Source of the DNA: Planctomycetales bacterium
Lineage (GTDB): Bacteria; 4484-113; JAFGCY01
Direction of reading: 5' to 3'
DNA length: 32,000 nucleotides
Assembly: GCA_022646745.1 (NCBI GenBank)
Contig: CP060262.1
Span: 2,670,001-2,702,000, forward strand
Part shown: positions 1 through 32,000 of the stretch, in pieces
Layout: the number at the start of each line of letters is the position of its first letter
Position numbering within the stretch: position 1 is the first letter of the stretch
The notes under the pieces: model-generated
Told to the model about the DNA's origin: nothing
The model's database searches: none
Seen by the model: only the letters and a program-made list of their open reading frames with translations
Translations under genes and position numbers: made by a program

Positions 1-24
1 TGACATCATGCAGCCCTCCGGTGC

Positions 25-53
25 TTGACGCAGGGGCGGGTGCAAAATAGAAT
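25..53 (+). promoter_or_regulatory. sigma70-type promoter candidate for the lipoprotein cluster
   Basis: TTGACG (25-30), exact 17-nt spacer, TAGAAT (48-53). The first ATG at 96 is preceded by GAGGAAGG. Confidence 0.45.
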
Positions 54-95
54 TGCACTCTCAACGGAACTCTTTGAGGAAGGCGTGAAAACGGG

Positions 96-815
96 ATGAC
101 ATCTAAAGTTACGGTGCTGCTGCTCCTTGCATGGATGCTGCTTGTGGCGGGCTGCGGCTCGGGAAACCGCATCGATACGGTCGGTGACGGCCCGGGCGGC
201 GGGCATGACATCCCCCTGATCCCCGAAGTCGACTGGCCGACCATTGACCTGTTCAATACAGGCGTGGAAAGCGGCGGGATCACCACCTTCCCGGACGAGG
301 GCAAGTTCCTCGGTGACGGTAATGACCTGTCCCTCACCGCGACCTCCACACCCGTCACGATCGTGATCCGCGACAACACCTTCTTCAGCGGTGTCGAGCA
401 GATCTACGACACCGACGGCAATGGCATCATGGACTACATTAACATCAGCGTGCGCGCGGTCAGCGCACAGGCAGCGGCGAGCCTCGATAACAATGTGAGC
501 CTCAATGCGAACAACTTCTTCAAGGGCGGCGCGATCCTGATCGAGCCCTATGACACGAATGTGAGTGTGGCCTCCCAGGTCACGATCCCGATCAACAGCA
601 CCACTGCATTCTCAACTGCAGATTACGCCCTGTTCCGCTGGAACGGCAACTACAAGGCTCCCAGCTCAGACATCGGAACCGATGTCGGCGTCTGGGAGTT
701 CGTGAATGTCCCCGTCACCAACAACGGTGATAACACCGTGACCTTTGACATTTCACGTTATGGCGAGTACTGTGTGGTCGTGTCCCACGACCAGGGTGGC
801 GGCAGCTCCCTCTAG
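96..815 (+). CDS. lipoprotein of unknown function
   Basis: 239-aa ORF. N-terminus MTSKVTVLLLLAWMLLVAG|CGSG is a signal peptide plus lipobox. No recognisable catalytic motif. It is the first gene after the promoter candidate. Confidence 0.7.
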   Translation: MTSKVTVLLLLAWMLLVAGCGSGNRIDTVGDGPGGGHDIPLIPEVDWPTIDLFNTGVESGGITTFPDEGKFLGDGNDLSLTATSTPVTIVIRDNTFFSGVEQIYDTDGNGIMDYINISVRAVSAQAAASLDNNVSLNANNFFKGGAILIEPYDTNVSVASQVTIPINSTTAFSTADYALFRWNGNYKAPSSDIGTDVGVWEFVNVPVTNNGDNTVTFDISRYGEYCVVVSHDQGGGSSL

Positions 816-841
816 GCAGCGGCGCATACTAGAATAGTCTG

Positions 842-2833
842 ATGCGCCGGGTCGCTCCAGTCCTCATCTCAGCCCTGCTGGCAATAGCCGCACTGGTTCC
901 TGCCGCAGCCAGTGAGGATACCCAGGTCGATGGCGTGAGCGGACTGCTGTTCACTCCGACTGCCGAAGTGGTCAATGAAGGTCGTGCGGTCTTCACCTGG
1001 AGCCGCCACCTCAACACCACGATCCGCACCAACGGGGAGTTCTTTGAGCGCAGCTATGCGATGACGCTCGGCTACCTGCCGAATGTCGAAGTCGGCATGC
1101 GCTTCGCCGACTTCCCCGACCTGCCGGACAGCAACAACTCCACGAACTTCCAGGACCGCAGCATCAGTGCCAAGCTGCAGCTGTTCAATGAGGACGGCTG
1201 GCAGGGTGCCGTCGGTGCGATCGATCTCGCCGGCGACAGCCAGACCAATGAGGCGATGTACGGCGTGCTGGGCTACAACGGCATTGAGGACCTGGAACTG
1301 AGCGCAGGCTACGGCACTGACAAGCTGGACGGCTTCTTCGGCGGTGCGCGCTGGAGCCCCTTCGACCAGGCCAGCCTGGTCGGTGAATTTGTCAACGACC
1401 AGTTCAACTACGGCCTCGAGGTCCGGCCGCTGAAGGGCCTGACGCTGAAGGCCGGGCGCATCAATGAGGACGACGCCTACCAGGGCAGCTACTCCTTCCC
1501 GCTGGACCCGCGCGGCCAGGAACTGATCTGCTGCCCGGTCGCCATCGAGCGCTGTGAATGCCTTGCCACGGAACCATGTGACATCGCCGCCCAGGTGCGT
1601 GATGCACTGGTGGCTGAGTCATTTGAGAACGTGCTCGTCGGCACCGATGGCGACACGCTGGTGATCGAATACGAGAACCGCCGCTTCCGCGAACAGGTGG
1701 ACGGCCTGGCGGTGGCGGCATTGACGGCGGCGACCCACAGTGGCACAGGCATCACGCGCGTGGTGATCTCTCCGAAGCTTGAGGACGTGCCGCAGATGAG
1801 CTTCATCGCGGACATGGATGAGCTGCTCACCTTCCTTGAGGACCCGGCAGGCAGTTGCCAGAACTTCCTCAGTGTGCCGTACCGCTACAACATGTGCCCG
1901 GCGGACACCGTGTTTGCCAGTGAGGGCAACAAGCGGCCAGGCGCACTCGACGTGTCCGTGCGACCGACAAACAGCTTTGTGATCGCATCTCCATTCCAGC
2001 CCAGCTGGCGCACAGCCTTCGGGCTCGGACTGACTGAGGAACTGTCTCTGGCACGGGGCACCAAGCTGATTGCCCGCCAGAATATTCCCGTGACTGACGA
2101 CATCACCGAGAAGACCGAACCGGTGATGACGAACGCCTTCATCAACTGGAATGACAGCTGGGATGAGGACTTCTTCCTGCAGGCCCAGGCTGGCATGATC
2201 AGCCGCGGCAACTATGGTGGAGTGGCTGAAGCGGGCAAGTACTTTGACAACGACCGCTTCAAGCTCGGCGTCAGCGGCGCCTACATTGAGACGGATGACA
2301 ACGGCGATCCCGAGGACTCCATGATCCTCGGCGAGCTGGCGGTGTTTGAGCCTTCCCTGGACTTCAACATCAGCCTGCAGGGCGGCGAGTTCCTCGAGGG
2401 TGACGACGGTTTCCGCATCACGAGCACCCGCTACTTCGGCCCGACCCAGATCAGCTTCTTCGCCTACGACACCAACATGTCCAGCCCGGCCGGCGGATTC
2501 CGCATCTTCCTGCCGATCCCGCTGTACGACCAGGGCCGCCACGGCAGGTCACGGCTCGGCTGGGCTGACTACTACGGCTTCCAGTACCGCACGGACAGCG
2601 ACCCCTGGGGCAGTGTGCCGCTGCCTGGCTGGGACCTCGACCAGCTGCGGGAGCGCTTGCGCCCTGCCTACGTCAGCGAGCACTACGACGAATTCCGGCG
2701 CGCGGCCTGGCTCTACCTGGAGAACTCCTACTCGCCCTGCGAGCATTGCAGCCATGACCACGAAACAGAAGGGGCCGATGAGCTTGCCGCTGCAATGCCA
2801 GCCACGGAAGGGCAGGACGGCGCAGTTGAGTAG
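842..2833 (+). CDS. YjbH/GfcD-family outer-membrane beta-barrel protein
   Basis: 663-aa ORF with a type I signal peptide (LLAIAALVPAAAS|ED). The N-terminal GVSGLLFTPTAEVVNEGRAVFTWS matches the remembered E. coli YjbH start GGVGLLQTPTARMAREGELSLNY. The mid region GDTLVIEYENRRFR resembles YjbH GDTLYVTGEQVKYR. The C-terminal GGFRIFLPIPLYD resembles YjbH KGVYVSVPLDLFS. There is an extra Cys cluster, CCPVAIERCECLATEPC. Confidence 0.7.
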   Translation: MRRVAPVLISALLAIAALVPAAASEDTQVDGVSGLLFTPTAEVVNEGRAVFTWSRHLNTTIRTNGEFFERSYAMTLGYLPNVEVGMRFADFPDLPDSNNSTNFQDRSISAKLQLFNEDGWQGAVGAIDLAGDSQTNEAMYGVLGYNGIEDLELSAGYGTDKLDGFFGGARWSPFDQASLVGEFVNDQFNYGLEVRPLKGLTLKAGRINEDDAYQGSYSFPLDPRGQELICCPVAIERCECLATEPCDIAAQVRDALVAESFENVLVGTDGDTLVIEYENRRFREQVDGLAVAALTAATHSGTGITRVVISPKLEDVPQMSFIADMDELLTFLEDPAGSCQNFLSVPYRYNMCPADTVFASEGNKRPGALDVSVRPTNSFVIASPFQPSWRTAFGLGLTEELSLARGTKLIARQNIPVTDDITEKTEPVMTNAFINWNDSWDEDFFLQAQAGMISRGNYGGVAEAGKYFDNDRFKLGVSGAYIETDDNGDPEDSMILGELAVFEPSLDFNISLQGGEFLEGDDGFRITSTRYFGPTQISFFAYDTNMSSPAGGFRIFLPIPLYDQGRHGRSRLGWADYYGFQYRTDSDPWGSVPLPGWDLDQLRERLRPAYVSEHYDEFRRAAWLYLENSYSPCEHCSHDHETEGADELAAAMPATEGQDGAVE

Positions 2834-2917
2834 GCCCAAGTGTTCACCAAGGGGTGCTGCGCTAGTGTTCCTTGCTGTTCCCGGCTTTTCCGCTAGACTG
2901 TTATCAGGGATACCGCA

Positions 2918-3346
2918 ATGATTTGCAGGATAGCTCCGATTCAGGGTCTGGCCGTGATCCTGGCGGGAGGGTTGGCAGTTGGGTGCAATACGCATGGAAT
3001 CGGTGAACCGCAGTACCACAACGAGCAGCACAGCGTGTCCATCCTCGCGCCATCCGAGCTGGTGGCGGGGCAGGAGGTCACCTTCAGGCTGTATGGCGAC
3101 CGCTATGACAACCCGCTGTACGTCAGCTGGGACTTCGGCGGCGGTGCGCTGCCGAACCTCATTGTGGAGCAGAGCGCGGACAAGTCCGAGAATTCCGTCA
3201 CGGTGCTGCTCATCAATGACACCACCGAACCGGTGCAATATCTGCTCAACGTCGACGTTCGCAGTGACGAAGGCAAGGAAGGCACAGGCGTGCTGCGTTA
3301 TACGGTGCAGCCTGACCCGAACACTCCGCCAGCCGGCGACCAGTAG
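2918..3346 (+). CDS. truncated member of the lipoprotein family (PKD-like module only)
   Basis: 142 aa. Lipobox LAVG|CNT. PKD-like signature YVSWDFGGGALPN followed by a beta-rich stretch. It lacks the cadherin-like and C-terminal modules. Confidence 0.65.
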   Translation: MICRIAPIQGLAVILAGGLAVGCNTHGIGEPQYHNEQHSVSILAPSELVAGQEVTFRLYGDRYDNPLYVSWDFGGGALPNLIVEQSADKSENSVTVLLINDTTEPVQYLLNVDVRSDEGKEGTGVLRYTVQPDPNTPPAGDQ

Positions 3347-3370
3347 CTTGATACGCCCCGGGGGCCAGAC

Positions 3371-4654
3371 ATGCGCATCCTGACAACATTATTCTGCCTC
3401 GGATCCTGCCTGCTGATGGCTGCGCTTGCCTCCTGCGGTGCATCCAGCCCGCCCCCGCAGCAGGGCGCACCTCCGGTTGAGGCGATCATTGTCGCCCCGT
3501 TTGAGATGCGCGGTGGCAGCCAGGCTGTCTGGCGAGTCAACGTCAACGGTTACAACGGCCCCTTCACGATCCACTGGGACTTCGGCGGCGGGGCGGTTGT
3601 CAATGAGCATGACTTCAGCAATGAACTCAGCCCGAACCTGCTGCAGGTTGGCATGGTGAACGGCACTGAAGCGGTGAAGGAATACACCGTCACCGTCAGC
3701 GTGACCGACAAGGTCGGTGAGACTGATACCAGCACCTTCCGCTACCGGGTTGACCCGCCGGGTGATGAGCCCGACCCGGTTGACCCGCCGGTCAAGCCGC
3801 CTGTCGACCCGACCCCCGGCAACCGCGCACCGGTGATAGACAGCTTCAGCGTCAATAACGGTGTGCTGCAGGTGTCCTGTTCCGACAAGGATGGCGACGA
3901 TATCACCGTCAGCGTGGTCGACGAGTTCGGCAACGAATATCCTTCGCAGGAAGGGACGGAAACCCAGTTCGAGATCGACCAGTGGGTCGCATTCTGGCAG
4001 GCGGAGGTCAGCCTGGAGATCACGGCCAGCGACGGCCAGGACGCTACAAGCACTACCGCCACTTATGCACCGAAGCCGATCAGCATTGCTGATGACACGC
4101 TGTATGCGGTTGCCATGTCCGGCACGGCGCCATCTGTGCGAGACCCGCAGCAGGCCAGTGATGGGCAGTCCGTGCGGGTGGTGGTATTCACCGGCCCGAC
4201 CAAGCAGCCCTTCCAGCGGATGGCGTCTGTCGCCGTGACCTGCGAGGATGGCTCGGACTACGTGCTCGGCAGCTTTGATGCCGGAGCGCCTGACGGCAGC
4301 ACCGATGCAAATGGCCTGACGGGGATTGACGGGATCTGGCAACTGCTTGAGGCTGACGACCTGCAGTACAGCGCTGATGACCAGATCGGCGGCATCCACC
4401 GCCGTGACCTGCCCGGCAGCCGCGGGGCGCTGGACTTCAGCATCATCCCGCAGGGCGCCCTTGAGATAACTGGTGCTTATGGCGTGCTGTTCAGTTTCGA
4501 GATCGCATTCAGCGAGCCGGGCGAGTACCGCATCGGTTTCCAGCCCGTTGACACAATCAGCCGTACCTATTACCAGGATGACAGTGCCTCAAACGAATTC
4601 TTCTGGGGAGATGTGACGAACAGCACGGTGCCGAACATCATCACCGTGAACTAG
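3371..4654 (+). CDS. paralogous surface lipoprotein (PKD-like + cadherin-like + conserved C-terminal module), most divergent member
   Basis: 427 aa. Lipobox LAS|CGAS. Contains FTIHWDFGGGAVVN, a Pro-rich linker PPGDEPDPVDPPVKPPVDPTPG and SCSDKDGDDITVS. C-terminal module: DDTLYAVA...GVLFSFEIAFSEPGEYRIGFQPVDTISRTYYQDDSASNEFFWGDV...IITVN. Confidence 0.8.
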   Translation: MRILTTLFCLGSCLLMAALASCGASSPPPQQGAPPVEAIIVAPFEMRGGSQAVWRVNVNGYNGPFTIHWDFGGGAVVNEHDFSNELSPNLLQVGMVNGTEAVKEYTVTVSVTDKVGETDTSTFRYRVDPPGDEPDPVDPPVKPPVDPTPGNRAPVIDSFSVNNGVLQVSCSDKDGDDITVSVVDEFGNEYPSQEGTETQFEIDQWVAFWQAEVSLEITASDGQDATSTTATYAPKPISIADDTLYAVAMSGTAPSVRDPQQASDGQSVRVVVFTGPTKQPFQRMASVAVTCEDGSDYVLGSFDAGAPDGSTDANGLTGIDGIWQLLEADDLQYSADDQIGGIHRRDLPGSRGALDFSIIPQGALEITGAYGVLFSFEIAFSEPGEYRIGFQPVDTISRTYYQDDSASNEFFWGDVTNSTVPNIITVN

Positions 4655-4730
4655 GGATTACCGGGATATACCGAACAGGGATCTGACTGGGCCGCAAGCC
4701 GCGACAGGCGGCGTAACTGGGGAGGTCTGC

Positions 4731-5951
4731 ATGAAGCAGATGGGACTGATACTGGCAGTGCTGGTGCTTGCACTGGCAACGTCGTGCGATTCGCTCGTTC
4801 GCGATACTTTAAATGTAGGTCATGGTAGAGGTCATGGAGCAACAATCGACATTAGGAGTCCAGTTGCTACCGGACCCAATGCGCCAAGTCTGTTTGGCAA
4901 TGAGACAGCTGAATTCTCTGCTGATATCATCGGTGTGAATGGACCGTTCAATATCTCGTGGAGATTCGGAGGGGCTGCCGAGGACACAACAAGCGTTCTC
5001 TTTAACTCAGGTACGAGTACAGTTGAGGTGCTCCTGATTGATCTGGATGAAGAGACTACCTTTACCGCTACTGCTACTCTCACAGACAGTGCGGGAATTG
5101 CTTATTCTGACTCAGTTACATTCACTGTCGGACCAACCCAGAACATCCCACCTACGATTGATTCTCTGACATTCTCCGATGGAATCCTCACAGCTACTGC
5201 CTCAGATCCTGACAACGACTACCTGGAGTTTTCTGCGAAGGTGCTGTCTGGGGTGGTGCGCGTCAGCGGGCCATATAACACCACTGCCACCAGTGCCAGC
5301 TTCAGTCTGGTAAGCGAGGACATCCTTGCGGGAGGTAACTTCTCAGTCCAGGTCACCGTACAGGACGGCAGGGGAGGGGAGGACAGCGATACCTTCAACC
5401 AGGAATTCAAGGCCTTCCCGCTTGAACCCGACACCCTCTACGCCATTGCCACTTCGGACAGGACTTCCGCAGGCGGCAATGTCAGGGTGGTGGTTGCCAC
5501 CGGGGACACCGCCAATCCCTTCCAGTATGTCAACGGCTGCGGTGTAGTCTGTGAGAATGGGGCCAGCTATGCTTCCACAACATTCGACGTCGGCAACCCG
5601 GATGACACACCGGATGTCGGTTCAGCCAATCCGATTGACGGCGTCTGGGGCGACATGGGGGCCACGAGCTTCCTTCTGGCGCCTGACAACTTCATCACTG
5701 GCAAGGATCTCGGTAACGGCAGCAGCCGCACCGACTTCAATGTGACGCCGCTCGGTGGCAGTGACATCACCGCCAATGGCATCCTGTTCAGCTTTGAGTA
5801 CACCTTCGCGTCTGCGGGTACATACCATTTAGGCTTTGAAGCCGTGAACATAGTCAGCCGCACCTACTACACCGATGCCAGCCAGTCCGAGGACTTCTTC
5901 TGGTCTGACATCTCGAATGATCATCAGTACAACACGATTGTAGTGGAGTAG
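4731..5951 (+). CDS. paralogous surface lipoprotein (PKD-like + cadherin-like + conserved C-terminal module)
   Basis: 406 aa. SD GGGGAGG lies upstream. Lipobox LATS|CDS. Contains GPFNISWRFGGAAEDTTS, TASDPDNDYLEFSA and the C-terminal module FPLEPDTLYAIATSD...YNTIVVE. Confidence 0.85.
   Translation: MKQMGLILAVLVLALATSCDSLVRDTLNVGHGRGHGATIDIRSPVATGPNAPSLFGNETAEFSADIIGVNGPFNISWRFGGAAEDTTSVLFNSGTSTVEVLLIDLDEETTFTATATLTDSAGIAYSDSVTFTVGPTQNIPPTIDSLTFSDGILTATASDPDNDYLEFSAKVLSGVVRVSGPYNTTATSASFSLVSEDILAGGNFSVQVTVQDGRGGEDSDTFNQEFKAFPLEPDTLYAIATSDRTSAGGNVRVVVATGDTANPFQYVNGCGVVCENGASYASTTFDVGNPDDTPDVGSANPIDGVWGDMGATSFLLAPDNFITGKDLGNGSSRTDFNVTPLGGSDITANGILFSFEYTFASAGTYHLGFEAVNIVSRTYYTDASQSEDFFWSDISNDHQYNTIVVE
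5421..5951 (+). repeat. 531-bp near-identical direct repeat, copy A (3' part of the lipoprotein gene)
   Basis: Aligns without gaps to 6632-7162 at a constant offset of 1211 nt. I see only 2 mismatches in the first ~120 nt, then a dense patch of mostly synonymous differences around 5543-5585, then high identity again. Confidence 0.9.
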
Positions 5952-5953
5952 GC

Positions 5954-7162
5954 ATGAAGCATCTGACTTTAATGATGTTAATTCTATTCGGATGTGGATC
6001 AGTAGTTGGCTGTGAGACCCTGAATGTAGGTACCGACAACCCTCATACTCTGCAGATCACTCTCAGTGCACCTGTTGGCACTGGGCCAAATGCTCCTGGA
6101 CTTTGGAGTGGCGAATCCGCAACGTTTTCCGCTACGACAACTGAGTTCAGCGGACCTTTCGAGTTTGACTGGAACTTTGGCGGAGCTGCAGCGAATACAA
6201 CTTCCAGATTGGACTCTGCTGGAACAACCTCTGTAGGAGTTACCTTTGTTGATCTTGCAGCGCCGTCAGACTTCACTGCAACAGTGACAATGACAACCGG
6301 AGACGGTAGGCAGGCAAGCGACAGAGTGAATTTCTACGTATCTGCGGGGGAAAACTTCTTTCCTGTACTGGAATCACTGAGTATTGACAATGGAATTCTC
6401 ACAGCTATTGGCTCAGATAATGACGGCGACTCCCTGTACTTCGACGCATATGTCCTGTCAGGACAAATCCTGTTAGGTAAACCATTCAACACAACTGAAG
6501 TTAGTGCACAGTGGAAGGTAGAACTAAGTGACAAGTTTGTAGGATCAGGTTGGGAGATTCAAGTTTTTGTTGGTGACGGAACCGGTGCAAGCGATTCGGG
6601 CAAAATTTCAGGTGCTTTTGAACCATTTCATCTTGAACCCGACACCCTCTACGCCATTGCCACTTCGGACAGGACTTCCGCGGGCGGCAATGTCAGGGTG
6701 GTGGTTGCTACCGGGGACACCGCCAATCCCTTCCAGTATGTCAACGGCTGCGGGGTTGTGTGCGAGAACGGTGCTTCCTACGCCAGCCAGACCTTTGACG
6801 TCGGCAATCCGGATGACACACCGGATGTCGGTTCTGCCAATCCGATTGACGGCGTCTGGGGCGACATGGGGGCCACGAGCTTCCTGCTGGCCCCCGACAA
6901 CTTCATCACCGGCACCGACCTCGGCAATGGCATGAGCCGCACCGATTTCAATGTGACGCCGCTCGGTGGCAGTGACATCACCGCCAATGGCATCCTGTTC
7001 AGCTTCGAATACACCTTCGCCTCGGCAGGCACATATCACCTGGGCTTTGAAGCGGTGAACATCGTCAGCCGGACCTACTACACCGATGCCAGCCAATCCG
7101 AGGACTTCTTCTGGTCTGACATCTCGAATGATCATCAGTACAATGTAATTGTTGTGGAGTGA
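5954..7162 (+). CDS. paralogous surface lipoprotein (PKD-like + cadherin-like + conserved C-terminal module)
   Basis: 402 aa. Starts 2 nt after the previous stop. The lipidated Cys is probably VVG|CETLNVG, by alignment to the CDTLN of its paralogs. Contains FEFDWNFGGAAANTTS and GSDNDGDSLYFDA. The C-terminal 177 aa are almost identical to those of the preceding gene. Confidence 0.85.
   Translation: MKHLTLMMLILFGCGSVVGCETLNVGTDNPHTLQITLSAPVGTGPNAPGLWSGESATFSATTTEFSGPFEFDWNFGGAAANTTSRLDSAGTTSVGVTFVDLAAPSDFTATVTMTTGDGRQASDRVNFYVSAGENFFPVLESLSIDNGILTAIGSDNDGDSLYFDAYVLSGQILLGKPFNTTEVSAQWKVELSDKFVGSGWEIQVFVGDGTGASDSGKISGAFEPFHLEPDTLYAIATSDRTSAGGNVRVVVATGDTANPFQYVNGCGVVCENGASYASQTFDVGNPDDTPDVGSANPIDGVWGDMGATSFLLAPDNFITGTDLGNGMSRTDFNVTPLGGSDITANGILFSFEYTFASAGTYHLGFEAVNIVSRTYYTDASQSEDFFWSDISNDHQYNVIVVE
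6632..7162 (+). repeat. 531-bp near-identical direct repeat, copy B
   Basis: Partner of 5421-5951. Begins at the same CTTGAACCCGACACCCTCTACGCC and ends at the stop codon. Confidence 0.9.
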
Positions 7163-7165
7163 AGA

Positions 7166-7585
7166 ATGAAGCACATAATTTGTATTTGCATTATTCTGAC
7201 GACCCTGATGATCGTCTCCTGTTCTTCAGGCAAGGCAACGAGTGGAAATGTCTGGCAGGGCTGGGTCAGCATCCAGAGGTTCCTTGCCACTGACAGTGAG
7301 AGCGGTTCGATTCCAGTAGCCGGGAAACAGGCGACTCTCAGGGCTTTCGTTCTCACAATGGCGCGACCAATCAAGATCCGCTGGGAATTCGATGCAGCAA
7401 TTGATCCCATCGTCACGGATTACGCACAGGACAGTCTGGTGGAGACGGAGGTTCTGCTTCCCGCGAGTGAGGATGGTTACAACGTGAGATGCACCATGTA
7501 CGTGATCTACAACGACGAGGAAATCCACAGTTCTAGCAATGACTTCTTCGTCATTGGCACCGGCGAAATCCTGAACGCAGAATAG
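7166..7585 (+). CDS. truncated, degenerate member of the lipoprotein family (PKD-like module only)
   Basis: 139 aa. Lipobox MIVS|CSSG. Contains a degenerate signature KIRWEFDAAIDP. AT-richer than its neighbours. No C-terminal module. Confidence 0.55.
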   Translation: MKHIICICIILTTLMIVSCSSGKATSGNVWQGWVSIQRFLATDSESGSIPVAGKQATLRAFVLTMARPIKIRWEFDAAIDPIVTDYAQDSLVETEVLLPASEDGYNVRCTMYVIYNDEEIHSSSNDFFVIGTGEILNAE

Positions 7586-7608
7586 TTGCTTGAAGGGAGG
7601 GAAAAACC

Positions 7609-8847
7609 ATGTTCAGATTGTCAATCGCGATAATGCTGCTGTCAGTGCTGTGTTCCTGCAATGGTGGCGGGGGAAGCAAGTCGCAACCCTTCAACCACAA
7701 GCTGCAAATCACCCTCACTGACCCCGTCGGGCTCGGCAAGGATGCGCCGCTGCTGGCCGGTGGACAGCAGGCCCGCTTTTCAGCCGTTGTCACAGGGGTG
7801 AACGGCCCTTTCAACATCTCCTGGAACTTCGGCGGGGGCGCAGACAATACGACCAGTAGTCTCGCAGTGGCCGGTACAAGCACGGTGGACGTGCCGATGA
7901 AGGTGATCAGCGGCCAGCAGGACTACACAGCAACAGCGACGGTGACCGACGCTGCAGGAGTCAGCCAGACCTCAGCCATTAACTACCAGCTGCTGGGTTG
8001 GAACAATTCCGCACCGCTGATCGAGGACCTGACCCTGAGCAGCAGCAACCTCCTGACTGTGACAGCTTCTGACGAAGATGGCGACGAACTGAGCTTCAGC
8101 CTGCGCAGGGGGATAGATGACAAGGACCTCGGTCCGCCGGACAGCGTGGATGGCAACGTAGCAGTCTGGGACCTGAGCGATGAGCTGGCCCCGAGCCCGA
8201 ATGACATCCTCGCCAATGGCAATCTCAGCTTCGGCGGCTTCATCGCCACGGTTACGGATGAGCATGGTGCCAGCACTGAAAGCGAGCAGCTCGGAGGAAA
8301 CTTCGAGGCCTTCCCGTTGGAGGATGACACACTCTATGCGATTGCCAGTCGAAGGTCCGCAAAAGTTGGAAATCGCGTCAGGATATTCGTGGCAACCGGT
8401 GATACAGCCCAGCCATTCCTGTATCTCAATAGTTGCGCCGTTGTTGTCGAGAATGATGCCAGGCTGGTACCAAACTCACTTGATGGCGGCTCGTTTGATG
8501 ATGATGGCGCTGCGGACACGCCGATGGATGGTGTCTGGGCTGACGTTGCGGCAAGCAGTATCTTCGTGGATGCCGGTTTCGGTGGTTTCCTGGAGGGAAC
8601 TGACCTCGGTGATGGCACTTATTACATTCCCTTCCACGTAACGCCCTTCAACGGGACACCAATCACTGCAAATGGCTTGCTCTTCAGTTTTGAACTGGAA
8701 TTCCGCAAACCGGGGACCTACCATCTTGGCTTCCTGGAGCACAATGTCATTAGCCGGACCTACTACTCGGATTCTCTGGATGGCCCGGACCACTTCTGGT
8801 CAGACATCAGTAACAACCACGACTACAACACGATCGTGGTGGAGTAG
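7609..8847 (+). CDS. paralogous surface lipoprotein (PKD-like + cadherin-like + conserved C-terminal module)
   Basis: 412 aa. SD GGGAGGG. Lipobox VLCS|CNGG. Contains GPFNISWNFGGGADNTTS and TASDEDGDELSFS. C-terminal module: FPLEDDTLYAIAS...ANGLLFSFELEFRKPGTYHLGF...HFWSDISNNHDYNTIVVE. Confidence 0.85.
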   Translation: MFRLSIAIMLLSVLCSCNGGGGSKSQPFNHKLQITLTDPVGLGKDAPLLAGGQQARFSAVVTGVNGPFNISWNFGGGADNTTSSLAVAGTSTVDVPMKVISGQQDYTATATVTDAAGVSQTSAINYQLLGWNNSAPLIEDLTLSSSNLLTVTASDEDGDELSFSLRRGIDDKDLGPPDSVDGNVAVWDLSDELAPSPNDILANGNLSFGGFIATVTDEHGASTESEQLGGNFEAFPLEDDTLYAIASRRSAKVGNRVRIFVATGDTAQPFLYLNSCAVVVENDARLVPNSLDGGSFDDDGAADTPMDGVWADVAASSIFVDAGFGGFLEGTDLGDGTYYIPFHVTPFNGTPITANGLLFSFELEFRKPGTYHLGFLEHNVISRTYYSDSLDGPDHFWSDISNNHDYNTIVVE

Positions 8848-8851
8848 GAGT

Positions 8852-10087
8852 ATGCATCTTGTTGCCAGAACAGTTTTCCTGCTGCCTGTGCTGTGTTGCC
8901 TGCTAATGCTGCCGGCCTGCGGCTCGGGCGGCGAGAAGCAGGGAAGTGTCGATCCACTGGCCGTTACCTTACATCATCCTGTCAGTACCGGGTCTGACTT
9001 CCCGGGACTTTATGGTTATCAAACTGCAAATATCACTGCTGACATCAGCGGAGGTGTTGCACCTTACAGTCTGACCTGGTTCATGGGAGGAGCTGAAGAG
9101 GACCAGTTCACTGACCTTGATGCCGCAGGTACTGCCATGATCTCAGTCCAGTGGCCATACTTGACTCAGGCAACTTTCTATAATCTGCAACTGCAGGTCA
9201 GTGACGCAGCTGGCAACGTAAGCCAGTCAGGTGTAGAGATCACGGTTGGCCAAGCTCAGGATGTCTGCCTCATATCCATTGACAGCCTCACATACAGCGA
9301 TGGACTGATCCGCGTTAGCGGCAGTGATGCCGATGGTGGCGCGCTGACATTTGCCGCGCAACTGGATTCCGGTGAAGTCATCATCACTGGCCCGTTCAAT
9401 GAAACTGCGACATCAGCGGAGTTCGTTGTTAAGCCCATTGATGTGCTGGAAGGCGGAAACTTCACCGTTACGGTCAGTGCCACTTGCGAGTTAGGTTTCG
9501 AGAATGCCTCAGACTCAGTCTCCGGCTCCTTCGATGCATTCCCATTGGCGGATGACAATCTGTACGCCATTGCCACGACGAACCGGGTGAAAGTTGGAGA
9601 GCCTTTGCTGGTTGTTGTAGCAAGCGGAAAGACTGTTAGTCCGTTTGAATTGGTCAACGTTACGATTTCGTGTGAATCTGGAGCTGAGATCGTCTGGGGA
9701 TCTGGTGATATTGGCATCCCAGACGAAGATGGGCTGCCGGATCAGCCATATGATGGGATCTGGGCTGAGTTGGAAGCTGGTCAGGTGGTGTTTGATCAAC
9801 CTTCACGAGGCGGTTTCATGCCTGTCTTCGATTTTGGTGATGGACCACATTACCCATTCAGGCTACGTATTCATGAAGGACTACCTGTTGCCTCAGTTGG
9901 AATCCTCTTCAACTATCAGTACGTGTTCCATGAGCCTGGCACCTATAGACTGTCAATTTTGGAAAATGAGACTATTCCAACTGATTTTCCGTCCACCTTC
10001 TATAGAGAGTTCAGCACTGGTCCGGACCACTTCTGGTCCGACATCAGCAACAACCATGCCTACAACACGATTGTGGTGGAGCTATGA
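8852..10087 (+). CDS. paralogous surface lipoprotein (PKD-like + cadherin-like + conserved C-terminal module)
   Basis: I chose the internal ATG at 8852 (MHLVARTVFLLPVLCCLLMLPA|CGSGG), which is preceded by GGAGTAGGAG. The track start at 8672 would overlap the previous gene by 176 nt. Contains YSLTWFMGGAEED, GSDADGGALTFAA and ...HFWSDISNNHAYNTIVVEL. Confidence 0.8.
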   Translation: MHLVARTVFLLPVLCCLLMLPACGSGGEKQGSVDPLAVTLHHPVSTGSDFPGLYGYQTANITADISGGVAPYSLTWFMGGAEEDQFTDLDAAGTAMISVQWPYLTQATFYNLQLQVSDAAGNVSQSGVEITVGQAQDVCLISIDSLTYSDGLIRVSGSDADGGALTFAAQLDSGEVIITGPFNETATSAEFVVKPIDVLEGGNFTVTVSATCELGFENASDSVSGSFDAFPLADDNLYAIATTNRVKVGEPLLVVVASGKTVSPFELVNVTISCESGAEIVWGSGDIGIPDEDGLPDQPYDGIWAELEAGQVVFDQPSRGGFMPVFDFGDGPHYPFRLRIHEGLPVASVGILFNYQYVFHEPGTYRLSILENETIPTDFPSTFYREFSTGPDHFWSDISNNHAYNTIVVEL

Positions 10088-11301
10088 GCAGACTAAGCTC
10101 TAAATTAGGTTTCGCTGTTTTCCTGATGGCAATATGCCTGACAGCAGCTTGTGGCAACGGAAAATCCGGTACGGTGGAATTGTCTGTTGAACTCATGCAA
10201 CCTATAGGAACCGGCAGTTTCAGCAGCAATCCACTCGCTCAGCAACCTGGTAGATTCTCCGCCCTGGTCAGTGGTGGCACGGCACCGTATGAGCTTGACT
10301 GGCAGTTTGGTGGATGTGCTGATAACCAGGCTGCCGAAGTCACTGAGGCTGGCATTGTGGAGGCCGACGTGATCTTTTATAACCTGGATGCACCTGCGAC
10401 ATTTACAGCCACAGTTACGGTGGTGGATGCCATTGGCAACAGCGATGTTGATTCCGTCACATTCACTGTTATGGTAGGGACCGATTTGTGCTGGCCGTCC
10501 ATAGATTCGGCGAGATACGAGGATGGCATCATCTCTGTGCACGGTAGTGATCCGAGCGGGAATTCTCTCTACTTTGTCGCAGAGCTGGCCAGTGGCAACG
10601 TGACTGTTGAAGGTCCCTTTAATGAAACTGCGGTCTCTGCAGAGTTCCATGTCAAGGTAAACGACATCCTTGAAGGGGGTAACTTTGTGGTTTCTGTAAC
10701 GGCCAGTTGCGTTGAACTTCCAGGATGGGGCACCGACACAACAGATGTCTTCGGCTCCTTCGATGCCTTTCCGCTGGCGGATGACACTCTGTATGCGATT
10801 GCCACCCAGACCCAGGCCGCTGTCGGCGAGCCGGTGCGCATCGTGGTTGCCACGGGCGACACGGCGTCGTCGTTCCAGTACCTCAATTCCTGCATCCTCA
10901 CCTGGCAGGTGGGAGGCAGCTATGTGGGCCAGTCCTTCGACATCGGCGCGCCGGATGATGTGCCGGAACAGGCAGTGCCGATAGACGGAGTCTGGGGTGA
11001 CATGGGGGCGACGAGCTTCCTGCTGAATTTATTCCCAATCGAAACCATGCCGATCGGAAACGGTCTTCTCGGGACCGGCTTCTACGTCACCCCGCTGGGC
11101 GGCTCGGACATCACAGCCAACGGCCTGCTGTTCAACTTCCAGATGGAGTTCGCGGAACCAGGCACCTATACCATCGGTATCTTGGATAACCCGGAAAGTG
11201 TGGTTTCCCGTACCTACTACCAGGACAGTACGGCAGCAGAAGACTACTTCTGGTCCGACATCAGCAACAACCATGCCTACAACACGATCGTGGTGGAGTA
11301 G
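10084..11301 (+). CDS. paralogous surface lipoprotein (PKD-like + cadherin-like + conserved C-terminal module)
   Basis: 405 aa. ATGA start/stop overlap with the previous gene. Lipobox LTAA|CGNG. Contains YELDWQFGGCADNQ, GSDPSGNSLYFVA and FPLADDTLYAIAT...YFWSDISNNHAYNTIVVE. Confidence 0.85.
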   Translation: MSRLSSKLGFAVFLMAICLTAACGNGKSGTVELSVELMQPIGTGSFSSNPLAQQPGRFSALVSGGTAPYELDWQFGGCADNQAAEVTEAGIVEADVIFYNLDAPATFTATVTVVDAIGNSDVDSVTFTVMVGTDLCWPSIDSARYEDGIISVHGSDPSGNSLYFVAELASGNVTVEGPFNETAVSAEFHVKVNDILEGGNFVVSVTASCVELPGWGTDTTDVFGSFDAFPLADDTLYAIATQTQAAVGEPVRIVVATGDTASSFQYLNSCILTWQVGGSYVGQSFDIGAPDDVPEQAVPIDGVWGDMGATSFLLNLFPIETMPIGNGLLGTGFYVTPLGGSDITANGLLFNFQMEFAEPGTYTIGILDNPESVVSRTYYQDSTAAEDYFWSDISNNHAYNTIVVE

Positions 11302-11382
11302 GGGTGGCTGGCCGGAAGTGCAAGGCAACCCAATGCCGCAGTTTGGACCGGAATTCAGGATTACTTACTAAGGAGGACAGGA

Positions 11383-11586
11383 TTGGCGCCGATAGAGAGG
11401 GGAATTGCGGAGTTTGACCGGGATGTAGCCTGCAATTTCTGCCCGGTACTTCACAGTACAGGGGAAATTATGTACCATCTAGGATGTTCACCGCTGGGTC
11501 AGGGGAATCCTGGACAGTTCGTGGATGACCCGGGTGTCGGACACCTGGTGTCCAGGTTCGGGCGAACTACCGCGACCCGATGGTGA
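11383..11586 (+). CDS. hypothetical small protein (67 aa, TTG start); doubtful
   Basis: AGGAGG (11371-11376) lies 6 nt upstream of TTG 11383, inside the 475-bp gap of the array. There is no recognisable motif and the codon usage is unremarkable. Confidence 0.3.
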   Translation: MAPIERGIAEFDRDVACNFCPVLHSTGEIMYHLGCSPLGQGNPGQFVDDPGVGHLVSRFGRTTATRW

Positions 11587-11687
11587 AATCATGGTAGTAT
11601 TTATTGTTCAGGTGTGACTATATTAATAAGGTATGAATCGGCTGTATTATCCGTTCGTCACGGAATTTACTTTTGTGACAGTTTCTG

Positions 11688-11716
11688 TTGCGGTTTAACT
11701 GAGTATCGGATATAAT
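11688..11716 (+). promoter_or_regulatory. sigma70-type promoter candidate for the last paralog
   Basis: TTGCGG (11688-11693), 17-nt spacer, perfect TATAAT (11711-11716). It sits in the AT-rich stretch of the window, about 60 nt upstream of the GTG start. Confidence 0.45.
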
Positions 11717-11776
11717 TGCCAGACTTAAACCTGTACCGTTCCGACACACCTGTGTATGTGGTTAAGGAGGAATGTT

Positions 11777-12982
11777 GTGAAAAACTTTATCGTCCTGGTG
11801 GCACTTGGGCTTCTCGCTCTTGTGTCAAGCTGCGATACTCTTAACATCGGCAGTGGCCAGCCGCAGAGGCTGTCCATCGAGCTGAGCGCTCCGGTGGCAA
11901 CCGGTGCTAACGCACCGGGCCTGTTCGGTTCTGAGACTGCTACGTTTTCCGCTGCCATTATTGGTGTGAACGGACCGTTCAACATCTCTTGGAACTTCGG
12001 CGGCGCCGCCACCAACACGACCAGCACCCTGGCCGTGGCCGGCACCAGCACCGTCAGCGTGACCTTCGTTGACCTCGCTGCTGCCACTGACTTCACCGCC
12101 ACCGCGACCGTCACCGACGGCGCCGGCGTGAGCCAGTCTGATTCCGTGACCTTCAACGTGGGCGCTACCCAGAACCAGAGCCCGAGCATCGACAGCCTGA
12201 CCTTCGCGGGCGGCACGATCTCCGTCACCGGTTCTGATCCGGATGGCGACAGCCTGACCTTCAGCGCTTCCCTTGACAGCGGCGATGTGACCGTGAGTGG
12301 CCCGAATGGTGCCAACGCGACCAGCGCCAGCTTCGGCGTGAGCCCCAACGACATCCTTGCCGGCGGTAACTTCACCGTGACCGTGACGGCTGATGACGGC
12401 AAGGGCGGCACCGCCTCCGATTCCGTCAGCGGCAGCTTCGACGCCTTCCCGCTGGCTGATGACACCCTGTATGCAATCGCTACCGCTTCCAGCGCCAGCG
12501 CTGGCGGTAACGTCCGCATCGTGATCGCCACCGGTGACACCGCCAACAGCTTCCAGTACCTGAACGGCTGCGGCGTGGTCTGCGAGAACGGCGCTTCCTA
12601 TGCCGCCACCTCCTTCGACGTCGGTACCCCGGATGACACTCCGGACGTTGGCTCCGCCAACCCGATCGACGGCGTGTGGGGCGACATGGGCGCCACCAGC
12701 TTCCTGCTGGCTCCGGATAACTTCATCACCGGCACCGATCTCGGCGACGGCACCAGCCGTACCGACTTCAACGTCACCCCGCTGGGTGGTAGTGACATCA
12801 CTGCGAACGGTCTGCTCTTCAACTTCGAGTACACCTTCGCCAGCGCTGGCACCTACACCCTTGGTTTTGAGGCCGTGAACGTTGTGAGCCGCACCTACTA
12901 CCAGGACAGCACTGCTGCGACGGACTTCTTCTGGGGCGACATCAACAACACCCACGACTACAACACCATTACCGTGAACTAG
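11777..12982 (+). CDS. paralogous surface lipoprotein, probable highly expressed copy
   Basis: GTG 11777 lies 6 nt after a consensus AAGGAGG (11764-11770). The track's ATG at 11756 is the alternative start. Lipobox LVSS|CDT. Contains GPFNISWNFGGAATNTTS and GSDPDGDSLTFSA. The C-terminal module is about 85-90% identical in protein to the 4731 and 5954 genes but recoded with C/G-ending codons. Confidence 0.85.
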   Translation: MKNFIVLVALGLLALVSSCDTLNIGSGQPQRLSIELSAPVATGANAPGLFGSETATFSAAIIGVNGPFNISWNFGGAATNTTSTLAVAGTSTVSVTFVDLAAATDFTATATVTDGAGVSQSDSVTFNVGATQNQSPSIDSLTFAGGTISVTGSDPDGDSLTFSASLDSGDVTVSGPNGANATSASFGVSPNDILAGGNFTVTVTADDGKGGTASDSVSGSFDAFPLADDTLYAIATASSASAGGNVRIVIATGDTANSFQYLNGCGVVCENGASYAATSFDVGTPDDTPDVGSANPIDGVWGDMGATSFLLAPDNFITGTDLGDGTSRTDFNVTPLGGSDITANGLLFNFEYTFASAGTYTLGFEAVNVVSRTYYQDSTAATDFFWGDINNTHDYNTITVN

Positions 12983-12999
12983 TAATTAGCTCGAACACA

Positions 13000-13064
13000 G
13001 GTAACAGGAACCAGGCCCGGTTCGGATGTGGAGTAATCCGCGTCCGGCCGGGCCTGCCGTTACC
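13000..13064 (+). other. long imperfect intercistronic stem-loop
   Basis: GGTAAC...CAGGCCCGG (13012-13020)...CGGAT/ATCCG...CCGGGCCTG (13048-13056)...GTTACC. There is no U-tract after it, so it is not a canonical terminator. Confidence 0.4.
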
Positions 13065-13087
13065 ACCCCCCGGATGATGCAGGCCCA

Positions 13088-13117
13088 TTGTCCGGAAAAA
13101 CAGGAATCCGGTACAAT
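13088..13117 (+). promoter_or_regulatory. weak promoter candidate for the 1035-aa gene
   Basis: TTGTCC (13088-13093), 18-nt spacer, TACAAT (13112-13117). AAGGAG lies just before ATG 13196. Confidence 0.25.
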
Positions 13118-13195
13118 TAATGTTATTGGACTCCCTGTTCAATTCTGTGGGCTGCTAGCTGCCCTGAGGCGGCCGGCCCCGAGAAGGAGAGAAGC

Positions 13196-16100
13196 ATGAC
13201 TTTACGTAAGATGTTTACCGGCGTGCTCTGCATTCTCATCCTGCTGATCAGCGCGAGCTGCTCCAACAGCAAGAATGTTGGACTGTCCCAGCCGGATGAC
13301 CAGCGGAACACCACCGGTGTCAGCGTCGATTCCTTTGAGATCACCCGCTACAACGCGGCTGGTTTCGAGGATGCAAGCCTCAACCAGAGCATCGATGCTT
13401 ACATTGAGCAGGTGGGATCCGAGACTGCATTGGTCATCAGCGTTGATGAGCCGGATGTGGATCGCACGATTGCGCTCAACATCGACTTCGACGGCGTCAA
13501 CATGCATTACGAGCGCACCGAGTTCCACGGTCTGCTTGGCAATGATGACGATGTGCTGGGTGCCAGTTTCGGCCTGACTGAAAGTGTCCAGCTTGGCCAG
13601 ACGGCCATCCGTGACTACGATCCGGGCAGCATCAGTGGCCGCTTCGCCACTGTGTACTTCGCCCCCGGCGCGAGCCGTACGGCGAGTGCAATTCCCGGTG
13701 ATGTCTACAAGAGCAGCACCGGTGTTGCCGTCAACCGTTGCGGTGACAACGCCAGCTTCGTGGCTGACGAGGAAACCGAGAATGAGGCCTGGTTCACCAA
13801 TGGCTGGATGATGGCTGACGGTGACCAGAACGGCCAGTGCACGATTGCCGACATCACCCCGATCGGCATCTACCTGAACCAGAGCTGTGAGACCAACCCG
13901 CTCGCGACCCGTGCGGACTATGACAACAACGGCCAGGTTACGATTTCCGAGCTGACCCCGCTGGGCGTACACCTCAATGAGGGTGTGGCAAGTTATCGTG
14001 TTGGCCTGCGTGATGACGGTGATACCGGCACCACGCTGTCTGCAGAGAAGACCGTTGATCCCAGCGCGGACGCGATTGCCGCATCCGGCACTCCGGCGGT
14101 GGCTGATCTGCGCACGATCTTCCGTCATTACAACGTGGCATCCCTTTTCACCCCTGGTGAAATCGCGGCTGCCAACGTTAATGGCACCAACGGTGTCGAG
14201 ATCTGCGTGATTCCGACCAACACCAACTCTGCCAATGGCACCGGCACCCTGGCATTCGTGCCCTGGGGTGGCACAGTTGTTGGTCAGGATGATGAAATCG
14301 TTGTCACCAACTTCGACATCCAGATGGTGGGTGTCGGCGGCGGCAGCGGTGATGACAGCAACATCTTCGACAGCGGCATCAGCGGCGGTGACGTCACTGC
14401 CAACGCTGACGTGAGCTTCCAGGTGAACGCAATCGAGGGTACCTTCAACGGCCTTGACTTCGATGCCACCACCCTGCCAGAGGGCATGGACGCTGCTCAC
14501 TACGCCAATACCCTGACTGCTGTGCGAGACAATGCGAACTGGACCTTCGGCACTGCCGGAGCTGCCGGCTTCCGCAGTACCTCCGCCTGGGTGACTGACG
14601 GTGCGGGTAATGACCTTGGAGGCGTGGGCGACCCCGGCGCCGGTGTGGTCTTCCCGGATTACGACCCCGAGTCTGACGAGTTCAGCCCCGAGGGTACCCT
14701 GAATGTGAACCTCGCTGCCGCAGCCTCCCTGGCGACCGGCACCGTGGCCAGCAAGAACTACAAGGTCGTCGTGCTTTCCGAGCGTGATTACAACTGGACC
14801 GTGGATGTCCTCCGCGACCCGCAGCAGGCCACCTTTGGCCCGATCCTGAAGCAGGGCTTCGACCCGCAGGATGAGTACGCGCTTGTCATCGGTACCCGTT
14901 CCTTCTTCTTCACCGCCGATTGGGGCGATCTTGGCGTTCCCGCCAACTTCGACAGCATCGAGATGGAGATCTGGAAGGTCGAGGGCACCGGCCCGGGCAA
15001 CTGCTCCCGTGTCAACGACTTCACCTTCACCGAAGGTACCCCCGGTACCGGTGAGTTCGGCATTCGTGAGAACACTGAGAACCCCGGCGAGTACGTGTTT
15101 GAGTACGTCGTCAACGGTGCAAACCTGCAGGGTAGCAGCCAGTACGTGGTGCGCTGGTTCAACGGCGTTGAATGGTCCTCCATCAACATGCCCGAGAACA
15201 AGACCATCCCGTCCGGTCCTGCCCCGGCTGCCGCTGACCTGACCAGCATCCCGAACGCGGGCGGCTACAAGGGCAGCGCGAAGGTCGACTTCCTGCAGAT
15301 CCTCTACCCGAACCCGAAGATCCGCCGCTGGAGCGACGTGTTCCCGAACCCCGAGACTGAGTCAGTCGACGTTGAAAAGGGCCTCGACAACGACGGCGTC
15401 CAGGTTGACAAGACCCTGGCCTTCAATGACATTCTGCGCACCAACGGTGATGAGTTCGCGATCTTCGTGACCCCGATCGACAGCCCGCAGGGCTTCTCGA
15501 TCTGGCCCCAGGTCCTGATCAAGAACTTCACCGCCACCGGCGCCAGCGATGTCACCAGTGCTGACATCCCGCTTGCCACCCCGAGTGGCCCGATCTACTG
15601 GTCAGCCTCGGGCGCCAGCGCGATCATCGTCGCCCAGCACGGTCTTGGCCGAGTTGTGGTGGACATCGCCGGTCTTCCCACCGATGACGGTGAATTCGGC
15701 CCGATCAACTACGGTTTCGGCCTGTTCAGCCCGCAGGGTGTGGATTACCTTGAGGTTGGTGAAGGCACCTTCACCATGTCCCCGGTGGATGGCACCGTGG
15801 CCCCGAACGCGATCAACTGGGGTATCGACGCCTTCGACCGCGAGGAGCGCGACCTTGATAACGGTGATTACAGCAACCACATCCTCAACGGTTCCTTCGT
15901 GAACGACCCGGTCCAGCCCTTCGTGCTGTGGATCGAGTTCAACGGCGGTAACGTCTACGACTGGGAGCAGAACGAGGAGAAGGTCTGGAAGCTCAACGGC
16001 TCGCTGGACAACATCTATGTCCAGGTCAAGGACGTTGACCAGCCTGCTGATGTCCGCATCATGGAGGTTGGCCTGCGCCTTGTGGGTGTGACCCCGACCG

Positions 16101-16303
16101 GAACCTTCCTTGCAATCCACACGATCACCAACCGCGACTTCGTCAAGTTCGGCGCTCCGCCGAGCCAGACCTGGGGCATCCTTGCTCCGGGCCACAAGTA
16201 CGAGGTTTCGGTCAATGACCGTGTCCTCAGCCCCGGCGGCGACAGCTTCGGCACCGGCGCTGCTGACCTGCTGACCGTGATCGGTACCAACCCGAACACC
16301 TAG
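13196..16303 (+). CDS. large lipoprotein with a dockerin-like double EF-hand module
   Basis: 1035 aa. Lipobox LISAS|CSNS. Residues ~208-262 are DGDQNGQCTIADITPIGIYL...DYDNNGQVTISELTPLGVHL: two 12-residue D-x-D-x-N-G-x5-[DE] loops, each followed by a helix, as in type I dockerins. The rest is beta-rich with no recognisable catalytic motif. Codons are strongly biased like those of the 11777 gene. Confidence 0.8.
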   Translation: MTLRKMFTGVLCILILLISASCSNSKNVGLSQPDDQRNTTGVSVDSFEITRYNAAGFEDASLNQSIDAYIEQVGSETALVISVDEPDVDRTIALNIDFDGVNMHYERTEFHGLLGNDDDVLGASFGLTESVQLGQTAIRDYDPGSISGRFATVYFAPGASRTASAIPGDVYKSSTGVAVNRCGDNASFVADEETENEAWFTNGWMMADGDQNGQCTIADITPIGIYLNQSCETNPLATRADYDNNGQVTISELTPLGVHLNEGVASYRVGLRDDGDTGTTLSAEKTVDPSADAIAASGTPAVADLRTIFRHYNVASLFTPGEIAAANVNGTNGVEICVIPTNTNSANGTGTLAFVPWGGTVVGQDDEIVVTNFDIQMVGVGGGSGDDSNIFDSGISGGDVTANADVSFQVNAIEGTFNGLDFDATTLPEGMDAAHYANTLTAVRDNANWTFGTAGAAGFRSTSAWVTDGAGNDLGGVGDPGAGVVFPDYDPESDEFSPEGTLNVNLAAAASLATGTVASKNYKVVVLSERDYNWTVDVLRDPQQATFGPILKQGFDPQDEYALVIGTRSFFFTADWGDLGVPANFDSIEMEIWKVEGTGPGNCSRVNDFTFTEGTPGTGEFGIRENTENPGEYVFEYVVNGANLQGSSQYVVRWFNGVEWSSINMPENKTIPSGPAPAAADLTSIPNAGGYKGSAKVDFLQILYPNPKIRRWSDVFPNPETESVDVEKGLDNDGVQVDKTLAFNDILRTNGDEFAIFVTPIDSPQGFSIWPQVLIKNFTATGASDVTSADIPLATPSGPIYWSASGASAIIVAQHGLGRVVVDIAGLPTDDGEFGPINYGFGLFSPQGVDYLEVGEGTFTMSPVDGTVAPNAINWGIDAFDREERDLDNGDYSNHILNGSFVNDPVQPFVLWIEFNGGNVYDWEQNEEKVWKLNGSLDNIYVQVKDVDQPADVRIMEVGLRLVGVTPTGTFLAIHTITNRDFVKFGAPPSQTWGILAPGHKYEVSVNDRVLSPGGDSFGTGAADLLTVIGTNPNT

Positions 16304-16326
16304 GATCCCCTTTTGAGTGGATTCCC

Positions 16327-16356
16327 GGCCCCCCGCCCCGGCGGGGGGCCTTTTTG
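16327..16356 (+). terminator. rho-independent terminator
   Basis: GGCCCCCCG (16327-16335) pairs with CGGGGGGCC (16342-16350), followed by TTTTTG. It lies 24 nt after the stop of the 1035-aa gene. Confidence 0.85.
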
Positions 16357-16367
16357 CTTTCTGCGGC

Positions 16368-16407
16368 AGTCAATCTGATTGACTTCACCCAGCCACTCTG
16401 GTATCAT
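16368..16407 (+). promoter_or_regulatory. arg operon promoter with an overlapping palindromic operator candidate
   Basis: TTGACT (16379-16384), 17-nt spacer, TATCAT (16402-16407). The perfect palindrome AGTCAAT-CTG-ATTGACT (16368-16384) covers the -35 box. Confidence 0.5.
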
Positions 16408-16417
16408 TCGCGAACCG

Positions 16418-16498
16418 ATGACCCAGATCATCAACAGCATTGAGCGCCGACGCCGCAGCAGCCGCCGACGAGGGCGGGCTGATGGCGCGCGTGGATAG
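16418..16498 (+). CDS. Arg-rich leader peptide candidate (26 codons)
   Basis: ATG 16418 ... TAG 16496-16498 encodes MTQIINSIERRRRSSRRRGRADGARG, with 9 Arg in 26 residues and 8 of them between codons 10 and 20. There is no SD, but the ATG lies only ~10 nt after the -10 box, so the transcript would be near leaderless. Confidence 0.45.
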   Translation: MTQIINSIERRRRSSRRRGRADGARG

Positions 16499-16520
16499 CT
16501 GTATCCCCCACGACATTCAA

Positions 16521-16552
16521 GGCCCGCTGTAATGGCGGGCCTTTCTGTTTTC
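16521..16552 (+). terminator. attenuator terminator upstream of argG
   Basis: GGCCCGC (16521-16527) pairs with GCGGGCC (16535-16541), followed by TTTCTGTTTTCT. It lies between the leader ORF and argG. Confidence 0.6.
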
Positions 16553-16606
16553 TAGCGTCAATCAGCCCCGGATCATTCCCTCATAACACCCAGGCAGGAG
16601 CAACTG

Positions 16607-17824
16607 ATGAACGACTATGCAGGCAAACCACTGGCGGTACTGGCCTTCTCCGGTGGTCTTGATACATCTTTTTGTGTTGTATGGCTCATTGAGCAGGGCT
16701 ATCGTGTCCATACTGTGCATGTGAACACCGGTGGCTTTGATGCCGCCGGCCTCGCTGCCATCGAGCAGCGGGCATTGCAGTGCGGTGCCCAGCAGCATGC
16801 CAGCATTGACGCCCGGGCCGACTTGTTCCAGTCGCACCTGCGCTACCTGCTGTTTGCCAACGCGCGGCGCGGTGCGGGATATCCGTTGTGTGTCTCTTCG
16901 GAGCGGCTCTGCCAGGCGCGGCACGCAGCTAAGTATGCTGTGGAGAATAAGGCTGATGCGATCGTGCATGGCAGTACCGGTGCCGGCAATGACCAGCTGC
17001 GCTTTGACACAGTGTTCGGGGTGATGGCTCCCGGCATCAGGCTACTCACACCGATCCGTGATCTGGCCCTCAGTCGCGAACAGGAGGTGGCCTACCTGGC
17101 AGGGCATGGCGTGGAAGTGGATGCCAGCACGGGATCCTACAGCGTGAACGCCGGAATGTGGGGTATGACCATCGGAGGCAGGGAAACCCATGGCAGCTGG
17201 GAAAGCCTGCCTGCTGAAGCATGGCCAGATGCGGCCTCTTCGCAGGTTGCTGTCCGGGAAATCATCATCGGTTTTGAGCAGGGCATTCCCATATCAGTCG
17301 ATGGCACGTCCATGCCGCCCGTGGAACTGATCGAGATGCTCAATACAGTCGGCGGGCAATTCGCAATCGGCCGCGGCATGCACCTCGGAGACACCGTGCT
17401 TGGCATCAAGGGCCGCGTGGCCTTCAGTGCCCCGGCTGCCCACATCCTGATTGAAAGCCACCGTGAACTGGAGAAACTTACACTGAGTGCCAGCCAGCAG
17501 TTCTGGAAGGAGACGCTTGGCAACCTCTACGGCCGGATGGTGCATGAGGGCCAGGCGCTTGATCCGCTCTGCCGCGACCTGGAGGCTATGCTCGAATCCA
17601 GCCAGCGCATGGTCAGCGGTGAGGTCCGCGTCAGGCTGCAGGATGGTTACATGCAGGTGCTGGGCAGCCGTTCGCCGCATTCGCTGATGGCGCTGCAGCC
17701 CGCTGCATATGGCGAGCAGTCCACTGGCTGGAGCGGGGATGAGGTCGCTGCCTACAATAAGCTGCATGCAATGCAGCAGAAGCTGTGCTGGGCCCAGCAG
17801 CAGCAGGCGGAGGCTGCGCAATGA
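16607..17824 (+). CDS. argG: argininosuccinate synthase
   Basis: 405 aa. Contains AFSGGLDTSF (N-type ATP pyrophosphatase motif), YPLCVSSER and HGSTGAGNDQLRFD. These variants look like the Bacteroidota-type ArgG as I remember it. Confidence 0.92.
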   Translation: MNDYAGKPLAVLAFSGGLDTSFCVVWLIEQGYRVHTVHVNTGGFDAAGLAAIEQRALQCGAQQHASIDARADLFQSHLRYLLFANARRGAGYPLCVSSERLCQARHAAKYAVENKADAIVHGSTGAGNDQLRFDTVFGVMAPGIRLLTPIRDLALSREQEVAYLAGHGVEVDASTGSYSVNAGMWGMTIGGRETHGSWESLPAEAWPDAASSQVAVREIIIGFEQGIPISVDGTSMPPVELIEMLNTVGGQFAIGRGMHLGDTVLGIKGRVAFSAPAAHILIESHRELEKLTLSASQQFWKETLGNLYGRMVHEGQALDPLCRDLEAMLESSQRMVSGEVRVRLQDGYMQVLGSRSPHSLMALQPAAYGEQSTGWSGDEVAAYNKLHAMQQKLCWAQQQQAEAAQ

Positions 17825-18888
17825 GGATCAGGGCTGACAAGATCGCCAGTGTGACGCGTGGGCTGTCGCTGGACAGCCAGCTCTCACTGGGCAGTGAGAT
17901 ACTCTGCCGGGAGGGAAGTGTCGTCGCATGTCGCGTGCTCAACGACAAGTCCACCTACCGGCAGCTGGAGGACATCCACGGCCGAATGACCTCAGTCAAG
18001 CGCGGAGACGTGATCGTCGGTGTGCTTGGCAACCGGCAGGCCCTGCATGGCTATGAGGGCCACGTGCCTGAATCGCTGGCAGTCGGCGACAGGTTGCAGC
18101 TGCTGAACCTTGGCGGGGTGATCGGAGTCTGCACCTCAGCCAATCCTGAAGTCGGTCCACCCTTTGAACTGGAACTGCTGGGCCAGGTCCAGAGCTATCC
18201 CGGCTTCCAGTCGCGGCGTCCGGTGGCAGCGGAGATCAGCCAGCCTGATGCAGGCTTGCCTGAGCTCAGTAATATCCCGCCGATCGTTCTGATCTGCGGC
18301 AGCTGCATGAACAGCGGCAAGACCGTGGCCGCCAGTGCGATCGTCAGTGAACTGTGCCGGGCCGGCCTGCTGGTTGCTGGCGCAAAGCTGACTGGCGTAT
18401 CCCTGCTGCGTGATGTGCTCTCCATGAAGGACTACGGCGCTGCCAACGTGATGGATTTCACCGATGCCGGATTCCCGAGCACGGTACCCAGCAATGCCGT
18501 GATGGCTGCCCGCCGCGTGGTCAATGGACTGTCGCAGTTCAAGCCGCAGGTGATTGTCGTGGAAATGGGAGACGGGATCTTTGGCACCTATGGTGTGCAG
18601 CAGATCCTTGACGACAGCAGCATCGCCGGCTGCATCAAGGTGCTGGTGTACTGTGCGAATGACCCGGCCGGAGCCTTCGGTGGGGCCCGCCAGCTGCAGG
18701 AGCGGCACGGGCTGGCGCTTGATGTGGTCAGTGGTCCTGTGACCGACAACCAGGTCGGACGACGCTATATCGAGGAGGAGCTCGGATTGCCTGCAATAAA
18801 TGCAAGAATGGATGCGGCGGCACTCGGTGGGCTGGCATTACAGGCGCTGGGCTACGGTCCTGCTGGAGGCGGCGATGCGACAGATTGA
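17821..18888 (+). CDS. uncharacterised P-loop protein embedded in the arg operon
   Basis: ATG 17821 overlaps the argG stop (ATGA). 355 aa. The N-terminal ~150 aa look beta-rich (GSVVACRVL...KRGDVIVGVLGNRQ). A Walker-A-like motif ICGSCMNSGKT follows, then a hydrophobic strand with acidic residue VIVVEMGDG. The 3' end overlaps argC by 14 nt. Confidence 0.6.
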   Translation: MRIRADKIASVTRGLSLDSQLSLGSEILCREGSVVACRVLNDKSTYRQLEDIHGRMTSVKRGDVIVGVLGNRQALHGYEGHVPESLAVGDRLQLLNLGGVIGVCTSANPEVGPPFELELLGQVQSYPGFQSRRPVAAEISQPDAGLPELSNIPPIVLICGSCMNSGKTVAASAIVSELCRAGLLVAGAKLTGVSLLRDVLSMKDYGAANVMDFTDAGFPSTVPSNAVMAARRVVNGLSQFKPQVIVVEMGDGIFGTYGVQQILDDSSIAGCIKVLVYCANDPAGAFGGARQLQERHGLALDVVSGPVTDNQVGRRYIEEELGLPAINARMDAAALGGLALQALGYGPAGGGDATD

Positions 18889-19933
18889 CGTGATCATCAT
18901 CGGAGCCAGCGGCATGGGAGGCGGTGAGCTGTTGCGCTACCTCATGCAGCATCCACTTGCCAATCCCATTCAGCTTGTCAGCCGCAGCCGGGCAGGGGAG
19001 TCCGTCGCGTCAGTCCATCCGCATCTCGGAGCCTATGCACAGATGCGCTTTGAGGCCAGTCTGGGACTGCCCTCAGGCGAATCCAGCGACCCGCTTGTCA
19101 TCTTCTGCGCGATGGGACATGGCGAGTTTGCCCAGTCCTGGCCAGCGCTGCGCGACCAGCTGGAGTTGCTCAGGAAGCACAGGAGGGTAGTCGTGATCGA
19201 CATCTCCGCTGACTTCAGGCTGAGTGACCCTACAGCATGGCTCAAATACTATTGTGAGGCGCATCCCTGCCCGCAGTACCTGGATGATTTCGTCTACGGC
19301 CTGCCGGAACATGCCCGGGACGCAATCGCCATCTCAGACCGGATTGCCAGTCCAGGCTGCTTTGCCACCGCGATCAACCTCTGCCTGCTGCCACTTGCCG
19401 GCAGAATAAGCAGCAAGCATGTAGCCATCGCTGCCATGACCGGCAGCAGCGGCTCCGGCAATCGTCCATCAGAAGGCACGCACCATCCATTCAGGGCGCA
19501 TGACCTGCGCGCTTACCAGATGCTGCGCCACCGGCACCAGGCTGAACTGGAGATGATGCTGGCAGCCCGTGGCAACAAGGATGTGCGGATCTCCTTCGTG
19601 CCCCACAGTGCCCCGCTGGTGCGCGGGATCTTTGCAACGGTGATGATTGACTGTGACAGTGCCGCCGAAGCGCGTGAGCTGGCTGGACTGGTTGCCAGCA
19701 GCTATGAGGGCGAGCCATTCGTGCATTACACTACCGCCTCGCCACGTGTGGCTGTGGTTGCCGGCAGCAACATGGCACAGGTCACGGTCAGCAGTGAGGA
19801 TCGCAGCCTGCTCGTGATGTGTGCGATTGACAACCTTGGCAAGGGCATGGCTGGGCAGGCAATCCAGAACATGAACATCGCACTCGGGCTTGATGAAACC
19901 AGCGGGCTGCAGTCAGCGGCGGTCTACCCCTAG
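18875..19933 (+). CDS. argC: N-acyl-gamma-glutamyl-phosphate reductase
   Basis: The internal ATG 18875 gives MRQIDVIIIGASGMGGGELLRYL, a Rossmann NAD(P) fold. The catalytic Cys motif is ASPGCFATA. C-terminal motif: DNLGKGMAGQAIQNMN. Confidence 0.9.
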   Translation: MRQIDVIIIGASGMGGGELLRYLMQHPLANPIQLVSRSRAGESVASVHPHLGAYAQMRFEASLGLPSGESSDPLVIFCAMGHGEFAQSWPALRDQLELLRKHRRVVVIDISADFRLSDPTAWLKYYCEAHPCPQYLDDFVYGLPEHARDAIAISDRIASPGCFATAINLCLLPLAGRISSKHVAIAAMTGSSGSGNRPSEGTHHPFRAHDLRAYQMLRHRHQAELEMMLAARGNKDVRISFVPHSAPLVRGIFATVMIDCDSAAEARELAGLVASSYEGEPFVHYTTASPRVAVVAGSNMAQVTVSSEDRSLLVMCAIDNLGKGMAGQAIQNMNIALGLDETSGLQSAAVYP

Positions 19934-19936
19934 GAG

Positions 19937-20935
19937 ATGGCAATGCGACACATCACACACATCAGGGATCTTGGAGTAGATGGAGTCAGCCGCGTGCTGG
20001 ACCGGGCACTGGGCTGGAAGACCACTGCACCTGGCGCTATCTTCAGCGGCCGGATCCTTGGCATGCTGTTCTTCAACCCCTCACTGCGCACAAGGGCCTC
20101 CTTTGAGGCTGCCATGCTGCGGCAGGGCGGCCATGCGATAGTCATCGACGTGAACTCCGGCAGCTGGAAGCTTGAAACCGCGGATGGAGCAGTGATGGAT
20201 GGCGACAGGCCGGAGCATATCCGTGAAGCCATCCCCGTACTCGGCGGCTACGTGGACGCGCTGGCAGTGCGCTGCTTTGCCGACGGCAATCCGGCAGTGG
20301 ACGTGCAGGACCAGCTGATGCACAGCATCCGGGCCCACAGCCTTGTGCCCGTCGTCAGCATGGAGTCGGCACGGGAGCATCCCTGCCAGGGCCTGGCTGA
20401 CATGCTGACAATCCGCGAACACTGTGGCGAACTGGCAGGCAGGAAAGTGACACTGAGCTGGGCGCCACACATCAAGCCGCTGCCGCAGGCCGTGCCGAAC
20501 AGCTTCCTGCTGAGTGCCGCAGCAGCGGGCTGTGAGATAACGGTTGCCCATCCGCCCGGGCTTGAGCTGCAGGATGAGGTGCTGAGTGAAGCACAGCAGC
20601 TTGCGCAGGAAAGCGGTGCACGGATCAGCTTTCGCAATGACCAGCAGGCAGCCTGTGCTGATGCGGAAGTGTTATATGCCAAGAGCTGGGGTGGAGCAAC
20701 GGATCTGGATTTCGCCGAGCTTGCAAGGCAGCATAGCGGTTGGCAGGTCACGCGCAGCCTGCTTGAAGCAGGCAATGTGCGCAGCAAACTGATGCACTGC
20801 CTGCCGGTCAGGCGCAACGTGGTGCTCAGTGACGACGCGCTGGACTCGGAGCTGAGCCTGGTGGCACCGCAGGCGCACAACCGCCTGCATGTGCAGCGCA
20901 GCCTGCTGCATGAAGTGTTCAACGGAGGAAACTGA
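19937..20935 (+). CDS. argF: N-acyl-L-ornithine carbamoyltransferase (AOTCase/SOTCase family; Pro92 suggests succinylornithine type)
   Basis: 332 aa. Contains FFNPSLRTRASFE, VMDGDRPEHIRE, HPCQ, YAKSWG, HCLPVRRNV and HNRLHVQ. These match the remembered Xanthomonas AOTCase motifs (FFNPSMRTRTSFE, VMDGDTEEHIAE, HCLPLRRNV, ENRLHVQ) rather than a classical OTCase. Confidence 0.85.
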   Translation: MAMRHITHIRDLGVDGVSRVLDRALGWKTTAPGAIFSGRILGMLFFNPSLRTRASFEAAMLRQGGHAIVIDVNSGSWKLETADGAVMDGDRPEHIREAIPVLGGYVDALAVRCFADGNPAVDVQDQLMHSIRAHSLVPVVSMESAREHPCQGLADMLTIREHCGELAGRKVTLSWAPHIKPLPQAVPNSFLLSAAAAGCEITVAHPPGLELQDEVLSEAQQLAQESGARISFRNDQQAACADAEVLYAKSWGGATDLDFAELARQHSGWQVTRSLLEAGNVRSKLMHCLPVRRNVVLSDDALDSELSLVAPQAHNRLHVQRSLLHEVFNGGN

Positions 20936-21810
20936 TGCACGGATACTATGAATTCCTGCGGACAGCGACGCCCTATGTGCGCGCCAACCGAGGCCGGCTG
21001 TTCGTTGTCAAGCTTGGCGGCGAGATGCTGGACGACCCGCGCATTGCCAGCCAGATCCTTGAGCAGGTGGCGATGCTGCAGCACCTCGGCATAAACATGA
21101 TGCTCGTGCATGGCGGTGCGCCGCAGATCGCCAGCCTCTGTGGGCGGCTTGGATTGCCCGTGCAGATGCACGCCGGCCGCCGCATCACGGATAAGCAGGT
21201 GCTGGAGGCGGTTTCCATGTCACTGTGCGGCAGCATGCAGTCGCACATCTGTGCCGAGCTAACGGCCCTCGGAGTACGGAGTGTCGGTGTCAGCGGAGCT
21301 GATGCCGGCCTCGTGGTTGCCAGTCGCCGTCCGCCGGTGGATGACGGCAGTGGCAACATGGTGGACTTTGGGGAGGTCGGCGACATCACCGACATTGACG
21401 CTTCGCTGATCGCTACACTCAGTGACAACGGCTTCTTGCCGGTGGTGGCCCCGCTGGCCAGTGACGGAGCCGGGCAGCTGCTGAATATCAATGCAGATAC
21501 AGTTGCCGCCGGTCTGGCGGTTGCCTGCGGTGCTGCCAAGCTGATCTTCATGATGAGACCAGCCGGAATCCTCGCCAATGCTGATGACCCGGGCAGCCTG
21601 ATCCCGGAACTCAGCCTTGCGGAACTGAAGGCACTTGAGTCAGATGGATCAATCAGTGGCGGCATGCTGCCGAAGTCGGCTGCCACGCACAGCGCCATTG
21701 CTGGCGGGGTGGAGCGCGTGCACTTCGTCAGCGGCCTGGCTGAGGATGCTCTGCTGCGTGAGATCTTCACCAATGAAGGCAGCGGCACGATGGTGGTGCC
21801 GGATGCTTGA
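20935..21810 (+). CDS. argB: N-acylglutamate kinase
   Basis: 291 aa. The start overlaps the argF' stop by 1 nt. Contains VVKLGGEML, LVHGGAPQI and NINADTVA, amino-acid kinase family motifs. Confidence 0.9.
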   Translation: MHGYYEFLRTATPYVRANRGRLFVVKLGGEMLDDPRIASQILEQVAMLQHLGINMMLVHGGAPQIASLCGRLGLPVQMHAGRRITDKQVLEAVSMSLCGSMQSHICAELTALGVRSVGVSGADAGLVVASRRPPVDDGSGNMVDFGEVGDITDIDASLIATLSDNGFLPVVAPLASDGAGQLLNINADTVAAGLAVACGAAKLIFMMRPAGILANADDPGSLIPELSLAELKALESDGSISGGMLPKSAATHSAIAGGVERVHFVSGLAEDALLREIFTNEGSGTMVVPDA

Positions 21811-22861
21811 TCTGCTGGCACAGCTCGTTTCCATCCGCAGCCTGTCGCGTGAGGAACATGCCTGCGCGGACTTCGTCGAGGGCTGGGCCAGGGATGCCGG
21901 GTTCAGCCCCCAGCGGATTGCCAACAACATCGTGTTTGTGCTTGGCAGTGGTGGGCCGCGCCTGATGCTGAATTCGCACATCGACACTGTACCGCAGTGC
22001 AGCGGCTGGCTAGCCGACCCCTGGACCCCGCGAATTGAGGGTGGAAGGCTGACGGGGCTTGGTGCCAACGATGCCAAGGGCTGCGTGACGGCGATGCTGC
22101 TGGCTGCCCGAGAGCTGGCCGAACAAGGCTGGGACGGACCAGGCACGCTTGTAGTACTGATCAGCGCTGAAGAGGAGATCGGCGGTGAGAATGGCATCCA
22201 GCTCGCCCTGTCGCAGCTGGCGCCGATGGATGCCGCCATCAACGGTGAACCGACAGGGCTGGCTCCCTGCAATGCGCAGCGTGGCATGCTGCTGCTGGAA
22301 TGCAGCAGCCATGGCAATTCCGGGCATGCGGCACATGCACACAAGCTGGGTCTTGAAAATGCTGTGCATGCCGCAGCCCGCGACATCAGCTGCCTGAGTG
22401 AAATGCAGTTTGAACCATATGAAGAGGTCTACGTAACCCGGCCACAGGTCACGGTTGTCAAGGGCGGGCTGAGCCACAACCAGGTGCCGGACCTATGTGA
22501 GTTCCAGGTGGACATCCGCACCACACCGAACCTTGACCATGACGAGACCCTGGCATGGATCCGCAGCCAGCTCTCATGCGATGTGCGCTGCCGCTCGGCT
22601 CGCTACCTGCCGGTCAGTACATCGCGCAGCCATCCCGTTGTCAGGGCGGCAGTCGCGGCCAGCGGCAGGGAGACATACTTCAGCGACACATGCAGCGACT
22701 GGTCGCTGTACGGCGGCATCCCGACAGTCAAGCTTGGACCGGGTGAAAGCCCGCGCAGCCACCGTCCCGAGGAATACATCCTCGAGTCGGAACTGCTCGC
22801 TGGCGTGGAGATCTACCGGGAAACTGTTTTGCGTTTCTTCGAGGAGGCTGGCAATGAGTGA
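21803..22861 (+). CDS. argE: M20-family deacylase (ArgE-like; predicted acyl-citrulline/acyl-ornithine deacylase)
   Basis: The internal ATG 21803 gives MLDLLAQLVSIRSLSREEHACADFV. Contains LNSHIDTVP, GANDAKG and SAEEEIGG, the M20 metal ligand motifs. It overlaps argB by 8 nt. Confidence 0.8.
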   Translation: MLDLLAQLVSIRSLSREEHACADFVEGWARDAGFSPQRIANNIVFVLGSGGPRLMLNSHIDTVPQCSGWLADPWTPRIEGGRLTGLGANDAKGCVTAMLLAARELAEQGWDGPGTLVVLISAEEEIGGENGIQLALSQLAPMDAAINGEPTGLAPCNAQRGMLLLECSSHGNSGHAAHAHKLGLENAVHAAARDISCLSEMQFEPYEEVYVTRPQVTVVKGGLSHNQVPDLCEFQVDIRTTPNLDHDETLAWIRSQLSCDVRCRSARYLPVSTSRSHPVVRAAVAASGRETYFSDTCSDWSLYGGIPTVKLGPGESPRSHRPEEYILESELLAGVEIYRETVLRFFEEAGNE

Positions 22862-24200
22862 TGGACAACTATGGAGCAAGCAGCTGCCGCTGGACCGGCT
22901 GGTGCATCGCTTCACCGTCGGCAACGACCACCTGCTGGACCTGCAGCTGGTGGGCTGGGACCTGTACGGTACTGCAGCGCATGCCAGGATGCTGGGCCGG
23001 CAGGGACTGATTCCCGCTGCTGACGCTGACAGCATCATCGCCGGCCTCAGGCAGATCATGCAGCAGGTTGATGCCGGTGAATTCGTGATCACTGCCGAAC
23101 AGGAGGATTGCCATACTGCAATTGAGCAGGCGCTACGTGGGATCTGTCCGGCAGCGGCTGGCAATGTGCACCTCGGCCGGTCCCGCAATGACCAGGTGCT
23201 GACTGCACTGCGGCTGTATATGAAGCATGCCGTGTTCAGCATCAACCAGGATCTCGGCGCACTGGCAAGTGAGTTCAATTCGCAGGCAGCTTCCCATATG
23301 GAGATGCTGATGCCGGGCTACACGCACCTGCGCCGTGCGATGCCGAGTACGGTCGGCCGCTGGCTGCTGGCTTTCAGTGCCGGACTGCTGGAGGAGCAGC
23401 ATGCCGAATCAGGACTGCTGCAGCGGATTGACAGCTGTCCGCTGGGGAGCGGCGCTGGCTTCGGCCTGCCACTGCCGCTGGACCGGCAGTACACAGCCGA
23501 GCTGCTTGGTTTCAGCCGGGTGCAGCTCAGCGAGATTGACTGCGCCAACTCCCGCGGACGCCATGAGATTGCGCTGGCGGGCTGGATCTGTTCCATCGGC
23601 AACCAGCTGGAGAAATTCGTCTGGGACCTGAGTCTTTACAGTACCGAGGAGTACGGCTTCGTCAACCTGCCGGATCAATTCACAACCGGATCATCCATCA
23701 TGCCCCAGAAGCGCAATCCGGATGTGCTGGAACTGATGCGCGGCCGGATCGCCCAGTTGCGTGCCTGGCGTAATGAACTGGAACAGGTGCACAGTGGACT
23801 GCCTTCCAGCTACCACCGTGACTACCAGCTGCTGAAGCCGGCCCTGTTTGCCAGCGTTTCCGGCATCCTGGAGCTGCTGGCAATCTGCCGCCACATCCTG
23901 CCTGGGCTGGAGTTCCACCGGGAGCGGATGCTTTCAGCCTGCACGTCTGAGCTGTTCGCCACCGAGGAGGCTTATCGCAGAGTTCGGCAGGATGGTCTCG
24001 CCTTCAGGGATGCATACAAGCAGGTTGGCATCGAAGTCGTGGGTGGCAAAACAGGATTCTCAGTAGATGCAGCCAGCTGGCAAATTCCGGATGACTGGCA
24101 GATTGATGTGGAAACCATCGGTAGCGAGATCACTGTGCTGGCGTCTGGCAATGCAGAGCTGTCGGCTAATTTTATGAAGCAGCTCGACTCGCTGCTGTAG
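22854..24200 (+). CDS. argH: argininosuccinate lyase
   Basis: The internal ATG 22854 gives MSDGQLWSKQ... Contains TAAHARML, HLGRSRNDQV and the fumarate-lyase signature GSSIMPQKRNPD. It overlaps argE by 8 nt. Confidence 0.92.
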   Translation: MSDGQLWSKQLPLDRLVHRFTVGNDHLLDLQLVGWDLYGTAAHARMLGRQGLIPAADADSIIAGLRQIMQQVDAGEFVITAEQEDCHTAIEQALRGICPAAAGNVHLGRSRNDQVLTALRLYMKHAVFSINQDLGALASEFNSQAASHMEMLMPGYTHLRRAMPSTVGRWLLAFSAGLLEEQHAESGLLQRIDSCPLGSGAGFGLPLPLDRQYTAELLGFSRVQLSEIDCANSRGRHEIALAGWICSIGNQLEKFVWDLSLYSTEEYGFVNLPDQFTTGSSIMPQKRNPDVLELMRGRIAQLRAWRNELEQVHSGLPSSYHRDYQLLKPALFASVSGILELLAICRHILPGLEFHRERMLSACTSELFATEEAYRRVRQDGLAFRDAYKQVGIEVVGGKTGFSVDAASWQIPDDWQIDVETIGSEITVLASGNAELSANFMKQLDSLL

Positions 24201-24204
24201 ATTC

Positions 24205-24993
24205 TCATTCTTCCCGGTCCCAGATGAAGTTGTGGATGCTTTCCAGGTAACGCCATTCGCTGGGCAGGATGATGTTGCCCGTTTCATTGTGTTCGGCAAG
24301 TGAGTCCGCATAGCACATCAGGCTGCGCCTGTCCTCGATGTGTGGCAATCCAAGTGTGTGTCCGAGCTCATGCTGGATGATCTGGTGCCACAGTTCACGC
24401 TGGCGCTCCCTTGTGTACTTCACACCGCGCAGGATGCGGTAATTGCTGGCAACACAGGCCGGTCCGCCGATCTGGGCCTGGCCGAACAGCCAGTTGTGGT
24501 CTGCATCCGTCAGGTCATGAGGACTGATGCCGATCACGCGGAAGTAGCGCCGGTCATGATCTTCGCGCAGCCAGTCCAGCATGCGATCCGTCAGGTATTG
24601 CCCACGCTTGCTGTCATAGCAGTCTTCCGGGATTGCCAACGGACCCAGCACCTCAAATTCAAATGGGAATACGGAGGCGAGGGATTCAGGCAGCTGGTCA
24701 AGCTCAGCCTGGCTGAACCAGTCAGTTCTGGCCGCATCAGTATTGCCTGGCGCATGCAGGGGCAGGATGGCAATCCGCAACTGGCGGCTGTGGATTGGCA
24801 GTTTTGTCGTATCTGCAAGCTGCGCCGGCGGAACCGCCGCTGCGGCACTTTCCCTGCCGGCAAGCCAGGCAGCGGCTGGCATGGCAAAGAGCAGGATTGC
24901 CACTGTCACCCGTCCCCATGAGATCCCGTGATTCCTCCTATCCTTCGAAGCATCGGCGCGCTCGGCACCGACAGGTTCTTTTCCTGTCTGCAT
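24205..24993 (-). CDS. membrane-anchored zinc metallopeptidase, archaemetzincin (M54)-like
   Basis: 262 aa. SD GGGAGG lies before the ATG. N-terminal TM segment VTVAILLFAMPAAAWLAG. Contains LFGQAQIGGPACVASNYRI followed by HELGHTLGLPH, i.e. HExxHxxGxxH. It lacks the C-terminal Cys4 site of canonical archaemetzincins. Confidence 0.6.
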   Translation of the reverse strand: MQTGKEPVGAERADASKDRRNHGISWGRVTVAILLFAMPAAAWLAGRESAAAAVPPAQLADTTKLPIHSRQLRIAILPLHAPGNTDAARTDWFSQAELDQLPESLASVFPFEFEVLGPLAIPEDCYDSKRGQYLTDRMLDWLREDHDRRYFRVIGISPHDLTDADHNWLFGQAQIGGPACVASNYRILRGVKYTRERQRELWHQIIQHELGHTLGLPHIEDRRSLMCYADSLAEHNETGNIILPSEWRYLESIHNFIWDREE

Positions 24994-25045
24994 GGCTGTC
25001 CTCCCGATAGCGGGTAGACAATCCCAGGCCCAGCTTTGTTCCAGT

Positions 25046-25939
25046 TCAGTCGCCGACCTGCTGGTCGTCGAGGAAATCCAGCACCAGCTCGGTCAGCCAG
25101 TCGCCATCCCTGCCGACATCCGCATTCACTGTCCGGTGGGACTTGTCACCCGCTTCCCGGTTGAATGCGTAGCCGCCTGCTTTACGTAACGCATCCCCCA
25201 GACCCATGCTCTGTGATGCCCCGCCCGGCCGGTCCGTGTGCAGGATCAGGAAGGGCGGGTACTCGCCATCAGCCCTGACATGCAGAGTAGGGGAGGCATC
25301 AGCCCACTTGCTGCCATCCTCACCAAACGCCGTTGTCATCATCTCCCGCAGCTGCCTGCCGACAATCCCGGACAGCCTTGTCGGGATGTCATATCCGGCG
25401 CCGTCCAGGCAGGTCACCGATTCGATATTCGTTGGTGCCAGGCCATAGGGGGCCAGCCTGGCCTTGTCCGTGCCAAGCAGTGCAACCAGGTGCGCGCCGG
25501 CGCTGTGTCCCATGATGTTGATCCGCTGCGGGTCGCCGCCGTAGTGCTCAACGTTGTCAACCAGCCAGGCGAAGGCTGCAGCCACATCCTCGATATGGGC
25601 TGGATGCTCAACCGCCGGTGACAGGCGGTAGTTTACCGTGACATACACGAACCCTTCCCTGCAGAAGAAAGCCGGCTTGACGGTTCCGATGCCTGGGTTG
25701 CCCTTGTCACCGATAGCCCAGCCGCCGCCATGCACCATCATCACAACGGGCAATCCCTTGGCGTCCTTTGGTGCATAGATATCAAGCTGCGTCAGCTTTG
25801 CAGCGCTCCCTGCGGCTTCCTTGTAACTGATGCCGCGGTTGATCTCCAGTTCGTCCTCACCGGGCTTGGCCAGGCTGGCCACGGCAAGCGCGAGGACCAG
25901 GCTGGCTGTCAGCAGCACGATCGTGATGGTTGTCTTCAT
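25046..25939 (-). CDS. secreted alpha/beta hydrolase (esterase/lipase-type)
   Basis: 297 aa. Signal peptide MKTTITIVLLTASLVLALAVASLA. Oxyanion motif MVHGGGW. Nucleophile elbow GHSAGA. Confidence 0.8.
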   Translation of the reverse strand: MKTTITIVLLTASLVLALAVASLAKPGEDELEINRGISYKEAAGSAAKLTQLDIYAPKDAKGLPVVMMVHGGGWAIGDKGNPGIGTVKPAFFCREGFVYVTVNYRLSPAVEHPAHIEDVAAAFAWLVDNVEHYGGDPQRINIMGHSAGAHLVALLGTDKARLAPYGLAPTNIESVTCLDGAGYDIPTRLSGIVGRQLREMMTTAFGEDGSKWADASPTLHVRADGEYPPFLILHTDRPGGASQSMGLGDALRKAGGYAFNREAGDKSHRTVNADVGRDGDWLTELVLDFLDDQQVGD

Positions 25940-26017
25940 GTTCCCTCTCCAGCTCCTGTTCAGTCTGTTCGATCACTTTCAGCGGCTGGCAGTTTCATCT
26001 GCATTAACATATTCCCT

Positions 26018-27211
26018 GTGGGACTGTCCCTCGCACGCAACCTGAAGCTCTATCCCTGGTACCTGTCACTTACTTGGGAAGGGCTCAGCAACGCAGTCTG
26101 GTACCTCTACCTGTTCAGCTTCAAGGGCTTGAGCCTCGGGGAAATGGCCTGGCTCGTATTGCTCGGTGATGGGGTGACGGTCATTTCAGAAGTGCCGACG
26201 GGCTGGATTGCTGACCGTATCGGTCGCCGCCGCAGCATCCTGCTTGGCATCATCCTTCAGGCACTCAGTGCAGTGCTGTTCATCTTCGGAAATGACTTCT
26301 GGACATTCTGGCTGGCAATGGCCGTCTGCGGACTGGGAGACACATTTCGCAGCGGGGCTGATGAGGCCTTGTTGTATGACAGTTGCCGTGGGCTAAACCG
26401 GGTGCCTGACTACCGCCGGCTGCTGTCCCGCTCAATGGCGATTGCCACCGTAGCGATGGTAGCAGGGCAGATACTCGGTGGAATGATGGCAACCCGCATA
26501 AGCTGGACCCTGCCGTTCTGGTGTGAATTGGCCGTCAGCACGGCAGGGTTCCTGGTTGTGCTTTCCATGCTGGAAGCACCGCACACTGATGATGTGGATG
26601 ATGAAGAAGGGCCCGGTAGCCGCGTCAGCCTGTTACCCTCTCTGCTGCGCCTGCTACCGCTGTTCATTTTTGCAGCGAGCATCGAGCTTGCACCTGAGCT
26701 TTCGCATTTTCACTTCCCTGCAGAACTCGAACAGGCGATCGGCCTGACGCCTGAGCAGCTCGGCTTCATGTACGCAGGCTTCGAACTGCTGCAGGGACTT
26801 GGCAACTGGCTGGCTGGTCATGTCAGTTTCCGTCGACCGCTGATGGTTCTCGCTGGCAGCAGCATTGCAATGCTGGCTGGCCTGCTGTTGCTGGGAACGC
26901 GGTCCTGGGCCGGTTTGGCCGTCTTCATCGTGGGCCGCGCGCTGATCGACCTGATGACGGGACTGGCGGCTCCACTGATCAGCGAGGAAGCGAACAGGCT
27001 GACCGGATCGGCCAACCGGGCCACCGTGCTGAGCATCCTCAATGCTGCAAGCAGGTTGCTGCCATTGTCAGTCCTGCCGCTCAGTGCAAGCCTGATTGCA
27101 GCATCTGGCCCGACGAAGATGTATGCAGTCTTCGCCGGGGCCATGTTGCTTCCCATTGTCATCAGTTTGTTGTGGATGTTCTCACTGGAGCGCCGTCAGG
27201 CACAGGCCTAA
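26018..27211 (+). CDS. MFS transporter
   Basis: MFS motif A is GWIADRIGRRRS. Multiple hydrophobic helices run throughout. The track ORF start at 25730 overlaps the esterase gene. There is no ATG before the first TM segments, so I propose GTG 26018; the start is uncertain. Confidence 0.7.
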   Translation: MGLSLARNLKLYPWYLSLTWEGLSNAVWYLYLFSFKGLSLGEMAWLVLLGDGVTVISEVPTGWIADRIGRRRSILLGIILQALSAVLFIFGNDFWTFWLAMAVCGLGDTFRSGADEALLYDSCRGLNRVPDYRRLLSRSMAIATVAMVAGQILGGMMATRISWTLPFWCELAVSTAGFLVVLSMLEAPHTDDVDDEEGPGSRVSLLPSLLRLLPLFIFAASIELAPELSHFHFPAELEQAIGLTPEQLGFMYAGFELLQGLGNWLAGHVSFRRPLMVLAGSSIAMLAGLLLLGTRSWAGLAVFIVGRALIDLMTGLAAPLISEEANRLTGSANRATVLSILNAASRLLPLSVLPLSASLIAASGPTKMYAVFAGAMLLPIVISLLWMFSLERRQAQA

Positions 27212-28401
27212 TTGGACAGGCGGCCGATGAAGGCCCCGAATTCATAGCGATCGGGGTCAATCAGGCGCGGAGCCATGTTCACCTTGCTCGTGAACAGCCA
27301 GTCCGCCAGCACATCAGAATCGGATCCACTCAGGCTGCCTGGCGTGAAGCCGGCTCTTATCAGCTGGATACCCATGCCGTCCAGGTGCGGCTGCGCATTG
27401 GCCTCCGGCTGCCCTGTGGCGATTGCCTGGGGAATGCCGACCATGCTTTCATATGCATGCATGAAGGCCGCGAGCCTGTCCTGCTGTCCTTCGGCTGGAC
27501 GGCGCAGTTCGCGCAGCAGCAACACACCGTCACTTGTGAGCAGTGCATGCAGCTGGCCGAGGTAAGTTCCGGCATCTGCCTGATTGCGCAGGCCGCAATT
27601 GACAATCACGAGGTCGAAGCGGTTTCCGCTTCCCTCCGGCGGATTGCCGGTTTCATCGAAGCTGAGGTTGTGAGCGTTATTGCGCAGCTGCAGCTTGCGA
27701 GCCATGCGGATCGCCGCGGGATTACGGTCATAGCCGATGAAGCGGCTGCGCGGATAACGCCGGGCCAGATGTGCCAGCAGCTGGCCGCTGCCACAGTCCG
27801 GCTGCAGCACCATTGCTCCAATCTCCAGTTTCCGCTTCATTCCGGGCGCGAGGGAAAGGACCTCTTCCAGTGCTACGCAGGCAGCTTCCTGTTCTATGCC
27901 ATCCTCGATCTCCAGCTGGCGCTGGTATTCGCGTGGATGGACTCCGCAGCGGTGGGCCATTGAATCACTCACGAGGCCCTCTACATTGCCAAACAGGCCG
28001 ATGTACTGTGACAGCGCCGCGGCACTGCTCCCCGTAGCGCTGCCAAGCAGGGCATCAATCCCGTATCCGGGAATTGAATAACGGCCACTCTCGCCGTCGC
28101 GGCTGACAATCCCGGCGCTGCTCATGCAGTCCAGCCAGCTTGTCAGTTGCCTCTCTCCCAGTCCGCAGCTGGTCGAAAGGTCCTCGGCGGTGGCACTGCC
28201 CATTTCCGCCAGCAGGGCAAACAGGCCGCGCCGGTGCCCGATTGAGACCAGCACCGCAGTGGCGGCCTCACTGAGCATGCTGTGCATGCGGTCCTGGAAC
28301 AACAGGCTGCGCACGTCAGCCTCCGATTGGGTCATAGTGGTAGGCATAGCTGTATCCATGGGTGGTGGCGGGCCGGAACCAGCCGGCCCGCCCCGGAGCA
28401 T
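27208..28401 (-). CDS. wHTH + class I SAM-dependent methyltransferase (divergent paralog of the upstream gene)
   Basis: 397 aa. The N-terminal LVSIGHRRGLFALLAEMGSATAEDLSTSCGLGERQLTSWLDCMSSAGIV is a winged-helix/dimerisation domain. SAM motif I is VLQPDCGSGQL. The ATG overlaps the stop of the upstream gene (ATGA). Confidence 0.75.
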   Translation of the reverse strand: MLRGGPAGSGPPPPMDTAMPTTMTQSEADVRSLLFQDRMHSMLSEAATAVLVSIGHRRGLFALLAEMGSATAEDLSTSCGLGERQLTSWLDCMSSAGIVSRDGESGRYSIPGYGIDALLGSATGSSAAALSQYIGLFGNVEGLVSDSMAHRCGVHPREYQRQLEIEDGIEQEAACVALEEVLSLAPGMKRKLEIGAMVLQPDCGSGQLLAHLARRYPRSRFIGYDRNPAAIRMARKLQLRNNAHNLSFDETGNPPEGSGNRFDLVIVNCGLRNQADAGTYLGQLHALLTSDGVLLLRELRRPAEGQQDRLAAFMHAYESMVGIPQAIATGQPEANAQPHLDGMGIQLIRAGFTPGSLSGSDSDVLADWLFTSKVNMAPRLIDPDRYEFGAFIGRLSN

Positions 28402-29477
28402 CAGACATTCATGATGTAGTAGTAGTTGAACGGGTCGTGGGCCAGTTCCTTGGTCTCTAGCGTGCTGAACCCGGCCTCGCCGACCATCCGCTCCGCGAGC
28501 TCACGGCCCCAGCAGGTACCGAGGCCAGCGCCGCCGTTGGCGAGTGATACCGTCATGCAGTGCGTGGTGGAGACCGTGTACAGGAAGGTGCCGACGAAGT
28601 GGTCCTTGTTGTCATGCAGGTGGCTGCAGGCCTTGATGTCCTGCATCAGGTACACACCACCATCCTTCAGTGCACGGCGCACGTTCTTGAGAACCCGGGC
28701 CGGATCAGCCTGGTCATGGATCACGTCGAAGGCGGTGACGAGGTCGAACTTGGCAAGCTCATCCCAGGCTGCGATATCCTGCACCTTGAAGTTGATGTTC
28801 GTCAGGCCCTTGCTCCTGGCAAGCTCGATCGCGGCCTCGACAGCGGGAGCCTCGAAGTCATAACCGGCGAAGGTGCTGTTCGGGTACATCTCAGCCATGC
28901 GGATGGCAGCGTGGCCGCTGCCGCAACCGATGTCAACGCAGTTGATGCCGGCACTGAGGCGCTCATGCAGGCCCTCAACAGCGGGAATGATGCTGTCCTT
29001 CAAGCCAGCCAGCACGGTCTGGTCGCTGAAGTCCGCCATCACGGGATGGAAGCGCTCGAACTCGCTGTAGGGCACGCCGCCACCGTTACGGAAGGCATCC
29101 ACCAGCGGGGTCTCGACGCCGCCCATCACAGGGATGAACTGCATCACAGTCGCCACATTGTGGGCACCAGCCTTGCTGGTGATCACGGCTGCATGCTCAG
29201 CCGGCAGGTGGTAACGGTTGGTATCCCGGTCGAATTCGACAACGCCGCCGGTCACCATCGCGCCAAGCCACTCACGGACGTAACGCTCATTGAGCCCGCC
29301 CTGCTCGGCGATCTCGTGGGTGGTGGCCCAGTCAAGCTGGGTCAGGGTCTCAAGAGCACCGGTACGGTGGCCCAGGGAAATCATCAGGGCCAGGCTGGCA
29401 TCGTTGACAATTCCGACCATGCGACCGCCGAAGGCCTCGGCACGCGACGCGTCAAACTGCTTCTGCATAACAGACAT
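28401..29477 (-). CDS. Rv2258c-like wHTH + class I SAM-dependent methyltransferase
   Basis: ATG at 29477 (MSVMQKQF) is preceded by GAGGTGAT. Contains ISLGHRTGALETL, GLNERYVREWLGAMVTGGVVEF, SAM motif I VDIGCGSGH and FDVIHDQADPARVL. These closely resemble my memory of M. tuberculosis Rv2258c. Confidence 0.8.
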   Translation of the reverse strand: MSVMQKQFDASRAEAFGGRMVGIVNDASLALMISLGHRTGALETLTQLDWATTHEIAEQGGLNERYVREWLGAMVTGGVVEFDRDTNRYHLPAEHAAVITSKAGAHNVATVMQFIPVMGGVETPLVDAFRNGGGVPYSEFERFHPVMADFSDQTVLAGLKDSIIPAVEGLHERLSAGINCVDIGCGSGHAAIRMAEMYPNSTFAGYDFEAPAVEAAIELARSKGLTNINFKVQDIAAWDELAKFDLVTAFDVIHDQADPARVLKNVRRALKDGGVYLMQDIKACSHLHDNKDHFVGTFLYTVSTTHCMTVSLANGGAGLGTCWGRELAERMVGEAGFSTLETKELAHDPFNYYYIMNV

Positions 29478-29573
29478 TTCAATCACCTCGTAGAGCTTTA
29501 CCGGGCTATCCTGGCAACTGCGGATTTGGCAATTCCCTGCCCGACGCCGGAATAATATCCAGAAAATCCGGCT

Positions 29574-30920
29574 TTGTCCCGCATTTTCAGCGCTGCATGC
29601 GGGACATGTGGGGACATTAAGCCTGTCCCCGCAGCACTGTATACTCAAGCTATCGCCCGCAAGAAGACAGTACTGGTCAATGCTGAGGCCCTGCGCAAGG
29701 TGCTTGATGAGAAGGAAATCAAGCAGTGGTGGCTCGCGCGCAGGATCGGGGTCGACCGCAAGTCGATCACGCGCTGGGTCAACGGCCAGACGCAGCGGAT
29801 CAGTGAAGACAACATCAAGTCATTGGCCGCTGAACTGGATTGCAGCATCGAGCAGCTGACCGTGCATGACTCACTGGAAGCACTTGGTTCACGTGAGGAC
29901 CGCTGGAACGCCGCCCGCCGCCTGCAGGACAGCAACCTGACAGAAATGGTCGGCCCGAGCTACAGCTGGGAGCTTGCTGAATCATTGATCCGCAGCACAA
30001 TCGATCCGGAAATGCCACTGGACCTGCAGGCCGCTCTGTACATGCAGCTGGCGGTATGCGGCATCTACATGCACAAACATGAAATGGTGCGCAGCACTGC
30101 AGAGATCGCCCTGCGCAAGGCCACGGAGTACGGCGACGAAACGCTGGCCCTGCGGGCGGAGACCATGCTTGGAAACGAAGCACTGATGATTGGCGAACTG
30201 ACAAGGGCAGTCGGCTTCTATGACAAGGCAATCCAGAGCCGGGACAAGTTTGCCAAGCCATCCAAGCTGGCAGGTACCCTGAGTAATTACGCCATGGCCC
30301 TGCACATGCGCGGGGATTACCTTGAAGCGCTTGCCATGTTTGATGAGGCGGTGTCGGTCTGGCAGGAGGCCGAACCGGTGATCAGCATGACTACGGCATG
30401 GTTCCTCAAGGCGCGCCTGCATTCGGAATTGATGATGCTGGATGAGGCCTATGAGGCCATTGAGCACTGCCGGGAAGTCTGCAGGCAGATTTCCTTCCGC
30501 AAGAGTGCAAACATGTGCATCGCGATCAGTGCTGATCTCAGCAGCATGCAGGACAGACATGAGGAAGCTGTGGCCATGGTGCGGGAAGCGCAGGTTGCAT
30601 TTGAAGAGACTCCCAATGTCAGCCCCGAATCCAATGAATGCCTGATCCGGGTGCTCCGCAGGGCAGGACATGTAGAGGAGTCCCGCGCGAGCCTTGAGGA
30701 ACTGATGGCGAGGAACATCGATGACCGGTATTCCATCGCACGTCTTTATGTTGAGATGGCCCGCCACCTGATGCTGGATGGAAATGAGGGGGCAGCATGG
30801 GACTGTGTGGAAAAGGCCAATGAGCTGTACACCGATATCGGTGCACCGAAAAGGGTTATGAAGGAACTGCCAGGCGAGAGTTACATAGACTTCCACAGCC
30901 TGCAGAACCAGTCCAGTTGA
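29574..30920 (+). CDS. XRE-family HTH + TPR-like repeat transcriptional regulator
   Basis: The HTH is KQWWLARRIGVDRKSITRWVNGQTQRISEDNIKSLAAELDCSIEQL. The remaining ~330 aa are helical repeats. The track start (TTG 29574) lies inside the operator array. Alignment to the downstream paralog (MQRQTVLLNNEAL against ARKKTVLVNAEAL) suggests a later non-ATG start near 29640-29660. Confidence 0.75.
   Translation: MSRIFSAACGTCGDIKPVPAALYTQAIARKKTVLVNAEALRKVLDEKEIKQWWLARRIGVDRKSITRWVNGQTQRISEDNIKSLAAELDCSIEQLTVHDSLEALGSREDRWNAARRLQDSNLTEMVGPSYSWELAESLIRSTIDPEMPLDLQAALYMQLAVCGIYMHKHEMVRSTAEIALRKATEYGDETLALRAETMLGNEALMIGELTRAVGFYDKAIQSRDKFAKPSKLAGTLSNYAMALHMRGDYLEALAMFDEAVSVWQEAEPVISMTTAWFLKARLHSELMMLDEAYEAIEHCREVCRQISFRKSANMCIAISADLSSMQDRHEEAVAMVREAQVAFEETPNVSPESNECLIRVLRRAGHVEESRASLEELMARNIDDRYSIARLYVEMARHLMLDGNEGAAWDCVEKANELYTDIGAPKRVMKELPGESYIDFHSLQNQSS
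29575..29633. promoter_or_regulatory. four-box operator array (two inverted repeats of TGTCCC(C)GCA)
   Basis: TGTCCCGCAT (29575-29584) and its exact reverse complement ATGCGGGACA (29597-29606) are separated by 12 nt. TGTGGGGACA (29607-29616) and TGTCCCCGCA (29624-29633) are separated by 7 nt and match as reverse complements at 9 of 10 positions. The array lies between the divergent methyltransferase and regulator genes. Confidence 0.6.
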
Positions 30921-30957
30921 TCCAACTGGATAAACGTCACTGATAAAATCTTCCAGC

Positions 30958-32000
30958 ATGCAGCGCCAGACGGTATTGCTCAACAATGAAGCACTTTCCC
31001 GCATTATTGCTGAGCGGGAGGTCAAGCAGTGGCTGCTTGCCCGGCGCATTGGCGTTGACCGCAAGACCATCACGCGCTGGATCACCGGAAAGACCCAACG
31101 CATCAGTCGCGACAACATCACCCGCCTCGCTGAAGTGCTGGAGTGCAGTATCGAGGCACTGACGGTGAAGGACACCCTGGAGGCCCTGGGGACCAGGGAG
31201 GATCGCTGGGCTGCAGCGCGGCAGCTTCGTGACAATGACCTGGTGAACATGGTCGGGTCCAGCTATAACTGGGACCTCGCCGAATCCCTGATCCGCAGCA
31301 CGATTGATGTGGAAATGCCAGCCGACCTGCAGGCCTCGCTTTATATAAAACTGGCTCGCTGCGGAATGTATTCCCATAAACCTGAACTGGTAAAGAGCAG
31401 CGCGGAGATTGCGCTAAGCCGTGCAACGGATGCAGGTGATGAATCCCTCATCCTGTATGCCAAGCAACTGCTGGGTACCTATTACCTGATGGTCGGCAAC
31501 ATGGGTGAAGTCATCAGTCGCTATACCGAAGTGCTTAAGGGACGGGAGCATTTCGACAGCGAAACCAGACTTGCTTCAATACTCTGCAATTTCGGGCTGG
31601 CACTATGGTCCATCGCTGAATTCGCCAGGGCAAAGGCCGCCTTCGATGAAGCGATGCCGCTCTGGGAACGGAATGATCCGGTAGTGAGCACAACGACTGC
31701 ATGGTGGCTACGCGCCAAGCTCTACGTAGAACTTTCCATGGTTGACGAGTGCCTGTCTGACATAGTACGTTGTGAGGCAGTTTCGCAGCAGATTAACTAC
31801 GCGAAGTGTTCCAACACGTGTGTGGCCATCAGGGCTGAACTGGCCAGCATTGCGGGTGAGCATGTAAAGGCACTTGAACTTGCTGATGAAGCAAACCGGG
31901 TCTTCAGGGATACTCCGACGGTCAATCCTGCTTCTCTGGAAAGCATTGCCAGGGTCTGGCGCAGGGCGGGTCGTGTTGAGCAGGCGCTGGAGGAGATCAA
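30958..32000 (+). CDS. XRE-family HTH + TPR-like regulator, tandem paralog (3' end outside the window)
   Basis: The ORF opens at ATG 30958 and stays open to the window end (not in the track). It encodes MQRQTVLLNNEALSRIIAEREVKQWLLARRIGVDRKTITRWITGKTQRISRDNITRLAEVLECSIEALTV..., collinear with the preceding gene. Confidence 0.75.
   Translation, partial: MQRQTVLLNNEALSRIIAEREVKQWLLARRIGVDRKTITRWITGKTQRISRDNITRLAEVLECSIEALTVKDTLEALGTREDRWAAARQLRDNDLVNMVGSSYNWDLAESLIRSTIDVEMPADLQASLYIKLARCGMYSHKPELVKSSAEIALSRATDAGDESLILYAKQLLGTYYLMVGNMGEVISRYTEVLKGREHFDSETRLASILCNFGLALWSIAEFARAKAAFDEAMPLWERNDPVVSTTTAWWLRAKLYVELSMVDECLSDIVRCEAVSQQINYAKCSNTCVAIRAELASIAGEHVKALELADEANRVFRDTPTVNPASLESIARVWRRAGRVEQALEEI

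Follow-up and report, generated by a model that had tools for sequence, protein, structure and literature searches.

The window, as the 32,000 nt stretch of DNA analysed here is called, contains an operon-like unit at 25–16350 made up of tightly spaced, co-oriented genes (Table 1). Gene A encodes a lipoprotein, gene B an outer-membrane protein of the YjbH/GfcD family, nine further genes encode lipoproteins of a single family, termed C, and gene D encodes a lipoprotein with a dockerin-like module. Intergenic gaps at most junctions of the unit are −4 to 84 nt; that between A and B is 26 nt, thus leaving no space for a small ORF. B is separated from the next gene by 84 nt, not by the 85 nt of the original prediction, whose nine co-oriented downstream lipoprotein genes are borne out by the C family (seven full-length genes and two short ones), with D located beyond them. 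Lipoboxes are present in every lipoprotein gene of the unit, including A. The hairpin that follows D is the only strong terminator in the unit.

Table 1. Positions of the genes, protein segments and putative signals of the unit; nucleotide positions are those of the window, aa positions those of the protein.
Feature	Position	Strand	Remarks
Promoter-like site TTGACG-17-TAGAAT, 5′ of gene A	25..53	+	Consensus scan, 10/12 matches; pattern only
Gene A, lipoprotein, 239 aa, lipobox LVAGC, no known family	96..815	+	ORF
Gene B, YjbH/GfcD-family double-barrel outer-membrane protein, 663 aa	842..2833	+	Pfam, hhalign, AF2
B signal peptide, type I (non-lipoprotein)	aa 1–24
B N-terminal 12-strand beta-barrel, aa 48–220	983..1501	+	DSSP on AF2 model
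B Cys-rich linker CCPVAIERCECLATEPC, N-terminal barrel to middle domain	1529..1579	+
B middle alpha/beta domain, aa 245–346	1574..1879	+	AF2 secondary structure
B C-terminal 13-strand beta-barrel, aa 369–583	1946..2590	+	DSSP on AF2 model
B C-terminal helices, aa 599–629	2636..2728	+	AF2 model
B acidic disordered tail with CEHCSHDHE	2729..2833	+	pLDDT <50 at aa 634–663
Short C-family lipoprotein, 142 aa, N-terminal Ig-like domain only	2918..3346	+	Weak PKD match
C-family paralog, 427 aa	3371..4654	+	ORF
C-family paralog, 406 aa	4731..5951	+	ORF
C-family paralog, 402 aa	5954..7162	+	ORF
Short C-family lipoprotein, 139 aa, N-terminal domain only	7166..7585	+	L009 ortholog 88% identical
C-family paralog, 412 aa	7609..8847	+	ORF
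C-family paralog, 411 aa from MHLVARTVF start	8852..10087	+	ORF
C-family paralog, 405 aa	10084..11301	+	ORF
C-family lipoprotein, 408 aa, three beta-sandwich domains	11756..12982	+	AF2 pLDDT 89.7
Gene D, lipoprotein, 1035 aa	13196..16303	+	Orthologs 29–82% identity
D dockerin-like duplicated calcium-loop module, DGDQNGQCTIAD... / DYDNNGQVTISE...	13793..14005	+
Intrinsic-terminator-like hairpin, 10 G-C pairs then T run	16327..16350	+	24 nt past D stop

No gene for YjbE, YjbF, YjbG, Wza or Wzc was found in the unit, A, C and D have no Pfam match of the YjbE/GfcA, YjbF/GfcB or YjbG/GfcC type, none of the cassette proteins has a match in NCBIfam, and Rfam gave no match over the whole window. According to Pfam, the ORFs at 16607–27211 encode arginine biosynthesis proteins, a peptidase, an esterase and an MFS transporter; ORFs past 27211 were judged by eye from their translations. 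Indeed no polysaccharide gene was seen anywhere in the 32 kb, as had been claimed, however this absence is weak evidence by itself because E. coli yjbEFGH likewise stands alone, with no glycosyltransferase or Wza gene nearby. The missing YjbE/F/G-type partners are the true difference from E. coli yjbEFGH.

The ORF of B is present exactly as predicted, and its membership in the YjbH family is confirmed. PF06082 (YjbH) is its sole Pfam match (E 3.4e-26, 92.7 bits against a gathering score of 24), and is present in all members of the B clade in precomputed annotation. In hhalign the clade profile is collinear with E. coli K-12 YjbH over 514 columns (probability 98.7%, E 3.8e-16; query 40–579 versus YjbH 35–662), and the hallmark motifs named earlier fall inside this alignment, with GVSGLLFTPTAEVVNEG paired with GGVGLLQTPTARMAREG and DGDTLVIEYENRRFR with KGDTLYVTGEQVKYRDSR of YjbH. 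A homolog search started from the alignment returned a set identical to that of the single-sequence search. In the AF2 model of B (pLDDT 82, pTM 0.80) a middle domain separates a 12-strand barrel from a 13-strand one, and the second barrel is followed by C-terminal helices; Foldseek of this model against the PDB returned generic barrels only and no solved relative.

GfcD is built alike from a 12-strand barrel, a middle domain and a 13-strand barrel (PMC11494523), and likewise carries a cleavable non-lipoprotein signal peptide (PMC8592465). The N-terminal barrel of B is the counterpart of GfcD-N (PMC11494523). The middle domain is the best-conserved stretch in the clade alignment and carries VRDALVAESFENVLVG...RRF...PKLEDVPQ. 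By DSSP, the C-terminal barrel comprises 12 long strands and a broken 13th (aa 571–583); its odd strand number is that of GfcD-C, which has been modelled with a lateral opening (PMC11494523). The predicted strand count is consistent with, but not proof of, a putative lateral seam in B. The helices beyond the barrel occupy the same position as the element called the ‘plug’ in the Figure 1 legend of the GfcD report (PMC11494523).

Two cysteine-containing segments of B had also been singled out, and both are present. The linker contains C230, C231, C238, C240 and C246, which are missing from the aligned segment of E. coli YjbH; a Cys-rich linker is specific to the B clade, in which these residues are kept in 19/20, 14/20, 12/20, 5/20 and 15/20 members, respectively. 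The CEHCSHDHE tail (C633/C636), disordered in the AF2 model, is specific to the subclade of the window, being confined to the three closest relatives (3/20 clade members).

The lipoproteins of the unit are less easily placed. Orthologs of A (24–88% identity) occupy the same place directly upstream of the barrel gene in 10 other genomes of the main clade. A has no match in Pfam or NCBIfam, its profile has none in the PDB, and hhalign against E. coli YjbF and YjbG gave a probability of <2%, that is, no similarity. The conserved part of the C family is a C-terminal module of ~175 aa, located at 12461–12979 in the 408 aa copy, and it is this copy that is the top match of all single-copy orthologs from distant genomes. 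C was ancestrally a single gene, and its nine copies here arose by local expansion. The 142 aa short lipoprotein has orthologs in L005 and L009 at 84–85% identity. Between the 402 aa and 406 aa paralogs the C-terminal modules are 98% identical in protein sequence, versus 44% for the N-terminal parts. Recent gene conversion was considered for these modules and dropped, their DNA identity being only ~90%; strong purifying selection is therefore the better reading. Conservation of the C-terminal module far above that of the N-terminal part fits a common interaction partner.

The C family is restricted to the lineage of this B clade, and one orphan C-like gene is located far from any barrel gene. 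Foldseek of the 408 aa C model returned Ig-like adhesins and type II cohesins among generic Ig-like matches; the cohesin matches were 3l8q (E 6e-7) and, weakly, 4wi0_A (TM 0.46 on the target). A profile of the C-terminal module found nothing in the PDB or Pfam, and hence no cohesin signal at the sequence level. The residues from the acylated cysteine onward follow the motif C-[DG]-[TS]-x-N-[VI]-G in 9/9 C orthologs and 7/8 D orthologs, and in 0/8 neighbouring control lipoproteins. Asp is found at +2 in the C orthologs, a residue that acts there as an inner-membrane retention signal in E. coli, although the rule is not universal (PMC7857515).

D is the last gene of the unit wherever the DNA extends far enough. 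Its profile matches X-dockerins in the PDB (4wi0_B and 4u3s_B, E 5e-7) and other dockerins (2y3n_B and 4fl4_A, E 4e-3). The two DxDxNG...D/E loops of the dockerin motif are kept in 9 orthologs, of which 2 have a weak match to Pfam Dockerin_1. The dockerin module is also the only portion of D that can be traced in the sister clade (39% identity). A cohesin-like region at the N-terminus of D, suggested by eye, was supported neither by the PDB profile search nor by hhalign against the C module. In cellulosomes, type II cohesins pair with X-dockerins (4wi0, 4u3s, 3l8q), and the matches of the D profile to 4wi0_B and, weakly, of the C model to 3l8q and 4wi0_A recall such pairs. Unlike cellulosomal pairs, C and D are lipoproteins of a diderm organism, as indicated by FlgH and FlgI ring genes nearby, and neither is attached to a glycoside hydrolase.

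The co-occurrence of barrel and lipoproteins that had been proposed as a check was found in full: the order A-B-C is present in 11/11 readable distinct genomes of the main clade, and D in the 9/9 in which the DNA reaches its position. Within the main clade identity falls to 44% for the barrel and to ~30% for C and D. The linkage recurs in a sister clade, whose barrels are 27–29% identical to B, as B′-C′ in L022 and as B′-C′ followed by a dockerin lipoprotein in L026, the one sister-clade locus extending past B′-C′. The upstream flank differs there, with SecA and without A. At the P0071 locus, gene calls on two contigs give A, a 156 aa ORF, C and D, with ~1.1 kb in place of the 1.9 kb barrel gene; the barrel thus appears to have been lost while A, C and D are intact. 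A metagenome scan with P0071 gave no match.

Polysaccharide export genes immediately upstream of the window were not found. The same genome encodes there the C-terminus of a Ppx/GppA-type protein, a call made by eye and by position, relatives having Ppx-GppA at this place. In relatives the 10 kb upstream contain flagellar genes, CheR, CHAD and Ppx, and not polysaccharide export genes. Within ~10 kb no polysaccharide gene is present in the annotated main-clade flanks except in L015, nor at either sister-clade locus. In L015 a polysaccharide exporter (OPX) gene lies 4 kb upstream of the cassette; together with genes of sugar-nucleotide enzymes it occupies the stretch 4–8 kb upstream. The housekeeping flanks are syntenic as well, with CHAD-CHAD-Ppx upstream and Sua5-PrmC-RF1 downstream. 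The loci are all from a single uncultured lineage in which synteny is extended, and the conserved gene order is therefore partly a matter of shared ancestry.

Compared with E. coli YjbH/GfcD (PF06082; yjbEFGH and gfcABCDE-etp-etk), B is homologous over its full length, yet only ~21% identical. In both cases the gene is located directly 3′ of a lipoprotein gene. However, the unit described here is without YjbE/GfcA, YjbF/GfcB, YjbG/GfcC and Wza/Etp/Etk, and the partners of B belong instead to three unrelated families of lipoproteins, one of which contains a dockerin. Given this gene context, B, although of a family usually linked to capsule export, may export or dock lipid-anchored proteins instead of sugars. 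The explanation preferred here, tentatively and with a likelihood judged somewhat short of even, is that B serves as a dedicated outer-membrane partner of the A, C and D lipoproteins, probably as the gate for their export to the surface. Its conserved partners are all lipoproteins, which counts for this explanation, as do the operon anatomy, the linkage kept in both clades and the architecture shared with GfcD, whose 13-strand barrel has been modelled with a lateral gate. The Ig/PKD domains, the dockerin and the possible cohesin-like fold of the cargo-like proteins suggest a surface location, as do the high conservation of the C module and the motif at the acylated cysteine of C and D. On the strength of the linkage, a putative translocon is inferred.

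The earlier statement that the mechanism of this barrel family is unknown is outdated, since a lateral-gate model for lipid-anchored cargo exists for GfcD. In that model the 13-strand barrel has a stable lateral gate that frees lipid tails, and other lipid anchors are possible according to its authors (PMC11494523). By extension, A, C and D would leave the cytoplasm through Sec, receive their acyl chains on the lipobox cysteine and be transferred to the outer membrane. The unfolded polypeptide would cross through the barrel lumen of B, and the acyl chains would leave sideways to the outer leaflet through a putative open seam in the 13-strand barrel, the lateral exit proposed in the GfcD model for capsule anchored by lipid A. 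Once exposed, D and C may assemble into a complex through the dockerin of the former and the conserved C-terminal module of the latter. In the sublineage of the window C has expanded to nine genes, whose N-terminal Ig-like domains have diverged.

Slam of Neisseria and other Proteobacteria offers the closest parallel in gene arrangement, an outer-membrane barrel gene next to lipoprotein genes. The same adjacency is seen at 11 main-clade and 2 sister-clade loci, the lipoproteins being candidate substrates. In many cases a Slam gene adjoins that of its lipoprotein cargo, and phyla other than Proteobacteria that carry lipoproteins on their surface lack Slam (PMC7857515). C, as the candidate cargo family, also resembles Slam cargo in combining a conserved C-terminal module with variable N-terminal parts (PMC7857515). 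However, Slam is composed of a TPR domain and a 14-strand barrel (PMC7857515), whereas B is not homologous to it, has 12 and 13 strands and is without TPR. LptD/LptE is comparable to B in the concept of a lateral barrel seam releasing a lipid anchor to the outer leaflet (PMC11494523); however, LptD forms one barrel of 26 strands, which a periplasmic bridge supplies, and no sequence relation to B was seen. Two reports implicate LptD, itself a lateral-gate barrel, in the surface sorting of lipoproteins (PMC12065857; bioRxiv 10.1101/2022.12.21.521298).

Several observations count against a gate. Protein transport has been demonstrated for no member of the YjbH family. Barrels of 12–13 strands are narrow, so that a cargo of 1035 aa must pass unfolded. 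The P0071 locus, apparently without a full barrel, the orphan C-like gene, the OPX gene of L015, the Asp at +2 of the C orthologs and the shared synteny of a single lineage point the same way, as does the glycosyltransferase locus of P0120, the closest relative that is not in a lipoprotein-linked clade. The proposal of a dedicated translocon or platform is partly supported, by linkage conserved in two clades, and is to be qualified in view of P0071, L015 and P0120. E. coli GfcD is known to bind the lipoprotein GfcB together with GfcC, and export of these by GfcD is not known (PMC8592465); a barrel–lipoprotein pairing is therefore already present in polysaccharide systems.

The strongest alternative is judged only a little less likely: B keeps its presumed ancestral role and exports or anchors a lipid-linked polysaccharide made by genes elsewhere, with A, C and D as accessory proteins that replace GfcB/GfcC or organise the surface by glycan binding and are not cargo. 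B has kept all three domains and belongs fully to the YjbH family, and the synthesis genes are not near the stand-alone yjbEFGH operon of E. coli either. The GfcB–GfcC heterodimer bound by GfcD contains a lipoprotein (PMC8592465). P0120 is located among Bac_transf, MBOAT and four GT4 genes, with no YjbF/G called alongside it, and Marinobacter YjbH adjoins Wza/Wzb/Wzc; together with L023, these next-nearest relatives occupy classical polysaccharide loci. The OPX gene 4 kb from the L015 cassette likewise fits a polysaccharide function. Additionally, Ig/PKD and dockerin modules are frequent in carbohydrate-active surface proteins. However, no polysaccharide gene is conserved by the cassette, be it in the annotated main-clade flanks bar L015 or at both sister-clade loci, and A resembles neither YjbF nor YjbG. 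The conserved lipoprotein partners amount to >1,600 residues, far above the GfcB/C pair, and a periplasmic accessory factor would hardly be expected to expand nine-fold, as C has, while its N-termini diversify.

It is less probable still that B is a structural anchor without a channel that nucleates a dockerin-based envelope complex, its middle domain binding periplasm-facing lipoproteins or its loops docking lipoproteins that surface by another route. The middle domain being the best-conserved part in the clade agrees with such a role, as do the binding of GfcB/C by GfcD and the dockerin-type assembly modules of D, and an intact set of A, C and D without a full barrel, as at P0071, is less of a problem if export does not run through the barrel. 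However, to our knowledge every dockerin characterised to date functions extracellularly, and the intact retention of both barrels, including the odd-stranded C-terminal one, suggests transport over anchoring. That B and the lipoprotein genes are uncoupled in function and adjacent by inheritance, in a region that rearranges slowly within one lineage, is very improbable. The conserved housekeeping flanks, the orphan C-like gene and the possible lack of a barrel at one locus would fit this view, but the spacing is tight, one promoter-like site and one strong terminator bracket A to D, B-C(-D) is kept in the sister clade despite a changed upstream flank and the loss of A, and the order has been retained while the proteins diverged to ~30% identity.

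If B is indeed a dedicated lipoprotein partner, a broader and more doubtful extension is that YjbH/GfcD double barrels could be general exporters of lipid-anchored macromolecules. The branch described here would have switched from glycans to acylated proteins, as a third, non-proteobacterial surface-lipoprotein translocon after Slam and LptD, feeding a dockerin complex with a nine-gene C array. YjbH/GfcD has been described as the largest family of multi-barrel outer-membrane proteins, with 4,187 members (PMC8346858). It has no demonstrated substrate, and lateral release of a lipid anchor is the sole mechanistic proposal (PMC11494523). A search of the literature on YjbH/GfcD yielded no paper tying the family to lipoprotein export. 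How surface lipoproteins are exported outside Proteobacteria, where Slam is absent (PMC7857515), is a separate question, and a branch of the family with lipoproteins as its only conserved partners joins the two. Should B instead carry a glycolipid, the cassette proteins A, C and D would be a set of accessory factors new to the YjbH/GfcD family. In distant genomes this cassette is compact, with three to four genes (A-B-one C-D) in ~7 kb.

By sequence and predicted fold, the barrel protein of the window, B, belongs to the YjbH/GfcD family. It scores 92.7 bits against Pfam PF06082 (YjbH; gathering score 24), and a profile built from its clade gives a collinear alignment of 514 columns to E. coli K-12 YjbH (hhalign, probability 98.7 %, E 3.8e-16). 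Both sequence motifs named in the original prediction, the N-terminal G-LL-TPTA-EG and the central GDTL...R motifs, lie inside this alignment. An AlphaFold2 model with 20 clade members as input (pLDDT 82, pTM 0.80) predicts for B a domain order that matches published GfcD, in which a 12-strand barrel and a middle domain precede a laterally open 13-strand barrel and a C-terminal plug (PMC11494523, PMC8346858). A Foldseek search of the PDB with the model returned generic barrels only, indicating no relative of B with a solved structure there. B has a signal peptide without a lipobox, in agreement with GfcD, which is not acylated (PMC8592465).

Features of the lipoprotein cassette (window positions) and of the modelled protein B (residues)
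Feature	Position	Strand	Description	Basis
Promoter-like site	25-53	+	ahead of A	pattern match
A	96-815	+	239-aa lipoprotein, 26 nt upstream of B	
B	842-2833	+	663 aa	ORF, Pfam PF06082
C family	downstream of B	+	nine genes: seven full-length (~400-430 aa), two short (~140 aa)	
D	13196-16303	+	1035-aa lipoprotein, last gene of unit	
Terminator-like hairpin	16327-16350	+	after D; sole strong one	
B, first barrel	aa 48-220		12 strands	AlphaFold2 model
B, middle domain	aa ~245-346		alpha/beta	AlphaFold2 model
B, second barrel	aa 369-583		13 strands	AlphaFold2 model
B, C-terminal helices	aa 599-629			AlphaFold2 model
B, tail	C-terminal to helices		disordered	AlphaFold2 model

The cysteine cluster predicted for B is present (1529-1579) in the linker from the first barrel to the middle domain, whereas E. 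coli YjbH has no cysteines at the aligned place. Conservation within the clade is partial (C230 19/20, C231 14/20, C238 12/20, C240 5/20, C246 15/20). The CEHCSHDHE tail, disordered in the model, is shared by the three closest relatives only.

Members of the YjbH/GfcD family are found with YjbE/F/G partners and polysaccharide genes; neither was found around B in the window. Instead, B comes second in a run of closely spaced genes that share one strand, most intergenic gaps being -4 to 84 nt. The nine lipoprotein genes previously noted after the barrel were recovered, together with two further lipoproteins, A upstream and D at the end; all eleven partners of B carry a lipobox.

The association recurs in other genomes. 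In the main clade, which is B's own, the order A-B-C is kept in all distinct readable genomes (the window and ten others) at barrel identities from 82 % to 44 %, and D follows C in 9/9 where the DNA extends far enough. Seven of these main-clade genomes have a single C gene. A multi-gene C array is seen only in the window's subclade (barrels at least 77 % identical), thus the nine-gene array arose by local expansion. The C family does not extend beyond the uncultured lineage to which this barrel clade belongs. At one locus (L010 7942-8638, a low-coverage MAG contig) A is broken into two ORFs that overlap, and some barrel cluster members are broken too (527 + 111 aa), probably through frameshifts in the assembly and not by decay into pseudogenes. 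At another (L015 11939-12933), ~1 kb without a plausible ORF separates barrel and C, compared with 100-300 nt in other genomes.

Searched exhaustively with a profile, a set of 1.84 billion representatives yielded 1,936 family members. The B clade amounts to one representative at 50 % identity, scoring 1,007 bits; the nearest others, P0119, P0120 and P0121, score 357-382 bits. P0119 and P0121 form a sister clade in which the pairing is also found. At its locus L022, a C-like lipoprotein (31 % over 398 aa) comes after a barrel 29 % identical to that of the window, and at L026 barrel and C-like gene precede a 542-aa lipoprotein whose dockerin (39 % identity) is the sole part recognisable as D. 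In both, secA is the next gene upstream and A is missing. In contrast, P0120 has Bac_transf, MBOAT and four GT4 genes around it, Marinobacter YjbH adjoins Wza, Wzb and Wzc, and a further relative (L023) adjoins glycosyltransferases. Thus, the lipoprotein linkage marks out a single branch in a family otherwise associated with polysaccharides.

Synteny extends to the flanks, where CHAD-CHAD-Ppx precedes the cassette and Sua5-PrmC-RF1 follows it; even L026 shares the downstream flank. All cassette loci are therefore related by vertical descent within a single lineage, and the conservation of their gene order counts only in part as independent evidence. The P0071 locus (JGI sample 3300056388; two contigs, gene calls) reads CHAD-CHAD-Ppx, A (234 aa), a 156-aa ORF, C (418 aa), D (1081 aa), PrmC and RF1. 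As only ~1.1 kb takes the place of the 1.9-kb barrel gene, the barrel appears to have been deleted or truncated naturally. Additionally, there is an orphan C-like gene far from any barrel (L018 10001-11149). It shares 51 % identity with window C across the second Ig domain and the C-terminal module, and is flanked by thioredoxin-like genes and a TetR gene; terminase and portal genes of prophage type are a few kb away.

No relatives of A were detected in Pfam, NCBIfam or a PDB profile search, and hhalign found no similarity to YjbF or YjbG. A has one conserved calcium-loop-like motif at ~aa 100-115 (D-x-D-G-[ND]-G-x-x-D-[YF]-[IV], D105 invariant) that resembles half a dockerin repeat. C is modelled as three beta-sandwich domains (pLDDT 89.7), the two N-terminal ones Ig/PKD-like; for its C-terminal module of ~175 aa, neither Pfam nor the PDB gave a sequence match. 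This module is 98 % identical between the adjacent paralogs 4731-5951 and 5954-7162, compared with 44 % for the N-terminal part. As the module DNA is only ~90 % identical, recent gene conversion is disfavoured and strong purifying selection is indicated by the sequences.

In the PDB, the D ortholog profile matches 4wi0_B and 4u3s_B, both X-dockerin chains (E 5e-7), as well as two dockerins of enzymes (4e-3), and two calcium-loop repeats are conserved in 9/9 orthologs; by these sequence matches D carries a dockerin-like module. Foldseek with the C model returned type II cohesins, including 4wi0_A, the partner chain of 4wi0_B. These came amid many generic Ig-like matches at modest TM-scores, so that C is a candidate cohesin partner and the pairing with D only a lead. 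C and D orthologs (window, L005-L016), otherwise unrelated, have C-[DG]-[TS]-x-N-[VI]-G directly after the acylated Cys (9/9 and 7/8, respectively; e.g. CDTLNIG, CGTKNVG); A has CG[TS]GNR. The motif, which could serve as a sorting signal, was found in 0/8 other predicted flank lipoproteins taken as controls; most expanded C paralogs and the sister clade have it in degenerate form.

The observation on B and its neighbours is solid; a functional interpretation is plausible. As the operon combines one GfcD-type barrel with lipoproteins only, the simplest reading is that B would serve those lipoproteins, most probably as a gate to the surface. Lipoproteins are lipid-anchored polymers. In the GfcD model, the C-terminal barrel conducts a lipid-anchored polymer whose lipid tails exit sideways via an open seam, and the authors of the model stress that the channel has no feature specific to lipid A (PMC11494523). 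The N-terminal barrel of YjbH/GfcD has been likened to FapF, an exporter of protein (amyloid) (PMC9603273). LptD, a lateral-seam barrel, has been implicated in lipoprotein surface sorting (PMC12065857; bioRxiv 10.1101/2022.12.21.521298), and Slam genes commonly adjoin their cargo genes (PMC7857515). B may act like Slam or LptD, although it belongs to neither family; the literature searched contained no link between YjbH/GfcD and lipoprotein export. A surface gate fits the extracellular-type modules of the cargo-like proteins (Ig/PKD domains, dockerin), the post-Cys motif common to C and D, and the near-constant C-terminal module of C paralogs with diverging N-terminal domains. That B is a dedicated partner or translocon of the cassette lipoproteins is tentatively put forward as a real possibility, though one falling short of an even chance.

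B could also retain glycolipid export with the lipoproteins as accessories, which is rather unlikely. Its more distant relatives reside in polysaccharide loci, and L015 has a polysaccharide exporter (OPX) gene (Poly_export + SLBB, 480 aa), UDP-glucose dehydrogenase and epimerase (4334-5776, 1896-4287) 4-8 kb upstream of the barrel, in place of the flagellar/CheR genes upstream of CHAD-Ppx. The original prediction had cited the absence of Wza, Wzc and glycosyltransferases in 32 kb; however, E. coli yjbEFGH is also isolated from synthesis genes, making this a weak argument alone. A purely structural platform is improbable, and a coincidental neighbourhood is very unlikely. The cassette is small enough for a heterologous host.

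Beyond the cassette, the ORFs from 16607 to 27211 belong to arginine biosynthesis and unrelated functions (Pfam); those beyond 27211 were judged from translations alone. Between the argG-like and argC-like genes lies a 367-aa ORF (17785-18888) with no Pfam match and a P-loop-like motif, GSCMNSGKT, which may act at an uncharacterised step of arginine biosynthesis or substitute for one of its enzymes. Two abutting head-to-tail ORFs of ~400 aa on the minus strand (27208-28401 and 28401-29648), unrelated to B, have by eye the look of paralogous methyltransferases.

Follow-up and report, generated by a model that had tools for sequence, protein, structure and literature searches.

The locus described here, from an uncultured wastewater bacterium, raises the question of what nine consecutive, paralogous lipoprotein genes do at the cell envelope, and whether their divergence is that of a variable surface family, as an earlier note on this DNA had proposed. 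The analysis covers a stretch of 32,000 nucleotides, referred to below as the window, together with related loci from other genomes and metagenomes (L and P numbers).

Anatomy of the array

All nine plus-strand open reading frames named in the earlier note are present (Table 1), and each product starts with a hydrophobic signal peptide that terminates at a lipobox cysteine (9/9). The division into seven full-length and two short members is borne out by family HMMs built from 72 homologs. The C-terminal HMM matches 7/7 full-length members (E=1e-51 to 1e-87) and the N-terminal HMM matches 9/9 members, with the short genes covering profile positions ~1-135 of 222; the genes at 2918 and 7166 are therefore true members that possess module 1 only. 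The motifs quoted for the three modules (W-x-F-G-G, SD-x-DG-D, DTLYAIA, SRTYY, FW-x-D, and NTIVVE) can be seen in alignment A1. The description of paralogous lipoproteins in tandem, built on a fixed plan of three modules, is correct. The first two modules, previously called PKD-like and cadherin-like, are Ig/PKD/cadherin-like, and a profile of the N-terminal half matched Ig-like structures in the PDB (E=4e-8) as well as protocadherins and the PKD domain of KIAA0319L.

Table 1. Coordinates of the cassette genes, array members, and flanking elements in the window.
Feature	Coordinates	Strand	Evidence and remarks
239-aa lipoprotein, cassette gene 1	96-815	+	ORF with lipobox
YjbH/GfcD-family outer-membrane beta-barrel, 663 aa	842-2833	+	Pfam PF06082
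Array of nine paralogous lipoprotein genes	2918-12982	+	seven three-module, two module-1-only
Short member 1, 142 aa, lipoprotein, Ig/PKD-like module 1 only	2918-3346	+	N-terminal family HMM match 2951-3331, E=3.8e-19, profile positions 8-136
Full-length member 2, 427 aa; cohesin-like C-terminal module 4073-4651	3371-4654	+	HMM matches E=1e-50 (N-half), 4e-61 (C-module); proline-rich linker between modules 1 and 2 in alignment A1
Full-length member 3, 406 aa; C-terminal module 5406-5948	4731-5951	+	HMM matches E=2e-80 (N-half), 9e-87 (C-module)
Full-length member 4, 402 aa; C-terminal module 6617-7159	5954-7162	+	HMM matches
Short member 5, 139 aa, lipoprotein, divergent module 1 only	7166-7585	+	N-terminal HMM match 7166-7558, E=4e-11, profile positions 1-130
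Full-length member 6, 412 aa; C-terminal module 8302-8844	7609-8847	+	HMM matches; module 1 also weakly matched by Pfam PKD and PKD_4
Full-length member 7, 411 aa, most divergent copy; C-terminal module 9530-10081	8852-10087	+	HMM matches E=1e-63 (N-half), 8e-51 (C-module)
Full-length member 8, 405 aa; C-terminal module 10759-11298	10084-11301	+	HMM matches
Non-coding leader of last member	11570-11776	+	hairpin 11657-11679, TATAAT box, AAGGAGG
Full-length member 9, 401 aa from GTG; C-terminal cohesin-like module 12437-12979	11777-12982	+	HMM matches E=6e-92 (N-half), 2e-87 (C-module); copy nearest family consensus
1035-aa lipoprotein, last cassette gene	13196-16303	+	cohesin-like 13301-13681, dockerin-like 13790-14008
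Intrinsic-terminator-like hairpin, strong	16327-16350	+	10-bp all-GC stem then TTTTTGCTTT

Junctions along the array measure 24, 76, 2, 3, 23, 4, -4, and 475 nt. Most agree with the 2-24 nt or overlapping junctions reported earlier, including the ATGA at 10084 by which the start of member 8 overlaps the stop of member 7, but those of 76 and 475 nt do not, and the 475-nt spacer sets the last member apart from the rest of the array. As the genes are co-oriented and tightly packed, they are probably co-expressed rather than switched. The GTG start of member 9 sits 6 nt past the AAGGAGG of its leader, and a longer reading frame from the ATG at 11756 is probably unused. Between the window, L001, L002, and L004, this leader retains ~95-100% identity, although the adjoining genes show only 76-92% amino acid identity; its hairpin contains one compensatory pair (A-U to G-C), and it has no match in Rfam. 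The terminator-like hairpin ends a 12-gene same-strand cluster.

Short member 1 is 66% identical to its orthologs in L003 and L004, and member 5 is maintained rather than decaying, since it shares 88% identity with its L001 counterpart at a dN/dS of 0.31. The array itself is not an assembly artifact, as the same gene arrangement is found in four independent assemblies (L001, L002, L003, and L004) and the products of members 4 and 8 are identical to NCBI proteins H7A35_10550 and H7A35_10570, which come from a MAG with a 4.1-Mb contig.

An aspartate at position +2 after the lipidated cysteine, noted earlier in two members, is found in those starting at 4731 (CDS) and 11777 (CDT), and the member at 5954 carries glutamate there (CET). 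Retention by Asp at +2 is an enterobacterial rule. In this family Asp or Glu at +2 is the commonest state (60/145) and lies in a conserved motif, C-[DE]-T-[LK]-N-[IV]-G.

A conserved four-part cassette

The array belongs to a conserved cassette of four parts, of which it is the third in expanded form. The parts are, in order, a ~235-aa lipoprotein, an outer-membrane barrel of the YjbH/GfcD type, between one and nine cohesin-like lipoproteins, and a ~1000-aa lipoprotein; this gene order is kept in divergent metagenome loci. The first component has no match in Pfam, NCBIfam, or the PDB, and its homologs occupy the same position in L002, L003, L004, L008, L013, and L016. The barrel is matched by PF06082 (YjbH) at 92.7 bits (cutoff 24; E=3.4e-26), has a signal peptide without a lipobox, and is encoded just before family members in L001-L004, L008, L011, L013, L016, and L020.

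The gene for the large lipoprotein is directly downstream of family members in at least ten divergent loci. No more than ~300 nt separate a family member from a downstream gene for a protein with both cohesin-like and dockerin-like parts in the window, L001, L002, L004, L005, L008, L009, L011, L013, L015, L016, L020, L024, and L030, and loci without the large neighbor are L006/L007 (beside multiheme cytochromes), L026, L027, and L029. Single-copy occurrence in relatives, which the earlier note had set against its own reading, is seen in the L008 cassette, L011, L013, L016, L020, and L006, but arrays are found again in other lineages (L005 and L009/L010).

The large lipoprotein comprises ~735 aa of unknown fold besides its cohesin-like N-domain, the model of which matches cohesins at E=1.5e-3, and a dockerin-like module. 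The latter contains two EF-hand loops of the canonical 12-residue type, DGDQNGQCTIAD and DYDNNGQVTISE, and a helix follows each. When the dockerin-like profile A4 was compared with the PDB, the four best sequence matches were solved dockerins (E=2.7e-5 to 4e-4: 4fl4_A at E=2.7e-5, 4wi0_B, 4u3s_B, and 2y3n_B), with both repeats spanned. Pfam Dockerin_1 weakly matches 7/10 homologs of the large lipoprotein, and the module in the window reaches 13.3 bits, under the gathering score of 22.9. Several relatives join the two kinds of module in one polypeptide: P0083 has two C-terminal modules and a Dockerin_1 domain at 32.5 bits (Pfam cutoff 22.9), in P0088 a dockerin-like segment and a beta-propeller accompany two C-terminal modules, and a 1261-aa lipoprotein from L031 combines a cohesin-like N-domain and a dockerin-like module with four C-terminal modules in tandem. 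P0082 likewise has four tandem C-terminal modules in a scaffoldin-like layout.

The C-terminal module

The C-terminal module, which the earlier note did not recognize as a named family, does fall outside the named sequence families: Pfam and NCBIfam gave no match above a model's cutoff, and there is no sequence match in the PDB. None of 42 C-terminal modules matched Pfam Cohesin even at E<=10, and comparison with validated C. thermocellum cohesins by hhalign gave a probability below 1%. The family is small (323 clusters) and uncharacterized. An AF2 model of the member 9 copy, made from an input alignment of 42 sequences, was obtained with a pLDDT of 94.9 and a pTM of 0.91, and in a Foldseek search of the PDB its best 36 matches were all cohesins (E=1.4e-5 to 1e-3, probability 1.00). 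The target-normalized TM reached 0.61, with query-normalized values of only 0.33-0.48 and an rmsd of 6-11 Å, and generic beta-sandwiches (a pilin and an integrin) were among the matches at E=1e-3. The module is thus predicted to fold like a cohesin, which places it in a well-known fold class but not in a sequence family. It is also predicted to be an interaction module rather than an anchor, and because the anchor is the N-terminal lipid, it would form the membrane-distal, most exposed end of the protein.

Alternative explanations

The earlier note described variable N-terminal halves on a constant C-terminal anchor, typical of variable surface families, and on this reading divergent, exposed N-terminal halves would give antigenic or phage-receptor diversity on a conserved anchoring or interaction domain. 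Copy number and content do turn over among related genomes: the window has the layout short, three full, short, four full, L001 has short, two full, short, five full, L002 has fewer copies with one frameshifted, and some copies lack a clear ortholog. Mosaic histories of the N- and C-terminal parts also suggest recombination between copies. The C-terminal module is indeed better conserved within the genome (mean pairwise identity 53%, against 36-37% for the N-terminal modules), but it is not "nearly constant", as its range is 33-96%, with members 3 and 4 sharing 96% amino acid and ~90% nucleotide identity. However, either half may be the more diverged. When members from the window are paired with their best matches in a related MAG, the N-half and C-module are 56% and 88% identical for the member at 5954 but 88% and 58% for that at 7609, and the C-module is the more diverged half in two such pairs. 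The dN/dS values of 0.09-0.31 in both halves of these pairs indicate purifying selection on each, and no hypervariable segment was detected in them. A search for invertible-promoter inverted repeats and slippage or simple-sequence tracts also found none, so that neither dN/dS nor switch elements gave a signature of antigenic variation. With the genes probably co-expressed, the family single-copy in several divergent relatives, and a lipid anchor that leaves the conserved module outermost, we regard a variable surface-antigen role as quite improbable.

Ligand or glycan binding of the SusE/SusF type is rather unlikely. SusE/SusF-like proteins of Bacteroidota have a lipid anchor, an Ig-like N-terminal domain, and one or more distal beta-sandwich domains, a layout that the array lipoproteins may recall, and the beta-jelly-roll is common to cohesins and several CBM families. 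A CBM-like C-terminal sandwich on an Ig-like stalk could accordingly bind a polymer or substrate surface and not a dockerin, with paralogs covering different ligands; CBM3 is among the matches to the N-domain model of the large neighbor, and the single-copy locus beside multiheme cytochromes could point to a mineral or other surface. Against this, the best structural matches are cohesins rather than CBMs or SusE/F, no glycoside hydrolase, TonB-dependent transporter, or SusC/D gene is found in the window or the conserved cassette, which lack the context of a polysaccharide-utilization locus, and the repeated dockerin-like fusion and adjacency are predicted by protein-protein docking but not by glycan binding. 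It is unlikely, too, that the lipoproteins are periplasm-facing accessories that bind the YjbH/GfcD barrel and help export a lipid-anchored polymer, with the cohesin- and dockerin-like modules only holding the machine together. The barrel gene is conserved just ahead of the lipoprotein genes in five or more divergent lineages, and its product belongs to PF06082, as do GfcD and YjbH of E. coli (group 4 capsule operon gfcABCDE-etp-etk; yjbEFGH). GfcC and the lipoprotein GfcB are binding partners of GfcD (PMC8592465), and the second barrel of GfcD has been modeled as a lateral gate passing lipid-anchored cargo (PMC11494523). Unlike in E. coli, the neighbors in the window are Ig-like/cohesin-like and dockerin-like lipoproteins, and there are no polysaccharide export genes; homologs of gfcA, gfcB, gfcC, gfcE, etp, and etk and glycosyltransferases are absent from the cassette and from +/-10 kb around it in relatives. 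Seven to nine paralogous accessories per barrel would be unusual, and the barrel is missing from the P0036 contig, the L005 array, and L006.

A candidate envelope docking system

The most likely function, which we put forward tentatively, is a lipid-anchored assembly of the cohesin-dockerin type at the envelope. The gene anatomy, lipoboxes, family membership of all nine copies, predicted folds, dockerin-like sequence signal, gene order, and fusions come from the analysis itself; the binding, the choice of partner domain, a surface or periplasmic location, and the role of the complex are inferred. The full-length products would be envelope proteins anchored by an N-terminal lipid, in which two Ig-like domains form a stalk and a cohesin-like beta-sandwich sits farthest from the membrane, while the short copies would lack this head and keep a single Ig-like domain. 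In this model, the C-terminal modules would be sockets tethered to the membrane, with docking that is probably Ca2+-dependent, and would capture the dockerin-like module of the neighboring large lipoprotein. At the loci examined there is one dockerin-like module per locus against seven candidate sockets; other dockerin-bearing proteins encoded elsewhere in the genome would probably be captured as well, building a multi-protein layer on the envelope. The cohesin-like domain of the large lipoprotein itself, rather than the array, could also be the dockerin partner. Tandem duplication and exchange of halves between paralogs may have raised the number of sockets in this lineage.

A comparison with the anchoring scaffoldins of Firmicutes cellulosomes (C. 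thermocellum OlpA/OlpB/SdbA and A. cellulolyticus ScaB/ScaC) shows both similarities and disparities. These are cell-anchored proteins with one or more cohesin sockets that receive dockerin-bearing partners, the C-terminal module finds some of its best structural matches in cohesins of OlpA (3ul4_A), ScaB (4wi0_A), and ScaA (3fnk and 3ghp), and the four-module relatives P0082 and L031 mimic their layout. In contrast, the array module has no detectable sequence similarity to Pfam Cohesin, anchoring is by an N-terminal lipid, in what is probably a diderm, rather than by an SLH domain or sortase signal, no carbohydrate-active enzymes lie nearby, and the sockets are separate tandem genes rather than repeats within one polypeptide. 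The host also belongs to an uncultured lineage, with its closest MAG labeled candidate phylum UBP7.

Cohesin-type folds outside cellulose degradation, from Archaeoglobus fulgidus (2xdh) and C. perfringens (2jh2/2vo8/2w1n), are among the nearest structural matches, with 2jh2 giving the highest target-normalized TM (0.59-0.61). Cohesin and dockerin modules often occur within one protein, as in the 1035-aa neighbor. Non-cellulosomal cohesins and dockerins are recognized by Pfam, whereas the array module is not and the dockerin-like module of the window is sub-threshold; lipoprotein context, a tandem gene array, and linkage to a YjbH barrel are undescribed for them. In Neisseria, the gene for the DUF560 outer-membrane barrel Slam adjoins those for the surface lipoproteins it delivers (TbpB, LbpB, and fHbp). 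The placing of a dedicated barrel gene beside lipoprotein genes suggests a functional analogy only, as the window barrel is YjbH-type with no DUF560 homology and the lipoproteins lack a TbpB-like fold. If the docking interpretation is true, the array and its cassette would represent a membrane-anchored system for docking proteins outside the context of cellulosomes.

Organization of the array and its gene cluster

The nine array genes are held in a 12-gene same-strand cluster together with genes for a 239-aa lipoprotein, a YjbH/GfcD-type barrel and a 1035-aa lipoprotein (hereafter the large lipoprotein), and the cluster is bounded by a promoter-like site and a strong terminator-like hairpin. 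The barrel protein matches PF06082 with 92.7 bits (cutoff 24; E = 3.4e-26) over profile positions 208-603 of 658, and the 239-aa lipoprotein belongs to no known family and gave no significant match in a PDB sequence search. All nine array ORFs lie on the plus strand, and each has at its start a hydrophobic signal peptide followed by the Cys of a lipobox, which is invariant in our alignment (A1) and is also found, with its signal peptide, in both flanking lipoproteins. By this signal peptide and lipobox criterion the array members and their flanking lipoproteins are all predicted to be bacterial lipoproteins; across the family the lipobox is present in 145 of 199 representatives, and many of the others are fragments.

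Features of the window and their positions
Feature	Window position	Location	Details
Promoter-like site	25-53	start of 12-gene cluster	
12-gene cluster	96-16303		same strand
YjbH/GfcD-type barrel gene	842-2833 (+)	12-gene cluster	PF06082 match
Lipoprotein array	2918-12982 (+)	12-gene cluster	nine ORFs
Short array members	2918-3346; 7166-7585	members 1 and 5	module 1 only
Tandem repeat	3745-3791	member 2 linker	weak
C-modules of members 2, 3, 4, 6, 7, 8 and 9	4073-4651; 5406-5948; 6617-7159; 8302-8844; 9530-10081; 10759-11298; 12437-12979		
Conserved leader	11570-11776	upstream of member 9	
Leader hairpin	11657-11679	conserved leader	GTCAC-N13-GTGAC
Start codon, most likely	11777	member 9	GTG
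Post-Cys motif sites	4785-4811; 6011-6031; 11834-11854; 13259-13285		family-wide in homologues P0001-P0214
Cohesin-like N-domain	13301-13681	large lipoprotein, N-terminal to dockerin-like module	model, Foldseek
Dockerin-like module	13790-14008	large lipoprotein	EF-hand loops, dockerin profile matches
C-terminal region, ~735 aa	14096-16300	large lipoprotein	
Terminator-like hairpin	16327-16350	end of 12-gene cluster	strong
ORF run, arginine-type genes	16607-24200	downstream of cluster	same strand
Metallopeptidase-like gene	24205-24993 (-)		
Esterase gene	25046-25939 (-)		
Regulator gene	29574-30920 (+)		

Seven members are full length (401-427 aa) and can be aligned end to end, and this alignment displays the motifs that the earlier note had quoted as common to them. 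Family HMMs were built from an alignment of these seven copies with 65 database homologues, using rows long enough for each half. The N-terminal model matches the N-terminal regions of all nine members, and the C-terminal model matches the seven C-terminal modules (C-modules) with E = 1e-51 to 1e-87. The two short genes (139-142 aa) are matched at profile positions ~1-135 only (E = 4e-19 and 4e-11), so they are genuine members that retain module 1 alone, as had been proposed, and not chance ORFs. The junctions between successive genes measure 24, 76, 2, 3, 23, 4, -4, and 475 nt. The last member most likely begins at the GTG previously proposed, which lies 6 nt past an AAGGAGG.

Mean pairwise identity among the seven full copies is 36% for module 1, 37% for module 2, and 53% for the C-module. 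The C-module is thus the best conserved part of the protein, as the earlier note had stated, but with pairwise values ranging from 33 to 96% its description as nearly constant fits only members 3, 4, and 9. A proline-rich linker, PVDPPVKPPVDP, is found between modules 1 and 2 only in member 2, where it is encoded by a weak 13-nt tandem repeat of 3.3 copies.

Scans of all nine members against Pfam and NCBIfam returned no model at its cutoff. The best scores in modules 1 and 2 were 21.9 bits for K319L-like_PKD (cutoff 27), 20.7 for PKD (23.5), and 20.0 for Big_9 (23.6), and the PKD and bacterial Ig-like families PF00801, PF17963, and PF22352 fall short of their gathering scores in these modules of the window; for a few homologues, precomputed matches to PF22352 or PF17963 exist. 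At its N-half positions, a full-length profile (A5) matches the PDB entries 9e99_J (E = 4e-8) and 9d7z_J (Ig-like, 2.6e-6), followed by phage decoration proteins (1e-4), protocadherins (3e-4), and the PKD domain of KIAA0319L (9e-4). On the strength of these sub-threshold scores and profile matches to solved domains, modules 1 and 2 are predicted to be Ig/PKD/cadherin-like beta-sandwiches, in agreement with the earlier assignment.

Predicted fold of the C-terminal module

The earlier note had not recognized the C-module as a named family, and this held in every search: none of 42 C-modules matches Pfam Cohesin (PF00963) even at E <= 10, nothing in Pfam or NCBIfam passes its cutoff for any of the 42, and the C-module profile finds no match among PDB sequences. 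Alignment with hhalign to the Clostridium thermocellum cohesins 1aoh_A, 2ccl_A, and 3kcp_A, whose sequences were validated against the PDB, gave a non-significant probability of 0.7%. An AlphaFold2 model made from the 42-sequence alignment is all-beta and of high confidence (pLDDT 94.9, pTM 0.91), in keeping with the nine-stranded jelly-roll beta-sandwich of solved cohesins. The top 36 Foldseek matches in the PDB are all cohesin modules (E = 1.4e-5 to 1e-3, probability 1.00), including cellulosomal types I, II, and III, the C. perfringens cohesin-like 2jh2 (target-normalized TM 0.59-0.61), and the Archaeoglobus module 2xdh. Target-normalized TM reaches 0.61, but query-normalized TM is just 0.33-0.48 with an rmsd of 5-11 A, and unrelated beta-sandwiches also appear among the matches at E = 1e-3. 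Given these values and the hhalign result, we describe the module as cohesin-like in fold only, without assigning it to the Pfam cohesin family; that the module has a cohesin-like fold we consider likely.

Domains of the large lipoprotein

The large lipoprotein directly downstream of the array carries a dockerin-like module with two canonical 12-residue EF-hand loops, DGDQNGQCTIAD and DYDNNGQVTISE, whose starts are 35 residues apart and which are conserved in 10 homologues. As in dockerin repeats, which are tandem segments of ~22 residues with an EF-hand-like calcium loop followed by a helix, a helix directly follows each loop in the model (residues 182-190 and 215-223, at a pLDDT of only 60-70). 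A profile of the 73-aa segment from ten homologues (A4) has dockerins as its four best PDB matches (4fl4_A, 2.7e-5; 4wi0_B, 4.9e-5; 4u3s_B, 2.1e-4; 2y3n_B, 4e-4); the alignments cover both repeats, and dockerins outrank calmodulins. The window copy scores 13.3 bits against Pfam Dockerin_1 (PF00404), below the cutoff of 22.9, and weak Dockerin_1 matches occur in seven of the ten homologues (best E = 3.5e-4).

The N-domain preceding the dockerin-like module was modeled from a 9-sequence alignment with lower confidence (pLDDT ~66-93), and its best structural matches are again cohesins (E = 1.5e-3, rmsd 3.4-5.3 A over ~100-110 residues). No sequence similarity between this domain and the array C-module was detected by hhalign (probability 0.1%), and because of this the two are best regarded as separate cohesin-like families. 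The C-terminal ~735 aa have no Pfam family and no significant PDB sequence match, yet even distant homologues retain 31-35% identity over this region; these residues likely form a large domain of a fold without known match that serves as the "cargo" of the system.

Conservation of the cassette in related loci

The gene neighborhood is the strongest clue to function. A family member followed within ~300 nt by a gene for a large cohesin-/dockerin-like protein is found in the own-clade loci L001, L002, and L004, and also in divergent metagenome or MAG loci (L005, L008, L009, L011, L013, L015, L016, L020, L024, and L030), whose family members are ~40-50% identical to the alignment lead sequence P0036. 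The gene for the 239-aa lipoprotein again lies upstream in L008, L013, and L016, and the YjbH-like gene in L008, L011, L013, L016, and L020. Family loci without the large neighbor also occur (L026, L027, and L029), and in L005 a five-gene array is detached from its large-protein gene.

Dockerin-like segments and C-modules are fused in a single protein in the homologues P0083 and P0088 and in loci L028 and L031. P0083 combines two C-modules with a Dockerin_1 domain past the Pfam cutoff (32.5 bits versus 22.9), in P0088 a beta-propeller and two C-modules accompany a dockerin-like segment, and a 1261-aa lipoprotein of L031 joins a cohesin-like N-domain and a dockerin-like module to four tandem C-modules (ORF region 2209-5994); P0082 likewise has four tandem C-modules. 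The C-module thus co-occurs with dockerin-bearing proteins, as cohesins do, through both the adjacent gene and these fusions.

Two to four tandem C-modules per lipoprotein are present in P0082, P0083, P0084, P0088, L028 (3340-7014), and L031 (2209-5994), sometimes with dockerin-like modules, PQQ-type beta-propellers, or CarboxypepD_reg domains; these are scaffoldin-like architectures. L031 encodes further dockerin-like modules in a 477-aa lipoprotein (ORF 12239-13672) and at 14127-14339. In L006 (10565-14116) and L007 (4071-7622), a single-copy member directly precedes a pair of genes for multihaem cytochromes (Paired_CXXCH_1, Cytochrome_C554-like) and one for a 571-aa unknown protein, with a Y1 transposase gene farther upstream. 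This context differs from that of the cassette and may hint at a surface complex for extracellular electron transfer.

Downstream of the cluster, a same-strand run of ORFs was read from motifs as argininosuccinate synthase followed by argC-, argF-, argB-, argE-, and argH-like genes; the first alone is tool-supported, its L004 counterpart carrying Pfam Arginosuc_synth, and the run appears unrelated to the lipoprotein finding. Farther along, three more genes encode a secreted protein resembling zinc metallopeptidases (Peptidase_M10 and M54, both matched weakly), an esterase of BD-FAE type (E = 3e-33), and a MalT-like regulator with HTH and TPR parts; none of them shows conserved linkage to the cassette.

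A conserved leader and a post-Cys motif

The leader of ~200 nt upstream of member 9 is 95-100% identical in four genomes (counterparts at ~9815-10021 in L001 and L002 and ~15709-15915 in L004), whereas the flanking proteins are only 73-92% identical, and its final ~100 nt contain a single mismatch. It holds a hairpin with one compensatory change (A-U to G-C), a TATAAT box, and a Shine-Dalgarno sequence; Rfam searches of the whole window and of the leader gave no match. The leader is probably a constrained promoter with a 5' leader, or a regulator site, serving member 9 and the large lipoprotein.

After the lipid-bearing Cys, the motif C-[DE]-T-[LK]-N-[IV]-G is shared by 57 of the 145 lipobox-bearing family members, and the large lipoprotein and its homologues, though unrelated, have a comparable C-x-x-x-[KQ]-N-V-G. 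The motif may act in the sorting of lipoproteins as a signal specific to this lineage. The earlier note had cautioned that Asp at position +2 could mean inner-membrane retention. We set this caveat aside, because the rule is an Enterobacterial one and Asp or Glu is the commonest +2 residue in this family (60 of 145), within the conserved motif.

Distribution and evolution of the family

Members 4 and 8 encode exactly the proteins deposited at NCBI as H7A35_10550 and H7A35_10570, from a MAG labeled "Planctomycetales bacterium" that has a 4.1-Mb contig. The closest species-representative genome is labeled "UBP7 HKST-UBA03"; saline activated sludge is a reported source of the candidate phylum UBP7 (PMC8495973). 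The host lineage is uncultured and comes from wastewater and sediment. All 66 near-full-length homologues are annotated as hypothetical or unnamed, and when 1.84 billion cluster representatives were searched exhaustively with a profile, only 323 clusters (50% identity) matched at E <= 1e-3. The family is small, restricted, and uncharacterized. Misassembly or an annotation artifact was ruled out because the array recurs in independent assemblies.

Copy number varies: seven full and two short members in the window and, in another order, in L001; six full and two short in L004; fewer, one of them frameshifted, in L002; five plus one in L005; at least four in L009/L010; and one in L006/L007 and in the cassettes of L008, L011, L013, L016, and L020. 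Best-match pairs between the window and L001 are 58-92% identical in amino acid sequence (argG 73%, large lipoprotein 83%), and the pairs are mosaic: the member at 5954 is 56% identical in its N-half and 88% in its C-module, and that at 7609 is 88% and 58% identical, respectively. Throughout these pairs dN/dS is 0.09-0.31, although dS is saturated in some segments and best-match pairs are perhaps not all orthologs; positive or diversifying selection was rejected on these values. The varying copy number, mosaic pairs, and low dN/dS together point to birth and death of copies and exchange of halves between paralogs, under purifying selection. Between members 3 and 4, C-module identity is 96% for the protein and only ~90% for the DNA, and between either of them and member 9 it is 80-82% for the protein and 76% for the DNA. 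Since protein identity exceeds DNA identity and the differences among the three are mostly synonymous, their similarity points to an older duplication or conversion kept by purifying selection rather than to a very recent conversion.

Discussion

The anatomy of the array, the predicted folds, the dockerin-like signal, the synteny, and the fusions are shown here, whereas we infer binding, partner identity, where in the cell the complex sits, and what it is for. The best-supported reading, plausible but tentative, is that the cassette encodes a lipid-anchored, non-cellulosomal assembly system of cohesin-dockerin type. The lipid marks the N-terminal end as the anchored one, so the Ig-like modules would form a stalk and the cohesin-like module a distal head, and the heads would act as membrane-tethered sockets for dockerin-like modules. 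The conserved large neighbor would be the first candidate partner, with other dockerin-bearing proteins likely encoded elsewhere in the genome; its own cohesin-like N-domain is a competitor for the role of dockerin partner.

Other readings of the array make different predictions. As a variable surface-antigen family, the type suggested by the earlier note on the grounds of divergent N-terminal halves beside a conserved C-terminal one, the array should show switch elements or diversifying selection. A search of the window for phase-variation elements found no suitable inverted repeats of the invertible-promoter kind and no slippage tracts, the sole tandem repeat being the weak one in the member 2 linker; with the dN/dS values above, and with mosaicism that places the divergent half at either end, this pattern did not hold up and an antigen family is improbable. 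SusE/F-like ligand binders would have CBM-like glycan-binding domains within a polysaccharide utilization locus. Neither the window nor the cassette has a SusC/D pair, TonB-dependent transporter, or glycoside hydrolase, and SusE/F structures are missing from the top 50 fold matches of the C-module, so we regard this as unlikely.

Two further proposals turn on the barrel. To our knowledge, YjbH/GfcD-type double barrels have so far not been linked to anything but lipid-anchored polysaccharide; here the GfcD-family barrel and lipoprotein genes have no visible polysaccharide genes near them. GfcD binds a lipoprotein partner (PMC8592465), a precedent for the array proteins being periplasmic accessories of the barrel, which we nevertheless think quite unlikely. 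GfcD has also been modeled as exporting lipid-anchored cargo through a lateral gate (PMC11494523), and given these precedents, the conserved adjacency, and the shared post-Cys motif, the barrel might deliver the lipoproteins to the surface. Speculatively, it would pass the lipid anchors of its neighbors through the lateral gate to the outer leaflet, in the manner of Slam but with an unrelated barrel and with the shared motif after the lipid-bearing Cys as sorting signal. Self-assembly of the exported cohesin-/dockerin-like lipoproteins would next yield a lipid-anchored scaffold in the style of a cellulosome, built from a cohesin-like sequence family that is invisible to current profile libraries. 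That the cassette serves a diderm candidate phylum in this way, as a stand-alone system for surface display, is a long shot.

Few protein-protein connectors are as strong or as often reused in biotechnology as the cohesin-dockerin pair, and almost all knowledge of it comes from Firmicutes cellulosomes. Cohesins bind dockerins tightly, with a Ca2+ dependence that lies on the dockerin side. In its probable working mode, the cassette resembles cellulosomal anchoring scaffoldins and non-cellulosomal cohesin-dockerin pairs. Unlike known systems, its C-module fails Pfam Cohesin membership and the window dockerin-like copy fails the Dockerin_1 gathering score; it also differs in the lipid anchor, the diderm, candidate-phylum host, the provision of sockets as tandem paralogous genes, and the linkage to a YjbH barrel.

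In conclusion, a family of ~323 clusters (50% identity) that profile libraries do not recognize is predicted to have a cohesin fold. Its members have a lipid anchor, occur in tandemly amplified copies, and show firm genetic linkage to a dockerin-like partner and a YjbH/GfcD outer-membrane barrel. Even if binding fails, a fold has been named, a cassette defined, and the antigenic-variation reading disfavored. If binding is true, cohesin-dockerin assembly would reach diderm lipoproteins, the seven natural paralogous sockets would be available for specificity studies and the design of orthogonal connectors, and the poorly understood YjbH/GfcD barrel family would gain a testable protein-related function.

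Follow-up and report, generated by a model that had tools for sequence, protein, structure and literature searches.

A divergent dockerin-like module next to a cohesin-like domain in a lipoprotein family of uncultivated diderm bacteria

Few modular protein-protein interactions known are as tight as those between cohesins and dockerins, and such pairs have found broad use in synthetic biology. Position 12 of the calcium loop is Asp in dockerins and typically Glu in EF-hands, and type I dockerins of the Clostridium thermocellum type are marked by a recognition pair, Ser-Thr or comparable, that occupies positions 10-11 in each segment. The X-dockerin of Acetivibrio cellulolyticus ScaA (4WI0/4U3S) and the Pseudobacteroides cellulosolvens dockerin (2Y3N_B) consist of a pair of ~22-residue segments with a linker helix. 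In Ruminococcus bromii Amy4, a Gram-positive secreted GH13 amylase of the amylosome with the two modules far apart, the cohesin binds the dockerin of its own polypeptide, implying multimerisation (PMC4611034). Non-cellulosomal cohesin/dockerin systems have been described for freshwater Planctomycetes, where a 'planctosome' adaptor was proposed, and for Cloacimonadota (PMC6461901; PMC8542988), and Archaeoglobus fulgidus is mentioned as a further case (as cited in PMC4611034). The planctosome adaptor is a single protein with a signal peptide and both modules, which are arranged as dockerin, HYR, cohesin (PMC6461901; PMC8542988). The modules of A. fulgidus, the planctosome and Cloacimonadota were found with standard domain models, and neither a YjbH-like cluster nor a link to a lipid anchor is reported for them in the cited accounts, which for A. 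fulgidus means the mention made of it in PMC4611034.

The protein described here belongs to the known class of non-cellulosomal cohesin/dockerin proteins. It is encoded at 13196–16303 (+) of the window, i.e. the whole 32-kb stretch of DNA that was analysed, and comprises 1035 amino acids. With the non-cellulosomal systems it shares the placement of the modules outside cellulose degradation and in uncultivated diderm lineages. As in Amy4, both modules are located on one polypeptide, and by this analogy binding between them is proposed for the window protein. In contrast to Amy4, it is a lipoprotein with the modules adjacent at its N-terminus, and in contrast to the planctosome adaptor its order is cohesin-like domain, linker, dockerin-like module.

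A lipoprotein signal peptide (13196–13261, +) was recognised by direct reading of the sequence. It is formed by MTLRKMFTGVLCILILLISAS with the lipobox Cys22 at its end, and the closing residues LISAS-Cys22 are compatible with a lipobox. The homologues carry LAAC or LTAC at the aligned position, and the Cys is almost invariant in the alignment of 42 members. Apart from a single 12-bit match to EF-hand_1, which falls in segment 2 of the module described below, a search of the whole protein against Pfam and NCBIfam gave no result, and Dockerin_1 was likewise unmatched in the Pfam scan at full length. The large remaining part (aa 263-1035; 13982–16303, +) is beta-rich and has no match in Pfam or NCBIfam. 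It includes the motif GDPGxGxVFPDxDPES, invariant at aa 478-493 in the alignment of homologues. Other proteins with the same N-terminal cassette have unrelated sequence in place of this part. Downstream of the gene, a hairpin of 10 G-C pairs with a T run (16327–16360, +) resembles an intrinsic terminator and closes the transcription unit.

The stretch at 13817–13984 (+) lies in frame within this gene, encodes aa 208-263 and translates to DGDQNGQCTIADITPIGIYLNQ-SCETNPLATRA-DYDNNGQVTISELTPLGVHLNEG. Segment 1 (aa 208-229; 13817–13882, +) consists of the calcium loop DGDQNGQCTIAD and the helix ITPIGIYLNQ, and segment 2 (aa 241-262; 13916–13981, +) of the loop DYDNNGQVTISE and the helix LTPLGVHLNE; both assignments are based on translation, pattern, model and conservation. 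Twelve of the 22 residues of each segment are identical between the two, and the 11 residues SCETNPLATRA (13883–13915, +) separate them; within these residues the model places a short helix, aa 235-240. The tandem arrangement of two 12-residue loops ~11 residues apart, as described in the sequence-only reading, was thus recovered exactly by translation. Matches to the strict EF-loop pattern D-x-[DN]-x-[DN]-G-x-[ILVCM]-x3-[DE] were searched in all six frames of the 32-kb window; only two were found, both of them in the module. When the protein was shuffled 20,000 times, at least one match occurred in 0.7% of the shuffled sequences and two matches in none. The duplicated calcium loops are a genuine, non-random motif.

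The module was retained in every homologue found, even at identities as low as 24-35%. Among 42 relatives, the Ca-ligand positions (1, 3, 5, 9 and 12) are conserved and near-invariant: position 1 is D in 40/42 (loop 1) and 42/42 (loop 2), position 5 is N or D in either loop of all 42, and at position 12 loop 1 has D in 42/42, while loop 2 has D in 39 and E in 3. The window protein itself carries Glu at position 12 of loop 2.

In a Pfam search of the module, Dockerin_1 (PF00404) scored 13.3 bits (E 0.099; profile positions 3-50 of 57), which is below the gathering score of 22.9 bits, so the dockerin profile hit that the sequence-only reading had asked for was obtained at sub-threshold level. 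Homologous modules elsewhere exceeded the threshold (P0091, 29.8 bits; P0142, 32.5 bits; P0187, 44.2 bits). Dockerin_1 was matched in 17 of 42 family members and, at E<=1e-3, in 36 of 62 module-bearing proteins of other architectures. A module profile (A3) was built from 8 homologues and searched against the PDB sequences. Its top matches were 4WI0_B (E 2.7e-5), 4U3S_B (1e-4), 4FL4_A (1.2e-3) and 2Y3N_B (7.9e-3), followed by the dockerins 2YIK, 1CLC, 2CCL, 1OHZ and 2B59, with both segments spanned. Dockerin-bearing chains made up 11 of the 15 PDB matches listed, and calmodulin-type proteins were absent from these.

A template-free AlphaFold model was calculated with 42 sequences (pLDDT 81). 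In it the module begins at the conserved Trp204 and closes with segment 2 (aa 204-262; 13805–13981, +), as delimited by profile, AlphaFold and Foldseek, and contains helices at aa 217-225, 235-240 and 250-259 (pLDDT 67-93). The helices begin at loop position 10 and the loops are bridged at loop position 7, giving a loop-helix, linker helix, loop-helix order in which the loops are paired and an entering helix is absent. In a Foldseek comparison, the dockerin 2Y3N_B was superimposed with a TM of 0.76 and an rmsd of 1.9 Å over 62 columns (probability 1.00, E 1.8e-2); no Foldseek match reached E<=1e-3. The predicted structure has three helices and a paired F-hand topology. A separate AlphaFold run on aa 30-365 with an 8-sequence alignment gave a mean pLDDT of 42 and an unstructured module, and was discarded.

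A calmodulin identity, indicated by a single-sequence PDB search of the module (E ~3e-3), was dropped on the basis of the profile search and the AlphaFold model. The corresponding explanation, a canonical calmodulin-type EF-hand pair acting as Ca2+ sensor or buffer, draws further on an EF-hand_1 score of 20.5 bits for loop 2 and on aromatic residues at -4 and -8 ahead of loop 1, which resemble an entering helix. Calmodulin-type pairs (PF00036/PF13499) and the module have in common the DxDxNG 12-residue loops ~33-36 residues apart and the short beta bridge. However, all EF-hand models remained below threshold for the window module (EF-hand_1, 20.5 versus 25.4 bits; EF-hand_7, unmatched), and the family profile favoured dockerins despite the far greater number of calmodulins in the PDB. 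In addition, the model lacks a helix before loop 1, Asp at position 12 throughout the family is dockerin-like, whereas EF-hands typically have Glu there, and the window protein is lipid-anchored and extracytoplasmic. A calmodulin-type pair is therefore very improbable, and identification of the duplicated module as a divergent dockerin is supported.

With cellulosomal dockerins (PF00404) the module shares Asp at loop position 12 and a total length of ~60-70 residues, and with the ScaA and P. cellulosolvens dockerins the segment pair and the linker helix. Unlike cellulosomal dockerins, it is sub-threshold in Pfam, carries a conserved D-[IL]-T-P-[IL]-G motif and a Gln at loop position 4, and lies close to the N-terminus of a lipoprotein that comes from a diderm candidate phylum and has no carbohydrate-active enzyme attached. 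The proline (position 15) and glycine (position 17) of both segments fall within predicted helices, which is atypical of dockerins. Positions 10-11 are I-A in segment 1 and I-S in segment 2, so the Ser-Thr recognition pair is missing. Of the type I dockerin layout proposed from the sequence, the dockerin-like character is borne out by profile A3, the AlphaFold model and the similarity to 2Y3N_B; type I cannot be assigned, as the module profile matches a type II X-dockerin best and there is no Ser-Thr pair.

Upstream of the module, AlphaFold predicted a beta-sandwich of ~9 strands with pLDDT >90 (aa ~41-157; 13316–13666, +). The best Foldseek matches of this domain were the cohesins 2JH2, 4UYP, 5NRM, 1G1K and 2VN5 (probability 1.00; E 4.5e-3 to 0.1; TM ~0.5; 100-110 columns), and all structural matches with probability near 1.0 were cohesins without exception. 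Pfam Cohesin (PF00963) did not match the window protein at E<=1. In the homologue P0204 it scored 28.9 bits, above the gathering score of 24.1 bits, at aa 82-165, which align to aa ~76-164 of the window protein. Sub-threshold Cohesin matches at the same position were obtained for P0153, P0202, P0190, P0124, P0133, P0142 and P0187, and Pfam Cohesin matched 5 of 42 family members. Searches of the PDB sequences with the domain profiles A2 (8 sequences) and A8 (36 sequences) gave no significant cohesin match. The only top matches of the domain profile were cohesins, at E 0.2-0.8; the cohesin assignment rests on Foldseek and the Pfam matches of homologues for this reason. Taken on this basis, aa ~41-157 appear to form a previously unnoticed cohesin-like domain, and it is the only one detectable in the window.

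The sequence-only reading had placed the module near the N-terminus of a lipid-anchored, otherwise motif-less protein. The anchor is in agreement with the lipobox at Cys22, and the module does lie near the N-terminus; 'motif-less' does not apply, because the cohesin-like domain precedes the module by ~45 residues. The linker between them (aa 158-203; 13667–13804, +) was modelled with pLDDT 44-51 and without secondary structure, and differs in both sequence and length between homologues. According to the model, this ~45-residue connection is probably flexible.

The module profile retrieved 1644 representative proteins. In 68 of 154 proteins examined, a cohesin-like domain was located directly upstream of the module; 26 of these 68 had not been part of the training set. 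An explanation without any cohesin-type partner would treat the module as a structural Ca2+ element that stiffens a lipoprotein stalk and may bind, for example, a glycan, with the sandwich as a generic Ig or jelly-roll spacer. The weak sequence evidence for a cohesin in the window protein itself, the modest Foldseek E-values and the lack of a detectable cohesin-like domain in about half of the module-bearing proteins are in line with this explanation, and for many dockerin-like modules of non-cellulosomal proteins no partner is known. Against it, the order cohesin-like domain, linker, dockerin-like module recurs as a fixed arrangement in at least 68 representative proteins whose C-termini are unrelated, and P0142 bears two such cassettes, which argues for functional coupling. 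The fact that Pfam Cohesin matches several independent sequences at one and the same place, once above threshold, and the restriction of the near-certain Foldseek matches to cohesins also speak against a generic spacer. A purely structural role is considered unlikely.

The 1035-aa lipoprotein gene is the last of a cluster that starts with a YjbH-like outer-membrane protein and continues with Ig-domain lipoproteins. This conserved cluster occurs in UBP7-type MAGs, and synteny with YjbH is maintained at identities as low as 31%. Cluster look-ups returned only the name 'hypothetical protein'. The adjacency to the lipoprotein array and the codon usage shared with its last paralogue, both noted from the sequence, were reproduced: an extreme C3/anti-A3 bias is common to the 1035-aa gene and this paralogue, and no terminator is evident between them. 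The Ig-lipoprotein paralogue family adjoins the ~1000-aa gene in distant relatives as well. These observations would accord with the partner suggested in the sequence-only reading, in which the conserved ~180-aa C-terminal modules of the seven neighbouring ~400-aa Ig-domain lipoproteins, such as the one at 12428–12979, would serve as cohesins for the dockerin. Yet none of 65 members of the paralogue family matched Pfam Cohesin, and the family profile found no cohesin in the PDB, its matches being confined to the Ig/cadherin-like part. Alignment of the paralogue profile with the profile of the cohesin-like N-domain by hhalign gave a probability of 0.1%, and a lineage-specific cohesin-like HMM run on all ORFs of the window left the paralogues unmatched. 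A search of 5.8 billion proteins with the C-module profile retrieved only 10 close relatives, all unannotated. With no cohesin signal from any of these searches, docking on the neighbouring lipoproteins is decidedly improbable.

The window protein most likely serves assembly at the cell envelope through Ca2+-dependent cohesin-dockerin contacts, by self-association or by recruitment of dockerin-only proteins. Since the dockerin directly follows the cohesin-like domain, self-assembly or assembly with partner proteins is probable. The two duplicated 'F-hand' segments would pack as a small three-helix module (aa 204-262), tied by the flexible linker of ~45 residues to the cohesin-like sandwich at the lipid-anchored N-terminus. 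With Ca2+ present, the dockerin would fold and bind a cohesin surface, for which the cohesin-like domain of the same protein family is the most parsimonious candidate. Binding in trans could lead to multimers linked head to tail or to a lattice on the surface, as in the case of R. bromii Amy4, and binding in cis to a closed unit. A free cohesin could also capture dockerin-only proteins whose genes lie at other sites in the same genomes; two proteins of this type (L012 and L014) are present in the same MAGs. If the modules bind and recruit as proposed, the cassette would act as an assembly and anchoring device and display the large variable C-terminal region at the diderm UBP7-type cell envelope. 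Taken as a whole, a divergent dockerin tethered to a cohesin-like domain as such a device is the explanation we favour, with moderate confidence.

A more far-reaching reading can be put forward tentatively: the cassette may be a previously unrecognised self-assembly unit of uncultivated diderms (UBP7, MAGs labelled Planctomycetales), in which head-to-tail polymers of the lipid-anchored proteins and recruited dockerin-only proteins would build a Ca2+-dependent proteinaceous surface scaffold, exported or organised along with the YjbH-like barrel and the expanding Ig-lipoprotein array. If true, the outer membrane would bear a 'cellulosome-like' architecture of non-cellulosomal kind, and D-[IL]-T-P-[IL]-G would mark a new subtype of dockerin.

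In an uncultivated phylum, a whole family of lipoproteins listed as 'hypothetical' thus bears a dockerin-like and a cohesin-like module in a fixed side-by-side arrangement, which the standard domain models miss. Should binding be confirmed, a divergent dockerin/cohesin subtype, possibly of orthogonal specificity, would be added to those known, and cohesin-dockerin assembly would extend to lipid-anchored proteins of diderms. It would also provide a functional handle on the UBP7-type envelope cluster with its YjbH-like barrel, Ig-lipoprotein array and ~1000-aa protein.

The open reading frame at 13196..16303 (+) encodes a 1035-aa protein with a lipoprotein signal at its N-terminus (MTLRKMFTGVLCILILLISAS immediately before C22); homologues carry LAAC or LTAC where Cys22 aligns. 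Translation of positions 13817-13984 (+), corresponding to aa 208-263, yielded DGDQNGQCTIADITPIGIYLNQ SCETNPLATRA DYDNNGQVTISELTPLGVHLNEG, i.e., two 22-residue segments identical at 12/22 positions and separated by an 11-residue spacer. The whole window was scanned in six frames for strict loops of the form D-x-[DN]-x-[DN]-G-x-[ILVCM]-x3-[DE], and the only two matches were the loops of this module. When the protein was shuffled 20,000 times, one match occurred in 0.7% of the shuffles and two in none, so a chance origin of the paired loops was excluded. The tandem Ca2+-loop segments were thus confirmed, and the Ca-ligand positions were near-invariant across the family (n=42).

Dockerin identity was examined with Pfam and with a profile. 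A Pfam scan of the whole protein gave no Dockerin_1 match. The isolated module scored 13.3 bits (E 0.099), short of the gathering score of 22.9, and the Pfam check suggested by the sequence-only reading was formally negative. This sub-threshold match spans both segments (profile positions 3-50 of 57), and sub-threshold Pfam matches were found in 5/8 homologous modules. EF-hand_1 reached 20.5 bits on the isolated module, under its threshold of 25.4. An HMM of the module was built from 8 homologues and searched against all PDB sequences. It retrieved dockerins almost exclusively, with alignments spanning both segments (4WI0_B, E 2.7e-5; 4U3S_B, 1e-4; 4FL4_A, 1.2e-3; 2Y3N_B, 7.9e-3; then 2YIK, 1CLC, 2CCL, 1OHZ and 2B59). 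Among 1.84 billion representative proteins, the same HMM matched 1644 at E<=1e-3. The signature D-[IL]-T-P-[IL]-G was common to 121 of the 146 best matches. Pfam Dockerin_1 was found at E<=1e-3 in 36/62 sampled matches of other architectures; the module thus merges gradually with the sequence space of recognised dockerins.

The region aa 30-270 was modelled with AlphaFold, template-free and with 42 sequences (mean pLDDT 81; module 67-93). Three helices were predicted in the module, at aa 217-225 (beginning at loop position 10), at aa 235-240 (short, within the linker) and at aa 250-259, with a single beta bridge at position 7 of each loop and no helix ahead of loop 1. Because of these features, the predicted topology is that of a paired F-hand, three-helix dockerin and not of a four-helix EF-hand pair. 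In a Foldseek search of the PDB, the modelled module aligned with dockerin 2Y3N_B (TM 0.76, rmsd 1.9 A, 62 columns, probability 1.00) at an E of only 1.8e-2; no match in the whole search reached E 1e-3. A calmodulin-type EF-hand sensor was considered as well, since a single-sequence PDB search reached calmodulin at E ~3e-3. Calmodulin was absent from the profile search, however, and the model lacks the helix preceding loop 1. Loop position 12 is Asp in 42/42 family members in loop 1 and in 39/42 in loop 2, as is the habit of dockerins, whereas EF-hands typically have Glu. A sensor of this kind is very improbable. Profile and model support a dockerin-like module divergent from Pfam Dockerin_1; of the type I dockerin layout read from the sequence, the dockerin-like character was retained and the type I assignment was dropped, as the dockerin type is not assignable.

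The remainder of the protein had been described as motif-less. The model confidently places a beta-sandwich of about nine strands at aa ~41-157 (pLDDT above 90), and the best Foldseek matches were cohesins (2JH2, 4UYP, 5NRM, 1G1K, 2VN5, 6KGF, 4UMS, 4DH2 and others; probability 0.97-1.00, E 4.5e-3 to 0.1, TM ~0.5), which points to a cohesin-like domain. A low-confidence linker of ~45 residues (aa 158-203) lies between this domain and the dockerin-like module. Pfam Cohesin matched 5/42 family members. The homologous protein P0204 exceeded the threshold (28.9 vs 24.1 bits) at aa 82-165, directly ahead of its dockerin-like module; its alignment with the 1035-aa protein is limited to aa 52-282 (E 3e-13). 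Cohesins were the sole top matches of the N-domain profile among PDB sequences, but at E values of 0.2-0.8. The sequence evidence agrees with the model, yet is weak for the 1035-aa protein itself.

The N-domain HMM was run on 154 proteins, comprising the best 146 module matches and the 8 earlier homologues. In 68 of them, a cohesin-like domain immediately precedes the module. Of these cassette proteins, 26 were outside the HMM training set; those 26 measure 304 to 1341 aa and have unrelated C-termini. In this independent set, Pfam returned sub-threshold Cohesin matches where expected, along with Dockerin_1 matches above threshold. P0142 (1281 aa; Dockerin_1 32.5 bits) contains two complete cassettes. 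Order and spacing are fixed in many unrelated proteins, which argues for joint action of the two modules; a structural Ca2+ element without a partner is considered unlikely. Dockerin-only proteins, in which no cohesin-like domain was detected, share MAGs with cassette proteins (L012, ORF from 9506, 1501 aa; L014, ORF from 4103, 858 aa), and together with P0142 hint at a wider interaction network.

Upstream of the 1035-aa gene, an Ig-domain lipoprotein is expanded to seven tandem ~400-aa paralogues at 3371-12982 (+), namely 3371-4654, 4731-5951, 5954-7162, 7609-8847, ~8900-10087, 10084-11301 and 11756-12982; distant relatives have a single copy at the matching position. Each consists of two Ig/PKD/cadherin-like domains and a ~180-aa C-module of no known family, ending in ...FWSDISNxHxYNTIVVE and with at least 65 members in metagenomes. 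These C-modules had been proposed as docking partners. The paralogue profile matched PDB entries in the Ig/cadherin/PKD part only, with no cohesin signal; Pfam Cohesin matched 0/65 C-module family members; hhalign of the C-module with the cohesin-like N-domain gave a probability of 0.1%; and the C-module profile search returned close, unannotated relatives only. Docking onto the C-modules is therefore not supported and is judged improbable. Within the window, the 1035-aa protein holds the sole cohesin-like and the sole dockerin-like domain.

The last paralogue and the 1035-aa gene (11756-16303) share, as had been noted, a biased codon usage (C3 0.52-0.59, A3 just 0.02-0.03); paralogues 2-6 (4731-11301) have GC3 0.52-0.68 and A3 0.12-0.18. 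Differences in expression level or in evolutionary history could account for this heterogeneity. The proteins of 4731-5951 and 5954-7162 are near-identical from LEPDTLYAIATSDRTSAGGNVRVVVATG to the end and differ in their N-terminal halves, which suggests recent gene conversion or partial duplication. The 471-aa ORF listed at 8672-10087 (+) begins inside the end of the preceding paralogue; its true start is probably an internal Met before ...LLMLPAC (near 8880-8900), giving a ~400-aa lipoprotein like its siblings. Two short lipoproteins are encoded in the array at 2918-3346 (+; 142 aa, with a W-x-F-G-G motif as in the paralogues' first Ig-like domain) and 7166-7585 (+; 139 aa). Genes of 140 and 136 aa occupy the matching places in the syntenic locus L002.

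Close relatives of the 1035-aa protein are few: a word-indexed search yielded 8 (31-82% identity), all 'hypothetical'; relatives in GTDB genomes belong to MAGs labelled 'bacterium isolate UBP7' or 'Planctomycetales bacterium', the latter probably loosely. Among homologues of this identity range, GDPGAGVVFPDYDPES at 14627-14674 (aa 478-493) is almost invariant (G478, D479, P480, G481, G483, P487, D488, D490, E492, S493); it lies in a region without known family and may bind a metal or ligand. Gene order is kept down to 31% identity (loci L001, L002, L003): a small lipoprotein, a YjbH-like outer-membrane protein, at least one Ig-domain lipoprotein (~400-570 aa) and the ~1000-aa protein. In the window, a 239-aa lipoprotein gene (96-815) precedes the YjbH-like gene (842..2833, +; PF06082, E 3.4e-26), which is linked to Ig-lipoproteins and the ~1000-aa cohesin-dockerin protein in distant MAGs as well. 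The 1035-aa gene is followed at 16327-16350 by a strong terminator-like hairpin, and no terminator was evident in the gap that separates it from the last paralogue. Arginine-biosynthesis genes immediately downstream (16607-21810, +) are syntenic in L002, where Pfam identified argininosuccinate synthase, N-acetyl-gamma-glutamyl-phosphate reductase, ornithine carbamoyltransferase and an amino-acid kinase family protein, presumably acetylglutamate kinase. This run appears unrelated to the cohesin-dockerin finding.

On the best-supported interpretation, a large envelope protein carries at its lipid-anchored end a cohesin-like domain and, tethered to it, a Ca2+-dependent dockerin. The module would bind Ca2+ and a cohesin, in cis or in trans, and the protein may be exposed at the surface. 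In R. bromii Amy4, the cohesin binds its own polypeptide's dockerin, from which multimerisation is thought to result (PMC4611034). The cassette likewise combines both modules on one polypeptide and, by this analogy, could assemble head-to-tail; alternatively, it may form a closed cis complex. Its cohesin may, in addition, recruit dockerin-only proteins. For uncultivated diderm lineages, non-cellulosomal cohesin/dockerin systems have been put forward in two cases: a 'planctosome' adaptor that combines a signal peptide, a dockerin and a cohesin (PMC6461901), and Cloacimonadota (PMC8542988). The 1035-aa protein is a new, divergent member of the non-cellulosomal cohesin/dockerin modules and, as a tentative proposal, the cassette may be a conserved, self-assembling unit by which UBP7-type bacteria organise a surface scaffold.

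Follow-up and report, generated by a model that had tools for sequence, protein, structure and literature searches.

The argG operon in the 32,000-nucleotide stretch of Planctomycetales DNA analyzed here (contig CP060262.1, positions 2,670,001 to 2,702,000; called the window below) is probably controlled by a ribosome-mediated leader-peptide transcription attenuator that reads the supply of charged tRNA-Arg. The prediction was made from sequence features, conservation, a coding signature and mutually exclusive RNA pairings, and from these we infer the transcription start, the leaderless translation of the leader, the stalling of the ribosome and the response to arginine. Twelve more loci, representing 10 distinct sequences and with ArgG 61 to 90% identical to that of the window, have the whole unit before argG, and these relatives preserve its start codon and length, the runs of Arg codons and the terminator. 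The attenuation mechanism itself is not new; what would be new is its specificity for arginine and the context in which it appears. The features are listed in Table 1.

Table 1. Features of the argG leader and its surroundings, in window positions
Feature	Position	Strand	Description
Intrinsic terminator ending the 1035-aa gene upstream	16327..16360	+	Stem 16327-16350
Sigma-70-type promoter with TG-extended -10	16379..16407	+	10/12 consensus positions
Gap from -10 hexamer to leader ATG	16408..16417	+	10 nt
Small 5' hairpin, GAUGA/UCAUC	16417..16432	+	Takes in the start codon
Leader ORF	16418..16498	+	26 codons and TAG; encodes MTQIINSIERRRRSSRRRGRADGARG
First Arg run, codons 10-13 (CGC CGA CGC CGC)	16445..16456	+	Proposed read-through stall site
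Second Arg run, codons 16-18 (CGC CGA CGA)	16463..16471	+	
1:2 hairpin	16445..16493	+	Region 1 (16445-16466) with region 2 (16473-16493, codons 19-26)
2:3 anti-terminator	16473..16528	+	GGCGGGCUGAUG (16473-16484) with 16514-16517 and 16521-16528
Stop-codon-spanning hairpin, GUGG.../...CCAC	16488..16512	+	Nested within the anti-terminator
3:4 intrinsic terminator	16519..16554	+	AAGGCCCGCU, loop GUAAU, GGCGGGCCUU, then UUCUGUUUUCU
Post-terminator box, CGTCAATCAGCCC	16553..16568	+	Complementary to region 2
argG Shine-Dalgarno, AGGAG	16596-16600	+	
argG	16607-17824	+	ATG at 16607; first gene of the operon proposed to be controlled
Remaining operon genes	17821..24200	+	Tightly packed or overlapping

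The arginine operon

The product of the gene downstream of the leader matches both argininosuccinate synthase domains, and the operon that it opens has the order argG-X-argC-argF'-argB-argE-argH, identical in L009, L013, L014 and L015. Within it, argF' codes for an N-acetylornithine carbamoyltransferase and the argE-like gene for an M20 deacetylase. For protein X (355 aa), neither Pfam nor NCBIfam gave a match of its own, a sequence search of the PDB gave none either, and a fold search returned generic P-loop NTPase matches only. The host belongs to an uncultured lineage known from metagenomes alone.

Promoter and predicted near-leaderless 5' end

A strong intrinsic terminator closes the previous gene, as had been proposed in an earlier reading of the sequence alone (the sequence-only reading). 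It has 10 G-C pairs and a 4-nt loop followed by the T run TTTTTGCTTT, and it isolates the leader unit from transcription of the 1035-aa gene. An equivalent hairpin is found in L005, L009, L012, L013, L014, L015 and L100. Behind it lies the promoter of the same reading, TTGACT-17-TATCAT, exactly at the position given there, with the -35 hexamer at 16379-16384, a 17-nt spacer, the -10 hexamer at 16402-16407 and the TG extension at 16399-16400. Two promoter-like sites occur between 15800 and 17200 versus 0.3 expected from shuffles. The pattern TTGACN-17 nt-TANNNT was found in 13 of 13 lineage loci (the window included) and also in L059, a locus considered further below; the hexamers are kept among all of them and the sequence of the spacer varies.

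The distance from the -10 hexamer to the leader start codon is likewise constrained, at 8 to 11 nt in all 14 elements (13 lineage loci and L059). Placing the transcription start at the usual distance of ~7 nt after the -10 hexamer, the 5' UTR of the leader is predicted to be ~4 nt long in the window and 2 to 5 nt across the elements. No Shine-Dalgarno sequence is present in the 10 nt before the leader ATG (16408..16417), so the ORF would have to be translated as a near-leaderless mRNA. We infer this leaderless type of translation from the promoter spacing alone.

Predicted alternative pairings in the leader RNA

The leader RNA folds with a z score of -3.65 relative to shuffled sequences, and three alternative pairings are predicted in it. 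The 1:2 hairpin (-30.2 kcal/mol) belongs to the minimum free energy fold, and the second Arg run forms the inner part of its region 1 and its loop. In the 2:3 anti-terminator (-26.5 kcal/mol), codons 19-22 are paired with the 5' arm of the terminator, while the 3:4 terminator itself (-18.9 kcal/mol) consists of a stem at 16519-16543 and the U tract TTTCTGTTTTCT. The resulting order of stability, 1:2 > 2:3 > 3:4, is the one that a classical attenuator requires. Folding supports the 1:2/2:3/3:4 arrangement of the sequence-only reading, whose GC hairpin with a U-rich tail is present and whose pairing segments are exact (AGCCGCC at 16460-16466, GGCGGGCT at 16473-16480, GCGGGC at 16474-16479 and GCCCGC at 16522-16527), but region 1 turned out to be larger than proposed, taking in both Arg runs (16445-16466).

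In the mechanism that we propose, transcription would begin a few nucleotides upstream of the leader ATG (16418), and a ribosome would load on the near-leaderless 5' end and translate the 26-codon ORF. With plentiful Arg-tRNA, this ribosome would reach the stop codon and region 1 would pair again with region 2; the terminator stem and its U tract would then form, and transcription would stop before argG. With scarce Arg-tRNA, the ribosome would stall within the four Arg codons of the first run and cover region 1. Region 2, in which GGCGGGCUGAUG copies the 3' arm of the terminator, would then be able to capture the 5' arm as it emerges, the terminator would be blocked, and the RNA polymerase would continue into argG.

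The folding of masked transcripts bears on which stall position can have this effect. At equilibrium, when a stalled ribosome is placed on the complete leader, the terminator plus local hairpins (-38.0) wins over the anti-terminator fold (-30.7), so the model needs co-transcriptional kinetics; the masking folds were for this reason carried out on shorter transcripts, ending before the 3' arm, that mimic the co-transcriptional order. With the ribosomal A site on codons 10-15, the pairing of the 5' arm with region 2 rises from 0.46 to ~0.8 in the window, with similar behavior in the relatives, and all members examined in this way form the anti-terminator when these codons are masked. These include L019 and L102, in which the primary sequence of all three regions has diverged (on both sides of the 2:3 pairing, with GCCCGCG as arm and CGCGGGC as partner) and the architecture is kept. 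Across the 13 lineage loci, without exception, the best partner of the terminator 5' arm within the ORF is located at codons 18/19-22. Read-through would be favored only by a stall at the first Arg run (codons 10-15/16); a ribosome on codons 17-18, in the second run, masks region 2 and would favor termination. In four loci (L017, L018, L100 and L101), the unmasked transcript ending before the 3' arm already prefers the 2:3 fold. Both of these points weigh against the model. The leader terminator is present in 11 of the 13 loci, and its tail is weaker in L019 and L102.

Coding signature of the leader ORF

The ORF described in the sequence-only reading, 26 codons with nine Arg starting ca. 10 nt past the -10 box, is exact, from the ATG at 16418 to the TAG ending at 16498, and lies 109 nt before argG. 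Arginine takes up 9 of its 26 codons (35%) versus 4.4% across ten genes of the window, in the layout RRRR-xx-RRR-x-R. The first run is kept as R-R-R-R in the relatives, shortened to R-R-R in L018 and L101. CGA, the second-rarest Arg codon, accounts for 3 of the 9 in the leader versus 10 of 207 in the ten genes, and the CGA-CGA pair at codons 17-18 is invariant among close relatives.

Such a stretch might also be explained by a structured leader RNA that works independently of translation, a protein- or ligand-binding attenuator in which the CGN codons merely build a G+C-rich stem and the ORF is incidental. The 1:2 hairpin and the terminator are indeed highly conserved at the nucleotide level, no Shine-Dalgarno sequence precedes the ATG, and in L101 the aligned start is TTG. 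However, the pairwise differences in codons 9-26 amount to 85 synonymous and 74 non-synonymous in the frame of the ORF, compared with 6/121 and 5/114 in the other two frames, and a synonymous excess confined to one frame argues for translation. The ATG is invariant in the remaining 12 of 13 loci at a fixed spacing from the promoter, the stop position is kept, and the length is 26 codons in 9 of 13 loci in spite of hypervariable codons 2-8 (4 synonymous and 107 non-synonymous pairwise differences). No stop interrupts the leader frame in any member, whereas both other frames contain stops. Moreover, no Rfam riboswitch model matched, nor did the T-box model, even at E <= 10 (16300-16620). Taken together, the substitution pattern indicates that the leader ORF is under selection as an ORF, and we regard a translation-independent leader as improbable.

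One trait goes beyond what a simple attenuator model requires. The C-terminal G-R-A-x-x-A-R-G of the peptide is kept at the amino acid level, the last eight residues being preserved through synonymous exchanges (GGG/GGC, CGG/AGG, GCT/GCC, GAT/GAC, GGC/GGT, CGT/CGC and GGA/GGC), and the fixed stop codon is spanned by a hairpin, which in L017 and L101 is replaced by another stem (GGCUAG/CUAGCC) at this site. These observations would fit a nascent-peptide sensor, in which free arginine or an intermediate of the pathway would make the tail arrest the ribosome at the stop codon or close to it. Where the ribosome is arrested, and not starvation for Arg codons, would then choose between terminator and anti-terminator, in a manner resembling the fungal AAP, TnaC and SpeFL. 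However, the nucleotides of the tail also form region 2 and the anti-terminator, so that RNA pairing plus coding can explain its conservation, and U/C transitions opposite G are numerous among the changes. L018, L019 and L102 have a different tail and nevertheless keep the RNA logic; a sensor of a free ligand needs no two runs of Arg codons; and similarity to a known arrest peptide is not established. For us, arrest in place of codon starvation is quite unlikely.

The proposed attenuator driven by Arg-codon starvation could in principle carry a second arginine-dependent function, exerted by the nascent peptide or the read-through RNA, to which the tail, the CGA-CGA pair, the stop-codon hairpin and the box complementary to region 2 would belong. 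Candidates would be arrest at the stop codon by free arginine, or an effect on how argG is translated or on the stability of the mRNA. The post-terminator box and region 2 make up an inverted repeat (I8, 8 nt, perfect), with a compensatory change from U-A to C-G in L013 and L015, and their pairing was equaled by 1 to 2 of 300 shuffles in L005 and L012. We consider such an additional function unlikely.

Conservation of the unit with argG

Relatives were surveyed for Arg-codon runs and hairpins, and both are conserved across the 13 loci, with the terminator hairpin present in 11 of them. A search with ArgG of genome contigs provided at least one close relative. A second search, of metagenome contigs with an ArgG alignment, yielded at least 80 loci of other lineages that were used as background; among the metagenome matches listed, the best ArgG identity was 55% and none came from this lineage.

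With its complete set of promoter, ORF and terminator, the unit could also be read as a small gene in its own right, whose Arg-rich peptide might act in trans, argG being expressed constitutively by read-through or from an unrecognized promoter; trans-acting leader peptides are known, e.g., peTrpL (PMC7298713). Against this, the unit always stays directly before argG, whatever its other neighbor. Upstream, most loci have the gene for the 1035-aa protein, but others are found in L018, L019 and L101, and in the L017 lineage the product of the neighbor carries the Pfam domain of the trigger-factor N terminus. No promoter-like site was found between the leader terminator and argG, half of the peptide is not conserved, and the ORF overlaps, at a conserved position, mutually exclusive pairings with its own terminator. 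A free-standing gene thus appears very unlikely. Chance combination is extremely improbable, since, even if G+C-rich DNA often yields Arg-rich frames (and gave false positives on both strands in other loci), an ORF with at least 7 Arg per 10-codon window arose only three times when the 256-nt intergenic region was shuffled 5000 times with dinucleotides preserved, and the unit is kept in 13 loci down to 61% ArgG identity.

The stems that had been expected to covary among relatives are kept, but compensatory covariation is sparse and not significant. In the 1:2 hairpin, 84% of cells are paired versus 36 to 51% in slid controls, with two pairs changed on both sides. The corresponding values are 93% for the 3:4 terminator, 87.5% for the 2:3 anti-terminator (its pairs mostly invariant) and 78% for the small 5' hairpin (helix 1), which has one exchange of A-U for U-A. 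Pairs changed on both sides number only 2 to 3, and the covariation score was reached by 131 of 500 shuffles with 10 sequences and by 1 of 500 with a 9-sequence alignment. With covariation so sparse, the support for the structures comes from conservation and compatibility.

Built from 10 members, a covariance model recovered the held-out L018 (E = 9e-7) and L102 (E = 0.004) and detected no leader element among the at least 80 argG loci of other lineages. Its match in L069 was discarded, as it falls inside a coding region, and its minus-strand matches represent the palindromic terminator only. At gathering thresholds, no Rfam family, Thr_leader (RF00506) included, matched anywhere in the window; at E <= 10 the matches were weak, the best being Trp_leader (RF00513), with 23.7 bits versus a gathering threshold of 41.

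Among the background loci, Arg-rich ORFs in L030, L032, L040 and L042 were rejected because each reads the 3' end of the upstream gene out of frame. From the residues at its C terminus, which we recognize as ArgR-like, we take this gene to be argR. In those other lineages, argR would presumably sit directly upstream of argG, in the place that the leader occupies here, an arrangement consistent with the leader doing the regulatory job of argR in this lineage. L059 has a candidate Arg-rich leaderless ORF and a candidate terminator. Its best anti-terminator pairing was matched by 221 of 300 shuffles, i.e., it is no better than expected from them, and the locus is therefore only a tentative analogue, which may be a second, independent case.

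Comparison with known systems

Trp, His, Leu, Thr, Phe and Ile/Val are the amino acids for which leader-peptide attenuation is taught, and arginine biosynthesis is the textbook case of control by a protein repressor, ArgR. The remark in the sequence-only reading that leader-peptide attenuation is not standard for arginine agrees with the literature searched, in which no attenuator with Arg codons was found for arginine biosynthesis in bacteria (Table S9 of the Deinococcus deserti study lay outside the scope of this search). The element shares with the classical attenuators of Proteobacteria (trpL, hisL, leuL, thrL, pheL and ilvL) a short leader ORF that carries tandem codons for the end product, the 1:2, 2:3 and 3:4 pairings with an intrinsic terminator as the last element, just ahead of the first biosynthetic gene, and the relative stability of these pairings. 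It differs from them in having arginine as the proposed regulatory amino acid and in standing outside the Rfam leader families, in the lack of a Shine-Dalgarno sequence with an ORF ~4 nt from the predicted 5' end, in its two separated Arg runs, of which only the first is placed for read-through, and in its host, from an uncultured lineage.

Leaderless short-ORF attenuators are represented by the polycysteine LL-sORFs of mycobacteria (bioRxiv 10.1101/834739), and 14 leaderless leader peptides have been predicted in D. deserti (PMC4007540). Their ORFs start at or ~1 nt from the 5' end without a Shine-Dalgarno sequence, similar to the near-leaderless start predicted here, and they also have in common with our element the consecutive relevant codons and the cognate biosynthesis or tRNA-synthetase genes downstream. 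However, the mycobacterial Ms5788A acts on translation, by sequestering a Shine-Dalgarno sequence, and its amino acid is cysteine (bioRxiv 10.1101/834739), whereas here there is a canonical terminator. Codons 19-25 of the leader ORF itself are the pairing partners of the Arg runs, and the Shine-Dalgarno sequence of argG is located ~50 nt past the terminator, so this is not sequestration of the mycobacterial type. In the speF leader of Salmonella, the pausing of a ribosome at consecutive Arg codons of orf34 under low arginine selects the mRNA structure, as proposed here, but orf34 has two Arg codons and not nine, it precedes a polyamine gene and not one of arginine biosynthesis, and its output is sensitivity to RNase G and Rho termination in place of an intrinsic attenuator (PMC6386406).

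Arginine genes are also regulated by T-boxes (PMC1262725). The Arg T-boxes of Firmicutes are, like the element proposed here, RNA-level sensors of tRNA-Arg charging before arginine-related genes, but they work without translation, by direct binding of uncharged tRNA, and the leader has no T-box match. ArgR/AhrC and their ARG boxes likewise provide arginine feedback on arg genes, in this case through a protein repressor on DNA operators. No argR gene was found within the window, and no ARG box near the leader (16368-16606) with the E. coli-type consensus, the sole one tried, allowing up to three mismatches; the single site that this search gave lies inside argB and is not above chance. The fungal AAP (arg-2/CPA1 uORF) resembles the leader in being an upstream ORF that mediates arginine control of an arginine-pathway gene. 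However, it is eukaryotic, senses free arginine via the nascent peptide and acts on translation and NMD, and it is not known to be rich in Arg codons.

Implications

To our knowledge, T-boxes are the only RNA-level control cited for arginine biosynthesis. The leader described here offers a search pattern for further cases (a leaderless Arg-rich ORF and a terminator before argG) and, at ~140 nt, a compact part that is predicted to be arginine responsive. Were a second function real as well, it would make a two-input sensor, of tRNA charging and free arginine, on a leaderless mRNA. If the attenuator is true, the logic of ribosome stalling would have been recruited for arginine too, in a poorly known uncultured lineage and on a near-leaderless transcript, and this would bear on how transcription and translation are coupled without a Shine-Dalgarno sequence.

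The leader unit upstream of argG

The region directly upstream of argG probably carries a ribosome-mediated attenuator that senses the supply of Arg-tRNA. The interval 16300-16620 was read directly and scanned for terminators, promoters and ORFs, and the coordinates of the sequence-only reading, short complementary segments included, were all exact. Behind the leader unit (promoter, Arg-rich ORF of 26 codons and terminator), the genes overlap or sit close together in the order argG, X (encoding a 355-aa protein), argC, argF' (N-acetylornithine carbamoyltransferase), argB, an M20 deacetylase (argE-like) and argH (Pfam, NCBIfam). Neither argR nor further arg genes appeared among the scanned window ORFs of at least 150 aa. 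Within 1.4 kb there are two promoter-like sites (0.3 expected), one of which is the leader promoter, and the terminator of the preceding gene and that of the leader are 85% identical over 20 nt of 3' arm and tail (16343-16362 and 16534-16553, GGSGGGCCTTTYTGYTTTCT). A perfect palindrome overlaps the -35 box, and part of it recurs as an inverted repeat of 9 nt after the terminator; both were found in the window and locus L009 only, being absent from the other relatives. The palindrome and repeat may serve as an operator for some regulator, or be due to chance.

Features of the leader region and neighboring genes (window positions)
Feature	Position	Strand	Details
Seven ORFs (~400-470 aa)	3371-4654, 4731-5951, 5954-7162, 7609-8847, 8672-10087, 10084-11301, 11756-12982	+	with the 1035-aa ORF, span 3371-16303
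1035-aa gene, upstream of leader	end 16303	+	ORF scan
Terminator of 1035-aa gene	stem 16327-16350		strong; 10 G-C pairs, then T run
Palindrome	16368-16384		AGTCAATC-T-GATTGACT
Promoter-like site	TTGACT 16379, 17 nt, TATCAT ending 16407		TG extension
Start-codon hairpin	16417-16432		GAUGA/UCAUC
Leader ORF	ATG 16418 to TAG 16498	+	10 nt past -10; product MTQIINSIERRRRSSRRRGRADGARG
Region 1	16445-16466		both Arg runs
Region 2	16473-16493		codons 19-26; GGCGGGCU
Leader terminator-like hairpin	16519-16543		then TTTCTGTTTTCT
Box complementary to region 2	16553-16568		CGTCAATCAGCCC; pairs with 16476-16487 (GGGCTGATGGCG)
Inverted repeat of 16375-16383	16557-16565		GTCAATCAG
argG Shine-Dalgarno	16596-16600	+	AGGAG
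argG start	ATG 16607	+	
X	17821-18888	+	355 aa
Two neighboring paralogues	27208-29648	-	fusion of Rv2258c-like winged-HTH and SAM-methyltransferase domains

Conservation in relatives

The source of the window is an uncultured bacterium assembled from metagenome data, and the records of some relatives are labelled "Bacteria_4484_113." Relatives were found through ArgG homologues, which gave upstream DNA from a further 12 loci (10 distinct sequences), whose ArgG is from 90% down to 61% identical to that of the window. The proposal of an attenuator depended on the ORF and hairpins persisting in related genomes, and the leader unit is present in all 12. Promoters have a -35 TTGACN, a spacer of exactly 17 nt and a -10 TANNNT, with the start codon 9-11 nt beyond; ORFs have 25-30 codons (26 in 9 of the 13 loci) and encode the motif x-E-R-R-R-R-x-x-R-R-R-G-R-A-x-x-A-R-G-stop, in a looser Arg-rich form in L018, L019 and L102; and at the end of the leaders a U tract follows a G+C-rich hairpin. 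The upstream neighbor is the gene of the 1035-aa protein in most loci, one whose product has a trigger-factor N-terminal Pfam domain in the L017 lineage, and other genes in L018, L019 and L101; since it varies, the leader unit belongs to argG. A covariance model of the leader (R1), built from ten members, recovered the divergent members held out (L018, E = 9e-7; L102, E = 0.004; L019, E = 0.24). It finds a single copy in the window and, among the matches listed, no credible one in 80 argG loci of other lineages.

Coding signal and predicted initiation of the leader ORF

Codons 2-8 are nearly unconstrained, with 4 synonymous and 107 non-synonymous pairwise differences, and despite this the ORF keeps its frame and length and is stop-free. 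Codons 9-26 show 85 synonymous and 74 non-synonymous differences in the leader frame, compared with 6/121 and 5/114 in the other two frames, where stop codons are present. A frame-specific synonymous excess of this kind is the mark of coding selection and would not arise in a purely structural RNA; a translation-independent RNA element appears improbable. An arrest sensor acting through the conserved tail of the nascent peptide is about equally improbable. A stand-alone small gene is slightly less credible still, the unit being tied to argG. Chance is negligible as an explanation: Arg makes up 9 of the 26 codons (35%, against 4.4% in ten window genes), dinucleotide-preserving shuffling of the 256-nt intergenic region yielded an ORF with at least seven Arg in ten codons in only 3 of 5000 cases, and the leader RNA is more stable than its shuffles by 3.65 sd. 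CGA accounts for 3 of the 9 leader Arg codons and for 10 of 207 in sampled genes.

There is no Shine-Dalgarno sequence upstream of the leader ORF, whereas argG has a good one. The end of the -10 hexamer lies 8-11 nt from the start codon in all 14 elements (the 13 lineage loci and L059, described below), and since transcription usually starts about 7 nt past this hexamer, the 5' UTR would be about 2-5 nt long, making near-leaderless translation plausible. Documented examples of leaderless leader peptides come from Deinococcus deserti (14 predicted; PMC4007540) and mycobacteria (bioRxiv 10.1101/834739). A small hairpin contains the leader start codon and is found in most relatives, though codons 2-8 are otherwise hypervariable; its stem is longer in L013 and L015, an A-U pair has become U-A in L005 and L012, and it could modulate leaderless initiation.

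Alternative RNA structures and proposed mechanism

The minimum-free-energy fold of the free RNA has a long hairpin of region 1 with region 2 (1:2), alongside which the terminator forms (3:4, its 5' and 3' arms). Region 2 nearly duplicates the terminator 3' arm (GGCGGGCC), and its anti-terminator pairing (2:3) takes in the 5' arm plus the bases preceding it. As isolated elements, 1:2, 2:3 and the terminator have energies of -30.2, -26.5 and -18.9 kcal/mol, the ranking needed by a classical attenuator. The ribosome footprint was then masked codon by codon, with the transcript folded as far as the terminator loop. When the A site was placed on codons 10-15/16 of the window leader, region 2 took the terminator 5' arm with a probability of ~0.8, against 0.46 in free RNA; on codons 17-18 the footprint covers region 2. 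Relatives behave in the same way, including L019 and L102, which retain the architecture with the sequence of all three regions changed, both partners of the 2:3 pairing having changed jointly (arm GCCCGCG, partner CGCGGGC). The best in-ORF partner of the 5' arm is at codons 18/19-22 in 13/13 loci. Column by column, 84-93% of cells are paired; sliding the partner lowers this to 36-51%. Few pairs have changed on both sides, the anti-terminator core is invariant, and the covariation score was reached by 131/500 shuffles with ten sequences versus 1/500 with nine. Folding with and without a masked ribosome fits the 1:2 / 2:3 / 3:4 arrangement read from the sequence. At equilibrium, the terminator plus local hairpins beats the anti-terminator fold by 7 kcal/mol in the full-length RNA with a stalled ribosome, so the switch must be kinetic, as it is in known attenuators. 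A further limit on the structural evidence is that four relatives already favor 2:3 in truncated free RNA.

Under the attenuator reading, with ample Arg-tRNA the ribosome would pass the Arg runs, 1:2 would re-form, and the terminator would stop transcription at about 16550. When Arg-tRNA is scarce, the four Arg codons of the first run would stall the ribosome, region 2 would capture region 3 on its emergence, and RNA polymerase would continue into argG and the six genes that follow. The inner stem and loop of 1:2 come from the second run, in which a rare CGA-CGA pair is conserved. This run may tune the response, and a ribosome stalled on it is predicted to favor termination.

Past the termination point, immediately after the U tract of the terminator, lies a conserved box to which region 2 is also complementary (perfect arm, 8 nt). 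The pairing extends to 10-11 bp in L005 and L012 (equalled by only 1-2 of 300 shuffles), a compensatory change has turned U-A into C-G in L013 and L015, and L100 lacks the pairing.

Other argG loci

In several loci of other lineages, the gene directly 5' of argG has a C-terminus (...SGDDTIFIAT...) that by eye we take to be ArgR-like. It stops a few nt before argG in L022, L023, L028, L030, L032, L036, L040, L042, L046 and L056, occupying (about 300 nt upstream of argG) the position of the leader unit in the window lineage. Small Arg/His-rich ORFs in these loci were rejected as out-of-frame readings of this gene. L059 (ArgG 52% identical) has at 1220-1420 an Arg-rich, predicted leaderless ORF, MTTTITSHTLRRRFRRVRSG... 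(MTTTITSHTLRRRFRRVRSGHRSGYGIRTSAM), 8 nt past a TATGTT -10 hexamer, and a strong terminator between it and argG. It did not match R1, and shuffles paired as well as its anti-terminator did; the locus may hold an Arg leader that is analogous but independent.

Protein X and other genes in the window

All relatives keep X between argG and argC. Sequence searches of Pfam, NCBIfam and the PDB gave no match for the window protein; its 2175 homologues are spread over several phyla (Acidobacteria, Gammaproteobacteria and others), UniRef names some of them DUF1611, and of 20 homologues that were aligned, 14 show weak matches to PF07755 (DUF1611 P-loop domain). X has a Walker-A-like motif (GSCMNSGKT), and its confident AlphaFold model (pLDDT 91) combines an N-terminal beta domain with a SIMIBI-type P-loop NTPase-like domain, with only generic PDB neighbors (dethiobiotin synthetase, SRP GTPases). 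Neither argA nor argJ is in the operon, so X is a candidate for the first step, otherwise missing, and may be the N-acetylglutamate-forming enzyme of an acetylcitrulline-type pathway.

Upstream of the leader, the seven ORFs and the 1035-aa ORF have no significant Pfam or NCBIfam family, giving only weak PKD-like matches in the last of the seven; the 1035-aa protein has stretches (DxDxNG) that by eye we presume to be dockerin-like. L009, L013 and L015 likewise have the last two genes of this run ahead of the leader. Elsewhere in the window lie two paralogous fusion genes (see the table).

Comparison with known systems

The leader is of the same functional type as the trp, his, leu, thr, pheA and ilv attenuators and has the anatomy by which these are recognized. 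By sequence it is no member of the Rfam leader families (best, Trp_leader, 23.7 bits, where the gathering score is 41), nor is it of the T-box type. It also differs from the polycysteine leaderless sORFs of mycobacteria, which sequester the Shine-Dalgarno and work without a terminator mechanism (bioRxiv 10.1101/834739), and from Salmonella orf34, in which two Arg codons modulate speF mRNA decay (PMC6386406). RNA-level regulation of arginine genes is by T-boxes in a comparative study (PMC1262725), and "arginine attenuator" in the literature denotes the fungal AAP. The literature searched gave no bacterial leader-peptide attenuator with Arg codons for arginine biosynthesis, though one may have been described elsewhere; this agrees with the initial remark that attenuation is not standard for arginine. 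The leader would involve no new principle, but would be a well-conserved extension of textbook attenuation to arginine, on a near-leaderless mRNA and in a little-known lineage.

Follow-up and report, generated by a model that had tools for sequence, protein, structure and literature searches.

A P-loop protein family encoded in arginine operons as a predicted first-step enzyme of arginine biosynthesis

An uncharacterized two-domain protein, here called X, is encoded between argG and argC in an operon of a Planctomycetales bacterium and very probably has a first-step role in arginine synthesis, whatever acyl donor it might use. A more specific reading, toward which we lean with some caution, is that X is the missing first enzyme of the pathway and N-acylates L-glutamate from an acyl-CoA donor, most likely giving N-succinyl-L-glutamate. 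The first-step role of this family is not a new finding, because a recent preprint (GapMind 2026) already predicts a matching family to be an alternative N-succinylglutamate synthase. What is left to gain is experimental confirmation and an answer to the question of mechanism (CoA-dependent transferase versus ATP-dependent ligase), which the conserved residues named below and the tractable orthologs open to direct testing. In addition, X is found to lie outside the DUF1611/DgcN family, its N-terminal domain has no match in the PDB, its P-loop domain resembles those of dethiobiotin synthetase (BioD) and of signal recognition particle (SRP) GTPases, and the operon carries a putative leader attenuator. 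The window is the whole stretch of DNA analyzed, 32,000 nucleotides of contig CP060262.1, and its relevant features are as follows.

16379..16553, + strand: putative arginine attenuator of the operon (candidate promoter, leader ORF and terminator)
16607..17824, + strand: argG, argininosuccinate synthase (Pfam/NCBIfam); its stop overlaps the start of X
17821..18888, + strand: X, 355-aa two-domain protein, predicted first-step enzyme (N-acyl/succinyl-glutamate synthase), from ORF, translation, family conservation and arg-cluster linkage
17821..18240, + strand: N-terminal all-beta domain of X, about residues 1-140 (AlphaFold2 pLDDT 95.4 for the domain alone)
18268..18855, + strand: C-terminal SIMIBI/dethiobiotin-synthetase-like P-loop domain of X, about residues 150-345 (Foldseek, profile and hhalign)
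18298..18324, + strand: BioD-type Walker A motif G160-S-C-M-N-S-G-K167-T168 (motif and alignment)
18385..18387, + strand: codon of invariant K189 in the AKLTG motif, aligned with catalytic K37 of dethiobiotin synthetase
18550..18576, + strand: Walker B-like strand VIVVEMGDG, whose invariant E248 aligns with BioD E115
18875..19933, + strand: argC (Pfam/NCBIfam and junction check)
19937..20935, + strand: argF', N-acylornithine carbamoyltransferase (NCBIfam), with the Pro92 codon at 20210-20212
20935..21810, + strand: argB, N-acylglutamate kinase of 291 aa, kinase domain only, without a fused acetyltransferase domain (Pfam/NCBIfam)
21803..22861, + strand: argE-type M20 (ArgE/DapE-type) deacylase, predicted N-acylcitrulline deacylase (Pfam/NCBIfam)
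22854..24200, + strand: argH, argininosuccinate lyase, the final gene of the operon (Pfam/NCBIfam)

The open reading frame of X extends from the ATG at 17821 to the TGA at 18886-18888. Its start shares the sequence ATGA (17821-17824) with the stop of argG and is preceded at a distance of 9 nt by a GGAGG Shine-Dalgarno sequence, and its end overlaps argC, which begins with the ATG at 18875, by 14 nt. The original prediction had given the same gene boundaries and both of these overlaps. A GTG at 17785 can be ruled out as an alternative start because the alignment of homologs with X begins at a shared MRI..DKI start. Judged by its conservation, X is a genuine gene and a chance ORF is excluded, because a homolog-seeded search gave 7,139 database proteins at E <= 1e-30.

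The six neighbors of X, identified with Pfam and NCBIfam, complete the order argG-X-argC-argF'-argB-argE-argH, in which argD is absent. A 3-nt spacer separates argC from argF', and the junctions that follow are a 1-nt overlap within TGATG at 20935 (argF'/argB) and two 8-nt overlaps (argB/argE, with the argE ATG at 21803, and argE/argH, with the argH ATG at 22854). Overlaps therefore occur at five of the six junctions, much as had been claimed for nearly every one, and those that X shares with both neighbors support its predicted co-transcription and translational coupling with the arginine pathway genes, as originally expected. A Pfam/NCBIfam search found no GNAT protein, ArgA, ArgJ or class-III aminotransferase encoded in the 32-kb window, which agrees with the earlier statement that the cluster lacks both a glutamate N-acyltransferase and ArgD.

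The X family comprises more than 7,000 protein clusters. In a scan that used one genome per species, at least 590 of 600 pattern matches encode relatives of X, and the family is present in at least eight phyla (Acidobacteriota, Myxococcota, Gammaproteobacteria, Planctomycetota, Gemmatimonadota, Verrucomicrobiota, Armatimonadota and Bdellovibrionota), with at least 50% identity over the full 355 residues, N-terminal domain included. The closest relatives are encoded by a Planctomycetales MAG (L011, 82% identity over 221 residues before the contig ends) and by an unclassified bacterium (P0002, 82% identity), and X probably stems from a Planctomycetota-like lineage. Searches of Pfam, NCBIfam and PDB sequences with X itself gave no match, and NCBI and UniRef label its close homologs as DUF1611 or D-glutamate N-acetyltransferase-like. 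Nine plasmid records recovered by tblastn were considered as true DgcN-type proteins and rejected; each matches far beyond the P-loop segment, most from within the N-terminal domain, and as X-like paralogs they carry DUF1611 or dethiobiotin synthase as their PGAP annotation.

Gene neighborhoods were surveyed for the best 80 loci of the at least 590 relatives, with flanks of up to 8 kb. The X homolog resides within an arg cluster in all 80 of these best-matching loci, and thus a lack of arginine linkage among homologs, which would have spoken against the original prediction, was not seen. Its position is also largely fixed, since argC is directly downstream in 75 of the 80 loci and argG is directly upstream in 69. 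None of the surveyed X-bearing clusters includes a GNAT gene, argJ or an argA/B fusion; the small ORFs present in the clusters encode only a PIN toxin, a GxxExxY protein and ArgR, and no encoded ArgB protein continues into an acetyltransferase domain at its C terminus, where the extension is 35 aa at most. At least 16 clusters carry a class-III aminotransferase gene (argD) between argC and argF', or between argC and argB in the locus L058. With all steps from ArgB through ArgH accounted for and X as the sole further product, these argD-bearing clusters are complete except for ArgA, and therefore by elimination only the first step is left for X. The proposal that X is a non-orthologous replacement for the first enzyme is thus supported by the linkage in 80 of 80 loci, by this elimination, by the lack of in-cluster GNAT, ArgJ and ArgA-B proteins, and by the preprint prediction.

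The acyl group that is carried through the pathway is indicated by ArgF'. A rule cited in the GapMind 2026 preprint relates residue 92 (X. campestris numbering) to acyl specificity. In the window, ArgF' has the sequence GDRPEH, whose Pro92 aligns with P90 of the B. fragilis enzyme and with the E92P mutant of the X. campestris enzyme, and this residue predicts N-succinylornithine as the substrate. Among 63 linked ArgF' proteins, the specificity residue is Ala in 32, Pro in 14, Val in eight, Ser in five, Thr in three and Ile in one. Glu is never found at this position. With the Pro of the window ArgF', this pattern indicates that the intermediates are probably N-succinyl rather than N-acetyl compounds.

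The published prediction concerns the ACG33_RS14135 (A0A127FCT3) family, to which the X family appears to correspond as matched by description rather than by alignment. According to the preprint (GapMind 2026), genes for this family nearly always belong to arg operons, are never found together with ArgA orthologs, and are linked to ArgF' proteins with A/P/S/V/I/T at position 92 in 90-97% of cases; Steroidobacter lacks argE, and ACG33_RS14135 has a remote fold match to DgcN (PDB 7XRJ). The parallels with X are extensive. Both are hypothetical P-loop proteins of arg clusters (with argB, C, D, F', E, G, H and in some cases argR), both have linked ArgF' proteins with A/P/S/V/T/I and never Glu, both include gammaproteobacterial clusters without argE, in neither case is a link to DgcN more than remote, and both have functions that are predicted only. 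The operon in the window differs in its gene order and in having no argD. No Steroidobacter entry is present among the 240 X-homolog matches listed.

An AlphaFold2 model of X (pLDDT 91.5) consists of a beta-rich N-terminal domain, which in this model spans about residues 1-125, followed by an alpha/beta P-loop domain, and together with Foldseek matches it bears out the architecture that had been read from the sequence, including the motifs GSCMNSGKT and VIVVEMGDG. In the N-terminal domain, R72 and P83 are invariant and S10, G32, E50 and D63 are nearly so. When this domain alone was compared with the PDB by Foldseek, no significant match was obtained (best E = 0.83, TM 0.25). In the P-loop domain, all of 54 divergent homologs retain the Walker A residues G166, K167 and T168, and position 243, which is Asp in 91% of the family, is Gln in X. 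A catalytic cysteine in the P-loop was considered and rejected, as C162 is replaced by Ser in several members.

Membership in the DUF1611/DgcN family had been left open by the original prediction and is not borne out, given that X has no match to any Pfam family even at E <= 10. This includes DUF1611_C (PF07755), for which X does not reach the gathering score, and the Rossmann-like DUF1611_N (PF17396), whose place is taken in X by an all-beta domain with no Pfam match. DUF1611_C is nevertheless the Pfam family to which the largest number of X homologs show weak matches (36 of 54, best E 8.5e-5). Their scores are 16-26 bits versus a cutoff of 25, which only two myxobacterial homologs just pass (25.7 and 26.4 bits), and the weak matches are confined to the P-loop segment of the profile (positions 4-88 of 201). 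A search of PDB sequences with the family profile yielded no DUF1611 structure at E <= 10, and 7XRJ is absent from the best 50 of at least 147 Foldseek matches (147 at E <= 0.001). By these profile comparisons, DUF1611 is related to X only remotely, and only through the P-loop half. DgcN is cited in the GapMind 2026 preprint as an acetyl-CoA-dependent D-glutamate N-acetyltransferase with a P-loop, and X is likewise predicted to apply a P-loop-type domain to the amino group of glutamate. It differs from DgcN in its N-terminal domain, in its location in an arginine biosynthesis operon rather than among genes for D-glutamate catabolism (dgc), and in its predicted substrates, which are L-glutamate and probably a succinyl group.

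A dethiobiotin-synthase-like fold, which had been put forward as an alternative to check, is well supported for the P-loop domain. Foldseek matches of the full model to SRP54/FtsY and BioD have E values of 2e-6 to 1e-5 (1.2e-5 for BioD structures 1DTS/3OF5, with a TM score on the target of 0.50-0.53). The family profile finds BioD among PDB sequences at 9e-5, with matches at the level of the P-loop to BioD, FtsY and MobB only, and hhalign gives a probability of 81% for the X family versus E. coli BioD. Pfam comparisons are less decisive: X itself has no match to AAA_26 or CbiA, the 54 family members show weak, below-cutoff matches to CbiA (34 of 54) and AAA_26 (16 of 54), and one distant plasmid paralog is just above the CbiA cutoff (26.6 versus 25.4 bits). 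The C-terminal domain nevertheless has the same fold as BioD, CobB/CobQ and AAA_26, and shares with BioD the spacing of the GTxxxxGKT loop (GxxxxxGKT), a Lys after strand 2 and a Walker B Glu. X differs from BioD in its extra N-terminal domain and in its arg rather than bio gene context. As modeled, the P-loop domain is at least as close to dethiobiotin synthetase and SRP GTPases as it is to DgcN. The nearest detectable relatives of X use ATP or GTP and not CoA, an observation that runs against an acyl-CoA donor.

In the favored scheme, X would convert L-glutamate to N-succinyl-L-glutamate, and ArgB, ArgC, an ArgD encoded elsewhere, the succinyl-type ArgF', the M20 deacylase, ArgG and ArgH would then complete the route to arginine. 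The donor would be succinyl-CoA by analogy with known N-acylglutamate synthases and with the remote P-loop relative DgcN. Its nucleotide-diphosphate part could be bound by K167/T168 of the P-loop, K189 and E248, and glutamate could be held by the N-terminal beta domain with its invariant R72. Because the P-loop domain is at least as BioD-like as DgcN-like, an ATP-dependent ligase mechanism is also possible, if rather doubtful, in which succinate or another acid would be activated as an acyl phosphate and passed to the alpha-amino group of glutamate. The same fold serves to form C-N bonds in this manner in dethiobiotin synthetase, CobB/CobQ and CTP synthase. For X, such a mechanism is consistent with the sequence, profile and Foldseek relationships to BioD, with the BioD spacing of Walker A, and with the alignment of the invariant K167, T168, K189 and E248 with the ATP/Mg and mixed-anhydride residues of BioD (K15, T16, K37 and E115); moreover, the M20 deacylase would return free succinate for reuse. 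However, every characterized N-acylglutamate synthase is, to our knowledge, acyl-CoA-dependent. Likewise, DgcN keeps a P-loop yet is acetyl-CoA-dependent as cited in the preprint (GapMind 2026), and therefore Walker motifs cannot discriminate between CoA and ATP mechanisms. It is a tentative suggestion, then, that X founds a distinct family that combines an unprecedented all-beta glutamate-binding domain with a BioD-like P-loop for ATP-dependent succinate:glutamate ligation via an acyl phosphate. Distant paralogs encoded in phosphonate-type natural-product clusters may carry out the same kind of reaction with other amino acids.

Other explanations would move X away from the first step. It is unlikely that X is an accessory SIMIBI NTPase, such as a metallochaperone for the M20 enzyme, an assembly or scaffold factor or a regulator, with the first-step enzyme encoded elsewhere. 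The SIMIBI class is rich in chaperone and regulatory NTPases, HypB, MeaB/ArgK-like proteins and MobB are among the fold and Pfam matches, and the ArgA search covers the window rather than the whole genome. However, ten clusters without an M20 gene still retain X, the position of X is fixed beside argC and argG and not argE, and X is a 355-residue protein whose dedicated N-terminal domain carries an invariant Arg and is conserved across phyla. Furthermore, the argD-bearing clusters lack nothing except ArgA, and ArgA orthologs are reported never to be found alongside likely orthologs of X (GapMind 2026). Still less credible is a role for X in place of ArgD or ArgE or in the supply of a cosubstrate such as carbamoyl phosphate. 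The window operon has no argD, the ten gammaproteobacterial clusters have no argE, and a carbamate is involved in BioD chemistry, all of which might suggest such roles. Replacement of ArgD was rejected in view of the 16 clusters that have both X and argD, and PLP-dependent transamination is impossible for a P-loop fold. X is not the deacylase, because those ten clusters have X without argE while the window, like most clusters, has both. The carAB genes are usually located outside arg clusters, as they are shared with pyrimidine synthesis.

Several known enzymes provide precedents for the predicted reaction and pathway position of X. The original prediction correctly pointed to a first-step GNAT protein in Bacteroidota arg operons; this is BT3761, a GNAT-type N-succinylglutamate synthase encoded beside argG and argC that feeds a succinyl-type ArgF' (PMC8121099). 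ArgA, ArgJ and bifunctional ArgA-B have the same reaction and position as predicted for X. The folds of all four are unrelated to that of X, in which Pfam and NCBIfam detect no GNAT, amino-acid-kinase or ArgJ domain. If its first-step role is correct, X would represent a fifth, structurally unrelated solution to this step, and a function could be assigned to a family now labeled "hypothetical" or "DUF1611 domain-containing". Arginine synthesis appears to proceed with no recognizable N-acetylglutamate synthase in many Myxococcota, Acidobacteriota, Planctomycetota, Gemmatimonadota and Verrucomicrobiota and in some Gammaproteobacteria, and such a role for X would correct pathway reconstructions and auxotrophy predictions for thousands of genomes and MAGs. 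Should the ligase mechanism apply, it would constitute a new reaction type for entry into the pathway in at least eight bacterial phyla.

The region upstream of argG contains a candidate promoter (16379-16407), an Arg-rich leader ORF (16418-16498) that encodes the peptide MTQIINSIERRRRSSRRRGRADGARG, and, between this ORF and argG, an intrinsic terminator (16519-16543) followed by a T-run. No antiterminator was recognized when the leader was folded without the 3' arm of the terminator, which scored no better than shuffled sequence (z = 0.07), and an Rfam search of the leader gave only a sub-threshold match to Trp_leader. The leader peptide with its Arg codons and the terminator constitute a putative attenuator that would make operon expression depend on the supply of arginine.

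The gene under study, X, sits in the operon argG-X-argC-argF'-argB-argE-argH, where argF' encodes an N-acylornithine carbamoyltransferase:

17821 (ATG) to 18888 (TGA), + strand: X, 355 aa

A check of the ORF and its junctions confirmed in full the coordinates first proposed for X, together with the ATGA overlap between the argG stop and the X start and the 14-nt overlap of the X 3' end with argC (start 18875). A GGAGG ribosome-binding site lies 5' of X. The four further junctions are just as tight, with a 3-nt spacer for argC/argF', a 1-nt overlap for argF'/argB, and 8-nt overlaps for both argB/argE and argE/argH. Pfam and NCBIfam identify the six neighbors as ArgG, ArgC, N-acylornithine carbamoyltransferase, ArgB (291 aa, kinase domain alone), an M20 ArgE/DapE-type deacylase, and ArgH. 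GNAT, ArgJ, and class-III aminotransferase domains are absent from every other ORF in the window, in agreement with the proposed lack of a first-step acyltransferase and ArgD in the operon.

The region upstream of argG (window 16379-16553, + strand) is a candidate arginine attenuator composed of the following features:

16379-16407, + strand: sigma-70-like promoter TTGACT-17-TATCAT, within 300 bp 5' of argG
16418-16498, + strand: leader ORF MTQIINSIERRRRSSRRRGRADGARG, 26 codons, with eight Arg among codons 10-20
16519-16543, + strand: intrinsic terminator, GC-rich hairpin and T-run

No antiterminator was resolved for this leader, and in Rfam the sole match, to Trp_leader, fell below threshold. 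A Planctomycetales MAG (L011, 2410-2675), the closest relative listed, keeps the promoter, the terminator, and the Arg-rich stretch of the leader (ERRRR..RRRGRA.GARG). Elsewhere in the best 80 loci, the only leader candidates are a weak one at locus L045 and one likely spurious ORF.

When bacterial genomes were scanned, one per species, at least 590 of 600 pattern matches encoded relatives of X, and the arg proteins of the window were mapped onto the best 80 of these loci. Homologs of X might have proved unlinked to arg genes in other genomes, but all 80 loci place the homolog inside an arg cluster. Directly 3' lies argC in 75 of the 80 (four of the five exceptions end at a contig edge), and directly 5' lies argG in 69. 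The commonest order is argF'-argB-argE-argH-argG-X-argC (n=24), followed by that of the window (n=16, mostly with a gap after argC) and argF'-argB-argH-argG-X-argC (n=10). These clusters occur in, among others, Holophaga, Geothrix, Myxococcus, Corallococcus, Hyalangium, Lysobacterales, Phycisphaerae, Planctomycetales, Gemmatimonadales, Chthoniobacterales, Armatimonadota, and Bdellovibrionales. Sixteen clusters carry a gene for the class-III aminotransferase ArgD in the gap of ~1.2 kb 3' of argC; these clusters thus encode X and all steps from ArgB to ArgH, leaving only the first step without an enzyme. The few remaining in-cluster ORFs encode a PIN toxin, a GxxExxY protein, and ArgR, and a C-terminal acetyltransferase extension on ArgB was never seen in X-linked clusters.

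Ten gammaproteobacterial clusters lack argE yet keep X, and the window carries both genes, which rules out X as the deacylase or a deacylase-specific helper. The M20 argE is missing at loci L005, L006, L007, L009, L010, L012, L015, L017, L020, and L035 (and L040), and these argE-less clusters are ordered argF'-argB-argH-argG-X-argC. Their N-acylcitrulline deacylase therefore also has no assigned gene, as is noted for Steroidobacter (GapMind 2026 preprint).

The same preprint predicts an alternative N-succinylglutamate synthase, the ACG33_RS14135 family, on grounds that include gene neighborhood, mutual exclusivity between the family and ArgA orthologs, a weak structural match to DgcN by Foldseek (PDB 7XRJ, E 1.4e-7, rmsd 5.6 A), and 90-97% A/P/S/V/I/T at ArgF' position 92. 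Matched by descriptors measured independently for X, including the argE-less gammaproteobacterial clusters, X and this family are very probably one and the same. Because the family-level prediction is already public, the novelty of the finding for X is limited. The GNAT first-step gene noted earlier for Bacteroidota arg operons does exist: it is BT3761 (PMC8121099).

The identity of the acyl group is suggested by ArgF'. In alignment, the proline of the window motif GDRPEH falls at the position of P90 in the N-succinylornithine enzyme of Bacteroides fragilis and of the substituted residue in the E92P mutant of the N-acetylornithine enzyme from Xanthomonas. Among 63 X-linked ArgF' proteins, this residue is A in 32, P in 14, V in 8, S in 5, T in 3, and I in 1, and never Glu. 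By the specificity rule published for this position (cited in the GapMind 2026 preprint), the non-Glu residue predicts that X-linked pathways run on succinylated intermediates.

The X family is very large and well conserved. X retrieved 2,175 matches at E <= 1e-3 among scored candidates, a gammaproteobacterial member retrieved 7,139 at E <= 1e-30, and an exhaustive library holds 1,891 family clusters at 50% identity. Homologs of ~350 aa align end to end, with at least 50% identity across phyla. In an AlphaFold2 model of X (pLDDT 91.5), the N-terminal domain is all-beta and is followed by an alpha/beta P-loop domain, in keeping with the two-domain layout originally described. Invariant in 54 divergent members are R72, P83, G166-K167-T168, K189, and E248. 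Residue 243 (window 18547-18549), directly before the Walker B strand, is Gln in X and Asp in 91% of the 54.

Membership in DUF1611/DgcN, raised in the original prediction, is rejected. Searches of X against Pfam, NCBIfam, and PDB sequences gave no match, and Pfam, DUF1611 included, returns nothing for X even at E <= 10. Weak contact with PF07755 occurs in 36 of the 54 members, with CbiA (34) and MobB (33) nearly as frequent. The 25-bit PF07755 cutoff is barely exceeded by two homologs from myxobacteria that share 68% identity with the gammaproteobacterial query (one, P0358, is 55% identical to X), and their matches span just the first 50-88 of 201 profile positions. These partial matches account for the NCBI/UniRef names 'DUF1611 domain-containing' and 'D-glutamate N-acetyltransferase-like'. 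DUF1611 proteins have a Rossmann-like N-terminal domain, with structures in the PDB. The N-terminal domain of X, modeled alone (pLDDT 95.4), matches no PDB structure (best E = 0.83, TM 0.25); it is therefore not the DUF1611 domain, and the model predicts a new fold.

Tested for a dethiobiotin-synthase-like fold, as proposed, the P-loop domain proved to resemble one. Foldseek ranks SRP54/FtsY and dethiobiotin synthetase (BioD) highest, at E 2e-6 to 1e-5, and 7XRJ is not among the best 50 matches listed. Against PDB sequences, the family profile finds BioD (E 9e-5) and no DUF1611 structure. With hhalign, E. coli BioD matches at 81% probability, aligning the GTxxxxGKT loop and equating K189 with catalytic K37 and E248 with E115. 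The domain thus resembles ATP-/GTP-using enzymes at least as strongly as DUF1611/DgcN.

The best-supported prediction is that X makes N-succinyl-L-glutamate from L-glutamate. Context and elimination make it likely that X fills the first-step role, in line with its proposed status as a non-orthologous replacement. To our knowledge, the N-acylglutamate synthases known so far all use acyl-CoA, a type of donor for which DgcN offers the closest precedent to X; succinyl-CoA would thus be the default donor. The nearest relatives of X and its retained BioD-like catalytic residues still make it appreciable, though less likely, that X is an ATP-dependent succinate:glutamate ligase acting via an acyl phosphate. 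An accessory or regulatory NTPase role is unlikely, more so than the ligase, since X is retained where argE is missing, has a conserved N-terminal domain of its own, and occurs in otherwise complete clusters.

Plasmids carry two-domain paralogs of X that are only distantly related (24-31% identity) and not linked to arg genes:

L082 6863-7891 and L083 6896-7957: Bacillus/Priestia
L081 6965-8062, L084 and L085 6848-7900: Rhodobacterales

Those of Bacilli lie in clusters of the PEP-mutase/phosphonate type that also encode a carbamoyltransferase and ATP-grasp ligases, and in Priestia an M20 peptidase as well. Those of Sulfitobacter and Paracoccus lie between an ABC exporter and a small upstream gene, which encodes a hypothetical protein in the former and an alpha/beta hydrolase in the latter. 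PGAP labels the paralogs 'DUF1611 domain-containing' or 'dethiobiotin synthase', and all their Pfam DUF1611 scores are sub-threshold.

Elsewhere in the window, seven tandem paralogous lipoprotein-like genes (3371-12982, + strand; ~400-470 aa, 25-71% mutual identity) have no Pfam match other than a weak one to PKD in the last gene. They are preceded by a YjbH-like gene (842-2833) and followed by a 1,035-aa lipoprotein (13196-16303) with no family match. Two adjacent paralogous genes (27211-28401 and 28404-29648, both - strand) each encode Rv2258c-like winged-helix and class I SAM methyltransferase domains.
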